40,891 bases of DNA from contig JAHJAV010000055.1 in the NCBI GenBank assembly GCA_018813685.1, positions 1 through 40,891 on the forward strand, in the 5' to 3' direction. Below the pieces are notes generated by a model, which saw only the letters and a program-made list of their open reading frames with translations, did not search any database and was not told the origin of the DNA. This document shows positions 1 through 40,891 of the stretch, in pieces (within the stretch, counting starts at the first letter, position 1; every line of letters starts with the position of its first letter). The position numbers and the translations under genes are program-made. Source of the DNA: Nanobdellota archaeon (lineage in GTDB: Archaea > Nanobdellota > Nanobdellia > Woesearchaeales > JACPBV01).

Positions 1-1
1 C

Positions 2-703
2 AGATTAAAGGAAGCATGCCAGGAGAAGGTTTCTAAGATATTGATTTTGGTTATGGACAGAGAAGAGGCTTATTTTGCTTTGCTGAAGAAGTATGGTTAT
101 GATCTATTGACAAGTATAAAAGGTAAGGTAAGGAAAAAAGGAATGGAGGAGAAGTCTGATGGGAATTTCTATCAGGATATCATAAAAAAAATAAGTGAGT
201 ATGTAACAAGATATGGAATAATCAATGTGATAATAGCGAGCCCTGCTTTCTGGAAAGAGGATCTGCTAAAAGAGATAAAGGATGATGAGCTAAGGAAAAA
301 GGTAGTTCTTGCTACATGCAATGCAACTGACAGGAATGGGATTGATGAAGTGCTTAGGAGGCCTGAAGTAAAGGCAGCTCTTCAGCAAGACAGGATATCT
401 AAAGAGATAGGTTTAGTGGAGGAGCTTCTGATAGAGATTGCCAAGAATAGTTTAGCGGTTTATGGATTAAAGGAAAGTGAGAATGCTGTTAATTTGGGTG
501 CTGTAAAGAATCTTTTGGTTACAGATGGAATGATACAAAAATCAAGAGAGAACCAGGATTATACCAAAATAGAAAATATGATGAAGATAGTGGATTCTAT
601 GAAAGGCTCTGTAAGCATAATATCTTCTGAGCATGAAGGTGGGAAGAAGCTGGATGGATTAGGGGGAATAGGGGCTATTTTGAGGTATAGGTTGAATTAT
701 TGA
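2..703 (+). CDS. pelA: Pelota/Dom34 ribosome rescue factor (5'-truncated by window edge)
   Basis: eRF1 domain 2/3 signatures: IASPAFWKE, A.YG..E...AV.LGAV..LLVTD, SSEHEGGKKLDGLGGIGAILRY. The frame is open back to position 2. Confidence 0.93.
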   Translation, partial: RLKEACQEKVSKILILVMDREEAYFALLKKYGYDLLTSIKGKVRKKGMEEKSDGNFYQDIIKKISEYVTRYGIINVIIASPAFWKEDLLKEIKDDELRKKVVLATCNATDRNGIDEVLRRPEVKAALQQDRISKEIGLVEELLIEIAKNSLAVYGLKESENAVNLGAVKNLLVTDGMIQKSRENQDYTKIENMMKIVDSMKGSVSIISSEHEGGKKLDGLGGIGAILRYRLNY

Positions 704-708
704 GATTA

Positions 709-749
709 GAAAAAGACAAAAATAACATATAAAATAGTTTGTCTTTTTC
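709..749. repeat. Perfect 12-bp inverted repeat after pelota (possible terminator or operator)
   Basis: gaaaaagacaaa (709-720) / tttgtctttttc (738-749). Confidence 0.6.
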
Positions 750-750
750 A

Positions 751-799
751 ATTTAGTTGAGGCTAAATAATAATGCTTTATTTATGCCCTCAACTAAAT
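751..799. repeat. Long inverted repeat just upstream of the acs promoter
   Basis: atttagttgagg (751-762) / cctcaactaaat (788-799), with inner taaataa/ttattta pairing. Confidence 0.6.
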
Positions 800-887
800 A
801 TAGGCAAAAGTTTTAAATAAGATTGCTATTTCCAAATTTCTGTATTATTTAAAGGGGATTAATATATAAAATCGGAGGTAGAGTATA

Positions 888-2852
888 ATGTCAGAAGAAA
901 AAACTATAACGTCTATTTCAACAGAATCGAGGAAAATTCAGCCACCAACTGAGTTCAGTGAAAAGGCTTATGTTAAGAGTGAAGAAGAGTATAAGAAAAT
1001 ATATAATGAGTCTATAAAGGATCCTGCTGCGTTCTGGGCAAAGAAAGCAGAAGAGCTTCATTGGTTCAAAAAATGGGATTCTGTTTTTGAGTGGGACAAA
1101 GAGAATAGTAATTTTACTTGGTTCAAAGGCGGAAAGACAAATGTTTCATACAACTGCCTTGACAGAAATCTAAAATTATATGGTGACAAAGCAGCACTTA
1201 TCTGGCAGGGAGAGCCTGAAGATGATGTCAAGAAATATACCTATACTGAGCTACATAAGGAAGTATGCAGATTTGCGAATGTGCTTAGGAAGAAGGGAAT
1301 AAAGAAAGGAGACAGAATCTGTTTATATCTTCCGATGGTTCCTGAGCTTGCTATATCATTATTGGCTTGCTCAAGGATAGGGGCAATCCATTCTGTTGTT
1401 TTTGGAGGATTTAGCGCTGAATCATTAAAAGATAGAATACTTGACAGCACATGCAAGATGCTCATTACAGCTGACGGCGGCTATAGGTCAGGAAAGAAGA
1501 TTCATCTAAAGGCTACTGCAGATGAGGCAGTTTCAAAGTGCGACTGCATAGAGCATGTAATTGTGGTCAAAAGGACAAATACTGAGATAGAGATGAAAGA
1601 AGGAAGGGATTCTTACTGGGAAGATGATGTTAAAGCAAGTGACATAAAAGATACATGCGAGCCTGAGCATATGGATGCAGAAGATACATTATTTATATTG
1701 TATACTTCAGGAACAACTGGAAAGCCAAAAGGAGTTCTGCATACAACAGCTGGTTATCTTTTGTATGTTAACCAAACATTCAAGTATGTTTTTGACTATC
1801 ATCCAAAGGACATATATTGGTGCACTGCAGATATTGGATGGGTAACAGGGCATAGCTATATCGTTTATGGGCCATTGTCAAATGGAGCAACATCACTAAT
1901 GTTTGAAGGAGTGCCAACTTATCCAGATAATGACAGGTTTTGGCAGATCTGCGAGAAATTTAAGGTGAATATATTTTACACAGCACCGACAGCGATAAGG
2001 GCTATTGCAAGATTTGGTATAGACCCAATAAAGAAGCATGACTTGAGCTCATTAAAGTTATTGGGAACTGTTGGAGAACCAATAAACCCAGAAGCGTGGA
2101 TGTGGTATTATGATAATATTGGAAACAAGAAATGTCCAATAGTAGATACTTGGTGGCAGACAGAAACAGGCGGAATATTGATAACAACTTTGCCAGGAGC
2201 AATCACAATGAAGCCAAGCTGCGCAGGAAGGCCATTATTCGGCATTGAGCCAGTCATATTGAGAGAGGATGGTTCTGAAGCAGATGTAAATGAAGGCGGA
2301 TATCTAGTAATGAAAAAGCCATGGCCCGGATTGATGAGAACAGTATATGGTGACCATCAAAGATTTGTAGATACATATTGGTCAAGATTCCCTGGAAATT
2401 ATTTTGCAGGAGATGGCGCCAGGAAAGATGAAGATGGAGATATCTGGCTGATGGGAAGAATAGATGATGTAATCAATGTATCTGGTCATAGGATAGGAAC
2501 TGCAGAGGTTGAATCAGCTTTAGTTTCACATCCAAAAGTTGCTGAATCAGCTGTTGTTCCGATGCCGCATGAGATAAAAGGACAGGCACTATATGCATTC
2601 GTAACTCTTAACCAGGGTGTTGAAAAAACACAGGAGCTTATTGAAGAATTAAGGCAGCATGTTGCAAAAGAGATCGGACCAATAGCAAAGCCTGATAAGA
2701 TCCAGTTTGCAGATTCATTGCCTAAGACAAGATCCGGCAAGATAATGAGAAGAATATTAAAGATCATAGCTGCCGGTGGAACAGATGTAGGCAATACAAC
2801 AACATTGGCTGATCCGTCTGTTGTTGAGAACCTGTTGAAAGAAAGGCAATAA
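888..2852 (+). CDS. acs: Acetyl-CoA synthetase (AMP-forming)
   Basis: YTSGTTGKPKG AMP-binding loop, WCTADIGWVTGHSY, DTWWQTETGG, PKTRSGKIMRR; SD ggaggt upstream. Confidence 0.97.
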   Translation: MSEEKTITSISTESRKIQPPTEFSEKAYVKSEEEYKKIYNESIKDPAAFWAKKAEELHWFKKWDSVFEWDKENSNFTWFKGGKTNVSYNCLDRNLKLYGDKAALIWQGEPEDDVKKYTYTELHKEVCRFANVLRKKGIKKGDRICLYLPMVPELAISLLACSRIGAIHSVVFGGFSAESLKDRILDSTCKMLITADGGYRSGKKIHLKATADEAVSKCDCIEHVIVVKRTNTEIEMKEGRDSYWEDDVKASDIKDTCEPEHMDAEDTLFILYTSGTTGKPKGVLHTTAGYLLYVNQTFKYVFDYHPKDIYWCTADIGWVTGHSYIVYGPLSNGATSLMFEGVPTYPDNDRFWQICEKFKVNIFYTAPTAIRAIARFGIDPIKKHDLSSLKLLGTVGEPINPEAWMWYYDNIGNKKCPIVDTWWQTETGGILITTLPGAITMKPSCAGRPLFGIEPVILREDGSEADVNEGGYLVMKKPWPGLMRTVYGDHQRFVDTYWSRFPGNYFAGDGARKDEDGDIWLMGRIDDVINVSGHRIGTAEVESALVSHPKVAESAVVPMPHEIKGQALYAFVTLNQGVEKTQELIEELRQHVAKEIGPIAKPDKIQFADSLPKTRSGKIMRRILKIIAAGGTDVGNTTTLADPSVVENLLKERQ

Positions 2853-3260
2853 TATTTTATAATTTCTTTTATTTTTATTTAAAAAAATGCTGATTCTTAC
2901 AGAAACCAGTTCAATTTAATGTGGAAACATTCTGAGAAATAACAGAGTCCACTGTCTCTGCCAATGTTGGCGGTTCTTTCTATTGATTTAATTTAATAAT
3001 AAAAAGATTGTTTTTTATCTCTAACATAGATTAAAATAAAGTATAAGAATAAACTATATTTTCTTTTTACACAATATTTAAATATAAGCTATACTTGGTA
3101 ATGTTTAATTGTTATAACTTTAGAGTTAAAATAAGATGTAACTTAAATTTGGTAAAAGTACTACGACATGGTAAAAAAACGTAACATATATTAAGTAGTA
3201 ATGGTTTTTTACCCCATGAAGAAGTAAAAAAGCTTCTTCCAAAAAAGGGGGTGAATTTAG

Positions 3261-4067
3261 ATGATTGTAAAAGAAGAATTTTTAAGCAAATTGAGAAGGT
3301 ACTTCTCGTTAAACCTCTATGAGGTTAAGATATGGACTGCATTATTAAGCAGAGGGGTTTCAACAGCAGGCGAGCTTTCGGATATAGCAGATGTTCCAAG
3401 ATCAAGAAGCTATGATGTTCTTGAGAGTTTAGAGAAGAAAGGATTTGTTGTTATGAAACTTGGAAAGCCAATAAAATATCTGGCTGTTGCCCCACAGGAA
3501 GTTTTAGAGAGAGTAAAGAAGAATGTCAAAGAAGATGCTAAAGGCCAGATTGACAGATTAGAAGAGTTAAAGGGAACAGAAGTCATTGGTGAATTAAACC
3601 AATTGCATACACAAGGAGTAGAGCTTGTAGAGCCTTCTGATTTGAGCGGTTCCTTAAGAGGAAGACATAACCTGTATAATCATTTAGACCTTACAATAAA
3701 GAATGCTGAAGACAGTGTAACCTTGATGACAACTACCCAGGGATTTATAAGAAAAGTAGAGGGGTTGAAGCCAACTTTTGAGAAGATTAAGAAAAGAGGA
3801 GTAAAGATAAGGATTGCTGCTCCAATAACAAAAGATGCTATGAGCGCTGTTGATGAATTAAAAGGAATAGCAGAAGTAAGGCACACTGACAGCAAGGCAA
3901 GGTTTTGCATTGTTGACGGCAAAGAGCTTGTGTTTATGGTTTTAGATGATAAAGAAGTACATCCAACCTATGATGTTGGTGTATGGGTAAACACACCATT
4001 CTTTGCGCAGGCATTAGATACTTTGTTTGACTCTGCCTGGAAAGGGATGAAACCAATAGGGAAGTAA
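3261..4067 (+). CDS. TrmB-family wHTH protein, TrmBL2-like (chromatin/regulator)
   Basis: F.LNLYE...AL...G..TAGELSDIADVPRSRSYDVLESLEKKGF N-terminal TrmB HTH plus C-terminal effector-like domain; 268 aa; strong SD gggggtga. Confidence 0.85.
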   Translation: MIVKEEFLSKLRRYFSLNLYEVKIWTALLSRGVSTAGELSDIADVPRSRSYDVLESLEKKGFVVMKLGKPIKYLAVAPQEVLERVKKNVKEDAKGQIDRLEELKGTEVIGELNQLHTQGVELVEPSDLSGSLRGRHNLYNHLDLTIKNAEDSVTLMTTTQGFIRKVEGLKPTFEKIKKRGVKIRIAAPITKDAMSAVDELKGIAEVRHTDSKARFCIVDGKELVFMVLDDKEVHPTYDVGVWVNTPFFAQALDTLFDSAWKGMKPIGK

Positions 4068-4091
4068 ATTCCTATTTTTTCTTTGTTTTTA

Positions 4092-4107
4092 TAATAAAAT
4101 TTATATA
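4092..4107 (+). promoter_or_regulatory. BRE/TATA promoter of the leader/aromatic operon
   Basis: A-rich taataaaa followed by TTTATATA (4100-4107), about 24 nt upstream of ATG 4132 (leaderless spacing). Confidence 0.6.
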
Positions 4108-4131
4108 TTGGAGCGTATTACCATGTATAAA

Positions 4132-4209
4132 ATGATAGTGCTAGAGAGAATAAATGCTGTTTTGGATGAGTTCTTTCTAGATAGAAGCTGCTACTTTTAC
4201 TTTTGGTAA
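4132..4209 (+). CDS. Putative attenuation leader peptide MIVLERINAVLDEFFLDRSCYFYFW (alternative start 4123)
   Basis: Translated directly from the sequence; 7 of the last 12 codons are Phe/Tyr/Trp; lies directly upstream of the aromatic biosynthesis operon. Confidence 0.75.
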   Translation: MIVLERINAVLDEFFLDRSCYFYFW

Positions 4210-4262
4210 GTCTCTGGGTTAGTCAGCTCAGGAGACTTCATTGTTCAACTTTTTATTCTTTT
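4208..4262 (+). terminator. Hairpin plus U-tract (candidate attenuator/terminator)
   Basis: AAGUCUC-UGGGUU-(AGUC)-AGCUCA-G-GAGACUU (4208-4238), followed by uuuuuauucuuuu (4250-4262). Confidence 0.6.
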
Positions 4263-4295
4263 AAGGCCAAAAAGGAGTAGACAGGATAATACAAA

Positions 4296-4314
4296 GAAAA
4301 AGCTTTGCTTTTTC
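4296..4314. repeat. Short palindromic element (copy 1)
   Basis: gaaaaagc-ttt-gctttttc; 17-nt core identical to 31003-31019. Confidence 0.7.
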
Positions 4315-4378
4315 AAAAAGTTTAAAAAGATAAGGTCATAAAAATGGAATAAGTAAACAAAATCAATAAGGAGAGAAA

Positions 4379-5197
4379 ATGGAACAAAAACTCATAGAAA
4401 AACTCGAAAAGCAGGCATTGCAGATCAGAATGGATGTGCTAGAGATGATAACAGAAGCTAAATCCGGGCATCCTGGCGGGTCGTTGTCTGCTGTTGATAT
4501 AATGACAGTGCTATACTTCCATAAGATGAGGTATAATCCTAAGAAGCCTAAGTGGGAAGATAGAGATAGGTTTGTGCTTAGCAAAGGGCATGCTTGCCCT
4601 GCATTATATGCTTGTTTAGCGAGAAGCGGTTATTTTCCATTGGCTAAATTAAAGACACTCAGAAAGATAGGATCTTGTCTGCAGGGACATCCTGAATCAA
4701 ATAAATGCTCTGGAATAGAGGCATCTACTGGGCCTCTTGGACAGGGATTGAGCTTTGCAAATGGTGTAGGCCTAGCGGGAAAGCTTGATAAGAAAGATTA
4801 CAAAGTGTATGTTATGCTGGGAGATGGTGAAGTGCAGGAAGGAAATATATGGGAAGCTGCAATGTTAGCTGCACATTACAAGCTGAATAATGTGATTGTA
4901 TTTTTAGACCATAACAGATTACAGATCGATGGTGAGCTGAAAGATGTGATGAATATAGAACCGATAAAGGATAAGTTTTCAGCGTTTGGATGGCATACTA
5001 TTGAGATAAACGGACATGATTTCAAAGAGATATTAAATGCACTGGATGAAGCAGATAAGGTAAAAGATAAGCCAATAATGATAATAGCAAATACAATAAA
5101 ATCAAAAGGTGTGGATTATATGGAAAACAAAGCAGAGTGGCATGGAAAGGCCCCTACTCAGGATCAGCTGAAAGAAGCGCTTGCGGAGTTGGTTTAA
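4379..5197 (+). CDS. Transketolase, N-terminal subunit
   Basis: SGHPGGSLS, DRFVLSKGHA, LQGHP, STGPLGQG, TPP motif GDGE..EG..WEA...N. Confidence 0.95.
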   Translation: MEQKLIEKLEKQALQIRMDVLEMITEAKSGHPGGSLSAVDIMTVLYFHKMRYNPKKPKWEDRDRFVLSKGHACPALYACLARSGYFPLAKLKTLRKIGSCLQGHPESNKCSGIEASTGPLGQGLSFANGVGLAGKLDKKDYKVYVMLGDGEVQEGNIWEAAMLAAHYKLNNVIVFLDHNRLQIDGELKDVMNIEPIKDKFSAFGWHTIEINGHDFKEILNALDEADKVKDKPIMIIANTIKSKGVDYMENKAEWHGKAPTQDQLKEALAELV

Positions 5198-6130
5198 ATG
5201 GCAGAGCTGAAAGCTACAAGAGACGGATATGGAGAAGGGCTTGTTGAAGCTGGAAAGAATGAAAGTGTGGTAGCGTTAGATGCTGATCTGGCAGAATCTA
5301 CAAGATCAATAAAGTTCAAGGAGAAATATCCTTTGCGGTTTTTTGATGTGGGTATAGCTGAGCAGAACCTTGTTGCAACAGCTGCTGGCCTTGCTGCATC
5401 TGGGAAGATACCTTTTGCGTCTAGCTTTGCTGTGTTTATTACAGGAAGGGCTTATGACCAGATAAGGCTTAATGCAGGAATCTCGCATCTCAATATGAAA
5501 ATTGTAGGGTCTCATGCCGGTTTATTGACAGGAGAAGATGGTGCTTCACATCAATCGTTAGAAGATATTTCATTGATGAGGGGAATACCTGGTATGGTAG
5601 TGATACAACCTTGTGATTTTGTTGAGGCGAAAAAGGCAACAATCGAGATTGCAAAATATAAGGGGCCTGTCTATCTTAGGTTATCTCGAGGTAAGGTTCC
5701 TGTAATCAATGATGAAAATTATAAGTTTGAGATTGGAAAAGGGATTATGCTGAAGCAGGGAAAGGATATTGCGATAATTGCAACAGGCGCTTTAGTAAAT
5801 GAAGCTTTAATTGCCAGTGATATGCTGAAAGAAAAAGGGATTGGTGCAAGAGTGATAAATATCCATACGATAAAGCCGATTGATAAAGAGATTATAATTA
5901 AGGCTGCTAAAGAAACTGGATGTGTGATAACAGCAGAAGACCACAGCATATACGGCGGATTAGGTAGTGCTGTTGCAGAGATACTTGCTGAGAACTGTCC
6001 AACTAAAATGCACAGGATAGGTGTTAATGATAAATTTGGCGAGTCAGGAGAGCCATCTGAGCTTTACAAGAAATATGGATTAACAGCTGAAGATATAGTT
6101 AAGGCTGCTGAAAAATTGTTAAAAAAATAA
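5198..6130 (+). CDS. Transketolase, C-terminal subunit
   Basis: [37 protein letters not shown]. Confidence 0.95.
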
Positions 6131-6146
6131 ATTAACGGAGGATAAG

Positions 6147-7160
6147 ATGATAATTGTATTAAAACCAAGGGCAAAGGAAAGTGAGGTTAAGGCTGTTGCT
6201 GAAAAGATAAAAAAGATGGGGCTTAAGCCGCATGTTTCAATGGGTGTAGAGAGAACAATAATAGGCGCAATAGGTGATGAATCATTGCTAAAAGAAGATC
6301 AGCTGAAAGCAATGGCTGTTGTAGAAAAGGTATTGCCCATAATGAAACCTTACAAATTAGTTTCAAGAGAGTTTCAAAAAGAAAATACTATAATTAAAGT
6401 AGGGGATGTAAAGATAGGCACAAATGATATTATTGTGATGGCTGGCCCATGCGCTGTTGAGAGTGAAAAACAGGTTATTGAAACTGCTAAAGCTGTAAAG
6501 AAAGCAGGAGGCCATATATTCAGAGGGGGAGCATTCAAACCAAGAACATCCCCATATTCATTCCAGGGAATGGGTGAGGAAGGATTAAAGTTATTAGCAA
6601 AAGCTAGAAATGTAACTGGAATGCCTATTGTGACAGAAGTCATGGATACAGCAGATGTTCCTTTGGTAGCGGATTATGCTGATATACTACAGGTAGGAAC
6701 AAGGAATATGCAGAACTTCAATCTGCTTAAGGCAGTCGGTAAAGTGAACAAGCCTGTAATGCTAAAGAGGGGATTAGCTGCTACATTAAATGAGTTTTTG
6801 ATGGCTGCTGAATATATCATGGCAGAAGGGAACCATAATGTAATATTATGCGAGAGAGGGATAAGAACATTTTGCACACATACAAGAAACACACTGGATT
6901 TGAATATTATTCCCATAATAAAGAAAGAGAGCCACCTTCCAATTATAGTTGATCCTTCGCATGGAACAGGGAATTATTCATTAGTTAGTCCAATGAGCAA
7001 GGCAGCTATTGCTTGCGGAGCAGATGGATTGATGATAGAAGTACATTCAAATCCAGAAGAAGCGACGTCAGATGGCGATCAGAGTTTGACGCCAAAGAGC
7101 TTTGCAAAACTGATGGAAGAGTTAAGGTCAGTTGCAAAAGCAGTAGGAAGAAGGTTATGA
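6147..7160 (+). CDS. aroF: DAHP synthase type I-beta with N-terminal ACT-like regulatory domain
   Basis: [44 protein letters not shown]; about 70-aa N-terminal domain like the Thermotoga enzyme. Confidence 0.95.
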
Positions 7161-8251
7161 TGGAAAAAGTAAGATTGAATCTTAGGAAGGAAATTGACAA
7201 TTCTTATGAGATTTTAATAGATAAGAATCTCTTGAGTAAAGTGCCATCTGATCTGAAGAAGAGCAATGTTGGAAATAGATATTTGATAATAACAGATTCC
7301 AACATAAAGAAATTGTTTGGAGATAATCTGCTTGATTTGATGAGGAAAGAGGGATTGAAGGTAGATATTCTATCCTTTAAGGCAGGAGAGCAGAGCAAGA
7401 ATCTTGAAACGCTTGGGGAATTGTTAAGTGGTGCTCAGAAGTTAGGGCTAGATAGAAAGTCAGCGATAATTGCTCTTGGTGGGGGGGTTGTCGGAGATAT
7501 AGCAGGGTTTGTGGCAGCTACATATATGAGGGGAATAAATTATGCGCAGATTCCAACTTCACTGCTTGCAATGGCTGATTCAAGTGTGGGTGGAAAGGTA
7601 GCTGTAGATTTACCTACTGGAAAGAATATGGCAGGGGCATTTCATCAACCAAAGAAGGTATATATGGATGTGTCTATATTAAATGATCTTCCGCAGAAAG
7701 AAATGATTAATGGATTATCTGAGGTAGTGAAGCATGCTTTTATCATAGATAAAGGGCTTTTTGATTTTATCAATAAGAATCTTAGTAAAATATTGGATAA
7801 AGATTTAGATGTATTAGTTCAATTAGTGAAAAGAAACTGTGAGATAAAGGCAATGATTGTTGAGAAGGATGAAAAAGAAGCTGGACTGAGGAAGATTGTA
7901 AACTATGGGCATACAATAGGCCATGCTATAGAGACAATGACTCATTACAAAAAATATTCACATGGAGAAGCGGTTGCTATGGGGATGGTTGTAGAGGGAT
8001 TGATTGCCAGAAAGATTGGAATGCTTTCTGAAGATGGGTTGAGATTGCAGAATGAGATGATAAAGAAAGTTGGTCTGCCTGTAAAGATCCCTAAACTTGA
8101 AGCTGATAAAGTAATTAATGAATTAAAAAAGGATAAGAAAGTAGTGGGCGGTAAGATAGAATTTGTTTTGTTAGAGGCAATAGGAAAATCAAAGTATGGT
8201 GTGAGTGCCTCTAATGAAATAATAAAAGAGGCTTTAGAGGAAAGTATATGA
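7157..8251 (+). CDS. aroB: 3-dehydroquinate synthase (classical AroB)
   Basis: [50 protein letters not shown]; start ATG overlaps the aroF stop (ATGA 7157-7160). Confidence 0.95.
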
Positions 8252-9684
8252 TAGCTGTGCCGATAGCAGCTTCTATGACAAAGGAAGCTCTAAAAGACAT
8301 GAAAGAGGCCTCTAAATCTGCTGATGTGATTGAGTTAAGGCTTGACTGCATTAAAGATTTAGGGCTAGAGATTTTGTTAGCTAAGCGAATAAAACCAGTG
8401 ATTGTAACTACAAGGAGCAAGGCTGAGGGTGGAAGATCTAATATTAGTGAATCACGTAGAATAAAGTTAATTGAAAAGGCTATTGATCTTGGGGCTGAGT
8501 TTGTTGATGTTGAATTTTCTTTAGGCAGTGAGAAGATAAAAAGGATAATTTCTATAAGGGGCAAGACTAAAGTGATTGTGTCTTATCATAATTTTAAGGG
8601 GACTGATGAAAAAGAGATTATTGCGAAGTATGAAAAGATAAAACGATTAAAGCCAAATGTGATAAAGATAGTTAGTTTTGCAAACTCAATAGATGATAAT
8701 GCTGTTATGCTTAGACTGCTAAAGACTGCTAAAAAGGAAGGAAAGGATCTGATAGCTTTTTGCATGGGTGAGAAAGGTGAAGTGAGCAGGATATTATGCA
8801 ATTTTTTTGGCAGCTTTTTGACATTTGCTTCATTATGCAAGGGAAAGGAGTCTGCTCCAGGCCAGCTGGATGTAAAAACATTGAAGGGCTTGTATAGAAT
8901 AAATGAATTCAGAAATGGAGAAGTTTTTGGGTTAGTGGGAAATCCCGTAAAACAAAGTAAAGGCATATTGATACATAATGATGCTTTTAAGAAACTTGAG
9001 ATGAACAAAGTGTATGTAAATTTTTTAGTTGAAGATTTAAGTAGTTTTGTGAAAAGTTTTAGAAAGTTGATCAAGGGGTTTAGTGTAACTATTCCGTTTA
9101 AGCGTGAGATAATAAAACTTATTGATGGAGTAGATTTAACTGCTGGAAAGATTGGGGCAGTGAATACAGTAATTAATGAAAATGGGAAATTGATAGGGTA
9201 TAATACAGATGTAAAAGGAGCAATCAATGTGATAGAATCAAAGATGAAGATAAAAAACAAAAGAGTCTTGATGATCGGAGCAGGAGGAGTTGCAAGAGCA
9301 ATAGGTTATGGTGTGAAGGGCAAGGGCGGAAGATTGATAATATTGAACAGAACTGTAAGCAGGGCTAAAAGCCTTGGAAATGAACTTAAATGTGAGTATG
9401 GTGGACTAGATAAATTAAATAAGATCGATAAGGTGGATATTATAGTAAATGCAACTTCAATCGGGATGGTTCCAAAGGTTAATGAAATGCCCCTAGGTAA
9501 GGATAAACTTAGGAGAATAATTAAAAAAGGCGCATTGGTTTTTGATTCAGTGTATAATCCAAGAAAGACGAAACTTTTAAAAGAAGCTGAAAAACTAGGA
9601 TGCAATACAGCAGACGGATATGATATGTTCATCAATCAGGCTGATGAGCAATTCAAGCTGTTTACAGGGAGGAGATTAATATGA
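8248..9684 (+). CDS. aroDE: Bifunctional type I dehydroquinate dehydratase / shikimate dehydrogenase (AroD-AroE fusion)
   Basis: N-terminal ELRLD, SYHNF, MGEKG..SR, SAPGQ; C-terminal SVTIPFK, GAVNT, GYNTD, GAGGVARA, NRT. Confidence 0.93.
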   Translation: MIAVPIAASMTKEALKDMKEASKSADVIELRLDCIKDLGLEILLAKRIKPVIVTTRSKAEGGRSNISESRRIKLIEKAIDLGAEFVDVEFSLGSEKIKRIISIRGKTKVIVSYHNFKGTDEKEIIAKYEKIKRLKPNVIKIVSFANSIDDNAVMLRLLKTAKKEGKDLIAFCMGEKGEVSRILCNFFGSFLTFASLCKGKESAPGQLDVKTLKGLYRINEFRNGEVFGLVGNPVKQSKGILIHNDAFKKLEMNKVYVNFLVEDLSSFVKSFRKLIKGFSVTIPFKREIIKLIDGVDLTAGKIGAVNTVINENGKLIGYNTDVKGAINVIESKMKIKNKRVLMIGAGGVARAIGYGVKGKGGRLIILNRTVSRAKSLGNELKCEYGGLDKLNKIDKVDIIVNATSIGMVPKVNEMPLGKDKLRRIIKKGALVFDSVYNPRKTKLLKEAEKLGCNTADGYDMFINQADEQFKLFTGRRLI

Positions 9685-10961
9685 AATTAGTTGTAGAAAA
9701 AACAGAGAAACTTGAAGGAGAGATTACTATTCCTGGCTCTAAATCACATACAATAAGGGCTGTAATAATCGCTTCATTGGCAGAAGGGATTTCAAAGATA
9801 AAAAATCCTTTAAAGTCAGATGACACAATGGCTGCTGTAAATGCTTGCACTGCTTTTGGCGCAAAGATAAATACAGATAATGAAAGTGAGTGGGTAATAT
9901 CAGGATTTAATCATAATCCGCAGAAGCCAGAAGGAGTTATTAATATGATGAATTCAGGAACTTCTCTTAGGCTGATTTCAGGTGTAATAGCTGCTCTTTG
10001 TGATTTTGAGATTGAGTTAGATGGTGATGCTTCATTAAGGGCAAGGCCAATGCAGCCTTTGCTTAAATCACTTAATCAATTAGGTGCAGAAGCTGTGTCT
10101 GTCAGCAATAATGGATACTGCCCAATAAAGATAAAAGGGAAGATGATTGGTGGAGATACTGAAGTAGTTGGAATGTCTTCCCAGTATATTTCCAGTTTGC
10201 TGATAGCATGTCCGCTGCTTGAAGAAGATACTGAGATAAGGGTTGTTAAGCCAAATGAAATTCCTTACATACGAATAACAATGAAATGGTTGGATGAGCA
10301 AGGCATCAAGTATGAAGTGTCTGAGGATTTTACTAAGTTTAAAGTTTTTGGAAAGCAAAGGTACAAATCTTTTGAGAAATCAATTCCAGCAGACTGGAGC
10401 TCAGCAGCATTTCCTTTAGTGGGGGCTGCAATTGTTCCATCAAATGTCTTGTTGAAAGGATTGGATATTAATGATGTTCAAGGAGATAAAGCTATTATTG
10501 ATTATCTTAAGAAAATGGACGCTGACGTTAGTATTGAAGGAGATGGAATAAGGATAAAAGGCAAGGCTTTGAAAGGATGTGAGCTTGATTTGAATGCAAC
10601 TCCTGATGCACTGCCTGCTTTAGCTGTACTGGGATGTTTTGCAGAAGGCACAACTGTCTTGTTTAATGTTCCACAAGCCAGGATAAAGGAAACAGACAGA
10701 ATAAAAGTAATGACAGAAGAGCTTGAAAGAATGGGTGCTGATATAAAAGAGAGGGATGAGGGATTGATAATACATAAAAGTGAGTTGAAAGGAAATAAAG
10801 TAAGAGGCCATAGTGATCATAGGATAGTTATGGCATTAAGCTTAGCTGGGATGATATCAACTGGAAAGACAGAGATAACAACTGCAGAGTCTATTGGTGT
10901 AACTTTTCCAGATTATGCTAAAAGTATGAAGGCCTTAGGGGCTAAAATCGAGGTGGTTTAG
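9681..10961 (+). CDS. aroA: EPSP synthase
   Basis: PGSKSHTIRA, NSGTSLR, SL..RPM, SSQYISSLL, RIKETDRI, DHRIVMA. Confidence 0.96.
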   Translation: MKLVVEKTEKLEGEITIPGSKSHTIRAVIIASLAEGISKIKNPLKSDDTMAAVNACTAFGAKINTDNESEWVISGFNHNPQKPEGVINMMNSGTSLRLISGVIAALCDFEIELDGDASLRARPMQPLLKSLNQLGAEAVSVSNNGYCPIKIKGKMIGGDTEVVGMSSQYISSLLIACPLLEEDTEIRVVKPNEIPYIRITMKWLDEQGIKYEVSEDFTKFKVFGKQRYKSFEKSIPADWSSAAFPLVGAAIVPSNVLLKGLDINDVQGDKAIIDYLKKMDADVSIEGDGIRIKGKALKGCELDLNATPDALPALAVLGCFAEGTTVLFNVPQARIKETDRIKVMTEELERMGADIKERDEGLIIHKSELKGNKVRGHSDHRIVMALSLAGMISTGKTEITTAESIGVTFPDYAKSMKALGAKIEVV

Positions 10962-10962
10962 T

Positions 10963-12141
10963 ATGATGGGAAATAGTTTTGGAAGGTTGTTTAGGGTTAC
11001 AACTTGCGGTGAGTCTTATGGGATAGGGAAAGGTTCTGGATTATCAGTTATAGTAGATGGAGTGCCGCCTGGACTTAAGATTACAAAAGAAGATATACAG
11101 AAGGAGCTTGATAAAAGAAAGCCTGGAGTGGGTAAGTTGAACAGCCCTAGAAAAGAGACAGACCAATGCGCAATATTTGCAGGAATTGGGCAGGAAGGTG
11201 TTACAACAGGGGCTCCATTAGGAATCATAATCTATAATGTAGATACTCAAAAAGTGCATATTGAGCAGTATAGATCCTATAAGGATATATTTAGGCCAGG
11301 CCATGCAACCTATCCATTCTTTATGAAATATGGAGAGTCACAGGATTGGTGCGGTGCAGGAAGAGCATCTGGAAGAGAAACTGTAGCTAGAGTAGCAGGC
11401 GGAGCTATTGCAAAGATCATATTGGAAAGAGAAGGGATTGAGATAGTCTCATATACCAAAGAATGTATGGGGATAAAAACAAAAGAAATGGGTTTTGATG
11501 AGATAAAAAAGAATCGTGGAAAAAATGAGATAAACTGCCCTGATCTTGAAGCTGCTAAAAAAATGGAAGATGCTGTGTTAAAGATAAAGGGTGAAGGAGA
11601 TACAGCAGGAGGAGTAATAGAGCTTATTGCAAGAGGTGTTCCCCCTGGTTTAGGAGAGCCTGTCTTTGACAAGCTGAATGCAACAATAGCTCATGCTCTT
11701 GCTTCAATCGGAGCAGTTAAAGGAGTAGAGTTTGGAGCTGGATTTGGTGTAGGTAATATGAAAGGCTCTGAGAATAATGATCAGCCATATTTGACTAAAG
11801 ATGGAAAAGTTAGGTTCAAGACTAATAATGCCGGAGGATTTTTAGGCGGCATGACTAATGGAGAAGAGATTGTAGCTAGGATAGCTGTAAAGCCAACTCC
11901 TACAATATCAAAAAAACAGACTTCAATAAATATGAAGACAATGAAAGAAGAAGTGCTTTCACCGATAACAAGAAGAGATCCTACATTAGTTGGAAGGCTT
12001 TGGGCAGTGGCAGAGGCAATGATGGCAATAGCTATACTTGATTCATTGTACATGGCTAAAGCATATGATAGTATGGCTAGATTGGATAAGAAATGGATTA
12101 AGCTTAAAGAGTTAATAAAATGGACAAAGACAAGCCATTGA
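10963..12141 (+). CDS. aroC: Chorismate synthase (divergent motifs)
   Basis: RPGHA, GRASGRETVARVAGGA, GLGEPVFDKL, VKGVEFGAGF, TNNAGG.LGG, KPTPTI. Confidence 0.92.
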   Translation: MMGNSFGRLFRVTTCGESYGIGKGSGLSVIVDGVPPGLKITKEDIQKELDKRKPGVGKLNSPRKETDQCAIFAGIGQEGVTTGAPLGIIIYNVDTQKVHIEQYRSYKDIFRPGHATYPFFMKYGESQDWCGAGRASGRETVARVAGGAIAKIILEREGIEIVSYTKECMGIKTKEMGFDEIKKNRGKNEINCPDLEAAKKMEDAVLKIKGEGDTAGGVIELIARGVPPGLGEPVFDKLNATIAHALASIGAVKGVEFGAGFGVGNMKGSENNDQPYLTKDGKVRFKTNNAGGFLGGMTNGEEIVARIAVKPTPTISKKQTSINMKTMKEEVLSPITRRDPTLVGRLWAVAEAMMAIAILDSLYMAKAYDSMARLDKKWIKLKELIKWTKTSH

Positions 12142-12971
12142 TAGGAATAATAGGCGGAACAGGGCAGATGGGCCAGTGGTTCAAGAGATTCTTTGAGAGT
12201 AAAGGCTATAAAGTTGTTATAGCCAGCAGAAAGACCAGCATTAGTATACAGGAGTGCGCTTCTAAATGCGATATTGTGATAGTGAGTGTTCCGATAGATA
12301 TTACAGTTAAAACAATAAAAGAGATAGGGCCATTGATAAAGGAAGATGGATTGTTTATGGATTTAACTTCTATAAAGAAGGAGCCTGTTGAAGCTATGCT
12401 GAAATACAGCAAATGCGCAGTTATAGGAACACATCCTGTTTTTGGGCCTTCTGTAAAGACTATAAATAACCAGACAGTGGTATTGTGCCCTGCAAGGCCA
12501 AAGAAATGGCTTGAGTTTGTAAAAGATATATTTGAGAAGAATGGCGCAATTGTTAAGGTCACAACTCCTGAGAAGCATGACAAGATGATGTCTATCATAC
12601 AGGGATTAACACATTTTTCAACTATATGTGTAGCTCATGCTTTGAAAAAATTAGGAGTAGATGTTGAAGAAAGTATGCAGTATACTTCTCCAATCTATAA
12701 ATTAAGGATGGATATGGTCGGAAGGTTATTGAATCAGAATCCTGCATTATATGCAGATATAGCTATGCTTAACAGCGAGAACAAGAGATCAATAGAGGAA
12801 TATATCAAATCTACTAGAGAGCTGATAGGGATAATAAAAAGGAAGGATAGAGATGATTTTATCACATTCTTCAAAGAAGGCTCTAATTTTCTTGGAGATT
12901 TCAAAAAAGAAGCAACAGAGTATTCAGATTATGTTATAGAGCAATTGGTCAAGAAAGGGAGGCTAAGATGA
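12120..12971 (+). CDS. tyrA: Prephenate dehydrogenase (no chorismate mutase domain)
   Basis: GIIGGTGQMG Rossmann motif, DLTSIK, HPVFGP, EKHDKMMSIIQGLTHF. Confidence 0.9.
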   Translation: MDKDKPLIGIIGGTGQMGQWFKRFFESKGYKVVIASRKTSISIQECASKCDIVIVSVPIDITVKTIKEIGPLIKEDGLFMDLTSIKKEPVEAMLKYSKCAVIGTHPVFGPSVKTINNQTVVLCPARPKKWLEFVKDIFEKNGAIVKVTTPEKHDKMMSIIQGLTHFSTICVAHALKKLGVDVEESMQYTSPIYKLRMDMVGRLLNQNPALYADIAMLNSENKRSIEEYIKSTRELIGIIKRKDRDDFITFFKEGSNFLGDFKKEATEYSDYVIEQLVKKGRLR

Positions 12972-13777
12972 AGATCGCTACATTAGGTCCAGCAGGAACA
13001 TTCAGCCATGAGGCTTTACTTAAACGGGATAGGAAAGTTGAGATAATATTCAAGAATACTGTATGGGATGTTTTTGAAGCAGTGGATAATGATGAAGCTG
13101 AAGAAGGCATAGTTCCTATTGAGAATTCTGTTTCTGGCTCGATAGGGCTTACATTAGATGCACTTATGGAGTTTAAACTAAATATAATTGGAGAGATAAT
13201 ACTTCCTGTAAAGCATAATCTTGTTGGGTATGATGGAATAAAGGACATTAAAGTACTGTATGTACATCCTGTAACGTATGAGCAGTGTGAGAAGTTTATT
13301 AGGAAGAATATTAATGGAGTAAAGGTTATACAGACGAGCTCTAATGCTGCTTCTGCAGAGATCATTTCAAAAGAGAAGGATAAGACCAAGGCAGCGATTG
13401 TGCCAAGAGAAGCTATAGAGATATATAAATTAAAGGTAATAAAAAATGATATACAGGATAATAAGTTTAATGTTACAAGATTCGTTGTATTAAGCAAAAG
13501 TGATGGGAAGAAAAGTTCACGTGAGAGAACTTCTATTGCGATATATCCTCAGGCAGACAAGCCAGGACTGTTGTATTCTTTATTAGGCATATTTGCAAAG
13601 AGAAATATAAACCTGACTAAGATAGAGTCAAGACCGTCAAAAGGAAAGCTAGGTGATTATATCTTTTTTATAGATATGCAAGGCAATAAAGAAGATGAAA
13701 AGATAAAGGAAGCTTTTAAGATTATAGAAGAGGATTTCTTCCTTAAGGTTCTAGGATCTTACCCAAGAGAGTATTGA
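12968..13777 (+). CDS. pheA: Prephenate dehydratase with ACT domain
   Basis: LGPAGTFSHEA, VPIENS..G, NVTRF, DKPGLL, INLTKIESRP, LGSYP. Confidence 0.95.
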   Translation: MKIATLGPAGTFSHEALLKRDRKVEIIFKNTVWDVFEAVDNDEAEEGIVPIENSVSGSIGLTLDALMEFKLNIIGEIILPVKHNLVGYDGIKDIKVLYVHPVTYEQCEKFIRKNINGVKVIQTSSNAASAEIISKEKDKTKAAIVPREAIEIYKLKVIKNDIQDNKFNVTRFVVLSKSDGKKSSRERTSIAIYPQADKPGLLYSLLGIFAKRNINLTKIESRPSKGKLGDYIFFIDMQGNKEDEKIKEAFKIIEEDFFLKVLGSYPREY

Positions 13778-13779
13778 AT

Positions 13780-15300
13780 ATGGATGAGGAAAGATTAGCA
13801 CAGACATTGCATAATTATGAGAGAAAAGTTTTGAGTGTTCTTGATAAAGAGAGTACTGTAAGTGAGATTTCTTCTAAGAGCGGTTTAAAGGATATAGAAG
13901 TGATGAGAGGATTGCAATGGTTAGAGAATAAAGGCATTGTAAAGTTAAGGGAGGATGTGAAAGAGATAGTTGAATTGGATTCTAATGGTGAGAAGTATAG
14001 GGAAGGGGGGCTGCCTGAAAGAAGGTTTCTTAAGTTTGTTAAGAAAGATACTCCTGTTTCTGAGATTTTAAAAGAAGCAAAACTAAGCAATGAAGAGGTT
14101 AGTGTATGTTTAGGTGTGTTAAAGGGGAAGGCTGCTATAGCCATTAGGAAGGATAAGGAATTGATGGTTAGTATATTACCTCAGGGTGAGAAGATACTAC
14201 AGAAAGAAAGTTTAGAAGAGCTGTTTCTTAAGAAGAAATTTCCGATTTTGTTGAGTGAGCTTACAGATGAAGATAAATTTGCTCTGGATAGTTTAAGAAA
14301 AAGAAAGAATATTGTGAAAGTAGAGACTAGGAAAATAAGGAAAGCTGAGCTGACTGAATTTGGAAGGAAGTTAAGTAAGTCTGGAATAAAGTTTGAAGAG
14401 ACTTATGATAGGTTGACTCCTGCTATGGTTAGGGATGGTTCCTGGGCTAACAAAAAATTTAGAAGGTATGATGTAAAGATAAATGTTCCTTTAGTTTTTG
14501 GCGGCAAGAAACAACACTATGCAAGGTTTTTAGATGATGTTAGGGGTAAGTTTATCTCTTTGGGTTTTAGTGAGATGTTCGGGCCTATTGTAGAGACAGA
14601 ATTCTGGGATATGGATGCTTTATTTATGCCTCAGTTTCATTCTGCAAGAGATATACATGCTGCTTATTATGTGAAAGAGCCAAAGTATGGGAAACTTGAT
14701 AATTACATTGTAGAAAGGGTTAAAGAGTCTCATGAAATAGGGAAAGGAACAATAAGCAAAGGATGGCAGTATAAGTTTGATGTTAACAAGACTAAACAAT
14801 TGATATTAAGGACGCAGGGAACTGCTTTGTCTGCAAGGATGCTTGCTTCTAAAGAGTTGAAGATTCCAGGAAAGTATTTTGGGATTGCACGCTGTTTCAG
14901 GCCGGATGTTGTTGATGCTACACATAGTGCTGATTTTAATCAAGTAGAAGGGATTGTGATTGAAGAAGGTCTTAATTTCAGGCATCTTAAAGGATTGTTG
15001 AAGATGTTTGCAGAGGAATTTGCAGAGACAGACCAGATAAAGATAACTCCTGCTTATTTTCCATTTACAGAGCCGTCTGCTGAGCTGCATGCAAAGCATC
15101 CTGAGCTTGGGTGGATAGAGTTAGGAGGTTCTGGTATATTCAGACCTGAACTTGTAAAACCTTTGTTAGGGAGAGAGATATCTGTTTTAGCATGGGGGCT
15201 AGGGATTGATAGGTTAGCTATGTTTAAATTAGGGATAAAAGATATAAGGGAATTATTTTCACATAATTTAGATTTTTTGAAAGATGTTAAGGTAGTTTAA
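13780..15300 (+). CDS. pheS: Phenylalanyl-tRNA synthetase alpha subunit (archaeal type)
   Basis: W..DALFMPQ.HSARD, RCFRPD..DATH..DFNQVEG, YFPFTEPSAE, WGLGIDRLAM; ATG at 13780. Confidence 0.95.
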   Translation: MDEERLAQTLHNYERKVLSVLDKESTVSEISSKSGLKDIEVMRGLQWLENKGIVKLREDVKEIVELDSNGEKYREGGLPERRFLKFVKKDTPVSEILKEAKLSNEEVSVCLGVLKGKAAIAIRKDKELMVSILPQGEKILQKESLEELFLKKKFPILLSELTDEDKFALDSLRKRKNIVKVETRKIRKAELTEFGRKLSKSGIKFEETYDRLTPAMVRDGSWANKKFRRYDVKINVPLVFGGKKQHYARFLDDVRGKFISLGFSEMFGPIVETEFWDMDALFMPQFHSARDIHAAYYVKEPKYGKLDNYIVERVKESHEIGKGTISKGWQYKFDVNKTKQLILRTQGTALSARMLASKELKIPGKYFGIARCFRPDVVDATHSADFNQVEGIVIEEGLNFRHLKGLLKMFAEEFAETDQIKITPAYFPFTEPSAELHAKHPELGWIELGGSGIFRPELVKPLLGREISVLAWGLGIDRLAMFKLGIKDIRELFSHNLDFLKDVKVV

Positions 15301-15301
15301 A

Positions 15302-16963
15302 ATGCCAACAATAAAATTTTCATTAAAGGACTTGCAGAATTTGGTTGGAAAGAAGCTTGAGATTGATGAAGTTTCTAAGCTAGTTGAGTATGGCAAGGGT
15401 GAGTTAGAGGGTTATGATAAGGATTCTGATGAAGTTAGTGTGGAGTTTGGAGATACAAACTTGCCTTATTTATGGTCTATTGAGGGATTTGCTCGGTTGG
15501 TTAATGGTGTGTTGGGGGGTTGTAAGGGCATACCTAAGATAGAAATTAAAAAAAGTGATTATAAATTAATTGTTGATGAATCTGTTAAATATGTAAGGCC
15601 ATATATTGCTGCTTTTGTAGCTAAAGGGCATAAGGTAGATGATTATCTGATAAAGCAGATGATACAATTGCAGGAGAAGTTGTGCGAGAGTTATGGGCGT
15701 CGGAGGTTGAAGGTAGCGATTGGTGTTTATTCTTATGATAAAATAAAGTTTCCTGTTCATTACAAAGCAACTTCGCCAGAGTCTGTTAAGTTTATACCTT
15801 TAGAGTTTAAGAAAGAGATGACCCAACAGGAGATTCTGGAAGAGCATCCAACTGGAAAAGAGTATGCATGGATATTAAAGGATGCTAAGAAATACCCTAT
15901 ATTGGTTGATAGTGCTGATTCTGTGTTGAGCTTTCCGCCTATAATAAACTCTAATTTAACTGGGAGGGTTGTTTCGGGAGAAGAGCATCTTTTTGTAGAG
16001 TGTACTGGAATAGAGCTTGAGCCTTTGCTTTTGGCTATGAATATAATGGCGTATGCTTTTTATGATAGAGGATTTGAGATATATTCTGTTGATGTTAAGT
16101 ATGAAAATAAGAAAATTACAACTCCCCTTTTGTTTAATGATAAGATAAAGATTACTCTGGAGCAGGTCAAATCACTTTTAGGTTTAGAACTTAAGAATTC
16201 TGAGATTAAAATGTTGCTTGAGAAGATGGGTTATGATGTAGGTAGTGATTTGAATGTTAAGATTCCATCTTATAGGAAGGATATACTTCATCCTAATGAT
16301 GTTATAGAAGATATAGGAATTGCTTATGGTTATGATAAATTTGATGAGATTCCATTGACCTCATATACTGTTGGAGAGACTTCTTTGCTGGTTAAGTTTA
16401 GAAATAATATAAGGGAGATGCTTATCGGATTAGGGTTCCAGGAGGTTTTGAGTCCGATATTATCCAATAAGGCTGTGCTTTACGATAAGATGAATATTCC
16501 TGATTTTGGCACTATAGAACTTACTAATTTCATGTCTGAGACTTATTCGTGCGTAAGGAGTTGGCTGTTGCCTATGCTTATTGATTTTTTATCTAAGAAT
16601 AAGCATTTTGAGTATCCACAAAGGGTTTTTGAGCAGGGGCTAGTTACTGTGCACAAAGGTGATTCTGTTGTGGATTATGAGAGAATTGCTGTTGTTTCTG
16701 CTAATGATAAAGCTGATTATACAGAGATAAGGCAGGTTATAGATTATTTGTTTAGGATGTTGGATGTTTCTTATAGTGTTGAGGACTGTGAGCATGATTC
16801 TTTTATTCCTGGAAGGGTCGGAAGAGTTATTGTAAATGGAAAGAAAGTAGCTTATATTGGGGAGATATCACCTAAGGTTCTTAATAATAATGGGATAGAA
16901 GTTCCTGTTGTAGGGCTAGAGCTGAATATTTCTGAGTTGTTTGAAATTGTTGGAAAGAACTAG
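15302..16963 (+). CDS. pheT: Phenylalanyl-tRNA synthetase beta subunit (archaeal type)
   Basis: MPTI start, VRPYI, QLQEKL, LSFPPIINS, PSYRKDILH..DVIEDI.IAYGY, SFIPGR. Confidence 0.95.
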   Translation: MPTIKFSLKDLQNLVGKKLEIDEVSKLVEYGKGELEGYDKDSDEVSVEFGDTNLPYLWSIEGFARLVNGVLGGCKGIPKIEIKKSDYKLIVDESVKYVRPYIAAFVAKGHKVDDYLIKQMIQLQEKLCESYGRRRLKVAIGVYSYDKIKFPVHYKATSPESVKFIPLEFKKEMTQQEILEEHPTGKEYAWILKDAKKYPILVDSADSVLSFPPIINSNLTGRVVSGEEHLFVECTGIELEPLLLAMNIMAYAFYDRGFEIYSVDVKYENKKITTPLLFNDKIKITLEQVKSLLGLELKNSEIKMLLEKMGYDVGSDLNVKIPSYRKDILHPNDVIEDIGIAYGYDKFDEIPLTSYTVGETSLLVKFRNNIREMLIGLGFQEVLSPILSNKAVLYDKMNIPDFGTIELTNFMSETYSCVRSWLLPMLIDFLSKNKHFEYPQRVFEQGLVTVHKGDSVVDYERIAVVSANDKADYTEIRQVIDYLFRMLDVSYSVEDCEHDSFIPGRVGRVIVNGKKVAYIGEISPKVLNNNGIEVPVVGLELNISELFEIVGKN

Positions 16964-17290
16964 TTATTTATCCTTCTTATGCTCTTTTATTATCTTTCTA
17001 AGTTCTGTGTATTTGTTCTTTTTTGAGCTGCATGAGAATTCCCTGCAGGTTTTTGGGCGTTTGTTGTAGATTGTGCATGTATTGTTTTCTAAGTAGATGC
17101 AGCTCTTATCGTCTTTTTGGGCTAAGATGTTTGCTCCAGCCATATCTGCCTGCTTGAAATTGTCTGTAGGTTCTTTTATCATAGTATCATATTTTCCAGA
17201 AAGGTATTCTTGTTTTGTAAGGTCAACTATAAATAGTTTACAGCATGCTCCGCATCTTGAGCACTCTACCTTATTCGACCGTTTTGCCAT
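16964..17290 (-). CDS. YkgJ-family cysteine-cluster protein (putative Zn/Fe-binding)
   Basis: CxxCGxCC ... CIYL....CTIY..RP..CR.F.C. Confidence 0.85.
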   Translation of the reverse strand: MAKRSNKVECSRCGACCKLFIVDLTKQEYLSGKYDTMIKEPTDNFKQADMAGANILAQKDDKSCIYLENNTCTIYNKRPKTCREFSCSSKKNKYTELRKIIKEHKKDK

Positions 17291-18012
17291 TCTCTCAGAA
17301 TTCTTATCGAGGTTCTTTTTATGTCTGGAATGTTGCCTTTGGCTTTTAGATTATATTTTAATGCAATGTCTTCTATTGTCTTTTCCTTGTCTTCATCTAC
17401 ATCTACTTTGAAGAAAGACTCTATCTTTCCCGGAAATTTCTCCATTATACCCATAACTATCATATCAGGATCTTGTACTTTTGTGAAGTCTGTTGTGCCT
17501 GTAAGAGCATGCTTCAATTCGTCTTTTTCTTCATAAGGTATAACCCCTGGAGTGTCTAAGAACATTATTTGTTTGTCTGCCCTTATCTTCTGCATGCTTT
17601 TGGTGAATCCACTCAATGAGCTTGTTGGAGCTGATTTTTTTCCTTTCATTGCATTAATTAAGGATGATTTGCCAACATTAGGGTAGCCTAGAACACCTAC
17701 TGTGAATTGGTCTTTTCCTTTGTATGCTTTTTTGCCTTCCATCAAAATAGTGTTTCTCAAGATAGTTGTGCCTAGATGTTTTGTAGCAGAGATAAAGACA
17801 GACGGCCTTAGATGAGATTTGTATTTTTCTACTAGTTCTTTGTTTACCAAGTCACATTTAGTTATGACATAGATTATTGGCTTCTTAGATCTTCTTATGT
17901 TTGATTCTATCTCTGGGTTTCTTGTTTCTTCTACTAGCCTTGAATCTAACAATAACAAGAGAATGTCTGATTTGAATATTACCTTATTGACAATGTTCCA
18001 ATAGTCTTTCAT
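17266..18012 (-). CDS. Circularly permuted ribosome-biogenesis GTPase (RbgA/YlqF family)
   Basis: G4 TKCD precedes G1 GYPNVGKSS and G3 DTPG. Confidence 0.9.
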   Translation of the reverse strand: MKDYWNIVNKVIFKSDILLLLLDSRLVEETRNPEIESNIRRSKKPIIYVITKCDLVNKELVEKYKSHLRPSVFISATKHLGTTILRNTILMEGKKAYKGKDQFTVGVLGYPNVGKSSLINAMKGKKSAPTSSLSGFTKSMQKIRADKQIMFLDTPGVIPYEEKDELKHALTGTTDFTKVQDPDMIVMGIMEKFPGKIESFFKVDVDEDKEKTIEDIALKYNLKAKGNIPDIKRTSIRILREWQNGRIR

Positions 18013-18088
18013 TTGTTTATGAGGGTGGTGTTATGTTTTTAAGGGTTTCTATATGGGGTGATTAACTAAGATATAATAAAATATACAA

Positions 18089-18205
18089 CAAGAAAATTAA
18101 AAATTTTCTTGAGTTTAGTAAAATTATAAACTGGATAAACAACGAGAAAAATTTTCCTACGGAAAATTTAATTCTCTAGTTTATAAAGTTCTATACTTTA
18201 TAAAC
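18089..18205. repeat. Cluster of three perfect inverted repeats
   Basis: caagaaaatt-aaa-aattttcttg (18089-18111); aaattttcc-tac-ggaaaattt (18149-18169); gtttataaagt-tctat-actttataaac (18179-18205). Confidence 0.75.
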
Positions 18206-18229
18206 AATAAAAAAATTAGAATAAAAGAA

Positions 18230-18730
18230 TTATTCTGGTTTTGGCTCTTTAACTAGTTTTTTTGAAGCTCTTTTCTTTTCTGACGGATTTTCCTGAAGGG
18301 TTTCCTGCTTTGCTTCTTTGGCTTCGGTTTTAACTTCTGCCTTAGCTTCTTTCTTTATTTCAGCCGGCTTTGCTTCTTTCTTTGCTTCTTTTGCTGGTTC
18401 TTTTTTATTTTTGGTATCTTTTTTTGGATTTTCTGCCGATGCTGCTTTTTTTCCTCTCTGTTTTAGTGGCCTTTGTGTTTTCTCTTTCTTTTTTGTGTCC
18501 CAAACAGATAATCCAAGCTTTTCGAATTCTGCTTTTATAATATCGTGTGAATCTCCTTTCTTTATGTCTATCTTTTTTGATGTAGGCTCTAAGTGAAAGA
18601 TGTTACATTTTCTCCTTCTTACATTACCATCTATAAGGGCATAAGTGTCATCAAGAATGTCTACGATTGCAGCCTCTCCTCCTGCGTCTCTGCCACATAA
18701 CTTTATACAAATTCGTCCGACTTCAATCAT
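18230..18730 (-). CDS. rpl14e: 50S ribosomal protein L14e with long K/E/A-rich C-terminal tail
   Basis: MIEVGRICIKLCGRDAG...DG.VRRRKCNI.HLEPT; ATG 18730 after SD ggagg. Confidence 0.9.
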   Translation of the reverse strand: MIEVGRICIKLCGRDAGGEAAIVDILDDTYALIDGNVRRRKCNIFHLEPTSKKIDIKKGDSHDIIKAEFEKLGLSVWDTKKKEKTQRPLKQRGKKAASAENPKKDTKNKKEPAKEAKKEAKPAEIKKEAKAEVKTEAKEAKQETLQENPSEKKRASKKLVKEPKPE

Positions 18731-18813
18731 TTTTTCCTCCAATCTCTTTATTTTTTGGCAAAGTCACCTTGTGCCTAAGAGATTATTCTTGTTTTTGGTT
18801 ATTTTAATCCTGA

Positions 18814-19083
18814 TTATTGGCTTCTTGCTTTTTCTATCAATAATTTTCTTAAACAACTAGAACATAATTTGCCGCCATATGGCCTCTCTGGCCTTTTACT
18901 TGATTTTGGCATATTCTGCATCTTGTAAGGCCTTTCTCTTGGAACGCCTTTTAAGATAGTTCTGCATTTACTGCAATGTGCTATCTTGGGCTTTCTGCGC
19001 CCATAATGGATTACTGTCTTTCCACCTGGAGTTTTCACATAAACCCTTCGAAATGACCTTGATCTTAATCTTGGTGCTGGCAT
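18814..19083 (-). CDS. rpl34e: 50S ribosomal protein L34e
   Basis: MPAPRLRSRS..R..VKTPGG, CxxC, KRPERPYGG.LCxxC. Confidence 0.93.
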   Translation of the reverse strand: MPAPRLRSRSFRRVYVKTPGGKTVIHYGRRKPKIAHCSKCRTILKGVPRERPYKMQNMPKSSKRPERPYGGKLCSSCLRKLLIEKARSQ

Positions 19084-19096
19084 ATTAATCACGAAT

Positions 19097-19843
19097 TTAG
19101 TACACTTTAAAAAGCTTTCTTAATGTCATACTGAAAATGATTGACAGGATAATATACGAGCCTAACCAACCTAATTTCCAACCTAATAAGTTAAAGACAA
19201 TCATCTTTTGATTATCTATATTTATCTGTTTGACTATTTTGTCTTTTACTGGTTTTATAGGTGCTGCATAGTTTTGTTCTTTGGTTATTGTAATATCTTT
19301 AGTATATGTGTTTCCCGCTATGTTATATTCAAGGATATAGCTGCCTTCTTTGCCGTTCAATACCCACTTTAGTTGTGTGTTGTCTATTGTCCTATTAATC
19401 TCACTAACTAATTTGATTCCTTCTGGAACTATAATATAGGCATTTCCGTTTATTCCGTCATACAATGAAACAGTTGTTGTAAAGTCCTGGCCTGGAAGTA
19501 TGGGGTTATAGGCTAAGTGGCCTGTCATCCATCCAAATATCAAGATGATTGGAATAAATGTGAATAAAGTAGATCTCATGGAATGGCTCATGTATTTCAT
19601 ATTTGTCTGCATGGCTTTTTTCTGGACTTCCATCATCTTTTTAGGCTCGCTTTTTAGCTCTTTCATCTCTGTCTGAAGCTCTTTCATCTCGCCTTTTAAC
19701 TGCTTCATGAGACTTTGATTAGTGGTAAACCTATAGATAAGGGTAATTATTAATGTAATGATAAAAGCCATTATCAAGACTACCCATTGTATAGGCAATG
19801 CCAATAATGGATTAAAAACCGGATTTAATATTCCTTCAAACAT
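19097..19843 (-). CDS. DUF106 / EMC3-TMCO1 (Oxa1 superfamily) membrane protein
   Basis: TM - Met-rich coiled coil - TM ... WL..YI..S C-terminal TM; conserved position after secY. Confidence 0.85.
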   Translation of the reverse strand: MFEGILNPVFNPLLALPIQWVVLIMAFIITLIITLIYRFTTNQSLMKQLKGEMKELQTEMKELKSEPKKMMEVQKKAMQTNMKYMSHSMRSTLFTFIPIILIFGWMTGHLAYNPILPGQDFTTTVSLYDGINGNAYIIVPEGIKLVSEINRTIDNTQLKWVLNGKEGSYILEYNIAGNTYTKDITITKEQNYAAPIKPVKDKIVKQINIDNQKMIVFNLLGWKLGWLGSYIILSIIFSMTLRKLFKVY

Positions 19844-19845
19844 AT

Positions 19846-21255
19846 TTAACCTCCCATAAATTTCCTTAATGCAGGATACATATCCATCATATGCTGTTTA
19901 GCTATGTCTTCGTATAGTTTGTAAACAATCATGACTGTCAATAAAATACCTGTTCCTCTGCTTAGTGCTCCTGTCAAATCTGCAACTGCTGCTAAAAAAC
20001 CAACTGTGATAGCCCCCATTATAGTCAATGGCCAGATATACCTATTAAGAAGATTTTCTAAGACTCTTTGGTCTCTTCTAAAACCAGGAATCTGCAATCC
20101 AGAGGCGAGCATTTGTTTTGCTTGTGATTTAGCGTCCATTCCTGCTGTCTGAACCCAAAATATACTGAACAAAACAGAGCCACATATCATAAAAAGAGTG
20201 TATACTAATGCCTGGATTACTTGAGCTCCGCTGATAGAATGAGTTAATATGTTGTTAACGATTTCAGGTGACTGCAGCCAATAAACAAATCCTCCAATAA
20301 GACTGCCTGTGCTTTCGCTAAACCTTGCAAAAATATTTGGACCAAACCAATTCTGCAATAGTCTGCCCCATAACTGCATGTTTGCCATCAAGGCAGCAAC
20401 TAAGATAACTGGGATATTGCTTGTGTAGATAAATGCTAATGGCCATCTTATCCCATGACCCCTTATCCTGCCAAAACTTAATGGAATTTCGACTTTCATT
20501 GCCTGGGCATATACTGCAAGAACAAAAACTAAAACAGTACTTATCAAAGTAGCTATTTTTATTCCTGCTGTTGTAGGGTCGCCTGCTGCAAGCGCCTGGA
20601 ACAAAGCAGGTATTGCGCCTATTGAATATGTTATACCAGTCAATCCACCTGGACCTGGAAGCCAATTAAATGCCTGGACAAATATCTGCTGTGAGACTCC
20701 TGCTGCAATAAACAAGCTTATACCTGAGCCAAATCCCCATTTGCTTACAACTTCGTCCATAAACATGATGAGCATTCCGCCTAAGAATAGCTGGAAAACC
20801 AGCAGGAGCTCTATTTGAAGAAATAAAGGGGTTCCCCTAAATACTTCGTTTGGAGCTAAGCCGCCCATGAATACATAGATTATGGCTTCGAATATTATGA
20901 AAAAGATGCTTAAAAGCTTTTGAATTCCCTGAAATGATTTCTTGCCTTCAGGAGTAGTCAAATCAAATTTTACAATACCTGACCCATTTAACAACTGGAG
21001 CACGATAGATGAAGTGACCATTGGCCCAATGCCTAATGAGATAAGCGAGCCAAACTGGGCTGCCAAGATAATAGAAAGATATTCAAATCTTTGCAAAGCG
21101 TTTTGGCCTAATCCAAACAAGGGCATTAATCCAAGAACAAAAAAGATACCTAGAATAATCGCTGTCCACTTTAATTTTTCCTTGAAGGATAATCTTTTCT
21201 GTGTAGGACCAGCAACTTCAGGAAGATTGTTAATAAATGATTTCCAAATAGACAT
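19846..21255 (-). CDS. secY: Preprotein translocase SecY (Sec61-alpha)
   Basis: LGIGP.VTSSI.LQLL.G, DEVVSKWGFGSGISLFIAAGV, YTSNIP.IL, QIPGFRRD, GTGILLTV. Confidence 0.97.
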   Translation of the reverse strand: MSIWKSFINNLPEVAGPTQKRLSFKEKLKWTAIILGIFFVLGLMPLFGLGQNALQRFEYLSIILAAQFGSLISLGIGPMVTSSIVLQLLNGSGIVKFDLTTPEGKKSFQGIQKLLSIFFIIFEAIIYVFMGGLAPNEVFRGTPLFLQIELLLVFQLFLGGMLIMFMDEVVSKWGFGSGISLFIAAGVSQQIFVQAFNWLPGPGGLTGITYSIGAIPALFQALAAGDPTTAGIKIATLISTVLVFVLAVYAQAMKVEIPLSFGRIRGHGIRWPLAFIYTSNIPVILVAALMANMQLWGRLLQNWFGPNIFARFSESTGSLIGGFVYWLQSPEIVNNILTHSISGAQVIQALVYTLFMICGSVLFSIFWVQTAGMDAKSQAKQMLASGLQIPGFRRDQRVLENLLNRYIWPLTIMGAITVGFLAAVADLTGALSRGTGILLTVMIVYKLYEDIAKQHMMDMYPALRKFMGG

Positions 21256-21256
21256 T

Positions 21257-21730
21257 TTATTCAGAAGAATTTACCTCTCCTTCTTTTTCAGTTAAAATTA
21301 CTTCTCCGCCTGCATTCTTTATTTTCTCAACGGCCTTGCTTGAAGCGTATCCAACAGTTATCTTGAATTTGTTGATTACCTTGCCGTTTCCAAGCAGTTT
21401 GTTATAACCCATCTTTGAGAGGTCGATTATATAAATGTTGCCTTCTTTTAAAACCAACTTATCTTTAATGAGTTTTTCCAATTTGCATTGGATATCATCA
21501 ATGTTTACTGCATTTATCTTATCCTGAACTCCTTTGAACTTAAAGCCGTGCTTGCCAAAATAATCCTTATCCTTCCATATCAATGTTTTTATGGCGTCTC
21601 CCCTTTTACCAGTTCCAGCCATTCCTACGCCACCACGGTTACCAGAGCCTCTGTGCTTTTTCTTACTACCCCAACCGTGAGTATGCCTTCCCCTCTGCCT
21701 GCTGAATTTTTTTCTTTTATTGACTACCAT
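21257..21730 (-). CDS. rpl15: 50S ribosomal protein L15
   Basis: RG..THGWG..KKHRG.G.RGG.G.AG, KLLG.G, AVEKI..AGG. Confidence 0.95.
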   Translation of the reverse strand: MVVNKRKKFSRQRGRHTHGWGSKKKHRGSGNRGGVGMAGTGKRGDAIKTLIWKDKDYFGKHGFKFKGVQDKINAVNIDDIQCKLEKLIKDKLVLKEGNIYIIDLSKMGYNKLLGNGKVINKFKITVGYASSKAVEKIKNAGGEVILTEKEGEVNSSE

Positions 21731-22162
21731 TTAGATCATCCTTTTTATCAAATCATTAATCTTATCTGCCCTATAACCTAAAGCCCCGTGAGACCTGAAG
21801 CTTACTTTTATGCCTTTTCTTCCAAATCCTTTTTTTGGCGGGCTAAGCCTGAAGAAGGGCTTTATTTTCTTATTGTTGATTGTAATAAATTTATTTGAGT
21901 ATTTTATCTTACCTTTTCTGTCTTCTTCTCTTCCTTTGAATTCTTCTCCTCTCTTTTCTACAAGTTCCTTGTAGATTGAGTCATCTAATTCACCATAAGT
22001 TACATAATCCTTTACCTTTTTTATCATGCCCTGGATTGAAGGTGTATTATCTACAACAACACAAAAGTTTTTCCTGTACAATCTTAAAAGGTTCATTGTT
22101 TCCTTAACTTCATAATTAAGATTTACAGCTCCCCTTACCCTTATTATTGCTATTTTATCCAT
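21731..22162 (-). CDS. rpl30: 50S ribosomal protein L30 (archaeal)
   Basis: AIIRVRG, GMIKKVKDYVTYGE, FRLSPPKKG, INDLIKRM. Confidence 0.93.
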   Translation of the reverse strand: MDKIAIIRVRGAVNLNYEVKETMNLLRLYRKNFCVVVDNTPSIQGMIKKVKDYVTYGELDDSIYKELVEKRGEEFKGREEDRKGKIKYSNKFITINNKKIKPFFRLSPPKKGFGRKGIKVSFRSHGALGYRADKINDLIKRMI

Positions 22163-22163
22163 T

Positions 22164-23030
22164 TTATTCTACCTTTTCAGCAACTTTGCCTTCAATTATA
22201 CCTATAGTCTCAAAGTATTTACTAGCTACTTTCATCTTGACTAGGTTTCTTAATGCATCAAAACATGCTTCTATTAAGTTTGTTTTTGTTCTTGTTTGGC
22301 CCTTTGTTTTTGACCAAACATCTTTTATGCCTGCTAATTTCAAGATAGTTGCGCATCCTTGTTCAACACACAAACCAGTTCCTTTTGGAGCAGGCATTAA
22401 TTCTATGATGCAGCTTCCGCATTTTCCTTTTACTGCAAATGGGATTGTATGAGGTTCTCTGCAATCACACTGCCAGCTTCCGCAGCCTCTTCTGATCTTA
22501 ATAACATTTAATTTTGCTTTTCTTATTGCTTTTTCTCTTGCAGGAACTGTTTCCTTGCTTTTTCCATAACCTAAACCTACATGACCATTATTATCCCCTA
22601 CTACAGCTGATGTAGCGAAATGAGGCTTATTCCCTTCCTGAGTTTTTTTCTGAGTCTGTTTGAATACTCTTCTTTTACCGCCACCAAATTTGCCTTTAGA
22701 CTGGCCGATTAGCAGTAAGTCTGTTGTCAAGTCTGGGAGCAGGGCATCTACAATCTCTGATTCTAATATCTTTAAACCGCCATCGAGTATCTCATCAATA
22801 TCAGTTATTTCGCCATTCTTAATTTTTTTTCCAATCCCTGTTTTAGGTTTCCAAGCTCCCTTGTCAAAAGTTGGCTTTTGCTTTACTTCTTTCAATATCT
22901 GGACTTCTACATCTTCTATCACTTCTTCTTTTGTTTCTTCTTTTGTTTCTTCTTTTGTTTCTTCTTTAACTAGTTCTTCTTCTTTAGTTGATTCTTCTTT
23001 CTTAGCTTTTTTTTCTGTATCTTTTGGCAT
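22164..23030 (-). CDS. rps5: 30S ribosomal protein S5 with acidic N-terminal extension
   Basis: WKPKT..G, VVGD.NG.VGLG.GK, IRRGCGSW.C.C, PAPKGTGL, AGIKDVW. Confidence 0.95.
   Translation of the reverse strand: MPKDTEKKAKKEESTKEEELVKEETKEETKEETKEEVIEDVEVQILKEVKQKPTFDKGAWKPKTGIGKKIKNGEITDIDEILDGGLKILESEIVDALLPDLTTDLLLIGQSKGKFGGGKRRVFKQTQKKTQEGNKPHFATSAVVGDNNGHVGLGYGKSKETVPAREKAIRKAKLNVIKIRRGCGSWQCDCREPHTIPFAVKGKCGSCIIELMPAPKGTGLCVEQGCATILKLAGIKDVWSKTKGQTRTKTNLIEACFDALRNLVKMKVASKYFETIGIIEGKVAEKVE
22923..22967. repeat. In-frame 12-bp tandem repeat (EETK) in the rps5 N-terminus
   Basis: ttcttcttttgt x3 plus a partial copy. Confidence 0.85.
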
Positions 23031-23031
23031 T

Positions 23032-23526
23032 TTATGCACCTAAAACCTTAGTTTTTACTTCTTCGAATTTTTTAGTATCAAAATTTTTGATGTGTTTTCC
23101 GTTTATCCTATCCCCTGAAGGAAGAATCTCTTTTGAATGTGGAATAACCACGCCGCTGTCAATACATCCTTTCAATAAAGAATATACTCTTGAGCCTTTT
23201 ATTGACTTCTGGGATCCCAGGTCTAATATCATTTCTTTTATGTTTTTCTTTTTTGATTTGCTGCCTATCAAAAGCCCAACAAGATATGCTGAAGGGATAT
23301 TGCCGCAATTTTTATCCCAGCTGTATTTCTTCAATTCCGCTGAATGTGAGGAAACTATGACCCTGTCTCCCTTTTCATCATACTCAACAACCTGAGCAAG
23401 TATATTATTAAGGCTTTTTCTTACAACTAATCTTGGCTTATTGGCTGATAAGATTGCTAATCTTTTTCTATAATCTGTCTTACCCATCCTTTTTCTTTTG
23501 AAACCAACTGAATAATTCTTTCTCAT
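23032..23526 (-). CDS. rpl18: 50S ribosomal protein L18
   Basis: RKR.GKTDY.KRL..L....PRLVVRKS, N.PSAYL.G. Confidence 0.95.
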   Translation of the reverse strand: MRKNYSVGFKRKRMGKTDYRKRLAILSANKPRLVVRKSLNNILAQVVEYDEKGDRVIVSSHSAELKKYSWDKNCGNIPSAYLVGLLIGSKSKKKNIKEMILDLGSQKSIKGSRVYSLLKGCIDSGVVIPHSKEILPSGDRINGKHIKNFDTKKFEEVKTKVLGA

Positions 23527-23963
23527 TTTTTAACTCTCTCCTCTAAATGAATCTTGATGTGCCTTTTGCTTCTGAAAAAACCACCTTTTGATTTTAAATA
23601 AAGTTCCCTATAAAGTTTTTTATCGATTGTTTTTCCCTTTAGGGCGTTCAAAAGCTGCCTTTGGGCCCTTACCTTATTTATCCATGCCCTCTTAGAGGTT
23701 AATCTTGCCCCCCTGCTTCCTTTTCTTGCGCCTGGCCCTTTCTGTTTTCCCTTTCTTCTTTGAACAAGCCTTTTTCTGGCCCTTACTCTTGAAACTCCCC
23801 TTTTGTTAAGCTTGGTGATTGCGTTGTCGTTTATCAGACCCCTTATATCGACTTTAGTGATTGCCTCTTTTATATCCTCTAACCTATCCTCATCGAATCT
23901 TATTCTCTTTGGTGAACATTTGCATAAGTCTGCTGCAAGCCTTTTTTGATTAGATAAGTCCAT
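23523..23963 (-). CDS. rpl19e: 50S ribosomal protein L19e
   Basis: QKRLAA, AIT..DIR.LI, G.GARKG..GAR, YR.LY...KGG.F. Confidence 0.95.
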   Translation of the reverse strand: MDLSNQKRLAADLCKCSPKRIRFDEDRLEDIKEAITKVDIRGLINDNAITKLNKRGVSRVRARKRLVQRRKGKQKGPGARKGSRGARLTSKRAWINKVRAQRQLLNALKGKTIDKKLYRELYLKSKGGFFRSKRHIKIHLEERVKK

Positions 23964-24526
23964 TATATTTCCCTCTTAGTAAGCAATTTGTCTTTTTCTT
24001 TCTTTTCCTGTTCTTTTTTCTCTTCGTCAGTAAGTTTCTCTTCAAGCTTATCTGTTTTTACTTCCTTAGCTGATTCTTTCTTTGCTTTTTTCTCTTGTTT
24101 TTTCTTCTTTTTTTCAAATCTCTTATTCAGCTCTTCTTCTTTATTGGTTAAGTATTTGTCAACATTAAGGTTAAGAACTTTTATTCCATTTTCCTTTGCT
24201 TTTTTCAATAAAGCTATCTTGTTTTTTAGGCTTACATTGCCTGCAATGATTATTCCTTCTTTTGACTTATCGATTGAGTTTAGATCTGACTCGTTCATTA
24301 TTATCTTCATGACTAAACCTGACCTATGCAATCCCCTTGTTTCCTTAGGTGAACCATATCCGTCCTGAACTTTATTAGGGTGGCCTGATTTTTTTAATCT
24401 TACCTTGGAGTGAAGCCCCCTTGGATTAACCCATTTCTTCTTAAGGCGCTTATGATTGTTGTAATCCTGCCTAATAAAAGCCGGCTTCTTTTTCCTCATC
24501 TGAATCGCTAAATCTAATAATTTCAT
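23963..24526 (-). CDS. rpl32e: 50S ribosomal protein L32e with K/E-rich C-terminal tail
   Basis: KKP.F.RQD, W..PRG..SK.R, GYGSP..RGLH.SG. Confidence 0.92.
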   Translation of the reverse strand: MKLLDLAIQMRKKKPAFIRQDYNNHKRLKKKWVNPRGLHSKVRLKKSGHPNKVQDGYGSPKETRGLHRSGLVMKIIMNESDLNSIDKSKEGIIIAGNVSLKNKIALLKKAKENGIKVLNLNVDKYLTNKEEELNKRFEKKKKKQEKKAKKESAKEVKTDKLEEKLTDEEKKEQEKKEKDKLLTKREI

Positions 24527-25077
24527 TTTAATAATTTACCATCCTTTTCAATTATCCATATTCCATCCTGGAAAATCCTAAGATCATATTGTGTCCTTTT
24601 TGTCAATTTTTCAATATCTGCTGCAACCTGTGAAGATAATTCTTTATCTGGAGATTCAACTGTTATTAAATCGCCTTCTACAGTTACTTTAGCTCCTGTT
24701 TTCAGTTTTATCGCTCTTGGAATCTTTTCACCAAAAAAGTTCTTTACTGTAAACTCATTTCCTTTGATAGAAACATTCATAGGGAAATGGCCTGAGCATA
24801 TCTTTAATACGCATCTTGAACCTTCTTCTGCACTCTTGAACATATTTTTTGCATGAGCGCTGAATGTTTCGACTAATTTTCTTTGCCTTTTGCTTTTTTT
24901 CAGTGCCTGTATGATAAACTGAGTTCCTTCTTTCCTGATAGTTATATTAGGATCAGACATCTTTTTAGCTACTTCGCCTGATTTGCCTTTAACCTTAACT
25001 ATAGGGCCAACTAGTTCAACGTTAACCCCCTGAGGGATTTCCAGCACAACCTTGATCTCTTTCTTTGATTTTCCCAT
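24523..25077 (-). CDS. rpl6: 50S ribosomal protein L6
   Basis: IPQGV, HFPM.V, NFFGEK.PR, D.RIFQDGI. Confidence 0.95.
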   Translation of the reverse strand: MGKSKKEIKVVLEIPQGVNVELVGPIVKVKGKSGEVAKKMSDPNITIRKEGTQFIIQALKKSKRQRKLVETFSAHAKNMFKSAEEGSRCVLKICSGHFPMNVSIKGNEFTVKNFFGEKIPRAIKLKTGAKVTVEGDLITVESPDKELSSQVAADIEKLTKRTQYDLRIFQDGIWIIEKDGKLLK

Positions 25078-25078
25078 T

Positions 25079-25468
25079 TTAGTAACAATAAGCCAATAAT
25101 TTTCCGCCTATATTTTTCTTCTTTGCATCTGTGTGAGTCATAATACCCTGAGGGGTTGAAACGAAGATTATTCCAAAATCTTTTGCAGGAAGATATCTCT
25201 TTTCAATCTTTTCATAACCATCTTTTTTTACGCTGAACCTGGGCTTTATCGCTCCGCATTTATTGATGTTTCCCAAAAGATTAAGCTTCAAAACAGCCTT
25301 ATTATTATGAACCATCTCTTCAAATGAGCCTATATACCCATTTTCATCCATTATCTTAAATACTGCCTTGATTATATTAGAGCATGGCGAAATAGTACAT
25401 TCTTTTTTGCCTATCTTTTCATTGTTTAATATTACCGATAATGCATTTGCCAAAGTGTCATTTAACAT
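25079..25468 (-). CDS. rps8: 30S ribosomal protein S8
   Basis: D.LANALS, INKCGAIKPRF, YLPAKDFG, GGKLLAYCY; ATG 25468. Confidence 0.95.
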   Translation of the reverse strand: MLNDTLANALSVILNNEKIGKKECTISPCSNIIKAVFKIMDENGYIGSFEEMVHNNKAVLKLNLLGNINKCGAIKPRFSVKKDGYEKIEKRYLPAKDFGIIFVSTPQGIMTHTDAKKKNIGGKLLAYCY

Positions 25469-25476
25469 TTTAAACC

Positions 25477-25707
25477 TCAATTGTATTTCTTGAATCCGAT
25501 ATCATGCGCTACGTCTCTAAAGCACCTTCTGCACAAGTCTAGACCATATTTTCCGATATGGGCCCTGGGATTTCCACAAAGCCTGCAACTATGCGCTTTT
25601 GATCCAAACTTACGTTCTTTTGGTGCATTGTGCTTTAAAAACCTATTAAGCTTGACTGGTTTTGATTTCAGCTGCTTGAAAACTTTTTTATGATCTGAAT
25701 AACTCAT
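25477..25707 (-). CDS. rps14: 30S ribosomal protein S14 (Zn type, N-terminally extended)
   Basis: CxxCG...I.KYGL.LCRRCFR..A..IGF.KY. Confidence 0.93.
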   Translation of the reverse strand: MSYSDHKKVFKQLKSKPVKLNRFLKHNAPKERKFGSKAHSCRLCGNPRAHIGKYGLDLCRRCFRDVAHDIGFKKYN

Positions 25708-26219
25708 TCTTCTTCACCTATTTTAACATTAAATTTTTTCGTAATAAATTCTATTGCTTCTTCTTTTGTTATCTTTTGTTTAGCAGGTATCTTTTTTCTA
25801 AGAATTCTTCTTCTTTTTATCCTGAAGCCTGGCCTTTCAAGAGTTATGCAAACTTCTAAGCCCATCATGCCTATCTTAGGGTCATATTTTGCCCCAGGGA
25901 TATCCATATATTCATGAATGCCAAATGCTATGTTACCCTCTTTATCAAATTGATGAGGATTTAACCTGTTTTCCTTTGCCTCGAAAAGCCTTTTTAATAT
26001 CTCTTCTGCTTTCTTTTTTCTCAAAGTAAGCTTGCAACCAATAGGCAAGCCGGGCCTTAGGCCCCATGAAGGTATTCTCTTTTGAGTGAATGTTTTAACT
26101 GGATCTATACCTGTGATGCTTTTCAAGAGAACAATCCCTTTTTCAAGCTTAGACTGCTCTTTACCTGCACCCACATTCAGGGTTATTTTCTCTATCCTTA
26201 TTGATTTCATCGGATTCAT
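25704..26219 (-). CDS. rpl5: 50S ribosomal protein L5
   Basis: NPM..I.IEK.TLN.G.G, IGCK.TLR, FD..GN.AFGI, YDP.IG..G. Confidence 0.96.
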   Translation of the reverse strand: MNPMKSIRIEKITLNVGAGKEQSKLEKGIVLLKSITGIDPVKTFTQKRIPSWGLRPGLPIGCKLTLRKKKAEEILKRLFEAKENRLNPHQFDKEGNIAFGIHEYMDIPGAKYDPKIGMMGLEVCITLERPGFRIKRRRILRKKIPAKQKITKEEAIEFITKKFNVKIGEEE

Positions 26220-26220
26220 T

Positions 26221-26910
26221 TTATTTGGTTGTTAATGAAAATAATGGCTTGTCTTTGCCAATCACAAAGACGTATCTTTTCAATGTTTCAACTAAGTCTC
26301 CATTTTCTCTTTTGTAAGTAATCTTATTTGCGATTATGTCCTCTACTTTGCCTGTATCGCCCATATGCTTACCGCCGATAAGGCAGATTGTGCTCCCTTT
26401 TTCTAATTTGAAATGATCTTTTATCTCTTGTTTAGGCAATGTTATGACTAATGTGTCTCCTGTCTTGTATTCGTCTTTATCGACTAAGATGTTTTTTCCA
26501 TCATAAAGATTGATCTGAGTTTTGCCATTTACCATGTGCTTGCCCATTATCTTACATGGCTTTATCTCTGCATCTTTCTTTTCTATGCTTAATACGCTTA
26601 TCTTGCCTTTGATCAACACTACCCTAAAATATTGATTTGTTTTTTTGATCTCAATAACGTCCATTATGCCTACAGGGAATTTTGATTCTTTTCTTCTTAT
26701 GCCATCAACAAGTATCTCATTGTTATAAAGAATCTTTACAACTTCTTTTGAGGTTTTGGCTAATTTAAGCATGTCCCTCAATAATACCTTTAAAGGTAAA
26801 CCTAAACTGAATGAATGAGGACCTGGATTAGGCCTTGTTATAAAAGTGATATTTCTTCTTTTCACTGGCCATGCCTTACTAATAGCGGGCCTTTTAAGGT
26901 GTCTTTTCAT
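26221..26910 (-). CDS. rps4e: 30S ribosomal protein S4e
   Basis: HLKR....W, P.PGPH, VDG.RR...FPVG.MDVI, GGKH.G..G, YVFVIG. Confidence 0.95.
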   Translation of the reverse strand: MKRHLKRPAISKAWPVKRRNITFITRPNPGPHSFSLGLPLKVLLRDMLKLAKTSKEVVKILYNNEILVDGIRRKESKFPVGIMDVIEIKKTNQYFRVVLIKGKISVLSIEKKDAEIKPCKIMGKHMVNGKTQINLYDGKNILVDKDEYKTGDTLVITLPKQEIKDHFKLEKGSTICLIGGKHMGDTGKVEDIIANKITYKRENGDLVETLKRYVFVIGKDKPLFSLTTK

Positions 26911-27293
26911 TTTCCTTTCCTCTCAATTATCTTTTGCCTGTTCTTATCATCAAGGCTTAATTCAGTTATTATCAAATTTGATGGGTGAATCGGATAAGTT
27001 GATTTTGTTCCGTCTTTTCTGGTTATTTCTATCCCTGTAAGGTAAACGCGTGTTTTCTTAAGGTCAATCCTGTCTACTGTGCCCTGGTGTTTTTTGAATT
27101 GGCCCCTTACTACAGTTACCTTATCGCCTTTTTTCAAGCCCAGGTTCCTTTTTTTATATTTCTTGAGCAGCTCTTTTGATAAATGAACATGCACGAATTT
27201 CTGCTTTATATGAAGAGGAGCATTATGCCTGTATTTTCTCTGCTTTCTCTTCTGGCTGCTTGATTTCCATGCTGTTGAAAATAATTTTTTCAT
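26907..27293 (-). CDS. rpl24: 50S ribosomal protein L24
   Basis: RKQRK...NAPLH, KGD.V.V.RG.FK, PIHPSNL.I..L. Confidence 0.95.
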   Translation of the reverse strand: MKKLFSTAWKSSSQKRKQRKYRHNAPLHIKQKFVHVHLSKELLKKYKKRNLGLKKGDKVTVVRGQFKKHQGTVDRIDLKKTRVYLTGIEITRKDGTKSTYPIHPSNLIITELSLDDKNRQKIIERKGK

Positions 27294-27294
27294 T

Positions 27295-27696
27295 TTACAC
27301 CACTATCTTTGCTACTTTTGCAATACCTGGCCATCTTTCAGTAGCTTCTTTTGCAATAGCCCCCTTAAAGATTGTACCCTTGGGATTTCCCTTATCATCC
27401 TTTAATACTACAGCTGCATTGTCTTCGAATTTTACCCTCATGCCGTCAGGCCTTCTGAATTCTCTTCTTTGCCTTACAATAACTGCCAAGACTGTCTGTT
27501 TTCTCATATCAGGCCTGCCTCTTTTTACAGCTGTCATGACTAAGTCACCAACACCTGCTGCCTGCCTTCTTCCCTTTACAGTCTTGTTTCTATATACGCT
27601 GAATATCTTGAGTGATTTGGCCCCTGAATTATCACAGGTGTCAATTATTGAACCTACAGGTAATGCCCTAGTTACTCTTGCTTTGACTGCCTGCAT
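27295..27696 (-). CDS. rpl14: 50S ribosomal protein L14
   Basis: DNSGAK, AGVGD, VRQR...RRPDG.RV.FEDNAAV; ATG 27696 after SD aggagg. Confidence 0.96.
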   Translation of the reverse strand: MQAVKARVTRALPVGSIIDTCDNSGAKSLKIFSVYRNKTVKGRRQAAGVGDLVMTAVKRGRPDMRKQTVLAVIVRQRREFRRPDGMRVKFEDNAAVVLKDDKGNPKGTIFKGAIAKEATERWPGIAKVAKIVV

Positions 27697-28114
27697 CTTT
27701 TTCCTCCTGAACTTCTTCTTTTTCCTTTTTCCTTGTTTTTCCTTCTTCGAGAGCTTCCATTCTCTCTTTGAATCCTTTTTCTCTTCCAAGATTTTCTATA
27801 ACTACAAAATTTTTAGTCTTGCTCAATGGCCTGCATTCAGAGATTCTTACAATATCTCCTTCTCTTGCACCTAAGCATTCTGGGTTATGAGCTTTTATCT
27901 TTGTCCTTCTTTTTTCGTATCTTTCATATTTAGGAATAACAGCCTGCCTTTCGAACTCCACTGTTGCTGTTTTCTGCATCTTTGTAGAGCTTATTGTGCC
28001 TGTAAATATCTTGCCCCTGCATTTTAGACTGCCATGAAAGGGGCAATTAGGATCATTACAACTATTGCTATTGGATTTTACCTTTATGCCTATGTTTTTG
28101 CTAGTTTCTTTCAT
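27668..28114 (-). CDS. rps17: 30S ribosomal protein S17 with charged C-terminal tail
   Basis: C.D.NCPFHG.L..RG, KYERYEKRR, ECRPLSKTK.FVV. Confidence 0.95.
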   Translation of the reverse strand: MKETSKNIGIKVKSNSNSCNDPNCPFHGSLKCRGKIFTGTISSTKMQKTATVEFERQAVIPKYERYEKRRTKIKAHNPECLGAREGDIVRISECRPLSKTKNFVVIENLGREKGFKERMEALEEGKTRKKEKEEVQEEKDAGSQSKSN

Positions 28115-28125
28115 TTTTTTACCTT

Positions 28126-28434
28126 TTATCTCACTTCGATTGTCTCTGGCGCGAAACCGGATTGAATCAATATTCCCTTTACTTTCTGCTTATGGTCGCC
28201 CTGAAGCTCTATCCTTCCTTCTTTTGCTGTACCGCCACAAGCAAATTTACTTTTTAACCTCTTGGCCAAATCCTTAAGGTTAATCTCTTTTTCATCAATG
28301 CCTTCAATTATTGTGCTTACTTTGTTGAATTTCTTCTTCACTATTTTTACTATAATCTTTTGGCTTTCTTTTGCTATTGTTTCGCAAACGCAAAGCTCTT
28401 TTGGCAACCCGCATCTTGTGCAAATTTCACTCAT
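28126..28434 (-). CDS. sui1: Translation initiation factor aIF1 (SUI1)
   Basis: C..CGLP.ELCVCE.IAKE, LKSKFACGGT, IELQGDH. Confidence 0.95.
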   Translation of the reverse strand: MSEICTRCGLPKELCVCETIAKESQKIIVKIVKKKFNKVSTIIEGIDEKEINLKDLAKRLKSKFACGGTAKEGRIELQGDHKQKVKGILIQSGFAPETIEVR

Positions 28435-28640
28435 GTTTTGTTATCAACCTCTTTTGATTTTTCAGTTAAAATTGTCAATATCCTTGCGATGTTCTTTTTT
28501 ACTTCTCTAACCTGACCAGGGCTTTTAGGAGTTGTACCTGTGGAAATCTGGGCGTTAAGCTTGATGCGCTCTTTCTTAAGCTCTTCCAACTTTACATTAA
28601 GGTCTTCCTTACTCAGCGACCTTATTTCCTTGGCTTTCAT
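28431..28640 (-). CDS. rpl29: 50S ribosomal protein L29
   Basis: EIR.LS..DL..KL.ELK.E, PG..RE.KK.IARILT. Confidence 0.92.
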   Translation of the reverse strand: MKAKEIRSLSKEDLNVKLEELKKERIKLNAQISTGTTPKSPGQVREVKKNIARILTILTEKSKEVDNKT

Positions 28641-29379
28641 CTTTTTCCTCCTTTACTTTCTTTTTTCTTGTTCTTTTCTTTGCAGGCTTTTTTTCTTCTG
28701 ATTTTTTTTCAGCTATTTCTTCTGCCTTTTCTTCTTTTTTCTCTTCTGATTTTTCTTTCTTTTCTGATTCTGCTAATTCTTCTTCGCTTGTAAAACTGAT
28801 CACATCAGGAAGCTTGATATCAGGAGGCATTATTGATACTTTAATTCCTACAATACCTGCTTTCAACTGAGCAGCAGCATAAGCCCTATCTACCCCTTCT
28901 AACGAAACGTCTCCGCATTTTCTTAAATAACCAGAGTAAAATCTCCATGATTTTGCCCTTGAACTTGGGATCTTTCCGCTTAATATCACTTCTATGCCTA
29001 ATGCTCCTGAGCGCATTACTTCTGTCATTATCTTATGACCAACGCCTTTAAAATTTTTTGTTCCGAAACGCTCTAATGCACCTGCAATCTTTTCAGCCAT
29101 TATTGAAGCGTTGAGCCCTGTGTTTTGGACTTCTGCAATCTCTATCTGAGGATTTTCCAATTCGAATTCTTTTTTTAATAATTTTGTCAACTGTTTTATG
29201 TTTTCTCCTTTTCTTCCGACTACAAGACCCGGCCTTGATGTATGCACAATTATCTTTTCACCCAATGGAGTTTTCTGTATCTTGATGTGGCTAAGGCCTG
29301 CATTCCTGAGGCTATCTCTAACATATCTTTGAATCTGAAATTCCTTTATCTTTTCCTTAACCAGTTTTCTTTCTATCAT
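28609..29379 (-). CDS. rps3: 30S ribosomal protein S3 with K/E-rich C-terminal tail
   Basis: KTPLG, RPGLVVGRKG, GALG.EV.LSGK, GIKVSIMPP. Confidence 0.96.
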   Translation of the reverse strand: MIERKLVKEKIKEFQIQRYVRDSLRNAGLSHIKIQKTPLGEKIIVHTSRPGLVVGRKGENIKQLTKLLKKEFELENPQIEIAEVQNTGLNASIMAEKIAGALERFGTKNFKGVGHKIMTEVMRSGALGIEVILSGKIPSSRAKSWRFYSGYLRKCGDVSLEGVDRAYAAAQLKAGIVGIKVSIMPPDIKLPDVISFTSEEELAESEKKEKSEEKKEEKAEEIAEKKSEEKKPAKKRTRKKKVKEEKDESQGNKVAE

Positions 29380-29869
29380 TTTTCTTTTCTTCCTTTTGTT
29401 TTTTATCTTCCTTTTGTTTTTTATCTTCTTTGGATTTCTTCTCTTCGACTATGATTTCTATATGCGTCCTTTTAGATTTTCTTCTTCTCTGCCTGCCATA
29501 ACGCCATGGCCTACTAGCCAAATGAGCACATATATGTGTGATTGTCAAGTCTGATGTGTTTAATCCCTTAAATTGAGCATTTGACTCTGCGGATTCAAGC
29601 AGTTCTATGATCTTTAATGCAGCATTTTTTGGGAATCTGCCTGGCCCAATCTTTGTCTTATGGCTTAAATCTTTGTTGAATATCTTGAATGGGACTGCCC
29701 TAGTACGATCAACAACGCACTGCAGCATCTTTTTTGCCTGGGTAAGTTTTTTATTTCTTATGAAGTGACATATCTCTACACTAAACTTAGTTGAGATTGG
29801 CAGTGAACTGCCAACTACTCTAGCCATTGTTTCTTTATTATAGTTTTGTGTTGAGTATTTATGTACCAT
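29357..29869 (-). CDS. rpl22: 50S ribosomal protein L22
   Basis: ISTK.SVEIC..IR, GRFP, AESNA..KGL, THIEI. Confidence 0.94.
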   Translation of the reverse strand: MVHKYSTQNYNKETMARVVGSSLPISTKFSVEICHFIRNKKLTQAKKMLQCVVDRTRAVPFKIFNKDLSHKTKIGPGRFPKNAALKIIELLESAESNAQFKGLNTSDLTITHICAHLASRPWRYGRQRRRKSKRTHIEIIVEEKKSKEDKKQKEDKKQKEEKKNDRKKTG

Positions 29870-29870
29870 T

Positions 29871-30254
29871 TTATTTCACTGATAGTGCTGCTGAGCTCTT
29901 TGTAGCGCCAATTCCTGGTGCAGAGTGCTCTACTCTTTTCCTAGTCATTGCAAATTCCCCAAGGTAATGGCCTAACATCTCATCCTGGATTATAGTAGAG
30001 ACAAATTCCTTGCCGTTATGGATTCTTATGGTCATGCCGATCATCTCTGGCAGGATAACCATATCCTTGCAGTGAGTTTCAATATTATTTTTTTTTGATC
30101 TTATTCTTTTTAACAGGATTTTCTGCTGGTCTGTGAATCCTCTTTTTATGCTTCTCCTCTGTCTTGAAGGTAGCAATAGGATAAAATCAGTAATGCTAAG
30201 ATCCTTTAATTCCCCTAATGTCTTTCCCTTATATGTGAATTCTTTTTTTACCAT
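29871..30254 (-). CDS. rps19: 30S ribosomal protein S19
   Basis: [34 protein letters not shown]. Confidence 0.96.
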
Positions 30255-30256
30255 CT

Positions 30257-30973
30257 CTATCTCCTCTTCCAGCCTGTTCTTCTTGCCGCTACTTTACCTA
30301 CTTTTGCTCCAGGAGGAGCGTCTCTTGATACAGTAGAAGCTTTCCCTTTAGCGCAAGTGCTTCTTCCGCCAAATGGATGTGAAACAGCGTTCATTGCAAG
30401 GGCAGCTGACCTTGGCCACATCTTGTTTCTTGCCCTCATAGCATGAAACTTAAATCCTGCTTTAAGGAATGGTTTTTCTGTCCTTCCTGCACCTGCTATT
30501 ATCCCTATTGTTGCCCTGCAGGACGAGTTAAATTCTTTTTCTTTTTTTGAAGGAAGCATTACAGTAACTTTATCTTTAATCTTGTTTAGGACTTTTGCTG
30601 AGGTTCCTGAGCATCTTACGAACTTTCCACCGTCTCCAGGTGCACCTTCTATGTTATATATAAGTGTTCCTTCTGGAATACTTTTCAATGGAAGGATATT
30701 TCCTGGGCTGACTGGCGCTTCTTCGCCGTGCATTATCTTGTCTCCCACTTTAATGCCTTCTGAAGCCTGTAAAAGAGATGTTTCTCCGTTATCATAGACT
30801 ACATCAACTAAAGGAGCTGAATGGCCTGAGCAATGTATGATATCTTTTATCTCTCCACCAATAAGGTTTTTTGTGTATGAGTTATAGGCTGTTTTGCCTT
30901 CATACCTAAAGCTAGGTGCTCTGTATGTTGGCGAGCCTTTTCCACGTTTTTGCTGAATTAAATTTTTTCCCAT
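30257..30973 (-). CDS. rpl2: 50S ribosomal protein L2
   Basis: MGK.LIQQ.RGKG, NIE..PGDGGK, AMNAV.HPFGG, KVG..AARRTG. Confidence 0.97.
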
Positions 30974-30997
30974 TGTTTCAAACCTTTTGTTTGTAAC

Positions 30998-31025
30998 ATG
31001 CCAAAAAGCTTTGCTTTTTGAGCAT
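30998..31025. repeat. Short palindromic element (copy 2) between rpl23 and rpl2
   Basis: atgc-caaaaagc-ttt-gctttttg-a-gcat. Confidence 0.7.
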
Positions 31026-31285
31026 TACATCAAACCTAGTTGAGTTGCAATATCTATAGCAGGATTTTCTGCTGAAAATTTTACATATGCTTTTTTATTG
31101 CCGTCTGGACCTATAAACGAGTTTACTTTTATCACTTTTACCTTGAACATCTTTTCGATTGATTCTTTTATTTCCTTATTTGTAGATTTTCTATCTACTA
31201 CGAACAATAATTTATTCTCGCTTTCCATCATCCTAATCGCCTTTTCTGTCGATAAGGGGTTTTTTATTATGTGGTATGGGTCCAT
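31025..31285 (-). CDS. rpl23: 50S ribosomal protein L23
   Basis: P..TEKA....E.ENKL.FVVD, KKAYVK, A.DIA..LG. Confidence 0.95.
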   Translation of the reverse strand: MDPYHIIKNPLSTEKAIRMMESENKLLFVVDRKSTNKEIKESIEKMFKVKVIKVNSFIGPDGNKKAYVKFSAENPAIDIATQLGLM

Positions 31286-31286
31286 T

Positions 31287-32096
31287 TTAGTTGAATAATT
31301 TTTCTTTTGATAGTAATTCTACTGCGTCTTTGCTCCATAGTGTGAGCCTGCCTGGAACTGCGCCAGGGGCCAATAACCTTACGTTTAAGTTTTTAACTTC
31401 GCAAACGTCAATGCCTGGAATGTTAGCTGCTGATTTTGTCAGGTTACAGTCTTTTGAAACTACTAACAATGGGCCTTTTCTTTTAATGTATTTTCTTCCT
31501 CTTTTTGTTCCTGCGCCTGATCTTATCTTCTTTTTTTCACATCTTTCTAATTCTTTTTCCAGACCTAGTTTGATCAAGGTTTCTTTTACCTTGCTGGTCT
31601 TGTCTAAAGATTCGATTGATGAGTCAATTATAAATGGGTAATTAGGGCTTAGCTTGTGGCCCCTTTTCTCGACTAATTCTGTCTTTAATGTAGCTGAGAT
31701 AGCAGACCTTATTGCTAATTTTCTTTCTTTCTTGTTGATTTTCTGCCACCAGATTCTTTCTGATTTTGGAGGATGGGCTTGTCTTCCGCCTACTGTTCCA
31801 GGAGCAAATGCGCCCTGCCAGTTCATCCTTGTGCCTCTTCTGGACATTATTTTTCTAGGGACTCTGGAGATACCATGACCATAAGATCCCCTGTAATCGT
31901 GCCTTCGTTTTGAGATTTCTACAGACTGCCTTTTTCCTGCTTCGGGAGATGTACCATAAGCCTGCCTCAAGTGAGACATGATAGCTAAAAATGCTCTTTT
32001 CAGCAAGTCTGGCCTTATATCTTCCTGAAACTGTTCAGGCAGTTTCATCTTGCCTGTTTCCTTGCTTTCTAAGTCTAGTATTTTAAGTTCTTTCAT
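31287..32096 (-). CDS. rpl4: 50S ribosomal protein L4
   Basis: P.QF.E.IRPDL, GISRVPR, GGRQAHPP, IN.KER..AIRSA, LAPGA.PGRLT. Confidence 0.96.
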   Translation of the reverse strand: MKELKILDLESKETGKMKLPEQFQEDIRPDLLKRAFLAIMSHLRQAYGTSPEAGKRQSVEISKRRHDYRGSYGHGISRVPRKIMSRRGTRMNWQGAFAPGTVGGRQAHPPKSERIWWQKINKKERKLAIRSAISATLKTELVEKRGHKLSPNYPFIIDSSIESLDKTSKVKETLIKLGLEKELERCEKKKIRSGAGTKRGRKYIKRKGPLLVVSKDCNLTKSAANIPGIDVCEVKNLNVRLLAPGAVPGRLTLWSKDAVELLSKEKLFN

Positions 32097-32097
32097 T

Positions 32098-33063
32098 TTA
32101 GGTTAATATCTCTTTTATCTGAGGAGCTTCTTTTTGTATAAATTTGCTTGGCCTTATTGCAGTATTGAATCTTATCAATCTTTTTGTTGGGCCTGGAGCA
32201 GAGCCTTTTATTATAATATATGGGTTTTTGATTAATCCATATCTTAAGAAACCGCTTTTTGGGTTGACTTCTTCGGGTTTATCACTTATCTTTAACAGCC
32301 ATTTGTTGTGTTCTAATCTCTGGTAATAACCCATCTGACCTGCGTGAGGAACTCTCCACATAACCTTTCCCTGGCCTTGCCATCCCCCTAAAGAGCCTGG
32401 ATTTCTCCTGCTTTTTTCAGATTTATGACTTCTTAAGGATATTCCAAATCTTTTTACAGGACCCTGCAGCCCTTTTCCTTTTGTTATTGCGTGAATATCA
32501 AGCTGAGCGCCTTCTTTGAATATGTCTGAGACGTTAATTATTTTTCCTAAGACTGATTTTGCATAAGCTAGTTTTTCTTCTTTTTTTCCGCCTATGCCCA
32601 TCTCAAAAAGCTCTGGCCTTTTTTTTCCGATGGTCGTAAGTTTTGGCTGAGTGTAAACTGTTAGCTGTATATCATCAAAATCTTTTATGTCATCAATCTT
32701 AATCTTCTTGTTTTTTGGAAAAATTATCTTTCTTTCGAGTTCCTTATCCAGCTCATCAGCGAAAACATCAGAAACAACTTTTAAACCATCACCGGTTTTT
32801 TTGTAGAAACGAACAGAAGCAACTTTTAAAGGAGGACATTCAATGAGCGTAACCGGGTAAGATATTATCTTGCCTTTTGTCATTGAGTTAGGGCCATTGT
32901 CCAAAAGCATCACGTGAGCCATTCCCACTTTGTAGCCGGCAAATCCTAAAAGTTTTGCTTCTTTTGTCTTTGCCCAGCAGCCAATACTTGCTACTGGCTT
33001 TTTAGTCCTTTTTCTAGGATAATAAGCCATACTTCCGAATCTTGGTCTTCTTACGGTTGGCAT
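32098..33063 (-). CDS. rpl3: 50S ribosomal protein L3
   Basis: PR.GSMA..PRKR, GFAGYKVGM, TKGKG.QGPVKRFG, AGQMGY.QR.E.NK. Confidence 0.97.
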   Translation of the reverse strand: MPTVRRPRFGSMAYYPRKRTKKPVASIGCWAKTKEAKLLGFAGYKVGMAHVMLLDNGPNSMTKGKIISYPVTLIECPPLKVASVRFYKKTGDGLKVVSDVFADELDKELERKIIFPKNKKIKIDDIKDFDDIQLTVYTQPKLTTIGKKRPELFEMGIGGKKEEKLAYAKSVLGKIINVSDIFKEGAQLDIHAITKGKGLQGPVKRFGISLRSHKSEKSRRNPGSLGGWQGQGKVMWRVPHAGQMGYYQRLEHNKWLLKISDKPEEVNPKSGFLRYGLIKNPYIIIKGSAPGPTKRLIRFNTAIRPSKFIQKEAPQIKEILT

Positions 33064-33283
33064 TTTGTGTTATAGCAATATCTCTTATTGTAATTTTTGT
33101 GAGTAAAATTGCCTTTTATTGAAACCTTTAGTAGAATTAATCTGTACTGAAAAGGCTCCTTTTCAGGCTGTTTTTTACAATGTACATAATGAACTTAAGT
33201 ACACATTTCTATTCAGAAGTAGTGTGAATAAGGGGGGCTTTATAAAGGTTATGGAAATTTGGAATTTCTTTGAAAAAAATAAT

Positions 33284-33319
33284 CGAAACATTTATATATG
33301 TATCTATCTTGTATCTAAA
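33284..33319 (+). promoter_or_regulatory. BRE-TATA plus putative operator of the controller/MTase operon
   Basis: cgaaa-ca-TTTATATA (33284-33298) immediately followed by tgtatctatcttgtatctaaa. Confidence 0.6.
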
Positions 33320-33360
33320 ATGTGGTTAAAGTTATATATTAATGTATTAAACAAAGAGGT

Positions 33361-33630
33361 ATGCAAAGGGGGATGGTAACTGCTATATCATTATTGAAAT
33401 CTAGTGAATATCGCTTAAAGATAGTAAAAGCTATAGGAAAAGATACAGTAACTCCTTCTGAAATTGCGGAAAAAATAGGAATACGTTTAAATCATGTAAG
33501 TACGTTTTTAAAAGAATTAAAAGAGAATAATTTAGTAAAATGCTTAAATGAAGATACAAGAAAAGGCAGATTATATGAATTGACAGAATTAGGACAAAAT
33601 GCAATCGACAAGCTTACAAATGGAAAATAG
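33361..33630 (+). CDS. Winged-HTH regulator, putative RM controller (alternative start 33373)
   Basis: S.YR.KI..AI....TPSEIA...GI..NHVS..L.EL....LV.C...RKGR.Y.LT..G; overlaps the MTase start. Confidence 0.8.
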   Translation: MQRGMVTAISLLKSSEYRLKIVKAIGKDTVTPSEIAEKIGIRLNHVSTFLKELKENNLVKCLNEDTRKGRLYELTELGQNAIDKLTNGK

Positions 33631-34888
33631 AATAAAATTTAAGGATGAAAGCTGGGACTTTCGCAATGATTTTACTAAGTATAGTAATCATGGCTTTCAT
33701 ACTTACCCAGCTATGATGATTCCCCAAGTGGCAAGAAGATTAATCCAAATGTATGGAAAAGATAAAGAGGTTCTCTTAGATCCTTTTATGGGTTCAGGAA
33801 CAGCGCTTTTAGAAGCAAAACTACATAAAAATTTCAAAAAAGCTTATGGTATAGACATAAATCCTCTTGCTCTTTTAATTTCAAAAGTAAAAACTACGCC
33901 AATTAATCCAGAAATTCTAAAAGAAGAGTATAATCAATTAATTTCTAGGTGTAATACAGATAAAAAAGCAGTTAATTTCAGAGAGAAAGAAATTAAAAAA
34001 CCAGATTTCTATAATCTTGAATTCTGGTTTAAACCAGAAGTGATAATTGATTTAGCAATAATCAAAGAAAGTATAAATAGAATTGAAGATAAAGATATAA
34101 AAGATTTTTTTCTGGTTGTTTTCTCTGAAACTGTAAGAAATGTATCCAACACTAGAAATGGGGAATATAAACTTTATAGGATGAATCGATCGATGATGGA
34201 TAAACATAAACCTAATACTTTTGAAGTATTTAAAGGCAAAGCATCAAAGAATATTGTTGGAATGGAAGAATATTTTAAAATATATAATCCAAAGTGTCAA
34301 GTTAATATTCTAGCAGAAGATACGAGAAATTTGACATCTATTCCCACGAATAGTGTTGATTTAATTGTAACCTCCCCACCCTATGGAGATAGTCGAACAA
34401 CAGTAGCTTATGGTCAGTTTTCAAGATTAGGTTTACAATGGTTAGATTATGGTAAAGATGAAGTTTCGAATATTGATAAAGTAAGTTTGGGCGGTATACC
34501 TACTAAAGATTTGCATAATTGGTTAGATTCTCCAACTTTAAAGAAAACATTGGATGAAATTTCTAAAATTGATACTTGCAGGGCAAAAGATGTTTTAAGC
34601 TTTTATGTGGATTTTAATAAGTGTGTTCGGGAATTACATAGAGTTACTAAAAAAGGTGCATTTATGTGCTTGGTGGTAGGTAATAGAACTGTAAAAGGCG
34701 TTCAAATTCCAACAGATGAAATAATATTAGAATTATTCCAATCAAAAAATCATTATAAGCACCACAATACATTTATTAGAAATATACCCCATAAAAGAAT
34801 GCCCAAATTAAATTCTCCTACTAACATAGTCGGTAATCATGCTGTAACTATGAATGAAGAATGGATAGTTATTATAGAGAAACAATAA
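33620..34888 (+). CDS. DNA methyltransferase, probably N4-cytosine, alpha class (M.MvaI-like)
   Basis: H.YPAMMIP, motif I DPFMGSGT N-terminal, motif IV TSPPY C-terminal. Confidence 0.9.
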   Translation: MENRIKFKDESWDFRNDFTKYSNHGFHTYPAMMIPQVARRLIQMYGKDKEVLLDPFMGSGTALLEAKLHKNFKKAYGIDINPLALLISKVKTTPINPEILKEEYNQLISRCNTDKKAVNFREKEIKKPDFYNLEFWFKPEVIIDLAIIKESINRIEDKDIKDFFLVVFSETVRNVSNTRNGEYKLYRMNRSMMDKHKPNTFEVFKGKASKNIVGMEEYFKIYNPKCQVNILAEDTRNLTSIPTNSVDLIVTSPPYGDSRTTVAYGQFSRLGLQWLDYGKDEVSNIDKVSLGGIPTKDLHNWLDSPTLKKTLDEISKIDTCRAKDVLSFYVDFNKCVRELHRVTKKGAFMCLVVGNRTVKGVQIPTDEIILELFQSKNHYKHHNTFIRNIPHKRMPKLNSPTNIVGNHAVTMNEEWIVIIEKQ

Positions 34889-35632
34889 TCAAATTTCTTC
34901 AACTTTGAACACTTTAGGAATGTTGTTTTTTAAAACTCTGAAACCCGAACCATGGTCGTGTGTTTTTCCTTTACTTGAACCAGTACCATACACCCCTATT
35001 CTTATATCGTAAACAATTAATCCTTCTTTTACAAATTGAATGAATTTTTGAAAAGATAACTCTTTTAACAAAGTAGCTTCTTTAAAATGGAATAACTCTT
35101 TTCCATTTTCTACTTTTGCATCTGCATTTATGAAAGCAATATGTTCGCATTTGGTTTCAATAATAGATTTTAGGTCTGCAAAGGTGTAATAAATTGAGTT
35201 GTCAATTATTTTATCTGTCGTTAGATTTTTTACCAAGATAACTATTCTTTCCGCCTTTTCATCAACTTCTAGCTTAAATCCTATCTTTGAAAAGAATGTG
35301 TTGAACTTTGTAGCTGAGATTGTAGTATGTAGTATCTTCATATTATTTTTATCTGGATGGCCATAAGTTTCTCTGAGATAGGAATTTGCACCTTGAGGAT
35401 TTGATGGGGATTTTGTAAATAATGTTAGCATACTTTTTGATAAATCCCTTTTTGATTTGATTTCTAAGATTCCTTGATAATCTGCTAAAGAACTATTGTT
35501 TTCTACTATGCCGATTACATCTTCAAAAGTTTTACCTATCCCAGTATTATGTGTTCTATGAGATTCAATAAATCCTTTTGATTTTATAATAGAAAAATCT
35601 TTTTTAAAACCTTGTAATACTTTAGCATCCAT
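34889..35632 (-). CDS. Type II restriction endonuclease, MvaI/BcnI family
   Basis: TGIGKTFED..GI.ENN...AD...LEIKS.R....LTLFTK.P ... HDHGSGFR; convergent with the MTase. Confidence 0.85.
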   Translation of the reverse strand: MDAKVLQGFKKDFSIIKSKGFIESHRTHNTGIGKTFEDVIGIVENNSSLADYQGILEIKSKRDLSKSMLTLFTKSPSNPQGANSYLRETYGHPDKNNMKILHTTISATKFNTFFSKIGFKLEVDEKAERIVILVKNLTTDKIIDNSIYYTFADLKSIIETKCEHIAFINADAKVENGKELFHFKEATLLKELSFQKFIQFVKEGLIVYDIRIGVYGTGSSKGKTHDHGSGFRVLKNNIPKVFKVEEI

Positions 35633-35640
35633 GTGCTATT

Positions 35641-35696
35641 GTCAAGATACAAATTTTATATAACGATACCGCAAGATAGATATAGTTTAGATACAA
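35641..35696 (-). promoter_or_regulatory. REase promoter with repeated GTATC(T) boxes around the TATA box
   Basis: Minus strand reads ttgtatctaaa-c-tatatctatcttg-cggtatcg-TTATATAA-aa-tttgtatcttgac, about 24 nt before ATG 35632. Confidence 0.6.
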
Positions 35697-35716
35697 CAAT
35701 AATTGTTGTTGTGTTT

Positions 35717-37078
35717 TTATTTTGTTTCTGATTGTTTGATTTGTTCTTTATTCATTTCTTTATTTGTTGTTTTAACTTCTTTCTTGGGTTTCTTTTCCTT
35801 GTTTAAGTATCTTGTCTTTATCCTTGAGTAATTCACAGGGTTTTTTATCTTCTGGCAGAGGTTATCAGGGATGCAGAACCTTAGGTCATGATAATACATC
35901 TTATTGCCGCAGTTTGGAGGAAGGATCTTTTTGTTTTTTTGTTTGTGGTATCTTACCTGGCCCTGAATCAAAACTTCTCTTAAGGGTTCTGTGTTTTGTT
36001 TGTTCCATTCATCTAATCTTTTTTCTATCTGATCATAGCCCCAGCCGACTGATGTTAAGAAGTTTGATAAGATGAATAAAGAACGCTTTCTTCCGTCTGT
36101 TATCCCTTTCAAGATATTCTGTATACATGGAGGGAAGAATTGTTCTGGAACTGCTTCTTCAGGTATAAGATATTTTTTTTTGTCTTTTTTTACTGTTGTG
36201 TCTTCTATGTTTGGCTTAAAGTCAAATGCCTGCACTAAAAGTTTTTTTGCTTCATTTGGAATTGCTTTTTTCTTGTCTAAGAATCTATATTTGGATACTT
36301 TTACATTTTCTGAAATTGCTATCTCTTTTGTGAAGTCCATAACCTTATCTGGATTTATGGGAACTGAAACTAAACCTGATTTTTCATTAAAGCTGTAAGG
36401 CATCCTGTAAAGGTGTCTTGATGATATCAAGATGGTGTCTATGCCGACTATTGAGAATGGATTAAATATCTTGTTTTTAACTATTTCATTAAATGGTTTT
36501 CCTGTCTTTTTCATTATTAAATCTATACTTTCTGATTTTAGCATCTCATTTATCAGAGGAGGATGTATCATCTCCTTGAGATAGAGTGCTATTTTCCTTG
36601 CTCCATCTGGAAACCATAATTTTGTTTCCTTGTCGTATACTTTAGCTGGGAAGGATTCAAAAGGAACTCCAATATGAAAGCCAGAGCCTCCTGAGAATTT
36701 GCAAGAAACTGATTCAATGCCCTGGAACTTTAATGCTTTTATCAGTAGGTTGGCTGTTATTTTTGAATATTCAATGAATTTGCAGTCAATGTCTAAAACT
36801 AGATCCCATCCCTGCCTTAGGTCGTCTGCATCTATCTTTTTCATCATAGGATCTAATTGTAATGGGCTCTTCCATAGCTCTTCTGAAGCGTGGAAAGAAG
36901 TTGCGCCTTGTTTGGCCAGCTCTAATATATCTTTGGGGTATTTTAGGATATCCGGCCTTTTTCCGAAGCCTTTGTCGCCGAACTTTATAGCTATCTCCCT
37001 GTCTTTTGCATTTTCGACTATTTCTGCTTGTATGTCTTCTCTTTTGTAATGCTTTAGAAGCTGGCTTGTTGTTATCAT
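35717..37078 (-). CDS. Fused DNA primase PriS-PriL (DPANN type)
   Basis: PriS motifs DLVLDID, KFSG..GFH, R.L.RMPYS.N.KSG, followed by a PriL-CTD-like region FPPCI..IL.G..DGRKR...PPNC...C..D..C. Confidence 0.9.
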   Translation of the reverse strand: MITTSQLLKHYKREDIQAEIVENAKDREIAIKFGDKGFGKRPDILKYPKDILELAKQGATSFHASEELWKSPLQLDPMMKKIDADDLRQGWDLVLDIDCKFIEYSKITANLLIKALKFQGIESVSCKFSGGSGFHIGVPFESFPAKVYDKETKLWFPDGARKIALYLKEMIHPPLINEMLKSESIDLIMKKTGKPFNEIVKNKIFNPFSIVGIDTILISSRHLYRMPYSFNEKSGLVSVPINPDKVMDFTKEIAISENVKVSKYRFLDKKKAIPNEAKKLLVQAFDFKPNIEDTTVKKDKKKYLIPEEAVPEQFFPPCIQNILKGITDGRKRSLFILSNFLTSVGWGYDQIEKRLDEWNKQNTEPLREVLIQGQVRYHKQKNKKILPPNCGNKMYYHDLRFCIPDNLCQKIKNPVNYSRIKTRYLNKEKKPKKEVKTTNKEMNKEQIKQSETK

Positions 37079-37181
37079 AAAATCCCCATTGAACAGTATA
37101 TTTTTATACTTTATATGCTTTTTGATTAAGTATATAATAATTTTAATTAAGTAATCCAGCCAGTAATGACTGGATTTTTGT

Positions 37182-37559
37182 ATGATAAAAATGAGAAAGG
37201 AAGTAGAAGAATTATTGGGATGGGTAGAAAAATTAAAGGAAGATAGTAAATTGATAATTGTTGAGGGTAAAGAAGATAAAATGGCTTTGGGTAATTTGGG
37301 GCTTGTGAATGTTATTCAATTGGGGCGAAAGCCATTGTATAAGGTTGTTGAGATTGTTGTGAAGAAAGGCGAAGAAGTCATTATTCTTACTGATTTAGAT
37401 AAAGAGGGTAAGAAGATATATGCACGCTTGAATCATGAGCTTGGGCAGTTTGGTGTTAAGATAGATAATAGATTCAGAAACTTTTTGTTTAAGAGCACTC
37501 AACTACGGCAGATAGAGGGGTTAGATAGTTATATTAATAGACTGGAGATTAAAGGTTAA
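37182..37559 (+). CDS. Stand-alone Toprim-domain protein
   Basis: IIVEGKED..AL, IILTDLDKEG. Confidence 0.88.
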   Translation: MIKMRKEVEELLGWVEKLKEDSKLIIVEGKEDKMALGNLGLVNVIQLGRKPLYKVVEIVVKKGEEVIILTDLDKEGKKIYARLNHELGQFGVKIDNRFRNFLFKSTQLRQIEGLDSYINRLEIKG

Positions 37560-37591
37560 ATATTTAAATATTGGAGGTATACTATACTATC

Positions 37592-38449
37592 ATGACAATA
37601 AAAAATCAATTCAAAACTGTAATTTTATTGGGGTTATTGACTGGGATATTGTTGTGGATAGGTTCATTTTGGGGGCAGTCTGGATTGTTGTTTGCTTTAG
37701 TGTTTTCTATATTAATGAATTTCTTTGCTTATTGGTTTTCTGATAAGATTGCTTTAGCTATATACAGAGCAAAACATGTAACTGAGGAAGAAGCGCCTAA
37801 GTTATATAGGATAGTGAGAGAGGTTTCGCATCTTGCTAAGATTCCAATGCCTAAGGTTTATATTATTCCGTCTAATATACTGAACGCTTTCGCTACGGGC
37901 CGTGGAAAAAATCATTCTGCTGTTGCAGCCACACAGGGAATTTTAGATGCATTAAATGATGATGAGTTAAAAGGAGTTATAGCACATGAAGTGTCCCATA
38001 TAAAAAATAGTGATATCTTAATACAAAGTGTTGCAGCAACTATCGCAGGAGTTATTGGGTATATAGCTATGATTGCACGTTGGGGTGCCATATTTGGAGG
38101 ATTTGGCGGTCGTGATAGAAGGGGGGGTTCAGGAATTGAGCTGTTAATATTGGCAATATTAACACCTATTTTAGCCACAATAATCAGATTAGCTATTTCA
38201 AGGTCAAGAGAATATTTAGCAGATGAATCTGGAGCTAAACTGTTACATAATGGATATGGTTTAGCAAATGCCTTAGAAAAATTAGAAAAAGGAGCACAGC
38301 AAATGCCCTTAAGGCCAACAAGCGCAACAGAAACAACAGCCCATATGATGATTGTTTCTCCGTTTAGGGGAGGGGGCTTAGTTACTCTCTTCTCAACACA
38401 CCCAGATGTTAAATCCAGAGTGAAAAGATTAAGATCGATGAATTTCTAA
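37592..38449 (+). CDS. htpX: Zinc metalloprotease HtpX (M48)
   Basis: NAFATGR, GVIAHEVSH, SRSREYLAD, LFSTHP; ATG 37592 about 22 nt after TTTAAATA. Confidence 0.95.
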   Translation: MTIKNQFKTVILLGLLTGILLWIGSFWGQSGLLFALVFSILMNFFAYWFSDKIALAIYRAKHVTEEEAPKLYRIVREVSHLAKIPMPKVYIIPSNILNAFATGRGKNHSAVAATQGILDALNDDELKGVIAHEVSHIKNSDILIQSVAATIAGVIGYIAMIARWGAIFGGFGGRDRRGGSGIELLILAILTPILATIIRLAISRSREYLADESGAKLLHNGYGLANALEKLEKGAQQMPLRPTSATETTAHMMIVSPFRGGGLVTLFSTHPDVKSRVKRLRSMNF

Positions 38450-38450
38450 A

Positions 38451-38555
38451 CCACTTGCCAACATTGATTTGGCAAGTGCAAGAAGCTTTCTAGAGACTAA
38501 ATTTTGCTGTTATAGACGTTTTGGGCAGGGCACTTGCCACTTGCCAACCCCTGCC
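38451..38555. repeat. CACTTGCCA direct/inverted repeat cluster
   Basis: ccacttgccaac at 38451-38462 and 38537-38548; extra cacttgcca at 38531; inverted copy tggcaagtg at 38470-38478; ggcaggg/ccctgcc stem at 38524-38555. Confidence 0.7.
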
Positions 38556-38588
38556 GCAGGCTATTTAAATCCAGAGTTCTATATTTTA

Positions 38589-38717
38589 GGAAAAATAGAG
38601 CACGCAAAACTGCCAAATAATGATTTTCTAATACTTAGAAAATCAATTACGCAGTTTCGCTTAATGCTCTCTTTTTCCACCCTCAATAATTTCTTTTTGT
38701 GAAAACAAAAAAGAAAT
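38589..38717 (+). ncRNA. Candidate structured RNA / 5' leader of the LAGLIDADG gene
   Basis: About 90-nt imperfect hairpin (38589-38678) plus a GAAA-tetraloop hairpin (38689-38717), downstream of TTTAAAT (38564-38570). Confidence 0.45.
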
Positions 38718-38735
38718 CAAAATGAGGTGATTGAA

Positions 38736-39860
38736 ATGAATATAAGAAAATTCCACATAAATGAACTTCCACAAGATAGGATTTTTGTTTATTTAGAAGA
38801 AGAATTTCGCAAGAAGATATTTCAAAATGTGAATGAAAATCGGTTTAAAGAGTTTAATAGGCTATTTTTTGATAACGAATTGAACTGGCCAACATTAAAG
38901 CAATGGAAGTATGGCAAACATTTTATTCCCTTATGGTTTATTGTCAAGTTCTCAGAAAAAATTCCTGAAGTTTCCATTGAGAAATTTGAAAAGCATATCA
39001 TTGCTATGAAAGGACCAAGCGTCAGCAATGTTATAGAAAATCCAAATCTACCCTTACCTGAAGATGAAAGGCTCATAAAGATAATCGGTCATTTTTTAGG
39101 TGATGGGCATGTTTCTGGTGGATTTGGTAGCGGTTTGCCTAAAGGTAAATCTCACTCTGAATACAGAAACTTTAGTTTGTTACTATTGGACTCTTTTGAA
39201 AATGATTTACAGGTATTTGGTAAAATTACACTTTCCAAAGATTACAAACATGGACATATTGTTGTACCTAACTTGATAGGGTATATCTTAGAACATCTTT
39301 ATGGAATAAAATTTGATTGTTTTAATTCCAGAGTCCCTAAAATACTATTCGATTTGCCAAGGGAACTAGTTGCAGCTTTTCTAAGGGCTTTCGGTGATGA
39401 TGAAGGCCATGTTTTTGATTCTAGCATAGAGTATTACTCATGTAATCAATTCCTTCTTACAGATATCCTAAATTTCATAAATACTAAGTTTCCTGAAATC
39501 AAAACATCAAATATTAAATCAAATTCCAAAGCAGGAAAGAATGTTAAGTATTCTTTTACAATTTATAATGGTTCTCAGAAGGTGTACCTAGATCTAATCG
39601 GATTTGATCATCCACAAAAGAGAGAAGACTTAATGTTTAATCTCCAAAGAAATAGAAAGAAAAGTAACAATGCAAAACAGGAAATACTTGATTTATTACG
39701 AAAACAAGATCTTACAGCAAAACAAATCTCTAGATTGGTTGGTTTTCGGCATTCCAATGCATTACTGCATCTTAGAAGATTAAAAGATCAGGGCAAAGTA
39801 GAGATAGTAAGAAAAGAGCATTGGGCTAATGTTTGGAGAATAAACATAGTGAGTTCTTAA
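38736..39860 (+). CDS. Free-standing double-LAGLIDADG endonuclease-like protein with C-terminal wHTH
   Basis: IIGHFLGDGHV (39081-) and FLRAFGDDEGHV (39378-); C-terminal EILDLLRKQDLTAKQISRLVG.....LLHLRRL..QGKV; SD gaggtga (38724-38730). Confidence 0.8.
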   Translation: MNIRKFHINELPQDRIFVYLEEEFRKKIFQNVNENRFKEFNRLFFDNELNWPTLKQWKYGKHFIPLWFIVKFSEKIPEVSIEKFEKHIIAMKGPSVSNVIENPNLPLPEDERLIKIIGHFLGDGHVSGGFGSGLPKGKSHSEYRNFSLLLLDSFENDLQVFGKITLSKDYKHGHIVVPNLIGYILEHLYGIKFDCFNSRVPKILFDLPRELVAAFLRAFGDDEGHVFDSSIEYYSCNQFLLTDILNFINTKFPEIKTSNIKSNSKAGKNVKYSFTIYNGSQKVYLDLIGFDHPQKREDLMFNLQRNRKKSNNAKQEILDLLRKQDLTAKQISRLVGFRHSNALLHLRRLKDQGKVEIVRKEHWANVWRINIVSS

Positions 39861-40891
39861 ATCTTATACTCCCCATCAACAACTTCTTTTATCTTCTTTG
39901 CTTTGACTGGGCCAATCTTTTCTACTTTCTGCAATGCTTCGACATCGGCATTAACAATGTTCTTTACTGATTTGAATTCCCTTAATAACGGTTTTGCTAA
40001 AGTGTTACCTACACCCGGAAGAGAAGCAATTATGTATTCCTGCCAGTCTTTTAATGACATCTCACGTTTTTCTCCGTGCTGAGTGAAATCATTTCCCTGA
40101 TCCTGTTGTTCTCTTTTTGCGATTATGTTAAAGAAAGAGGCTGTTTCTTTTGAGTTTTTTGTAAATATTATAGGTATTCCGTAGCTGATTGTAATTGCAG
40201 CTAACATCCCCCTTAATGAATTTGGATGGACATTTCTTATTGAATAGATGTCCTGTTCACCTTCTACTACAACTAACGGCTTTTCAAACTTATTTTTTAT
40301 GTCTTTTAATTGGTTCAGCAGTCTTCCATCTATCAAGCTGTTGACAAAGTCTTCTGATGTCTTGAATTCGATGCCAACTCTGGATGATAACAGGTAGTCT
40401 GCGTTGTCGAGCTTTTCTAGGATTATGAAAGCCCCTAATTCTATCAATTCTTTTATTACAGGAGAAGCTTTTTCCCTGTGGTCAACAATAACTTTTATCT
40501 TTTGGCCTTCTGGAATGTATTTTTCTATTGTTGGCTGTGGTGGGGAGAAAGTCATAGATAATTTCTTTTTTAATCCCTCTAATACCCTATACATCTTTTT
40601 TTCTTTGTGGTGAGCTGACCATTTATAGCCGACGTCTCTTGTTTCTAAAGCCATCAGGATTATTACCTTGCCTGCTTCATGCCGTCCTGTACGGCCTCTT
40701 CTTTGGATAGTTCGTATTGCTGAAGGGATAGGTTCATAGAATATGACTAAGGGAACTTTTGGAATATCCAATCCTTCTTCTGTTACAGATGTTCCGACTA
40801 AAACATTAAATTCTCCTGATCTGAACTTTTCTATTATCTCATGCTGCTGCTTTTGGCTTAGACCGGTATCTTGTTTTTTAGATTGGCCGAC
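39857..40891 (-). CDS. hef: Hef helicase/ERCC4 nuclease (5'-truncated by window edge)
   Basis: TSV.EEGLDIP, IQRRGRTGR helicase motif VI, ERCC4 VDHRE...ADY...EFKT..DF..S..DGRL..Q, HhH pair. Confidence 0.93.
   Translation of the reverse strand, partial: VGQSKKQDTGLSQKQQHEIIEKFRSGEFNVLVGTSVTEEGLDIPKVPLVIFYEPIPSAIRTIQRRGRTGRHEAGKVIILMALETRDVGYKWSAHHKEKKMYRVLEGLKKKLSMTFSPPQPTIEKYIPEGQKIKVIVDHREKASPVIKELIELGAFIILEKLDNADYLLSSRVGIEFKTSEDFVNSLIDGRLLNQLKDIKNKFEKPLVVVEGEQDIYSIRNVHPNSLRGMLAAITISYGIPIIFTKNSKETASFFNIIAKREQQDQGNDFTQHGEKREMSLKDWQEYIIASLPGVGNTLAKPLLREFKSVKNIVNADVEALQKVEKIGPVKAKKIKEVVDGEYKI

Follow-up and report, generated by a model that had tools for sequence, protein, structure and literature searches.

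Ribosome-mediated attenuation is a textbook bacterial mechanism; archaea couple transcription to translation, and their termination is unlike that of bacteria. Did archaea ever evolve ribosome-mediated attenuation? A short open reading frame (ORF) on contig JAHJAV010000055.1 of a Nanobdellota archaeon, whose 40,891 nucleotides are the window analysed here, raises this question. A preliminary description had proposed that the ORF encodes an aromatic leader peptide that controls an aromatic amino acid operon through a stop-adjacent hairpin and a U-tract. Full-text literature searches returned no description of an amino-acid leader peptide in archaea, where the known regulators of aromatic biosynthesis are DNA-binding proteins.

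The leader region and the operon downstream

The locus comprises the following features, numbered by window position.

3261–4067, + strand: TrmB-family gene directly upstream of the leader (Pfam TrmB and Regulator_TrmB)
4100–4107, + strand: P1 TATA box, TTTATATA, with 24 nt from box end to leader ATG (sequence)
4132–4209, + strand: leader ORF, 25 codons plus TAA (sequence)
4171–4176, + strand: two Phe codons in the mid-block Glu-Phe-Phe-Leu-Asp (codon alignment)
4192–4206, + strand: terminal run Tyr-Phe-Tyr-Phe-Trp, the proposed sensing codons (sequence, codon alignment)
4208–4238, + strand: hairpin H2, 13 bp, starting inside the stop codon (folding, −13.9 kcal/mol)
4239–4245, + strand: CAUYGUU-like motif directly 3′ of H2 (by eye; most of the 18 closer homologues, plus G061 and G003)
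4250–4262, + strand: two T-runs, T5 (4250–4254) then TTCTTTT (4256–4262) (sequence)
4255–4278, + strand: H3, a U-rich arm paired with an A-rich arm (AAAAAGGA type) (folding; about 9 of 18 homologues)
4296–4314, no strand assigned: 8-bp palindromic hairpin adjoining P2 (terminator-like on the minus strand in the terminator scan; this genome only)
4314–4328, + strand: P2, an A-rich BRE-like stretch plus TTTAAAAA (4321–4328), 50 nt ahead of the tkt ATG
4370–4373, + strand: GGAG Shine-Dalgarno-like motif ahead of tkt (sequence)
4379–16963, + strand: gene set proposed to be controlled, namely tktN, tktC, DAHP synthase, DHQ synthase, aroDE, aroA, aroC, tyrA, pheA, pheS and pheT (Pfam)

The TATA box, the ORF, the hairpin, the T-runs and the second TATA-like element were all found where the preliminary description had placed them, and Pfam agrees with the downstream genes, tkt-aro-tyrA-pheA-pheST, that it had named. 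The genes of this set are contiguous or overlapping and encode a split transketolase, DAHP synthase, DHQ synthase, an aroD-aroE fusion, EPSP synthase, chorismate synthase, prephenate dehydrogenase, prephenate dehydratase-ACT and PheRS alpha and beta. The leader ORF starts with the ATG at 4132 and ends in Tyr-Phe-Tyr-Phe-Trp-stop, and the spacing of P1 to this ATG implies that the mRNA would be leaderless or nearly so. An in-frame ATG at 4123 was discarded as an alternative start, being too near the TATA box for use.

Among 1952 small intergenic ATG-ORFs of this genome, 19 (~1%) reach at least five aromatic residues per 7-codon window, and thus aromatic richness alone is not rare; five consecutive aromatic residues at the ORF end occur in the leader ORF alone. 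It is conservation across genomes, not this single genome, that carries the case beyond chance. Searches at E values up to 10 returned no Pfam or NCBIfam match for the leader peptide and no Rfam match for positions 3900–4600, including Phe_leader RF01859 and other curated leaders. Metatranscriptome run X7 contributed two contigs only, one within the TrmB-like gene (3601–3798) and one within tktC (5342–5566), and neither touches the leader.

The stability of H2 was matched by 0.1% of 1080 windows from the same locus. The CAUYGUU-like motif behind it is possibly a pause or termination point, and the T-runs are a candidate archaeal oligo-U termination signal. The U-tract that had been claimed is present at 4250–4262, but conservation did not extend to it: by eye, no more than about half of the 18 closer homologues show a T-run of at least 4 within 40 nt past H2, which is followed by an interrupted U-rich motif. 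A bacterial-type terminator scan did not flag H2 and found no GC-stem-plus-U8 terminator; archaeal termination rules differ. H3, whose count and arm conservation were judged by eye, could alternatively be a protein-binding palindrome, given that both arms are sequence-conserved.

Single-sequence folds showed neither arm of H2 to have a conserved alternative partner, as a mutually exclusive antiterminator would require. Consensus folding of MAFFT alignments by RNAalifold yielded either 6 pairs or none; the consensus is poor because the variable stems misalign, and per-sequence folds with stem-index counts were used in its place. In minimum-energy folds of 26 loci, the aromatic run pairs in about 9 with the 20 nt that precede the next start, a low-complexity U-to-A/G pairing indistinguishable from chance. 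Two further candidate structures were rejected: an in-ORF hairpin, H1, as a general feature, since it beats synonymous recodings in only 5 of 18 homologues (13 of 18 not significant), and base-pairing between the start codon and the CAU in the post-H2 motif, the extensions of which, examined by eye, lack covariation. The output originally proposed, termination by hairpin and U-tract, is thus unsupported as stated: the T-runs are unconserved, the terminator scan is negative, no antiterminator pairing was found and the second promoter-like element is itself conserved.

The preliminary description had itself cautioned that the TATA-like element at 4321–4328 might be an independent promoter. This caveat was borne out to the extent that the element is conserved: a regular-expression search found a P2-like element in 12 of 18 homologues of the window's subfamily, and P2 resembles the promoter that precedes tkt at leader-free loci. 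In the P2-bearing subfamily, the operon may therefore be transcribed independently of the leader.

Leader ORFs in related genomes

Homologues of the ORF and hairpin lie upstream of tkt at 7 of the 12 closest tkt loci. A covariance model detected the element in 8 of 14 family genomes and 7 of 151 order genomes, each time as a single copy; all of these genomes are aroC-positive, and a phylum-wide sample of 150 other genomes gave no match. For genomes missed by the model, we applied a fixed criterion, an ATG-ORF of 10–60 codons with at least 4 aromatic residues in the last 7. We took 20 loci upstream of aroC, of which 7 showed aroC only, leaving the operon start outside judgement; the loci taken did not include those of G064, G074, G114 and G153, four aroC-positive genomes of the order sample. 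An ORF satisfying the criterion lies directly ahead of the aromatic cluster's first gene at 14 of the 17 loci with a visible cluster start, compared with 0.42 expected from the genome-wide rate (Poisson P for 13 or more, 1e-15). Relaxed inspection yielded two further leader ORFs (G140 and G062), and a pattern scan of reference genomes returned 15 stretches, 6 of them real and 9 chance matches, mostly bacterial. In total, 34 such leader ORFs were collected from 19 families of the order and four public or metagenome contigs; three come from unpublished genomes (G005, G013 and G145), and no count rests on these three alone. The association of an aromatic-codon leader ORF and hairpin with the aro operon is thus confirmed to exceed chance, and the expectation of short ORFs ending in F/Y/W codons, together with a hairpin, at related operons held well beyond close kin.

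Each of the 34 leader ORFs immediately precedes genes of aromatic biosynthesis. The first downstream gene may be tkt, DAHP synthase, an ADH-synthase-type/DeoC-type aldolase, chorismate mutase or trpE; what is constant is the pathway, whereas the first gene differs. The single leader ahead of trpE-trpG-trpD has two Trp codons among its last six. The reading frame is open in 34/34, at lengths of 19 to 56 codons and with all three types of stop codon (TAA 19, TAG 10, TGA 5). At least 4 of the last 7 codons specify aromatic residues in 32/34, a hairpin of −8 or lower (dG) abuts the stop in 31/34, and a TATA-like octamer ends 20–28 nt ahead of the ATG in 29/34, a spacing that fits the probable leaderless start proposed earlier. 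Conservation therefore covers the ORF with its aromatic codons, the spacing of the promoter and the hairpin next to the stop, and the combination occurs only ahead of aromatic biosynthesis genes.

F/Y/W make up 29% of the 913 leader residues against 9% genome-wide (F 19.2%, Y 7.4% and W 2.1% versus 4.5%, 3.8% and 0.9% in the genome's long ORFs). Many leader N-termini are mutually unrelated, and divergent leaders are alike in composition, not sequence; in codon alignments, Tyr codons alternate between TAT and TAC and the order of F and Y shifts between genomes. Codon-blind alignment gaps are multiples of 3 in 10/13 cases inside the ORF versus 11/31 outside. Substitutions are only mildly skewed to the third codon position (minimum changes 43/45/55). 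The mid-block Glu-Phe-Phe-Leu-Asp is conserved within the window's subfamily only; many divergent leaders have the aromatic run without it. Its Leu codon is CTA in 16/18, a codon that accounts for 11% of the genome's Leu codons, and such nucleotide conservation, including a minor codon, means that an RNA- or DNA-level constraint overlaps the coding one. The stem positions of H2 show 3–6 canonical pair types each, with 35% identity in the 5′ arm, and H2 folds better on the + strand in 15/18 (G-U, 27/192 pairs). These compensatory pair types and the better + strand folding mark H2 as an RNA element, not a DNA operator.

Promoter arrangement varies among the relatives. By eye, at least five (G133, G099, G086, G054 and G061) have no visible second promoter, and in these the next gene bears a GGAGG- or GGTGA-type motif, which fits co-transcription of leader and next gene. 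In four others (G145, L052, G161 and G009), the ORF abuts the upstream gene and has no promoter of its own.

The TrmB-like gene upstream of the leader is 75–92% identical among relatives. Used as an anchor in metagenomes, it retrieved 80 loci, where pheST or tkt usually comes next with no leader in between; the covariance model matched 2 of these loci, and one more variant (L069/L071) was recognized by eye. Because most of the 80 loci lack the leader, the TrmB-like regulator is not tied to this element. At several of these loci, the gene after the regulator is, by eye only, a putative chorismate mutase. At 11 of 26 loci, trpE is preceded by another, distinct mini-ORF, which is conserved and has one Trp codon. 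Among the Thr-, Cys-, His- and Trp-rich small ORFs of the window's genome, none lies ahead of the matching pathway and nothing convincing emerged.

Proposed mechanism and alternative explanations

We favour, with moderate confidence, a translated cis-acting leader peptide that would sense charged Phe/Tyr-tRNA and control the aro operon. Transcription from P1 would start at the leader ATG or a few bases from it, and the Phe/Tyr (and Trp) codon run of the 25-codon ORF would read charged aromatic tRNAs. Should Phe-tRNA or Tyr-tRNA run short, the ribosome would linger on the last codons, where its footprint would overlap the 5′ arm of the stop-abutting H2. Whether H2 forms would then set the share of upstream transcription that yields expressed aro-tyrA-pheA-pheST mRNA, most probably by read-through of the downstream U-rich, factor-assisted termination zone, with P2 providing basal expression. 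The output step could be termination, translation or RNA stability. Judging by known footprints, a ribosome whose A site holds an aromatic codon would extend only about 0–7 nt into H2; this geometry does not fix the sign of the switch, since a ribosome at the stop codon would cover H2 too. Also weighing against the proposal are the weak third-position bias, the nucleotide-level conservation of the mid-block, the P2-like elements of the subfamily, the unconserved T-runs with the negative terminator scan and no antiterminator found, and the many metagenome loci at which the TrmB-like gene is followed by tkt but no leader is present. The sensor part of this proposal is well supported; the switch and its direction, the part played by the hairpin, ribosome stalling and translation itself are inferred, with frame conservation, stop codon turnover and TATA spacing as indirect signs of translation. 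The earlier interpretation as a whole is therefore partly supported.

The same promoter, ORF and hairpin might instead constitute an independent small gene whose stable sRNA, peptide or both act in trans, leaving P2 alone to drive the operon. The P2-like promoters of the subfamily and their resemblance to those of leader-free loci agree with this, the stop-adjacent hairpin could merely stabilize the 3′ end of a short RNA, and precedents are described for rnTrpL/peTrpL and sRNA154 (PMC12612679). We nevertheless regard a trans-acting gene as unlikely: the element is single-copy in each genome, always co-oriented with and immediately ahead of aromatic genes, its N-terminal peptide sequence is unconserved, no P2 is visible in at least five relatives, and in four the ORF has no promoter of its own. 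Chance occurrence of an ORF in T-rich intergenic DNA, for which the ~1% of equally aromatic-rich small ORFs in this genome might speak, is of negligible probability given 34 loci that conserve position, promoter spacing and hairpin, and 14 observed cases where 0.42 were expected.

It is quite unlikely that the ORF is incidental and that selection has kept a non-coding cis-regulatory RNA or protein-binding DNA sites, for example for the TrmB-like protein, the ‘codons’ being a U-rich element. Nucleotide-level conservation of a CTAG-containing block with little synonymous change points that way, as do opposite-strand covariance-model matches from an inverted repeat within the ORF, the 5/18 homologues with in-ORF structure above synonymous recodings and the conserved arms of H3. 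That structure is not general, however, and an incidental ORF would not explain a frame kept open in every leader across such different lengths and three stop types, an ATG whose spacing to the TATA box is fixed, in-frame recurrence of Tyr codons, or divergent leaders that share composition without sequence. Nor does this reading find support in the TrmB-like gene, which mostly occurs without the element, in Rfam, which gave no match, or in a search for Tar boxes, which gave none in 3900–4400 (11 window matches at up to 3 mismatches against 12.4 expected by chance). Last, the leader could be a TnaC-like arrest peptide that responds, within the tunnel of the ribosome, to an aromatic amino acid in free form and stalls at or next to the stop, independently of tRNA charging. 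The critical codons do lie right at the stop, the mid-block sits 6–11 residues from the C-terminus in the window's subfamily, and the mini-ORF ahead of trpE has a conserved peptide-like motif with one Trp codon only. We consider an arrest peptide very unlikely, as the mid-block is missing from many divergent leaders with the aromatic run, and sensing of charged tRNA gives the logic expected of a biosynthetic operon more simply.

Relation to known systems and significance

The closest bacterial counterparts of the tRNA-sensing leader proposed here are the Phe attenuators pheL, before pheA, and pheM, before pheST (Rfam Phe_leader RF01859). Common to both are a run of Phe codons in a short ORF, followed by an RNA hairpin, ahead of Phe/Tyr biosynthesis and PheRS genes, and presumably a logic resting on ribosome position. 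Unlike pheL and pheM, the archaeal leader has a BRE/TATA promoter, a leaderless start, interleaved Tyr codons, a hairpin that abuts the stop and a second promoter before the operon, with no 1:2, 2:3 or 3:4 alternative pairing found and no GC-stem-plus-U8 terminator. Archaeal termination relies on oligo-U and FttA/aCPSF1, and termination at the archaeal leader would need this machinery. TnaC of the E. coli tna operon likewise places its regulatory event at the very end of a ~24-codon leader, and in both a stalled ribosome would hide stop-adjacent RNA from a termination factor; TnaC, however, senses free Trp, serves a catabolic operon, needs W-D-P residues and uses Rho. TrpY of Methanothermobacter is a DNA-binding regulator of aromatic biosynthesis with a palindrome upstream of BRE/TATA. 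Tar (TK0271) of Thermococcus is described in similar terms (PMC6737238). Both share pathway and domain of life with the leader but act as DNA-binding proteins.

In mycobacteria, Cys-responsive leaderless short ORFs with a run of cognate codons form the first cistron of a biosynthetic operon, and their output is described as exposure of the masked ribosome-binding site of the gene that follows (Canestrari et al., bioRxiv 10.1101/834739). The leaderless design, common there to several loci, would recur here, where a start at the ATG is suggested by TATA spacing in 29/34; the mycobacterial ORFs, as that account presents them, differ in being bacterial, and run-to-next-start pairing at the archaeal loci is seen, in low-complexity form, in ~9/26. 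The account in PMC12612679 describes rnTrpL/peTrpL as dual-function attenuator RNAs of bacteria and sRNA154 as carrying a leaderless 20-codon ORF, tiny leaderless ORFs being translated in archaea. A small transcript that both codes and folds is the common element; in that account sRNA154 is no amino acid sensor, and the archaeal aro leader has no known trans target.

We tentatively propose, while holding it somewhat less than an even prospect, that an order of small-genome archaea uses ribosome-read leaders as amino acid sensors, namely the Phe/Tyr aro leader and the Trp-codon trpE mini-ORF. These would represent the first such attenuation in Archaea, operating through oligo-U/FttA-type termination and not a bacterial intrinsic terminator. 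The 34 natural variants vary in where the stop lies (G003, G006 and G012 have it shifted by 2 codons), in how many codons they have and in whether a second promoter is present, and are thereby akin to a mutational series that makes the question of archaeal attenuation directly testable. The leader signature helps annotators to spot unannotated regulatory small ORFs, and the set points to regulatory sophistication in reduced-genome, uncultivated archaea.

The leader locus in the window

The preliminary description had placed a TATA box, a short ORF ending in aromatic codons, a hairpin at its stop codon and a U-tract upstream of the tkt-aro-tyrA-pheA-pheST operon, and the sequence bore this out, with each element at its reported place in the window.

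Features of the leader region and of the remainder of the window (basis in brackets)
4100–4107, +, TATA box, 24 nt ahead of the leader ATG at 4132 (sequence)
4132–4209, +, leader ORF, 25 codons, C-terminal end Tyr-Phe-Tyr-Phe-Trp-TAA (sequence)
4208–4238, +, H2, the stop-adjacent hairpin, 13 bp, dG −13.9 kcal/mol (fold)
Directly 3′ of H2, +, CAUUGUU motif (sequence)
4250–4262, +, two T-runs (sequence)
4255–4278, +, H3, the next hairpin, with a U-arm and an A-arm (fold)
4321–4328, +, TTTAAAAA of P2, a second promoter-like element (sequence)
Between P2 and tkt, +, GGAG motif (sequence)
4379, +, tkt start codon ATG (sequence)
Downstream genes: split transketolase, DAHP synthase, DHQ synthase, aroDE, aroA, aroC, tyrA, pheA (PDT-ACT), pheS, pheT (Pfam)
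17266–33063, −, long ribosomal protein/SecY cluster (Pfam)
33599–34888, +, DNA methyltransferase gene (Pfam)
35717–37078, −, single ORF with small- and large-subunit primase domains (Pfam)

A fold as stable as H2 occurred in only 0.1% of 1080 windows from the same locus. Just 5′ of P2 lies an 8-bp palindromic hairpin (4296–4314) whose minus strand scored terminator-like; none was seen in the relatives. Judged by its genes, the host genome (G000) is archaeal: the window carries ribosomal protein S4e, a fused archaeo-eukaryotic primase and the SecY/ribosomal cluster (Pfam), and named public records with the same element bear the depositor titles Candidatus Woesearchaeota archaeon or uncultured Methanosarcinales archaeon. 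Among the 1952 small intergenic ATG-ORFs of G000, the leader alone ended in five consecutive aromatic residues. Since 19 of the 1952 were equally aromatic-rich (at least five aromatic residues per 7-codon window), the single-genome evidence favours a non-chance leader only weakly, and the case depends on comparison.

Distribution and composition of the leader

Upstream of tkt, 7 of the 12 closest tkt loci carried a homologous ORF that ends in the same way, plus a post-stop hairpin and a P2-like element; one (G009) had an aromatic-rich ORF of 23 codons without the hairpin, and in four a different gene lay immediately 5′ of tkt. R1, a covariance model of the leader, matched 8/14 genomes of the family and 7/151 of the order sample, with exactly one copy each, and had zero matches in a phylum sample of 150 other genomes. 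Chorismate synthase (aroC) was found in 14/14 family and 29/151 order genomes, and every R1 match fell in an aroC-positive genome. A pattern scan of reference genomes gave 15 matches, of which 6 were real, and one new named locus (L052). Chorismate synthase scores in the family and order genomes formed two classes (~365–400 and ~465–480 bits), even inside one family, which suggests two aro gene lineages; the R1-detected leader mostly accompanied the lower class, with G011 and G116 as exceptions.

For aroC-positive genomes that R1 missed, we applied a fixed criterion to the DAHP synthase locus or to as much as 13 kb of sequence 5′ of aroC: an ATG-ORF of 10–60 codons with at least four aromatic residues among the last seven. 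Seven of 20 aroC loci contained aroC alone and stand outside the following count. At 14 of the 17 loci with a visible aromatic-cluster start, such an ORF lay directly upstream on the same strand, where 0.42 were expected at the genome-wide rate of 0.062 per kb of strand (Poisson P (≥13) 1e-15). The leader was visible under relaxed inspection in G140 and G062 (the G140 ORF terminates within the hairpin and has its aromatic run internally), and G117, among the same 17 loci, had no leader. Many divergent leaders lack N-terminal similarity to the window's peptide. That of G012, 56 codons long, repeats Phe-Phe-Asn units and contains 15 aromatic residues, and in G003, G006 and G012 the ORF extends two codons into H2, with the stop within the 5′ arm.

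The full set of 34 leaders comes from 19 coded families of the order and four public or metagenome contigs; three are from unpublished genomes (G005, G013 and G145), and no count rests on these alone. The conservation that the preliminary description had singled out as a check, an aromatic-codon ORF with a hairpin before related aro operons, was found in this set. The leaders are 19–56 codons long, and their 913 residues comprise 19.2% F, 7.4% Y and 2.1% W (4.5%, 3.8% and 0.9% in the genome's long ORFs). A TATA-like octamer ends 20–28 nt upstream of the ATG in 29/34, a stop-site hairpin of −8 kcal/mol or better is present in 31/34, and the stop codons are TAA (19), TAG (10) and TGA (5). Of the 29 aroC-positive order-sample genomes, all but four were inspected, and the leader is present in at least 20 when G009 is included. 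Because the first downstream gene differs, being a DeoC-type aldolase (ADH-synthase route) in G008, chorismate mutase in G051 and DAHP synthase in G002 and G063, the constant partner of the leader is the pathway and no particular gene. The leader observation is real and conserved.

At three loci, the first ORF after the leader heads the aromatic cluster and has no Pfam match (L156 1174–1815, L154 5776–6081 and L037; 213 aa in G086, 101 aa in G078 and 85 aa in G116). The spacer between leader and tkt holds a GC-rich, strongly self-complementary insert of ~150 nt in G005 (L005, unpublished) and tandem promoter-like units bearing small hairpins in G013 (L007, unpublished).

The gene upstream of the leader (window 3261–4067) belongs to the TrmB family (Pfam), and its stop adjoins the ORF in 3 of the 34 leaders and also in G009, outside the 34. 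Its identity is 75–92% across loci where that of tkt is 50–75%, and in 80 metagenome loci (L060–L139) it is followed by pheST or tkt at about equal frequency. Because R1 matched 2/80 of these TrmB-anchored loci, plus one variant by eye, the TrmB-like gene is a conserved neighbour and no dedicated partner of the leader. The arrangement acetyl-CoA synthetase / TrmB-like / (aro operon) / pheST is fixed, and such conservation of the TrmB-like gene, next to enzymes of 50–75% identity, is unusual. In Thermococcus these genes are activated by Tar, which binds a palindrome (PMC6737238); no Tar palindrome was found near the leader in the window.

Probable translation of the leader and the hairpin at its end

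Several features argue for coding. The reading frame is open in 34/34 leaders although lengths vary, the start lies at a fixed distance from the promoter and all three stop codon types are seen at the hairpin base. Distinct gap events, counted in a codon-blind alignment, had a multiple-of-3 length in 10/13 cases in the ORF, 3/10 upstream and 8/21 downstream. TAT and TAC interchange at Tyr codons, the order of F and Y varies among genomes, and divergent leaders have composition in common but not sequence. Against coding, the third-position excess is only mild (minimum changes 43/45/55), and a CTAG-containing mid-block is kept at the nucleotide level, with CTA in 16/18 closer homologues of the window's leader versus 11% of Leu codons. 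An inverted repeat within the ORF is able to form a hairpin; it was rejected as a general feature because it exceeds synonymous recodings in 5/18 only.

H2 might instead be a protein operator, which would retain its sequence, or a DNA palindrome, which would show no strand preference. Counted from the base, each position of the stem holds 3–6 canonical pair types, the 5′ arms are 35% identical and 27/192 pairs are G-U. The + strand is the more stable in 15/18 (sums −229.7 versus −179.3 kcal/mol), and H2 is among the best 2.6% of its own locus's windows in 16/18. Both alternatives were rejected; because pairing is kept with varied sequence and the fold is strand-biased, H2, on this comparative evidence, is an RNA structure.

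The termination switch at a U-tract, which the preliminary description had attached to H2, received no clear support in that form: T-runs of at least four follow H2 in about half of the 18 (by eye), and a bacterial-type terminator scan left H2 unflagged. No conserved alternative pairing partner was found for either H2 arm, and the U-rich codon run paired with the purine-rich stretch before the next start in ~9/26 minimum-energy folds, a low-complexity pairing that proves nothing. The earlier caveat of a second promoter-like element held. Because P2 was detected by regex in 12/18 homologues and resembles the promoter before tkt in loci without the leader, the operon of the window's subfamily is probably served by a basal promoter of its own. 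P2 is not visible in at least five of the divergent relatives, where a motif of the GGAGG or GGTGA type precedes the following gene (by eye), which fits co-transcription of the leader and the next gene.

Going by known ribosome footprints, ~3–7 nt of H2 would be covered when the last aromatic codon occupies the A site, and more when the ribosome is at the stop codon. A ribosome lingering at the leader end would be positioned exactly to keep H2 open, and the output would run through this stop-abutting hairpin, with the direction of the switch depending on kinetics.

Parallels before trpE and known leader systems

In G069, a leader of 32 codons (L148 728–826), two of whose last six encode Trp, lies directly before trpE-trpG-trpD fused to aroA...aroC. 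At 11/26 order-sample trpE loci, a mini-ORF of mostly 8–14 codons with one Trp codon lies ≤450 nt upstream of trpE, at 6705–6734 of contig C2 in the window's genome (L180 1093–1122) and in L172–L175, L177, L178, L181, L182, L190 and L191. The motif Asp/Tyr-Cys/Tyr-x-Trp near its stop, set after seeing the data, had an expectation of 0.06. The mini-ORF shows strong nucleotide conservation and few synonymous changes, and downstream of it come a conserved RNA stretch and a second promoter-like element; it may be either an RNA element or a Trp-type leader acting as a peptide sensor. On both views, the placing of W ahead of trp genes and of F/Y ahead of aro-tyrA-pheA genes agrees with sensing of specific amino acids.

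Directly before trpE in G000, C2 ~6886–7030 (L141 ~590–735) holds a TATA box and a TTG-ORF of 37 codons whose stop overlaps the trpE start, with a perfect 10-bp inverted repeat and then TTCTT. For this pre-trpE region, Rfam returned only a sub-threshold Phe_leader (23.9 bits versus 55), and the fold z-score was −1.36. Tiny G000 ORFs with Cys-rich tails (Cys-Gly-Cys-Gly-Cys-Cys and similar) were seen on C94 (18742–18804), C71 (3110–3175), C117 and C79 (minus strand), one of them followed by a rubrerythrin-like ORF and another by a permease-like ORF (both by eye); none lies upstream of cysteine biosynthesis genes.

Bacterial Phe leaders are among the nearest known mechanisms. Searches of open-access papers and bioRxiv listed no amino-acid leader peptide and no ribosome-mediated attenuator from an archaeon. 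Also near in mechanism to the window's leader are mycobacterial cysteine-sensing leaderless short ORFs (bioRxiv 10.1101/834739), attenuator-derived dual-function RNAs (PMC12612679) and an archaeal sRNA whose leaderless ORF has 20 codons (PMC12612679). The best-supported reading of the leader is a translated, cis-acting peptide that senses Phe/Tyr-tRNA supply, which would make it an archaeal form of known leader-peptide control in a setting, the archaeal one, that is new.

Follow-up and report, generated by a model that had tools for sequence, protein, structure and literature searches.

Background

Ribosome-mediated attenuation is a textbook bacterial mechanism, and the leader-peptide attenuators of aromatic operons in bacteria include pheL-pheA, pheM-pheST and trpL of E. 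coli. Leaders in bacteria are also placed under Rho-dependent control, of the tna and mgtA/corA type. A related arrangement is found in mycobacteria, where the accessible part of a preprint describes translational attenuation by leaderless short ORFs of the polycysteine type (bioRxiv 10.1101/834739). In archaea, the regulators of aromatic amino acid genes Tar (TK0271) and TrpY are reported to act on DNA palindromes (PMC6737238, in the part of the article available). According to the accessible sections of a review of termination, archaeal RNA polymerase and aCPSF1 both respond to U-tracts, and U-rich RNA is recognised by aCPSF1/FttA, whose targets are complexes further downstream (PMC13675443). 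Neither 'attenuat' nor 'leader peptide' occurs in the accessible text of that 2026 review, and a full-text literature search, supplements aside, found no archaeal leader-peptide attenuator.

The aromatic operon and its leader ORF

The window, by which we mean the whole stretch of 40,891 nucleotides analysed here, carries a 12.6-kb operon of co-oriented genes in which transketolase is split and DHQase and shikimate dehydrogenase are fused (Table 1). Archaeal markers in the window are an eRF1-family gene, L19e, L32e, S4e, SUI1 and the large primase subunit, and the closest transketolase loci, at 69-71% identity, belong to MAGs labelled Candidatus Woesearchaeota. Directly upstream of this cognate Tyr/Phe pathway and PheRS operon, and co-oriented with it, stands a Tyr/Phe/Trp-rich leader ORF. 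No other intergenic ATG ORF of 10-45 codons in the 40.9-kb window has five or more aromatic residues in six. An in-frame ATG at 4123 is not conserved in the relatives. Equivalents of the TATA-like box P1 were found 22-26 nt before the leader ATG in four related loci (L004, L017, L027 and L028), that is, in five of the eight leaders described below when the window is counted. As this spacing from box to ATG fits a leaderless transcript, the leader ORF is probably leaderless; we infer that it is translated.

The locus resembles the E. coli attenuators pheL-pheA, pheM-pheST and trpL in that a short ORF before the cognate operon, here including PheRS, carries successive codons for the regulated amino acids, and in that these codons would form one strand of alternative RNA pairings, so that the position of the ribosome would pick the fold. 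It differs from them in its archaeal host, in the probable leaderless state of the ORF and in the lack of a GC-rich hairpin abutting a U-run. The layout of an intrinsic terminator is not seen, with hairpin B ending at 4238 and the U-run beginning at 4250 (an 11-nt gap), and a terminator consensus scan flagged hairpin C on the - strand and no + strand terminator-like site within 3900-4500. The T5 at 4250-4254 is by itself a run of at least five U in the transcript, the length expected of an archaeal oligo-U termination signal. The covariance models of Rfam 15 gave no match at the gathering score in the whole window, and under lenient thresholds only chance-level matches (E 0.5-0.7) were obtained in 4050-4420 of the window and 3560-4060 of L004.

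Table 1. Positions of the genes, RNA features and putative signals of the leader region, in window coordinates.
Feature	Position	Strand	Remarks
TrmB-family regulator gene	3261-4067		Upstream of leader
TATA-like box P1	4100..4107	+	Putative promoter of leader ORF; 24 nt before ATG 4132
Leader ORF	4132..4209	+	25 codons, ending C-Y-F-Y-F-W-stop (TAA 4207-4209); ATG 4132 aligned with the start in 4 relatives
Hairpin A	4141..4180 (arms 4141-4151, 4170-4180)	+	Inside leader ORF; -15.7 kcal/mol, z -4.71, 0/200 shuffles
5' arm of outer helix	4188..4206	+	Aromatic control codons: last nt of AGC, then TGC TAC TTT TAC TTT TGG (C Y F Y F W)
Outer helix, segment 1	C4188-G4284, then U-A, G-C		3 bp
Outer helix, segment 2	C4191-G4280 to U4198-A4273		8 bp, including U4196:G4275 and U4197:G4274
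Outer helix, segment 3	U4201-A4272 to G4206-C4267		6 bp
Outer helix, bulges	A4281; A4199 and C4200		1 nt; 2 nt
Hairpin B	4208..4238	+	Starts inside stop codon; -13.9 kcal/mol, z -3.75, 0/200 shuffles
Alternative hairpin E	4240..4290 (4252-4262:4271-4281 and 4240-4246:4284-4290)	+	-9.5 kcal/mol, z -1.74, 11/200 shuffles
U-tract T5-ATTC-T4	4250..4263 (T5 4250-4254, T4 4260-4263)	+	Candidate archaeal termination signal; putative terminator role after the accessible part of PMC13675443
3' arm of outer helix (swing strand)	4267..4284	+	Purine-rich, Shine-Dalgarno-like
Hairpin C (A5GC-UUU-GCU5)	4296..4314		Terminator-like in both orientations; -7.6 kcal/mol, z -1.96, 8/200 shuffles
TATA-like box P2	4321..4328	+	Possible separate tkt promoter; box and flanks common to L004
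Shine-Dalgarno (GGAGAG) and start codon of tktN	4370..4381	+	Predicted unpaired with or without blocked control codons
Operon	4379..16963	+	tktN, tktC, DAHP synthase, DHQ synthase, DHQase-shikimate DH, EPSP synthase, chorismate synthase, prephenate dehydrogenase, prephenate dehydratase, PheRS alpha, PheRS beta (ORFs; Pfam)

A helix between the control codons and a downstream segment

The initial annotation of this DNA had claimed that 4188-4206 pair with 4267-4284 in a helix of about 17 bp, with two G:U pairs and two small bulges, and that this helix brackets an inner hairpin and a U-tract. Followed pair by pair, the description is accurate: there are 17 bp, including two G:U pairs, in three segments separated by two bulges, and the arms, which lie 60 nt apart, enclose both hairpin B and the T5-ATTC-T4 run. 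This outer helix is nested around hairpin B and is not an alternative to it; because of the nesting, the topology is unlike the classical 1:2/2:3/3:4 scheme, which bears out a further point of the annotation. The E. coli attenuators differ from it in that here the codon helix surrounds a constant hairpin instead of overlapping it, and the swing strand is made after the U-tract. The helix requires free C-Y-F-Y-F-W codons; its gating by a ribosome, which follows from the geometry, is plausible, and this supports the earlier view that it would form only when no ribosome covers the aromatic codons.

In predicted folds the outer helix is present in the MFE structures of 4100-4390 and 4180-4290, and in those of all 5'-anchored growing transcripts that end at or beyond 4285. 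Its mean pair probability is 0.95 in 4180-4290 and 0.89 in 4132-4300, and 0.46-0.60 in longer contexts, with 0.51 in 4130-4380. In the modelled ensemble of the full leader the helix holds only about half, and as free RNA over 4130-4380 it is nearly isoenergetic with hairpin E (0.51 vs 0.43). A minor state, in which 4194-4206 pair with 4363-4375, has a probability of about 0.1.

The duplex that the 27-nt control segment 4183-4209 (the last eight sense codons and the stop) forms with the downstream RNA has an energy of -18.6 kcal/mol, and none of the other 17 windows of 27 nt in the ORF pairs as well, their energies being -10.6 to -15.7. Dinucleotide shuffles of the target matched or beat this energy in 28 and 27 of 1000 cases in two runs, and equal-length real windows of the + strand were as good or better for the same query in 34 of 1008. 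The outer helix is thus real and outperforms most controls, yet by itself it amounts to no more than an event of about 3% (roughly 1 in 30); the shuffle comparison foreseen by the initial annotation favours the helix over most controls while leaving 27-28 per 1000 as good. The z-scores of the region are modest, at -1.47 (15/200), -1.83 (9/200) and -2.15 (9/200).

It could accordingly be argued that the helix is a chance complementarity, functionless even if the leader ORF and hairpin B are functional. A 17-bp helix with G:U pairs and bulges within 170 nt would not be unusual on this argument, because the Tyr/Phe codons are U/C-rich and the sense strand is rich in purines and has many runs resembling Shine-Dalgarno sequences; along the operon the GC skew and the AT skew are both positive. 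Besides the 27-34 per 1000 controls of the true query, arbitrary 27-nt queries of the same geometry reach -18.6 kcal/mol at 275 of 5809 window positions on the + strand and 144 of 5809 on the - strand. The control codons also pair weakly with the true tkt Shine-Dalgarno sequence in the minor state mentioned above and are in this sense promiscuous, and the ensemble share of about half points the same way. The other side of this argument comes from the related leaders.

The leader family in related archaea

Among 81 sequences scanned for the leader design (80 fetched loci and the window), eight carry it, namely the window, L001, L002, L003, L004, L017, L027 and L028. Each of the eight leaders has an ORF of 19-26 codons with four to six aromatic codons among the last seven, and in all of them a hairpin with its own stem sequence starts inside the stop codon or 0-1 nt past it. 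The gene behind the leader is tktN in six loci and DAHP synthase in the other two (L027 and L028), whose leader peptides are unrelated to the others in their N-terminal part. All three indels inside the ORF in a five-sequence alignment are of 3 nt and keep the reading frame. An RNAalifold consensus of five leaders recovers hairpins A and B, with compensatory changes in 8 of 23 pairs; this consensus and the per-locus folds are the basis of what is said here on covariation, as a MAFFT alignment of hairpin B over the eight loci places the 3' arms of L017, L027 and L028 out of register and no pair counts were made from it. A conserved aromatic-codon leader ORF with a stop-codon hairpin is well supported in these archaea, and as far as our searches show the family appears to be undescribed in the full-text literature searched.

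A TrmB-family gene is found near the leader in all eight loci, and in two related loci (L016 and L030) TrmB is followed by tkt with no leader ORF between them. A role of the leader as regulator of the TrmB mRNA was considered and rejected, since the leaders of L017, L027 and L028 accompany the aro genes and have no TrmB gene beside them. A short aromatic ORF in L014 (40-90) was likewise rejected as an aro leader, being followed by what appears by eye to be a tRNA gene. Five weak matches of the signature scan (L008, L024, L031, L045 and L051) were not counted; all have TTG starts and none adjoins the matched tkt.

The control codons of each leader were compared with their own downstream RNA against shuffles and real windows. 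In L004 the duplex reaches -23.2 kcal/mol, with 0 of 1000 shuffles and 0 of 119 real windows as good. In L017 it reaches -21.4 kcal/mol (4/1000 shuffles, 0/338 real windows), and the helix consists of 12 contiguous bp that start 10 nt past hairpin B, with a domain z of -3.78 (0/200). The values are weaker for L028 (132/1000 shuffles, 7/192 real windows) and L027 (144/1000 and 7/98); the helix of L027 is homologous in position to that of L028, and the differences between their 3' arms preserve 15-17 bp. For L001-L003 no helix was found, with 910, 296 and 188 of 1000 shuffles and 316/338, 74/368 and 141/211 real windows as good, respectively. These three are the relatives whose leaders align best with the window by sequence and have the closest architecture. 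Nor is there a substitute for it in an upstream partner of their control codons (379, 276 and 81 of 500 shuffles as good); the corresponding value for L004 is 18 of 500. Support for the helix is thus graded, being strong in L004 and L017, weak in L027 and L028 and nil in L001-L003.

In five of the eight leaders, then, the control codons form a helix with a downstream purine-rich segment that encloses hairpin B. In all five the 5' arm runs up to the stop codon and adjoins hairpin B, and the sense strand is the stronger one (5/5). Judged from sequence, the design recurs in these five leaders with family-level significance, and the outer helix is not universal. Each lineage has its 3' partner at another place and with another sequence, and no covariation can be counted because the partner is not conserved in position and the spacers differ too much. 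Of the conservation expected by the initial annotation, what is found is analogous pairing in L004, L017, L027 and L028, but neither presence in L001-L003 nor a partner conserved in position and sequence.

These results bear on chance complementarity in both directions. The lack of a helix in L001-L003 and the unconserved position of the partner speak for it. Arbitrary queries from the same locus reach the L004 energy at 178 of 3369 positions and the L017 energy at 189 of 3430 (about 5%), so that the result against this own-locus background is weaker than in the fixed-query tests; the background mean for L004 is -15.7, vs -12.5 in the true-query shuffles, and the pairing of arbitrary own-locus queries appears to be, on average, stronger than that of the control segment. 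Against it stand the enrichment in independent leaders, above all in L004 and L017, which on Fisher combination over four lineages, with the window left out, gives p of about 1.5e-4, and the constant placing and sense-strand bias of the five helices. We regard chance as an unlikely explanation on balance, though one with an appreciable share of the probability. The similar pairings in related archaea are hints of a bacterial-style ribosome-sensing switch.

A further possibility is that the inverted repeats are not RNA structures at all, and serve as DNA operators of the neighbouring TrmB-family regulator. For instance Tar of Thermococcales recognises a palindrome that precedes BRE/TATA in aro promoters, as stated in the accessible part of PMC6737238, and hairpin B lies upstream of box P2. 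The locus also shares with Tar and TrpY, as that part describes them, a regulator gene beside or inside the aro cluster, here of the TrmB family and in all eight loci; it differs from them in that the element of the window is sense-strand-specific and coupled to an ORF. However, 14 of the 80 stem pairs of hairpin B are G:U and its + strand is the more stable one in 8/8 loci, which argues that hairpin B is an RNA element and not a DNA operator. The + strand is also the more stable one in 5/5 outer duplexes. In addition, the stem sequences differ among loci, and the outer helix is bulged and has distant arms. An operator role is hardly credible in view of these features.

The swing strand and its possible output

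Holding 4185-4220 single-stranded, as a ribosome on the control codons might, raises the predicted probability of hairpin E from 0.43 to 0.88 and leaves the U-tract unpaired with a probability of 0.16, down from 0.47. This rival fold, in which the U-tract pairs with 4271-4281, had not been foreseen by the initial annotation. It is mutually exclusive with the outer helix, is weak by itself (Table 1), and the scheme is missing in L001-L003. The earlier claim of a second, ribosome-gated state is thereby upheld in part: the gating follows from geometry and analogues exist in four leaders, whereas the ensemble share, the rival fold and the absence from L001-L003 weigh against it. The tkt ribosome site is affected little, its unpaired probability changing from 0.89 to 0.97 and from 0.64 to 0.72 between free and blocked codons. 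From these shifts of hairpin E and the U-tract, together with a tkt site that is open in both states, it follows that exposure of the U-tract is the sole occupancy-dependent change.

It is plausible from these folds that an archaeal aromatic amino acid operon has a ribosome-sensing leader RNA and that the outer helix is one of the conformations of this RNA. The swing strand would have two partners in it, either the aromatic codons, in an outer helix stacked on hairpin B, or the U-tract, in hairpin E. With Tyr, Phe or Trp plentiful, the ribosome would clear the codons, the outer helix could form and the U-tract would remain single-stranded. With the ribosome stalled on hungry aromatic codons, there would be no outer helix, and the swing strand may fold onto the U-tract and hide it. 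Intrinsic termination at the U-tract cannot be gated by the helix, whose 3' arm is not transcribed until the U-tract has been made; since that decision would fall before the helix forms, a later factor-dependent step is what could still be gated. We infer that the likely output concerns the fate of transcripts from the leader promoter, with an early 3' end or cleavage at the exposed U-tract set against read-through into tkt-aro-pheST. The agent may be recognition of U-rich RNA of the aCPSF1/FttA type, or decay of the leader RNA. Such an output cannot be general, because a run of at least five U is present only in the window and L004, two of the eight leaders.

In this form the scheme would be similar to Rho-type control, as the state of translation would set the exposure of RNA to which a factor may bind (here the U-tract), with termination downstream. 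It differs in that aCPSF1/FttA is a nuclease and not a helicase, and in the limited occurrence of the U-tract among the leaders.

Further parallels exist with the polycysteine ORFs of mycobacteria, as described in the accessible part of the preprint. The two share a sensory first cistron, leaderless in mycobacteria and putatively so in the window, with consecutive codons for the amino acid of the operon, and pairing of the ORF RNA with a downstream purine-rich sequence of Shine-Dalgarno type, a duplex that arrest of the ribosome blocks in mycobacteria and would block here. The window departs from that description in that its Shine-Dalgarno-like strand is not the tkt ribosome site, which stays open; L004 alone matches. 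There, the partner of the control codons is the tkt Shine-Dalgarno sequence together with its AUG, none of 94 other start regions pairs as well, and a ribosome footprint on the control codons raises the modelled unpaired probability of the site from 0.06 to 0.66. According to these folds the L004 helix masks the tkt ribosome site, following the logic of translational attenuation.

Transferred to the window, this logic would have the tkt ribosome site masked by the aromatic codons when these are free and unmasked by stalling, with 4267-4284 as a decoy. Besides the precedent of L004, the minor state 4194-4206:4363-4375 would fit. Masking of the window's own tkt start by the control codons was nevertheless rejected, as the duplex amounts to only -6.5 kcal/mol, 86 of 93 other start regions pair as well or better, and the site is open in both states. 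As an account of the window, translational attenuation is therefore very improbable. Another idea, that 4267-4284 are the relic of an older tkt start site, was rejected as well, because the window and L004 are colinear over the P2-like box and what follows it, a stretch situated downstream of 4267-4284.

With the TATA-like box P2 situated between the helix and tkt, there may also be transcription of the operon that does not depend on the leader. P2 stands 50 nt before the tkt ATG, with a good Shine-Dalgarno sequence after it. Should P2 be a promoter, the leader would modulate read-through transcripts only, and at worst the two arms would rarely be on one RNA. In the extreme form of this arrangement, the leader ORF is a short unit of its own that ends at the U-tract, tkt is expressed from P2, and the amino acids are sensed in some other manner, e.g. 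by promoter interference or by the TrmB regulator. The T5 and T4 runs do precede the 3' arm, and P2-type boxes stand 22 nt before the tkt ATG in L001-L003, within an almost fully conserved block, the distance being 23-25 nt in L017 and L004. All eight loci have the TrmB-family gene upstream, and the archaeal regulation of aromatic genes known from the accessible part of PMC6737238 proceeds through transcription factors. However, L027 and L028 have no second TATA-like box between the leader and the first gene, and their leader lies about 160-200 nt before a DAHP synthase gene that is led by a Shine-Dalgarno sequence. No run of at least five U follows the hairpin in L002, L003, L017, L027 and L028, and P2 of the window is not at the 22-25 nt spacing of the other loci. 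In L004 the control codons pair with the tkt start site, an interaction that is meaningful only within a read-through RNA, and this also counts against a separate leader unit. Such a unit is improbable in our view, without being negligible.

A selected, ribosome-gated swing-strand switch is the explanation of the helix toward which we lean, at a probability slightly short of even.

Implications

The wider reading of these results is tentative, and it is rather more apt to fail than to hold. It states that these leaders would be the first family of leader-peptide attenuators in archaea, of the Woesearchaeota-type DPANN, in which Tyr/Phe codons form a strand of a gated helix, and that the switch would have been rewired by lineage. 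In L004 the codons would mask a ribosome site. In the window they would compete with the U-tract for the swing strand, and the hiding of a U-rich signal by a stalled ribosome would be an archaeal counterpart of Rho-dependent control.

The locus provides a testable case for three questions: whether ribosome position serves archaea as a means of setting gene expression, how this could operate when the polymerase stops at oligo-U and needs no hairpin, and how easily such switches are rewired between transcriptional and translational output. It also indicates that genome-reduced DPANN archaea keep a regulated biosynthesis of aromatic amino acids.

RNA structures in and after the leader ORF

In four of the related archaeal loci (L002, L003, L027 and L028; see table), a segment immediately downstream of hairpin B, which begins at the stop codon of the leader ORF, is a candidate alternative partner for the loop and 3' arm of that hairpin, an arrangement that resembles the classical 2:3/3:4 scheme. 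In L027 and L028, an A-to-G change in this alternative pairing retains one pair as G:U. The alternative pairing would be a switch distinct from the outer helix, in which the aromatic codons pair with the downstream swing strand.

A further structure, hairpin A, lies within the leader ORF of the window and in the equivalent region of L001, L002 and L003. As its 3' arm consists of the conserved E-F-F-L-D codons, conservation of the peptide in this stretch may be RNA-driven. In one case, a UUU-to-UUC change in one arm is matched by an A-to-G change opposite. Hairpin A could act as a pause or synchronising hairpin.

The U-tract region can also be read as a mini-ORF of 7 codons, four of them Phe, with a TTG start 6 nt downstream of a GGAG that belongs to the 3' strand of the hairpin B stem. 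This mini-ORF is not conserved in the relatives, and it is probably a by-product of T-richness. A short hairpin (A5GC-UUU-GCU5), terminator-like in appearance in either orientation, sits downstream of the swing strand and upstream of the second TATA-like box.

Coordinates of features in the window and in related archaeal loci
Feature	Locus	Position (strand)
TTACC motif region	window	4108-4131
Hairpin A	window	4141-4180
GGAG	window	4231-4234
Mini-ORF	window	4241-4264
Short terminator-like hairpin	window	4296-4314
PheRS alpha and beta genes	window	13774-16963
N4/N6 DNA methylase (+) and MvaI/BcnI-family endonuclease (-)	window	33599-35632
Alternative hairpin B pairing	L002	3890-3920
Alternative hairpin B pairing	L003	715-745
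Alternative hairpin B pairing	L027	4245-4285
Alternative hairpin B pairing	L028	7010-7050
GC-rich element with its flanking direct repeats	L004	3796-3958
Terminal inverted repeats	L004	3806-3825, 3930-3949
Direct repeats	L004	3796-3804, 3950-3958
Region without leader ORF	L016	3880-4005
Region without leader ORF	L030	3690-4010

Flanking elements, gene context and distribution

All five leaders with a TATA-like box of their own (window, L004, L017, L027, L028) also carry a TTACC motif, placed between this box and the leader ATG; it could serve as an initiator element or as a half-site for a regulator, or could recur by chance. In L004, a GC-rich element of 145 nt separates the leader from tkt. 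It carries terminal inverted repeats of 20 nt, with a perfect direct repeat of 9 nt on either side, and looks like a MITE-type insertion; its removal would bring the arms of the L004 counterpart of the outer helix about 154 nt nearer each other.

Elsewhere in the window, a restriction-modification pair lies where the GC content reaches its minimum (0.30). The PheRS genes are the final two of the aromatic operon behind the Tyr/Phe-codon leader, and their placement recalls pheST of E. coli, which is preceded by a Phe-codon leader.

No aromatic leader ORF was found in L016, where a TrmB-family gene is followed by tkt, or in L030, where a chorismate-mutase-like ORF stands between these two genes. 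Some members of this group of related loci have therefore acquired the aromatic leader or lost it.
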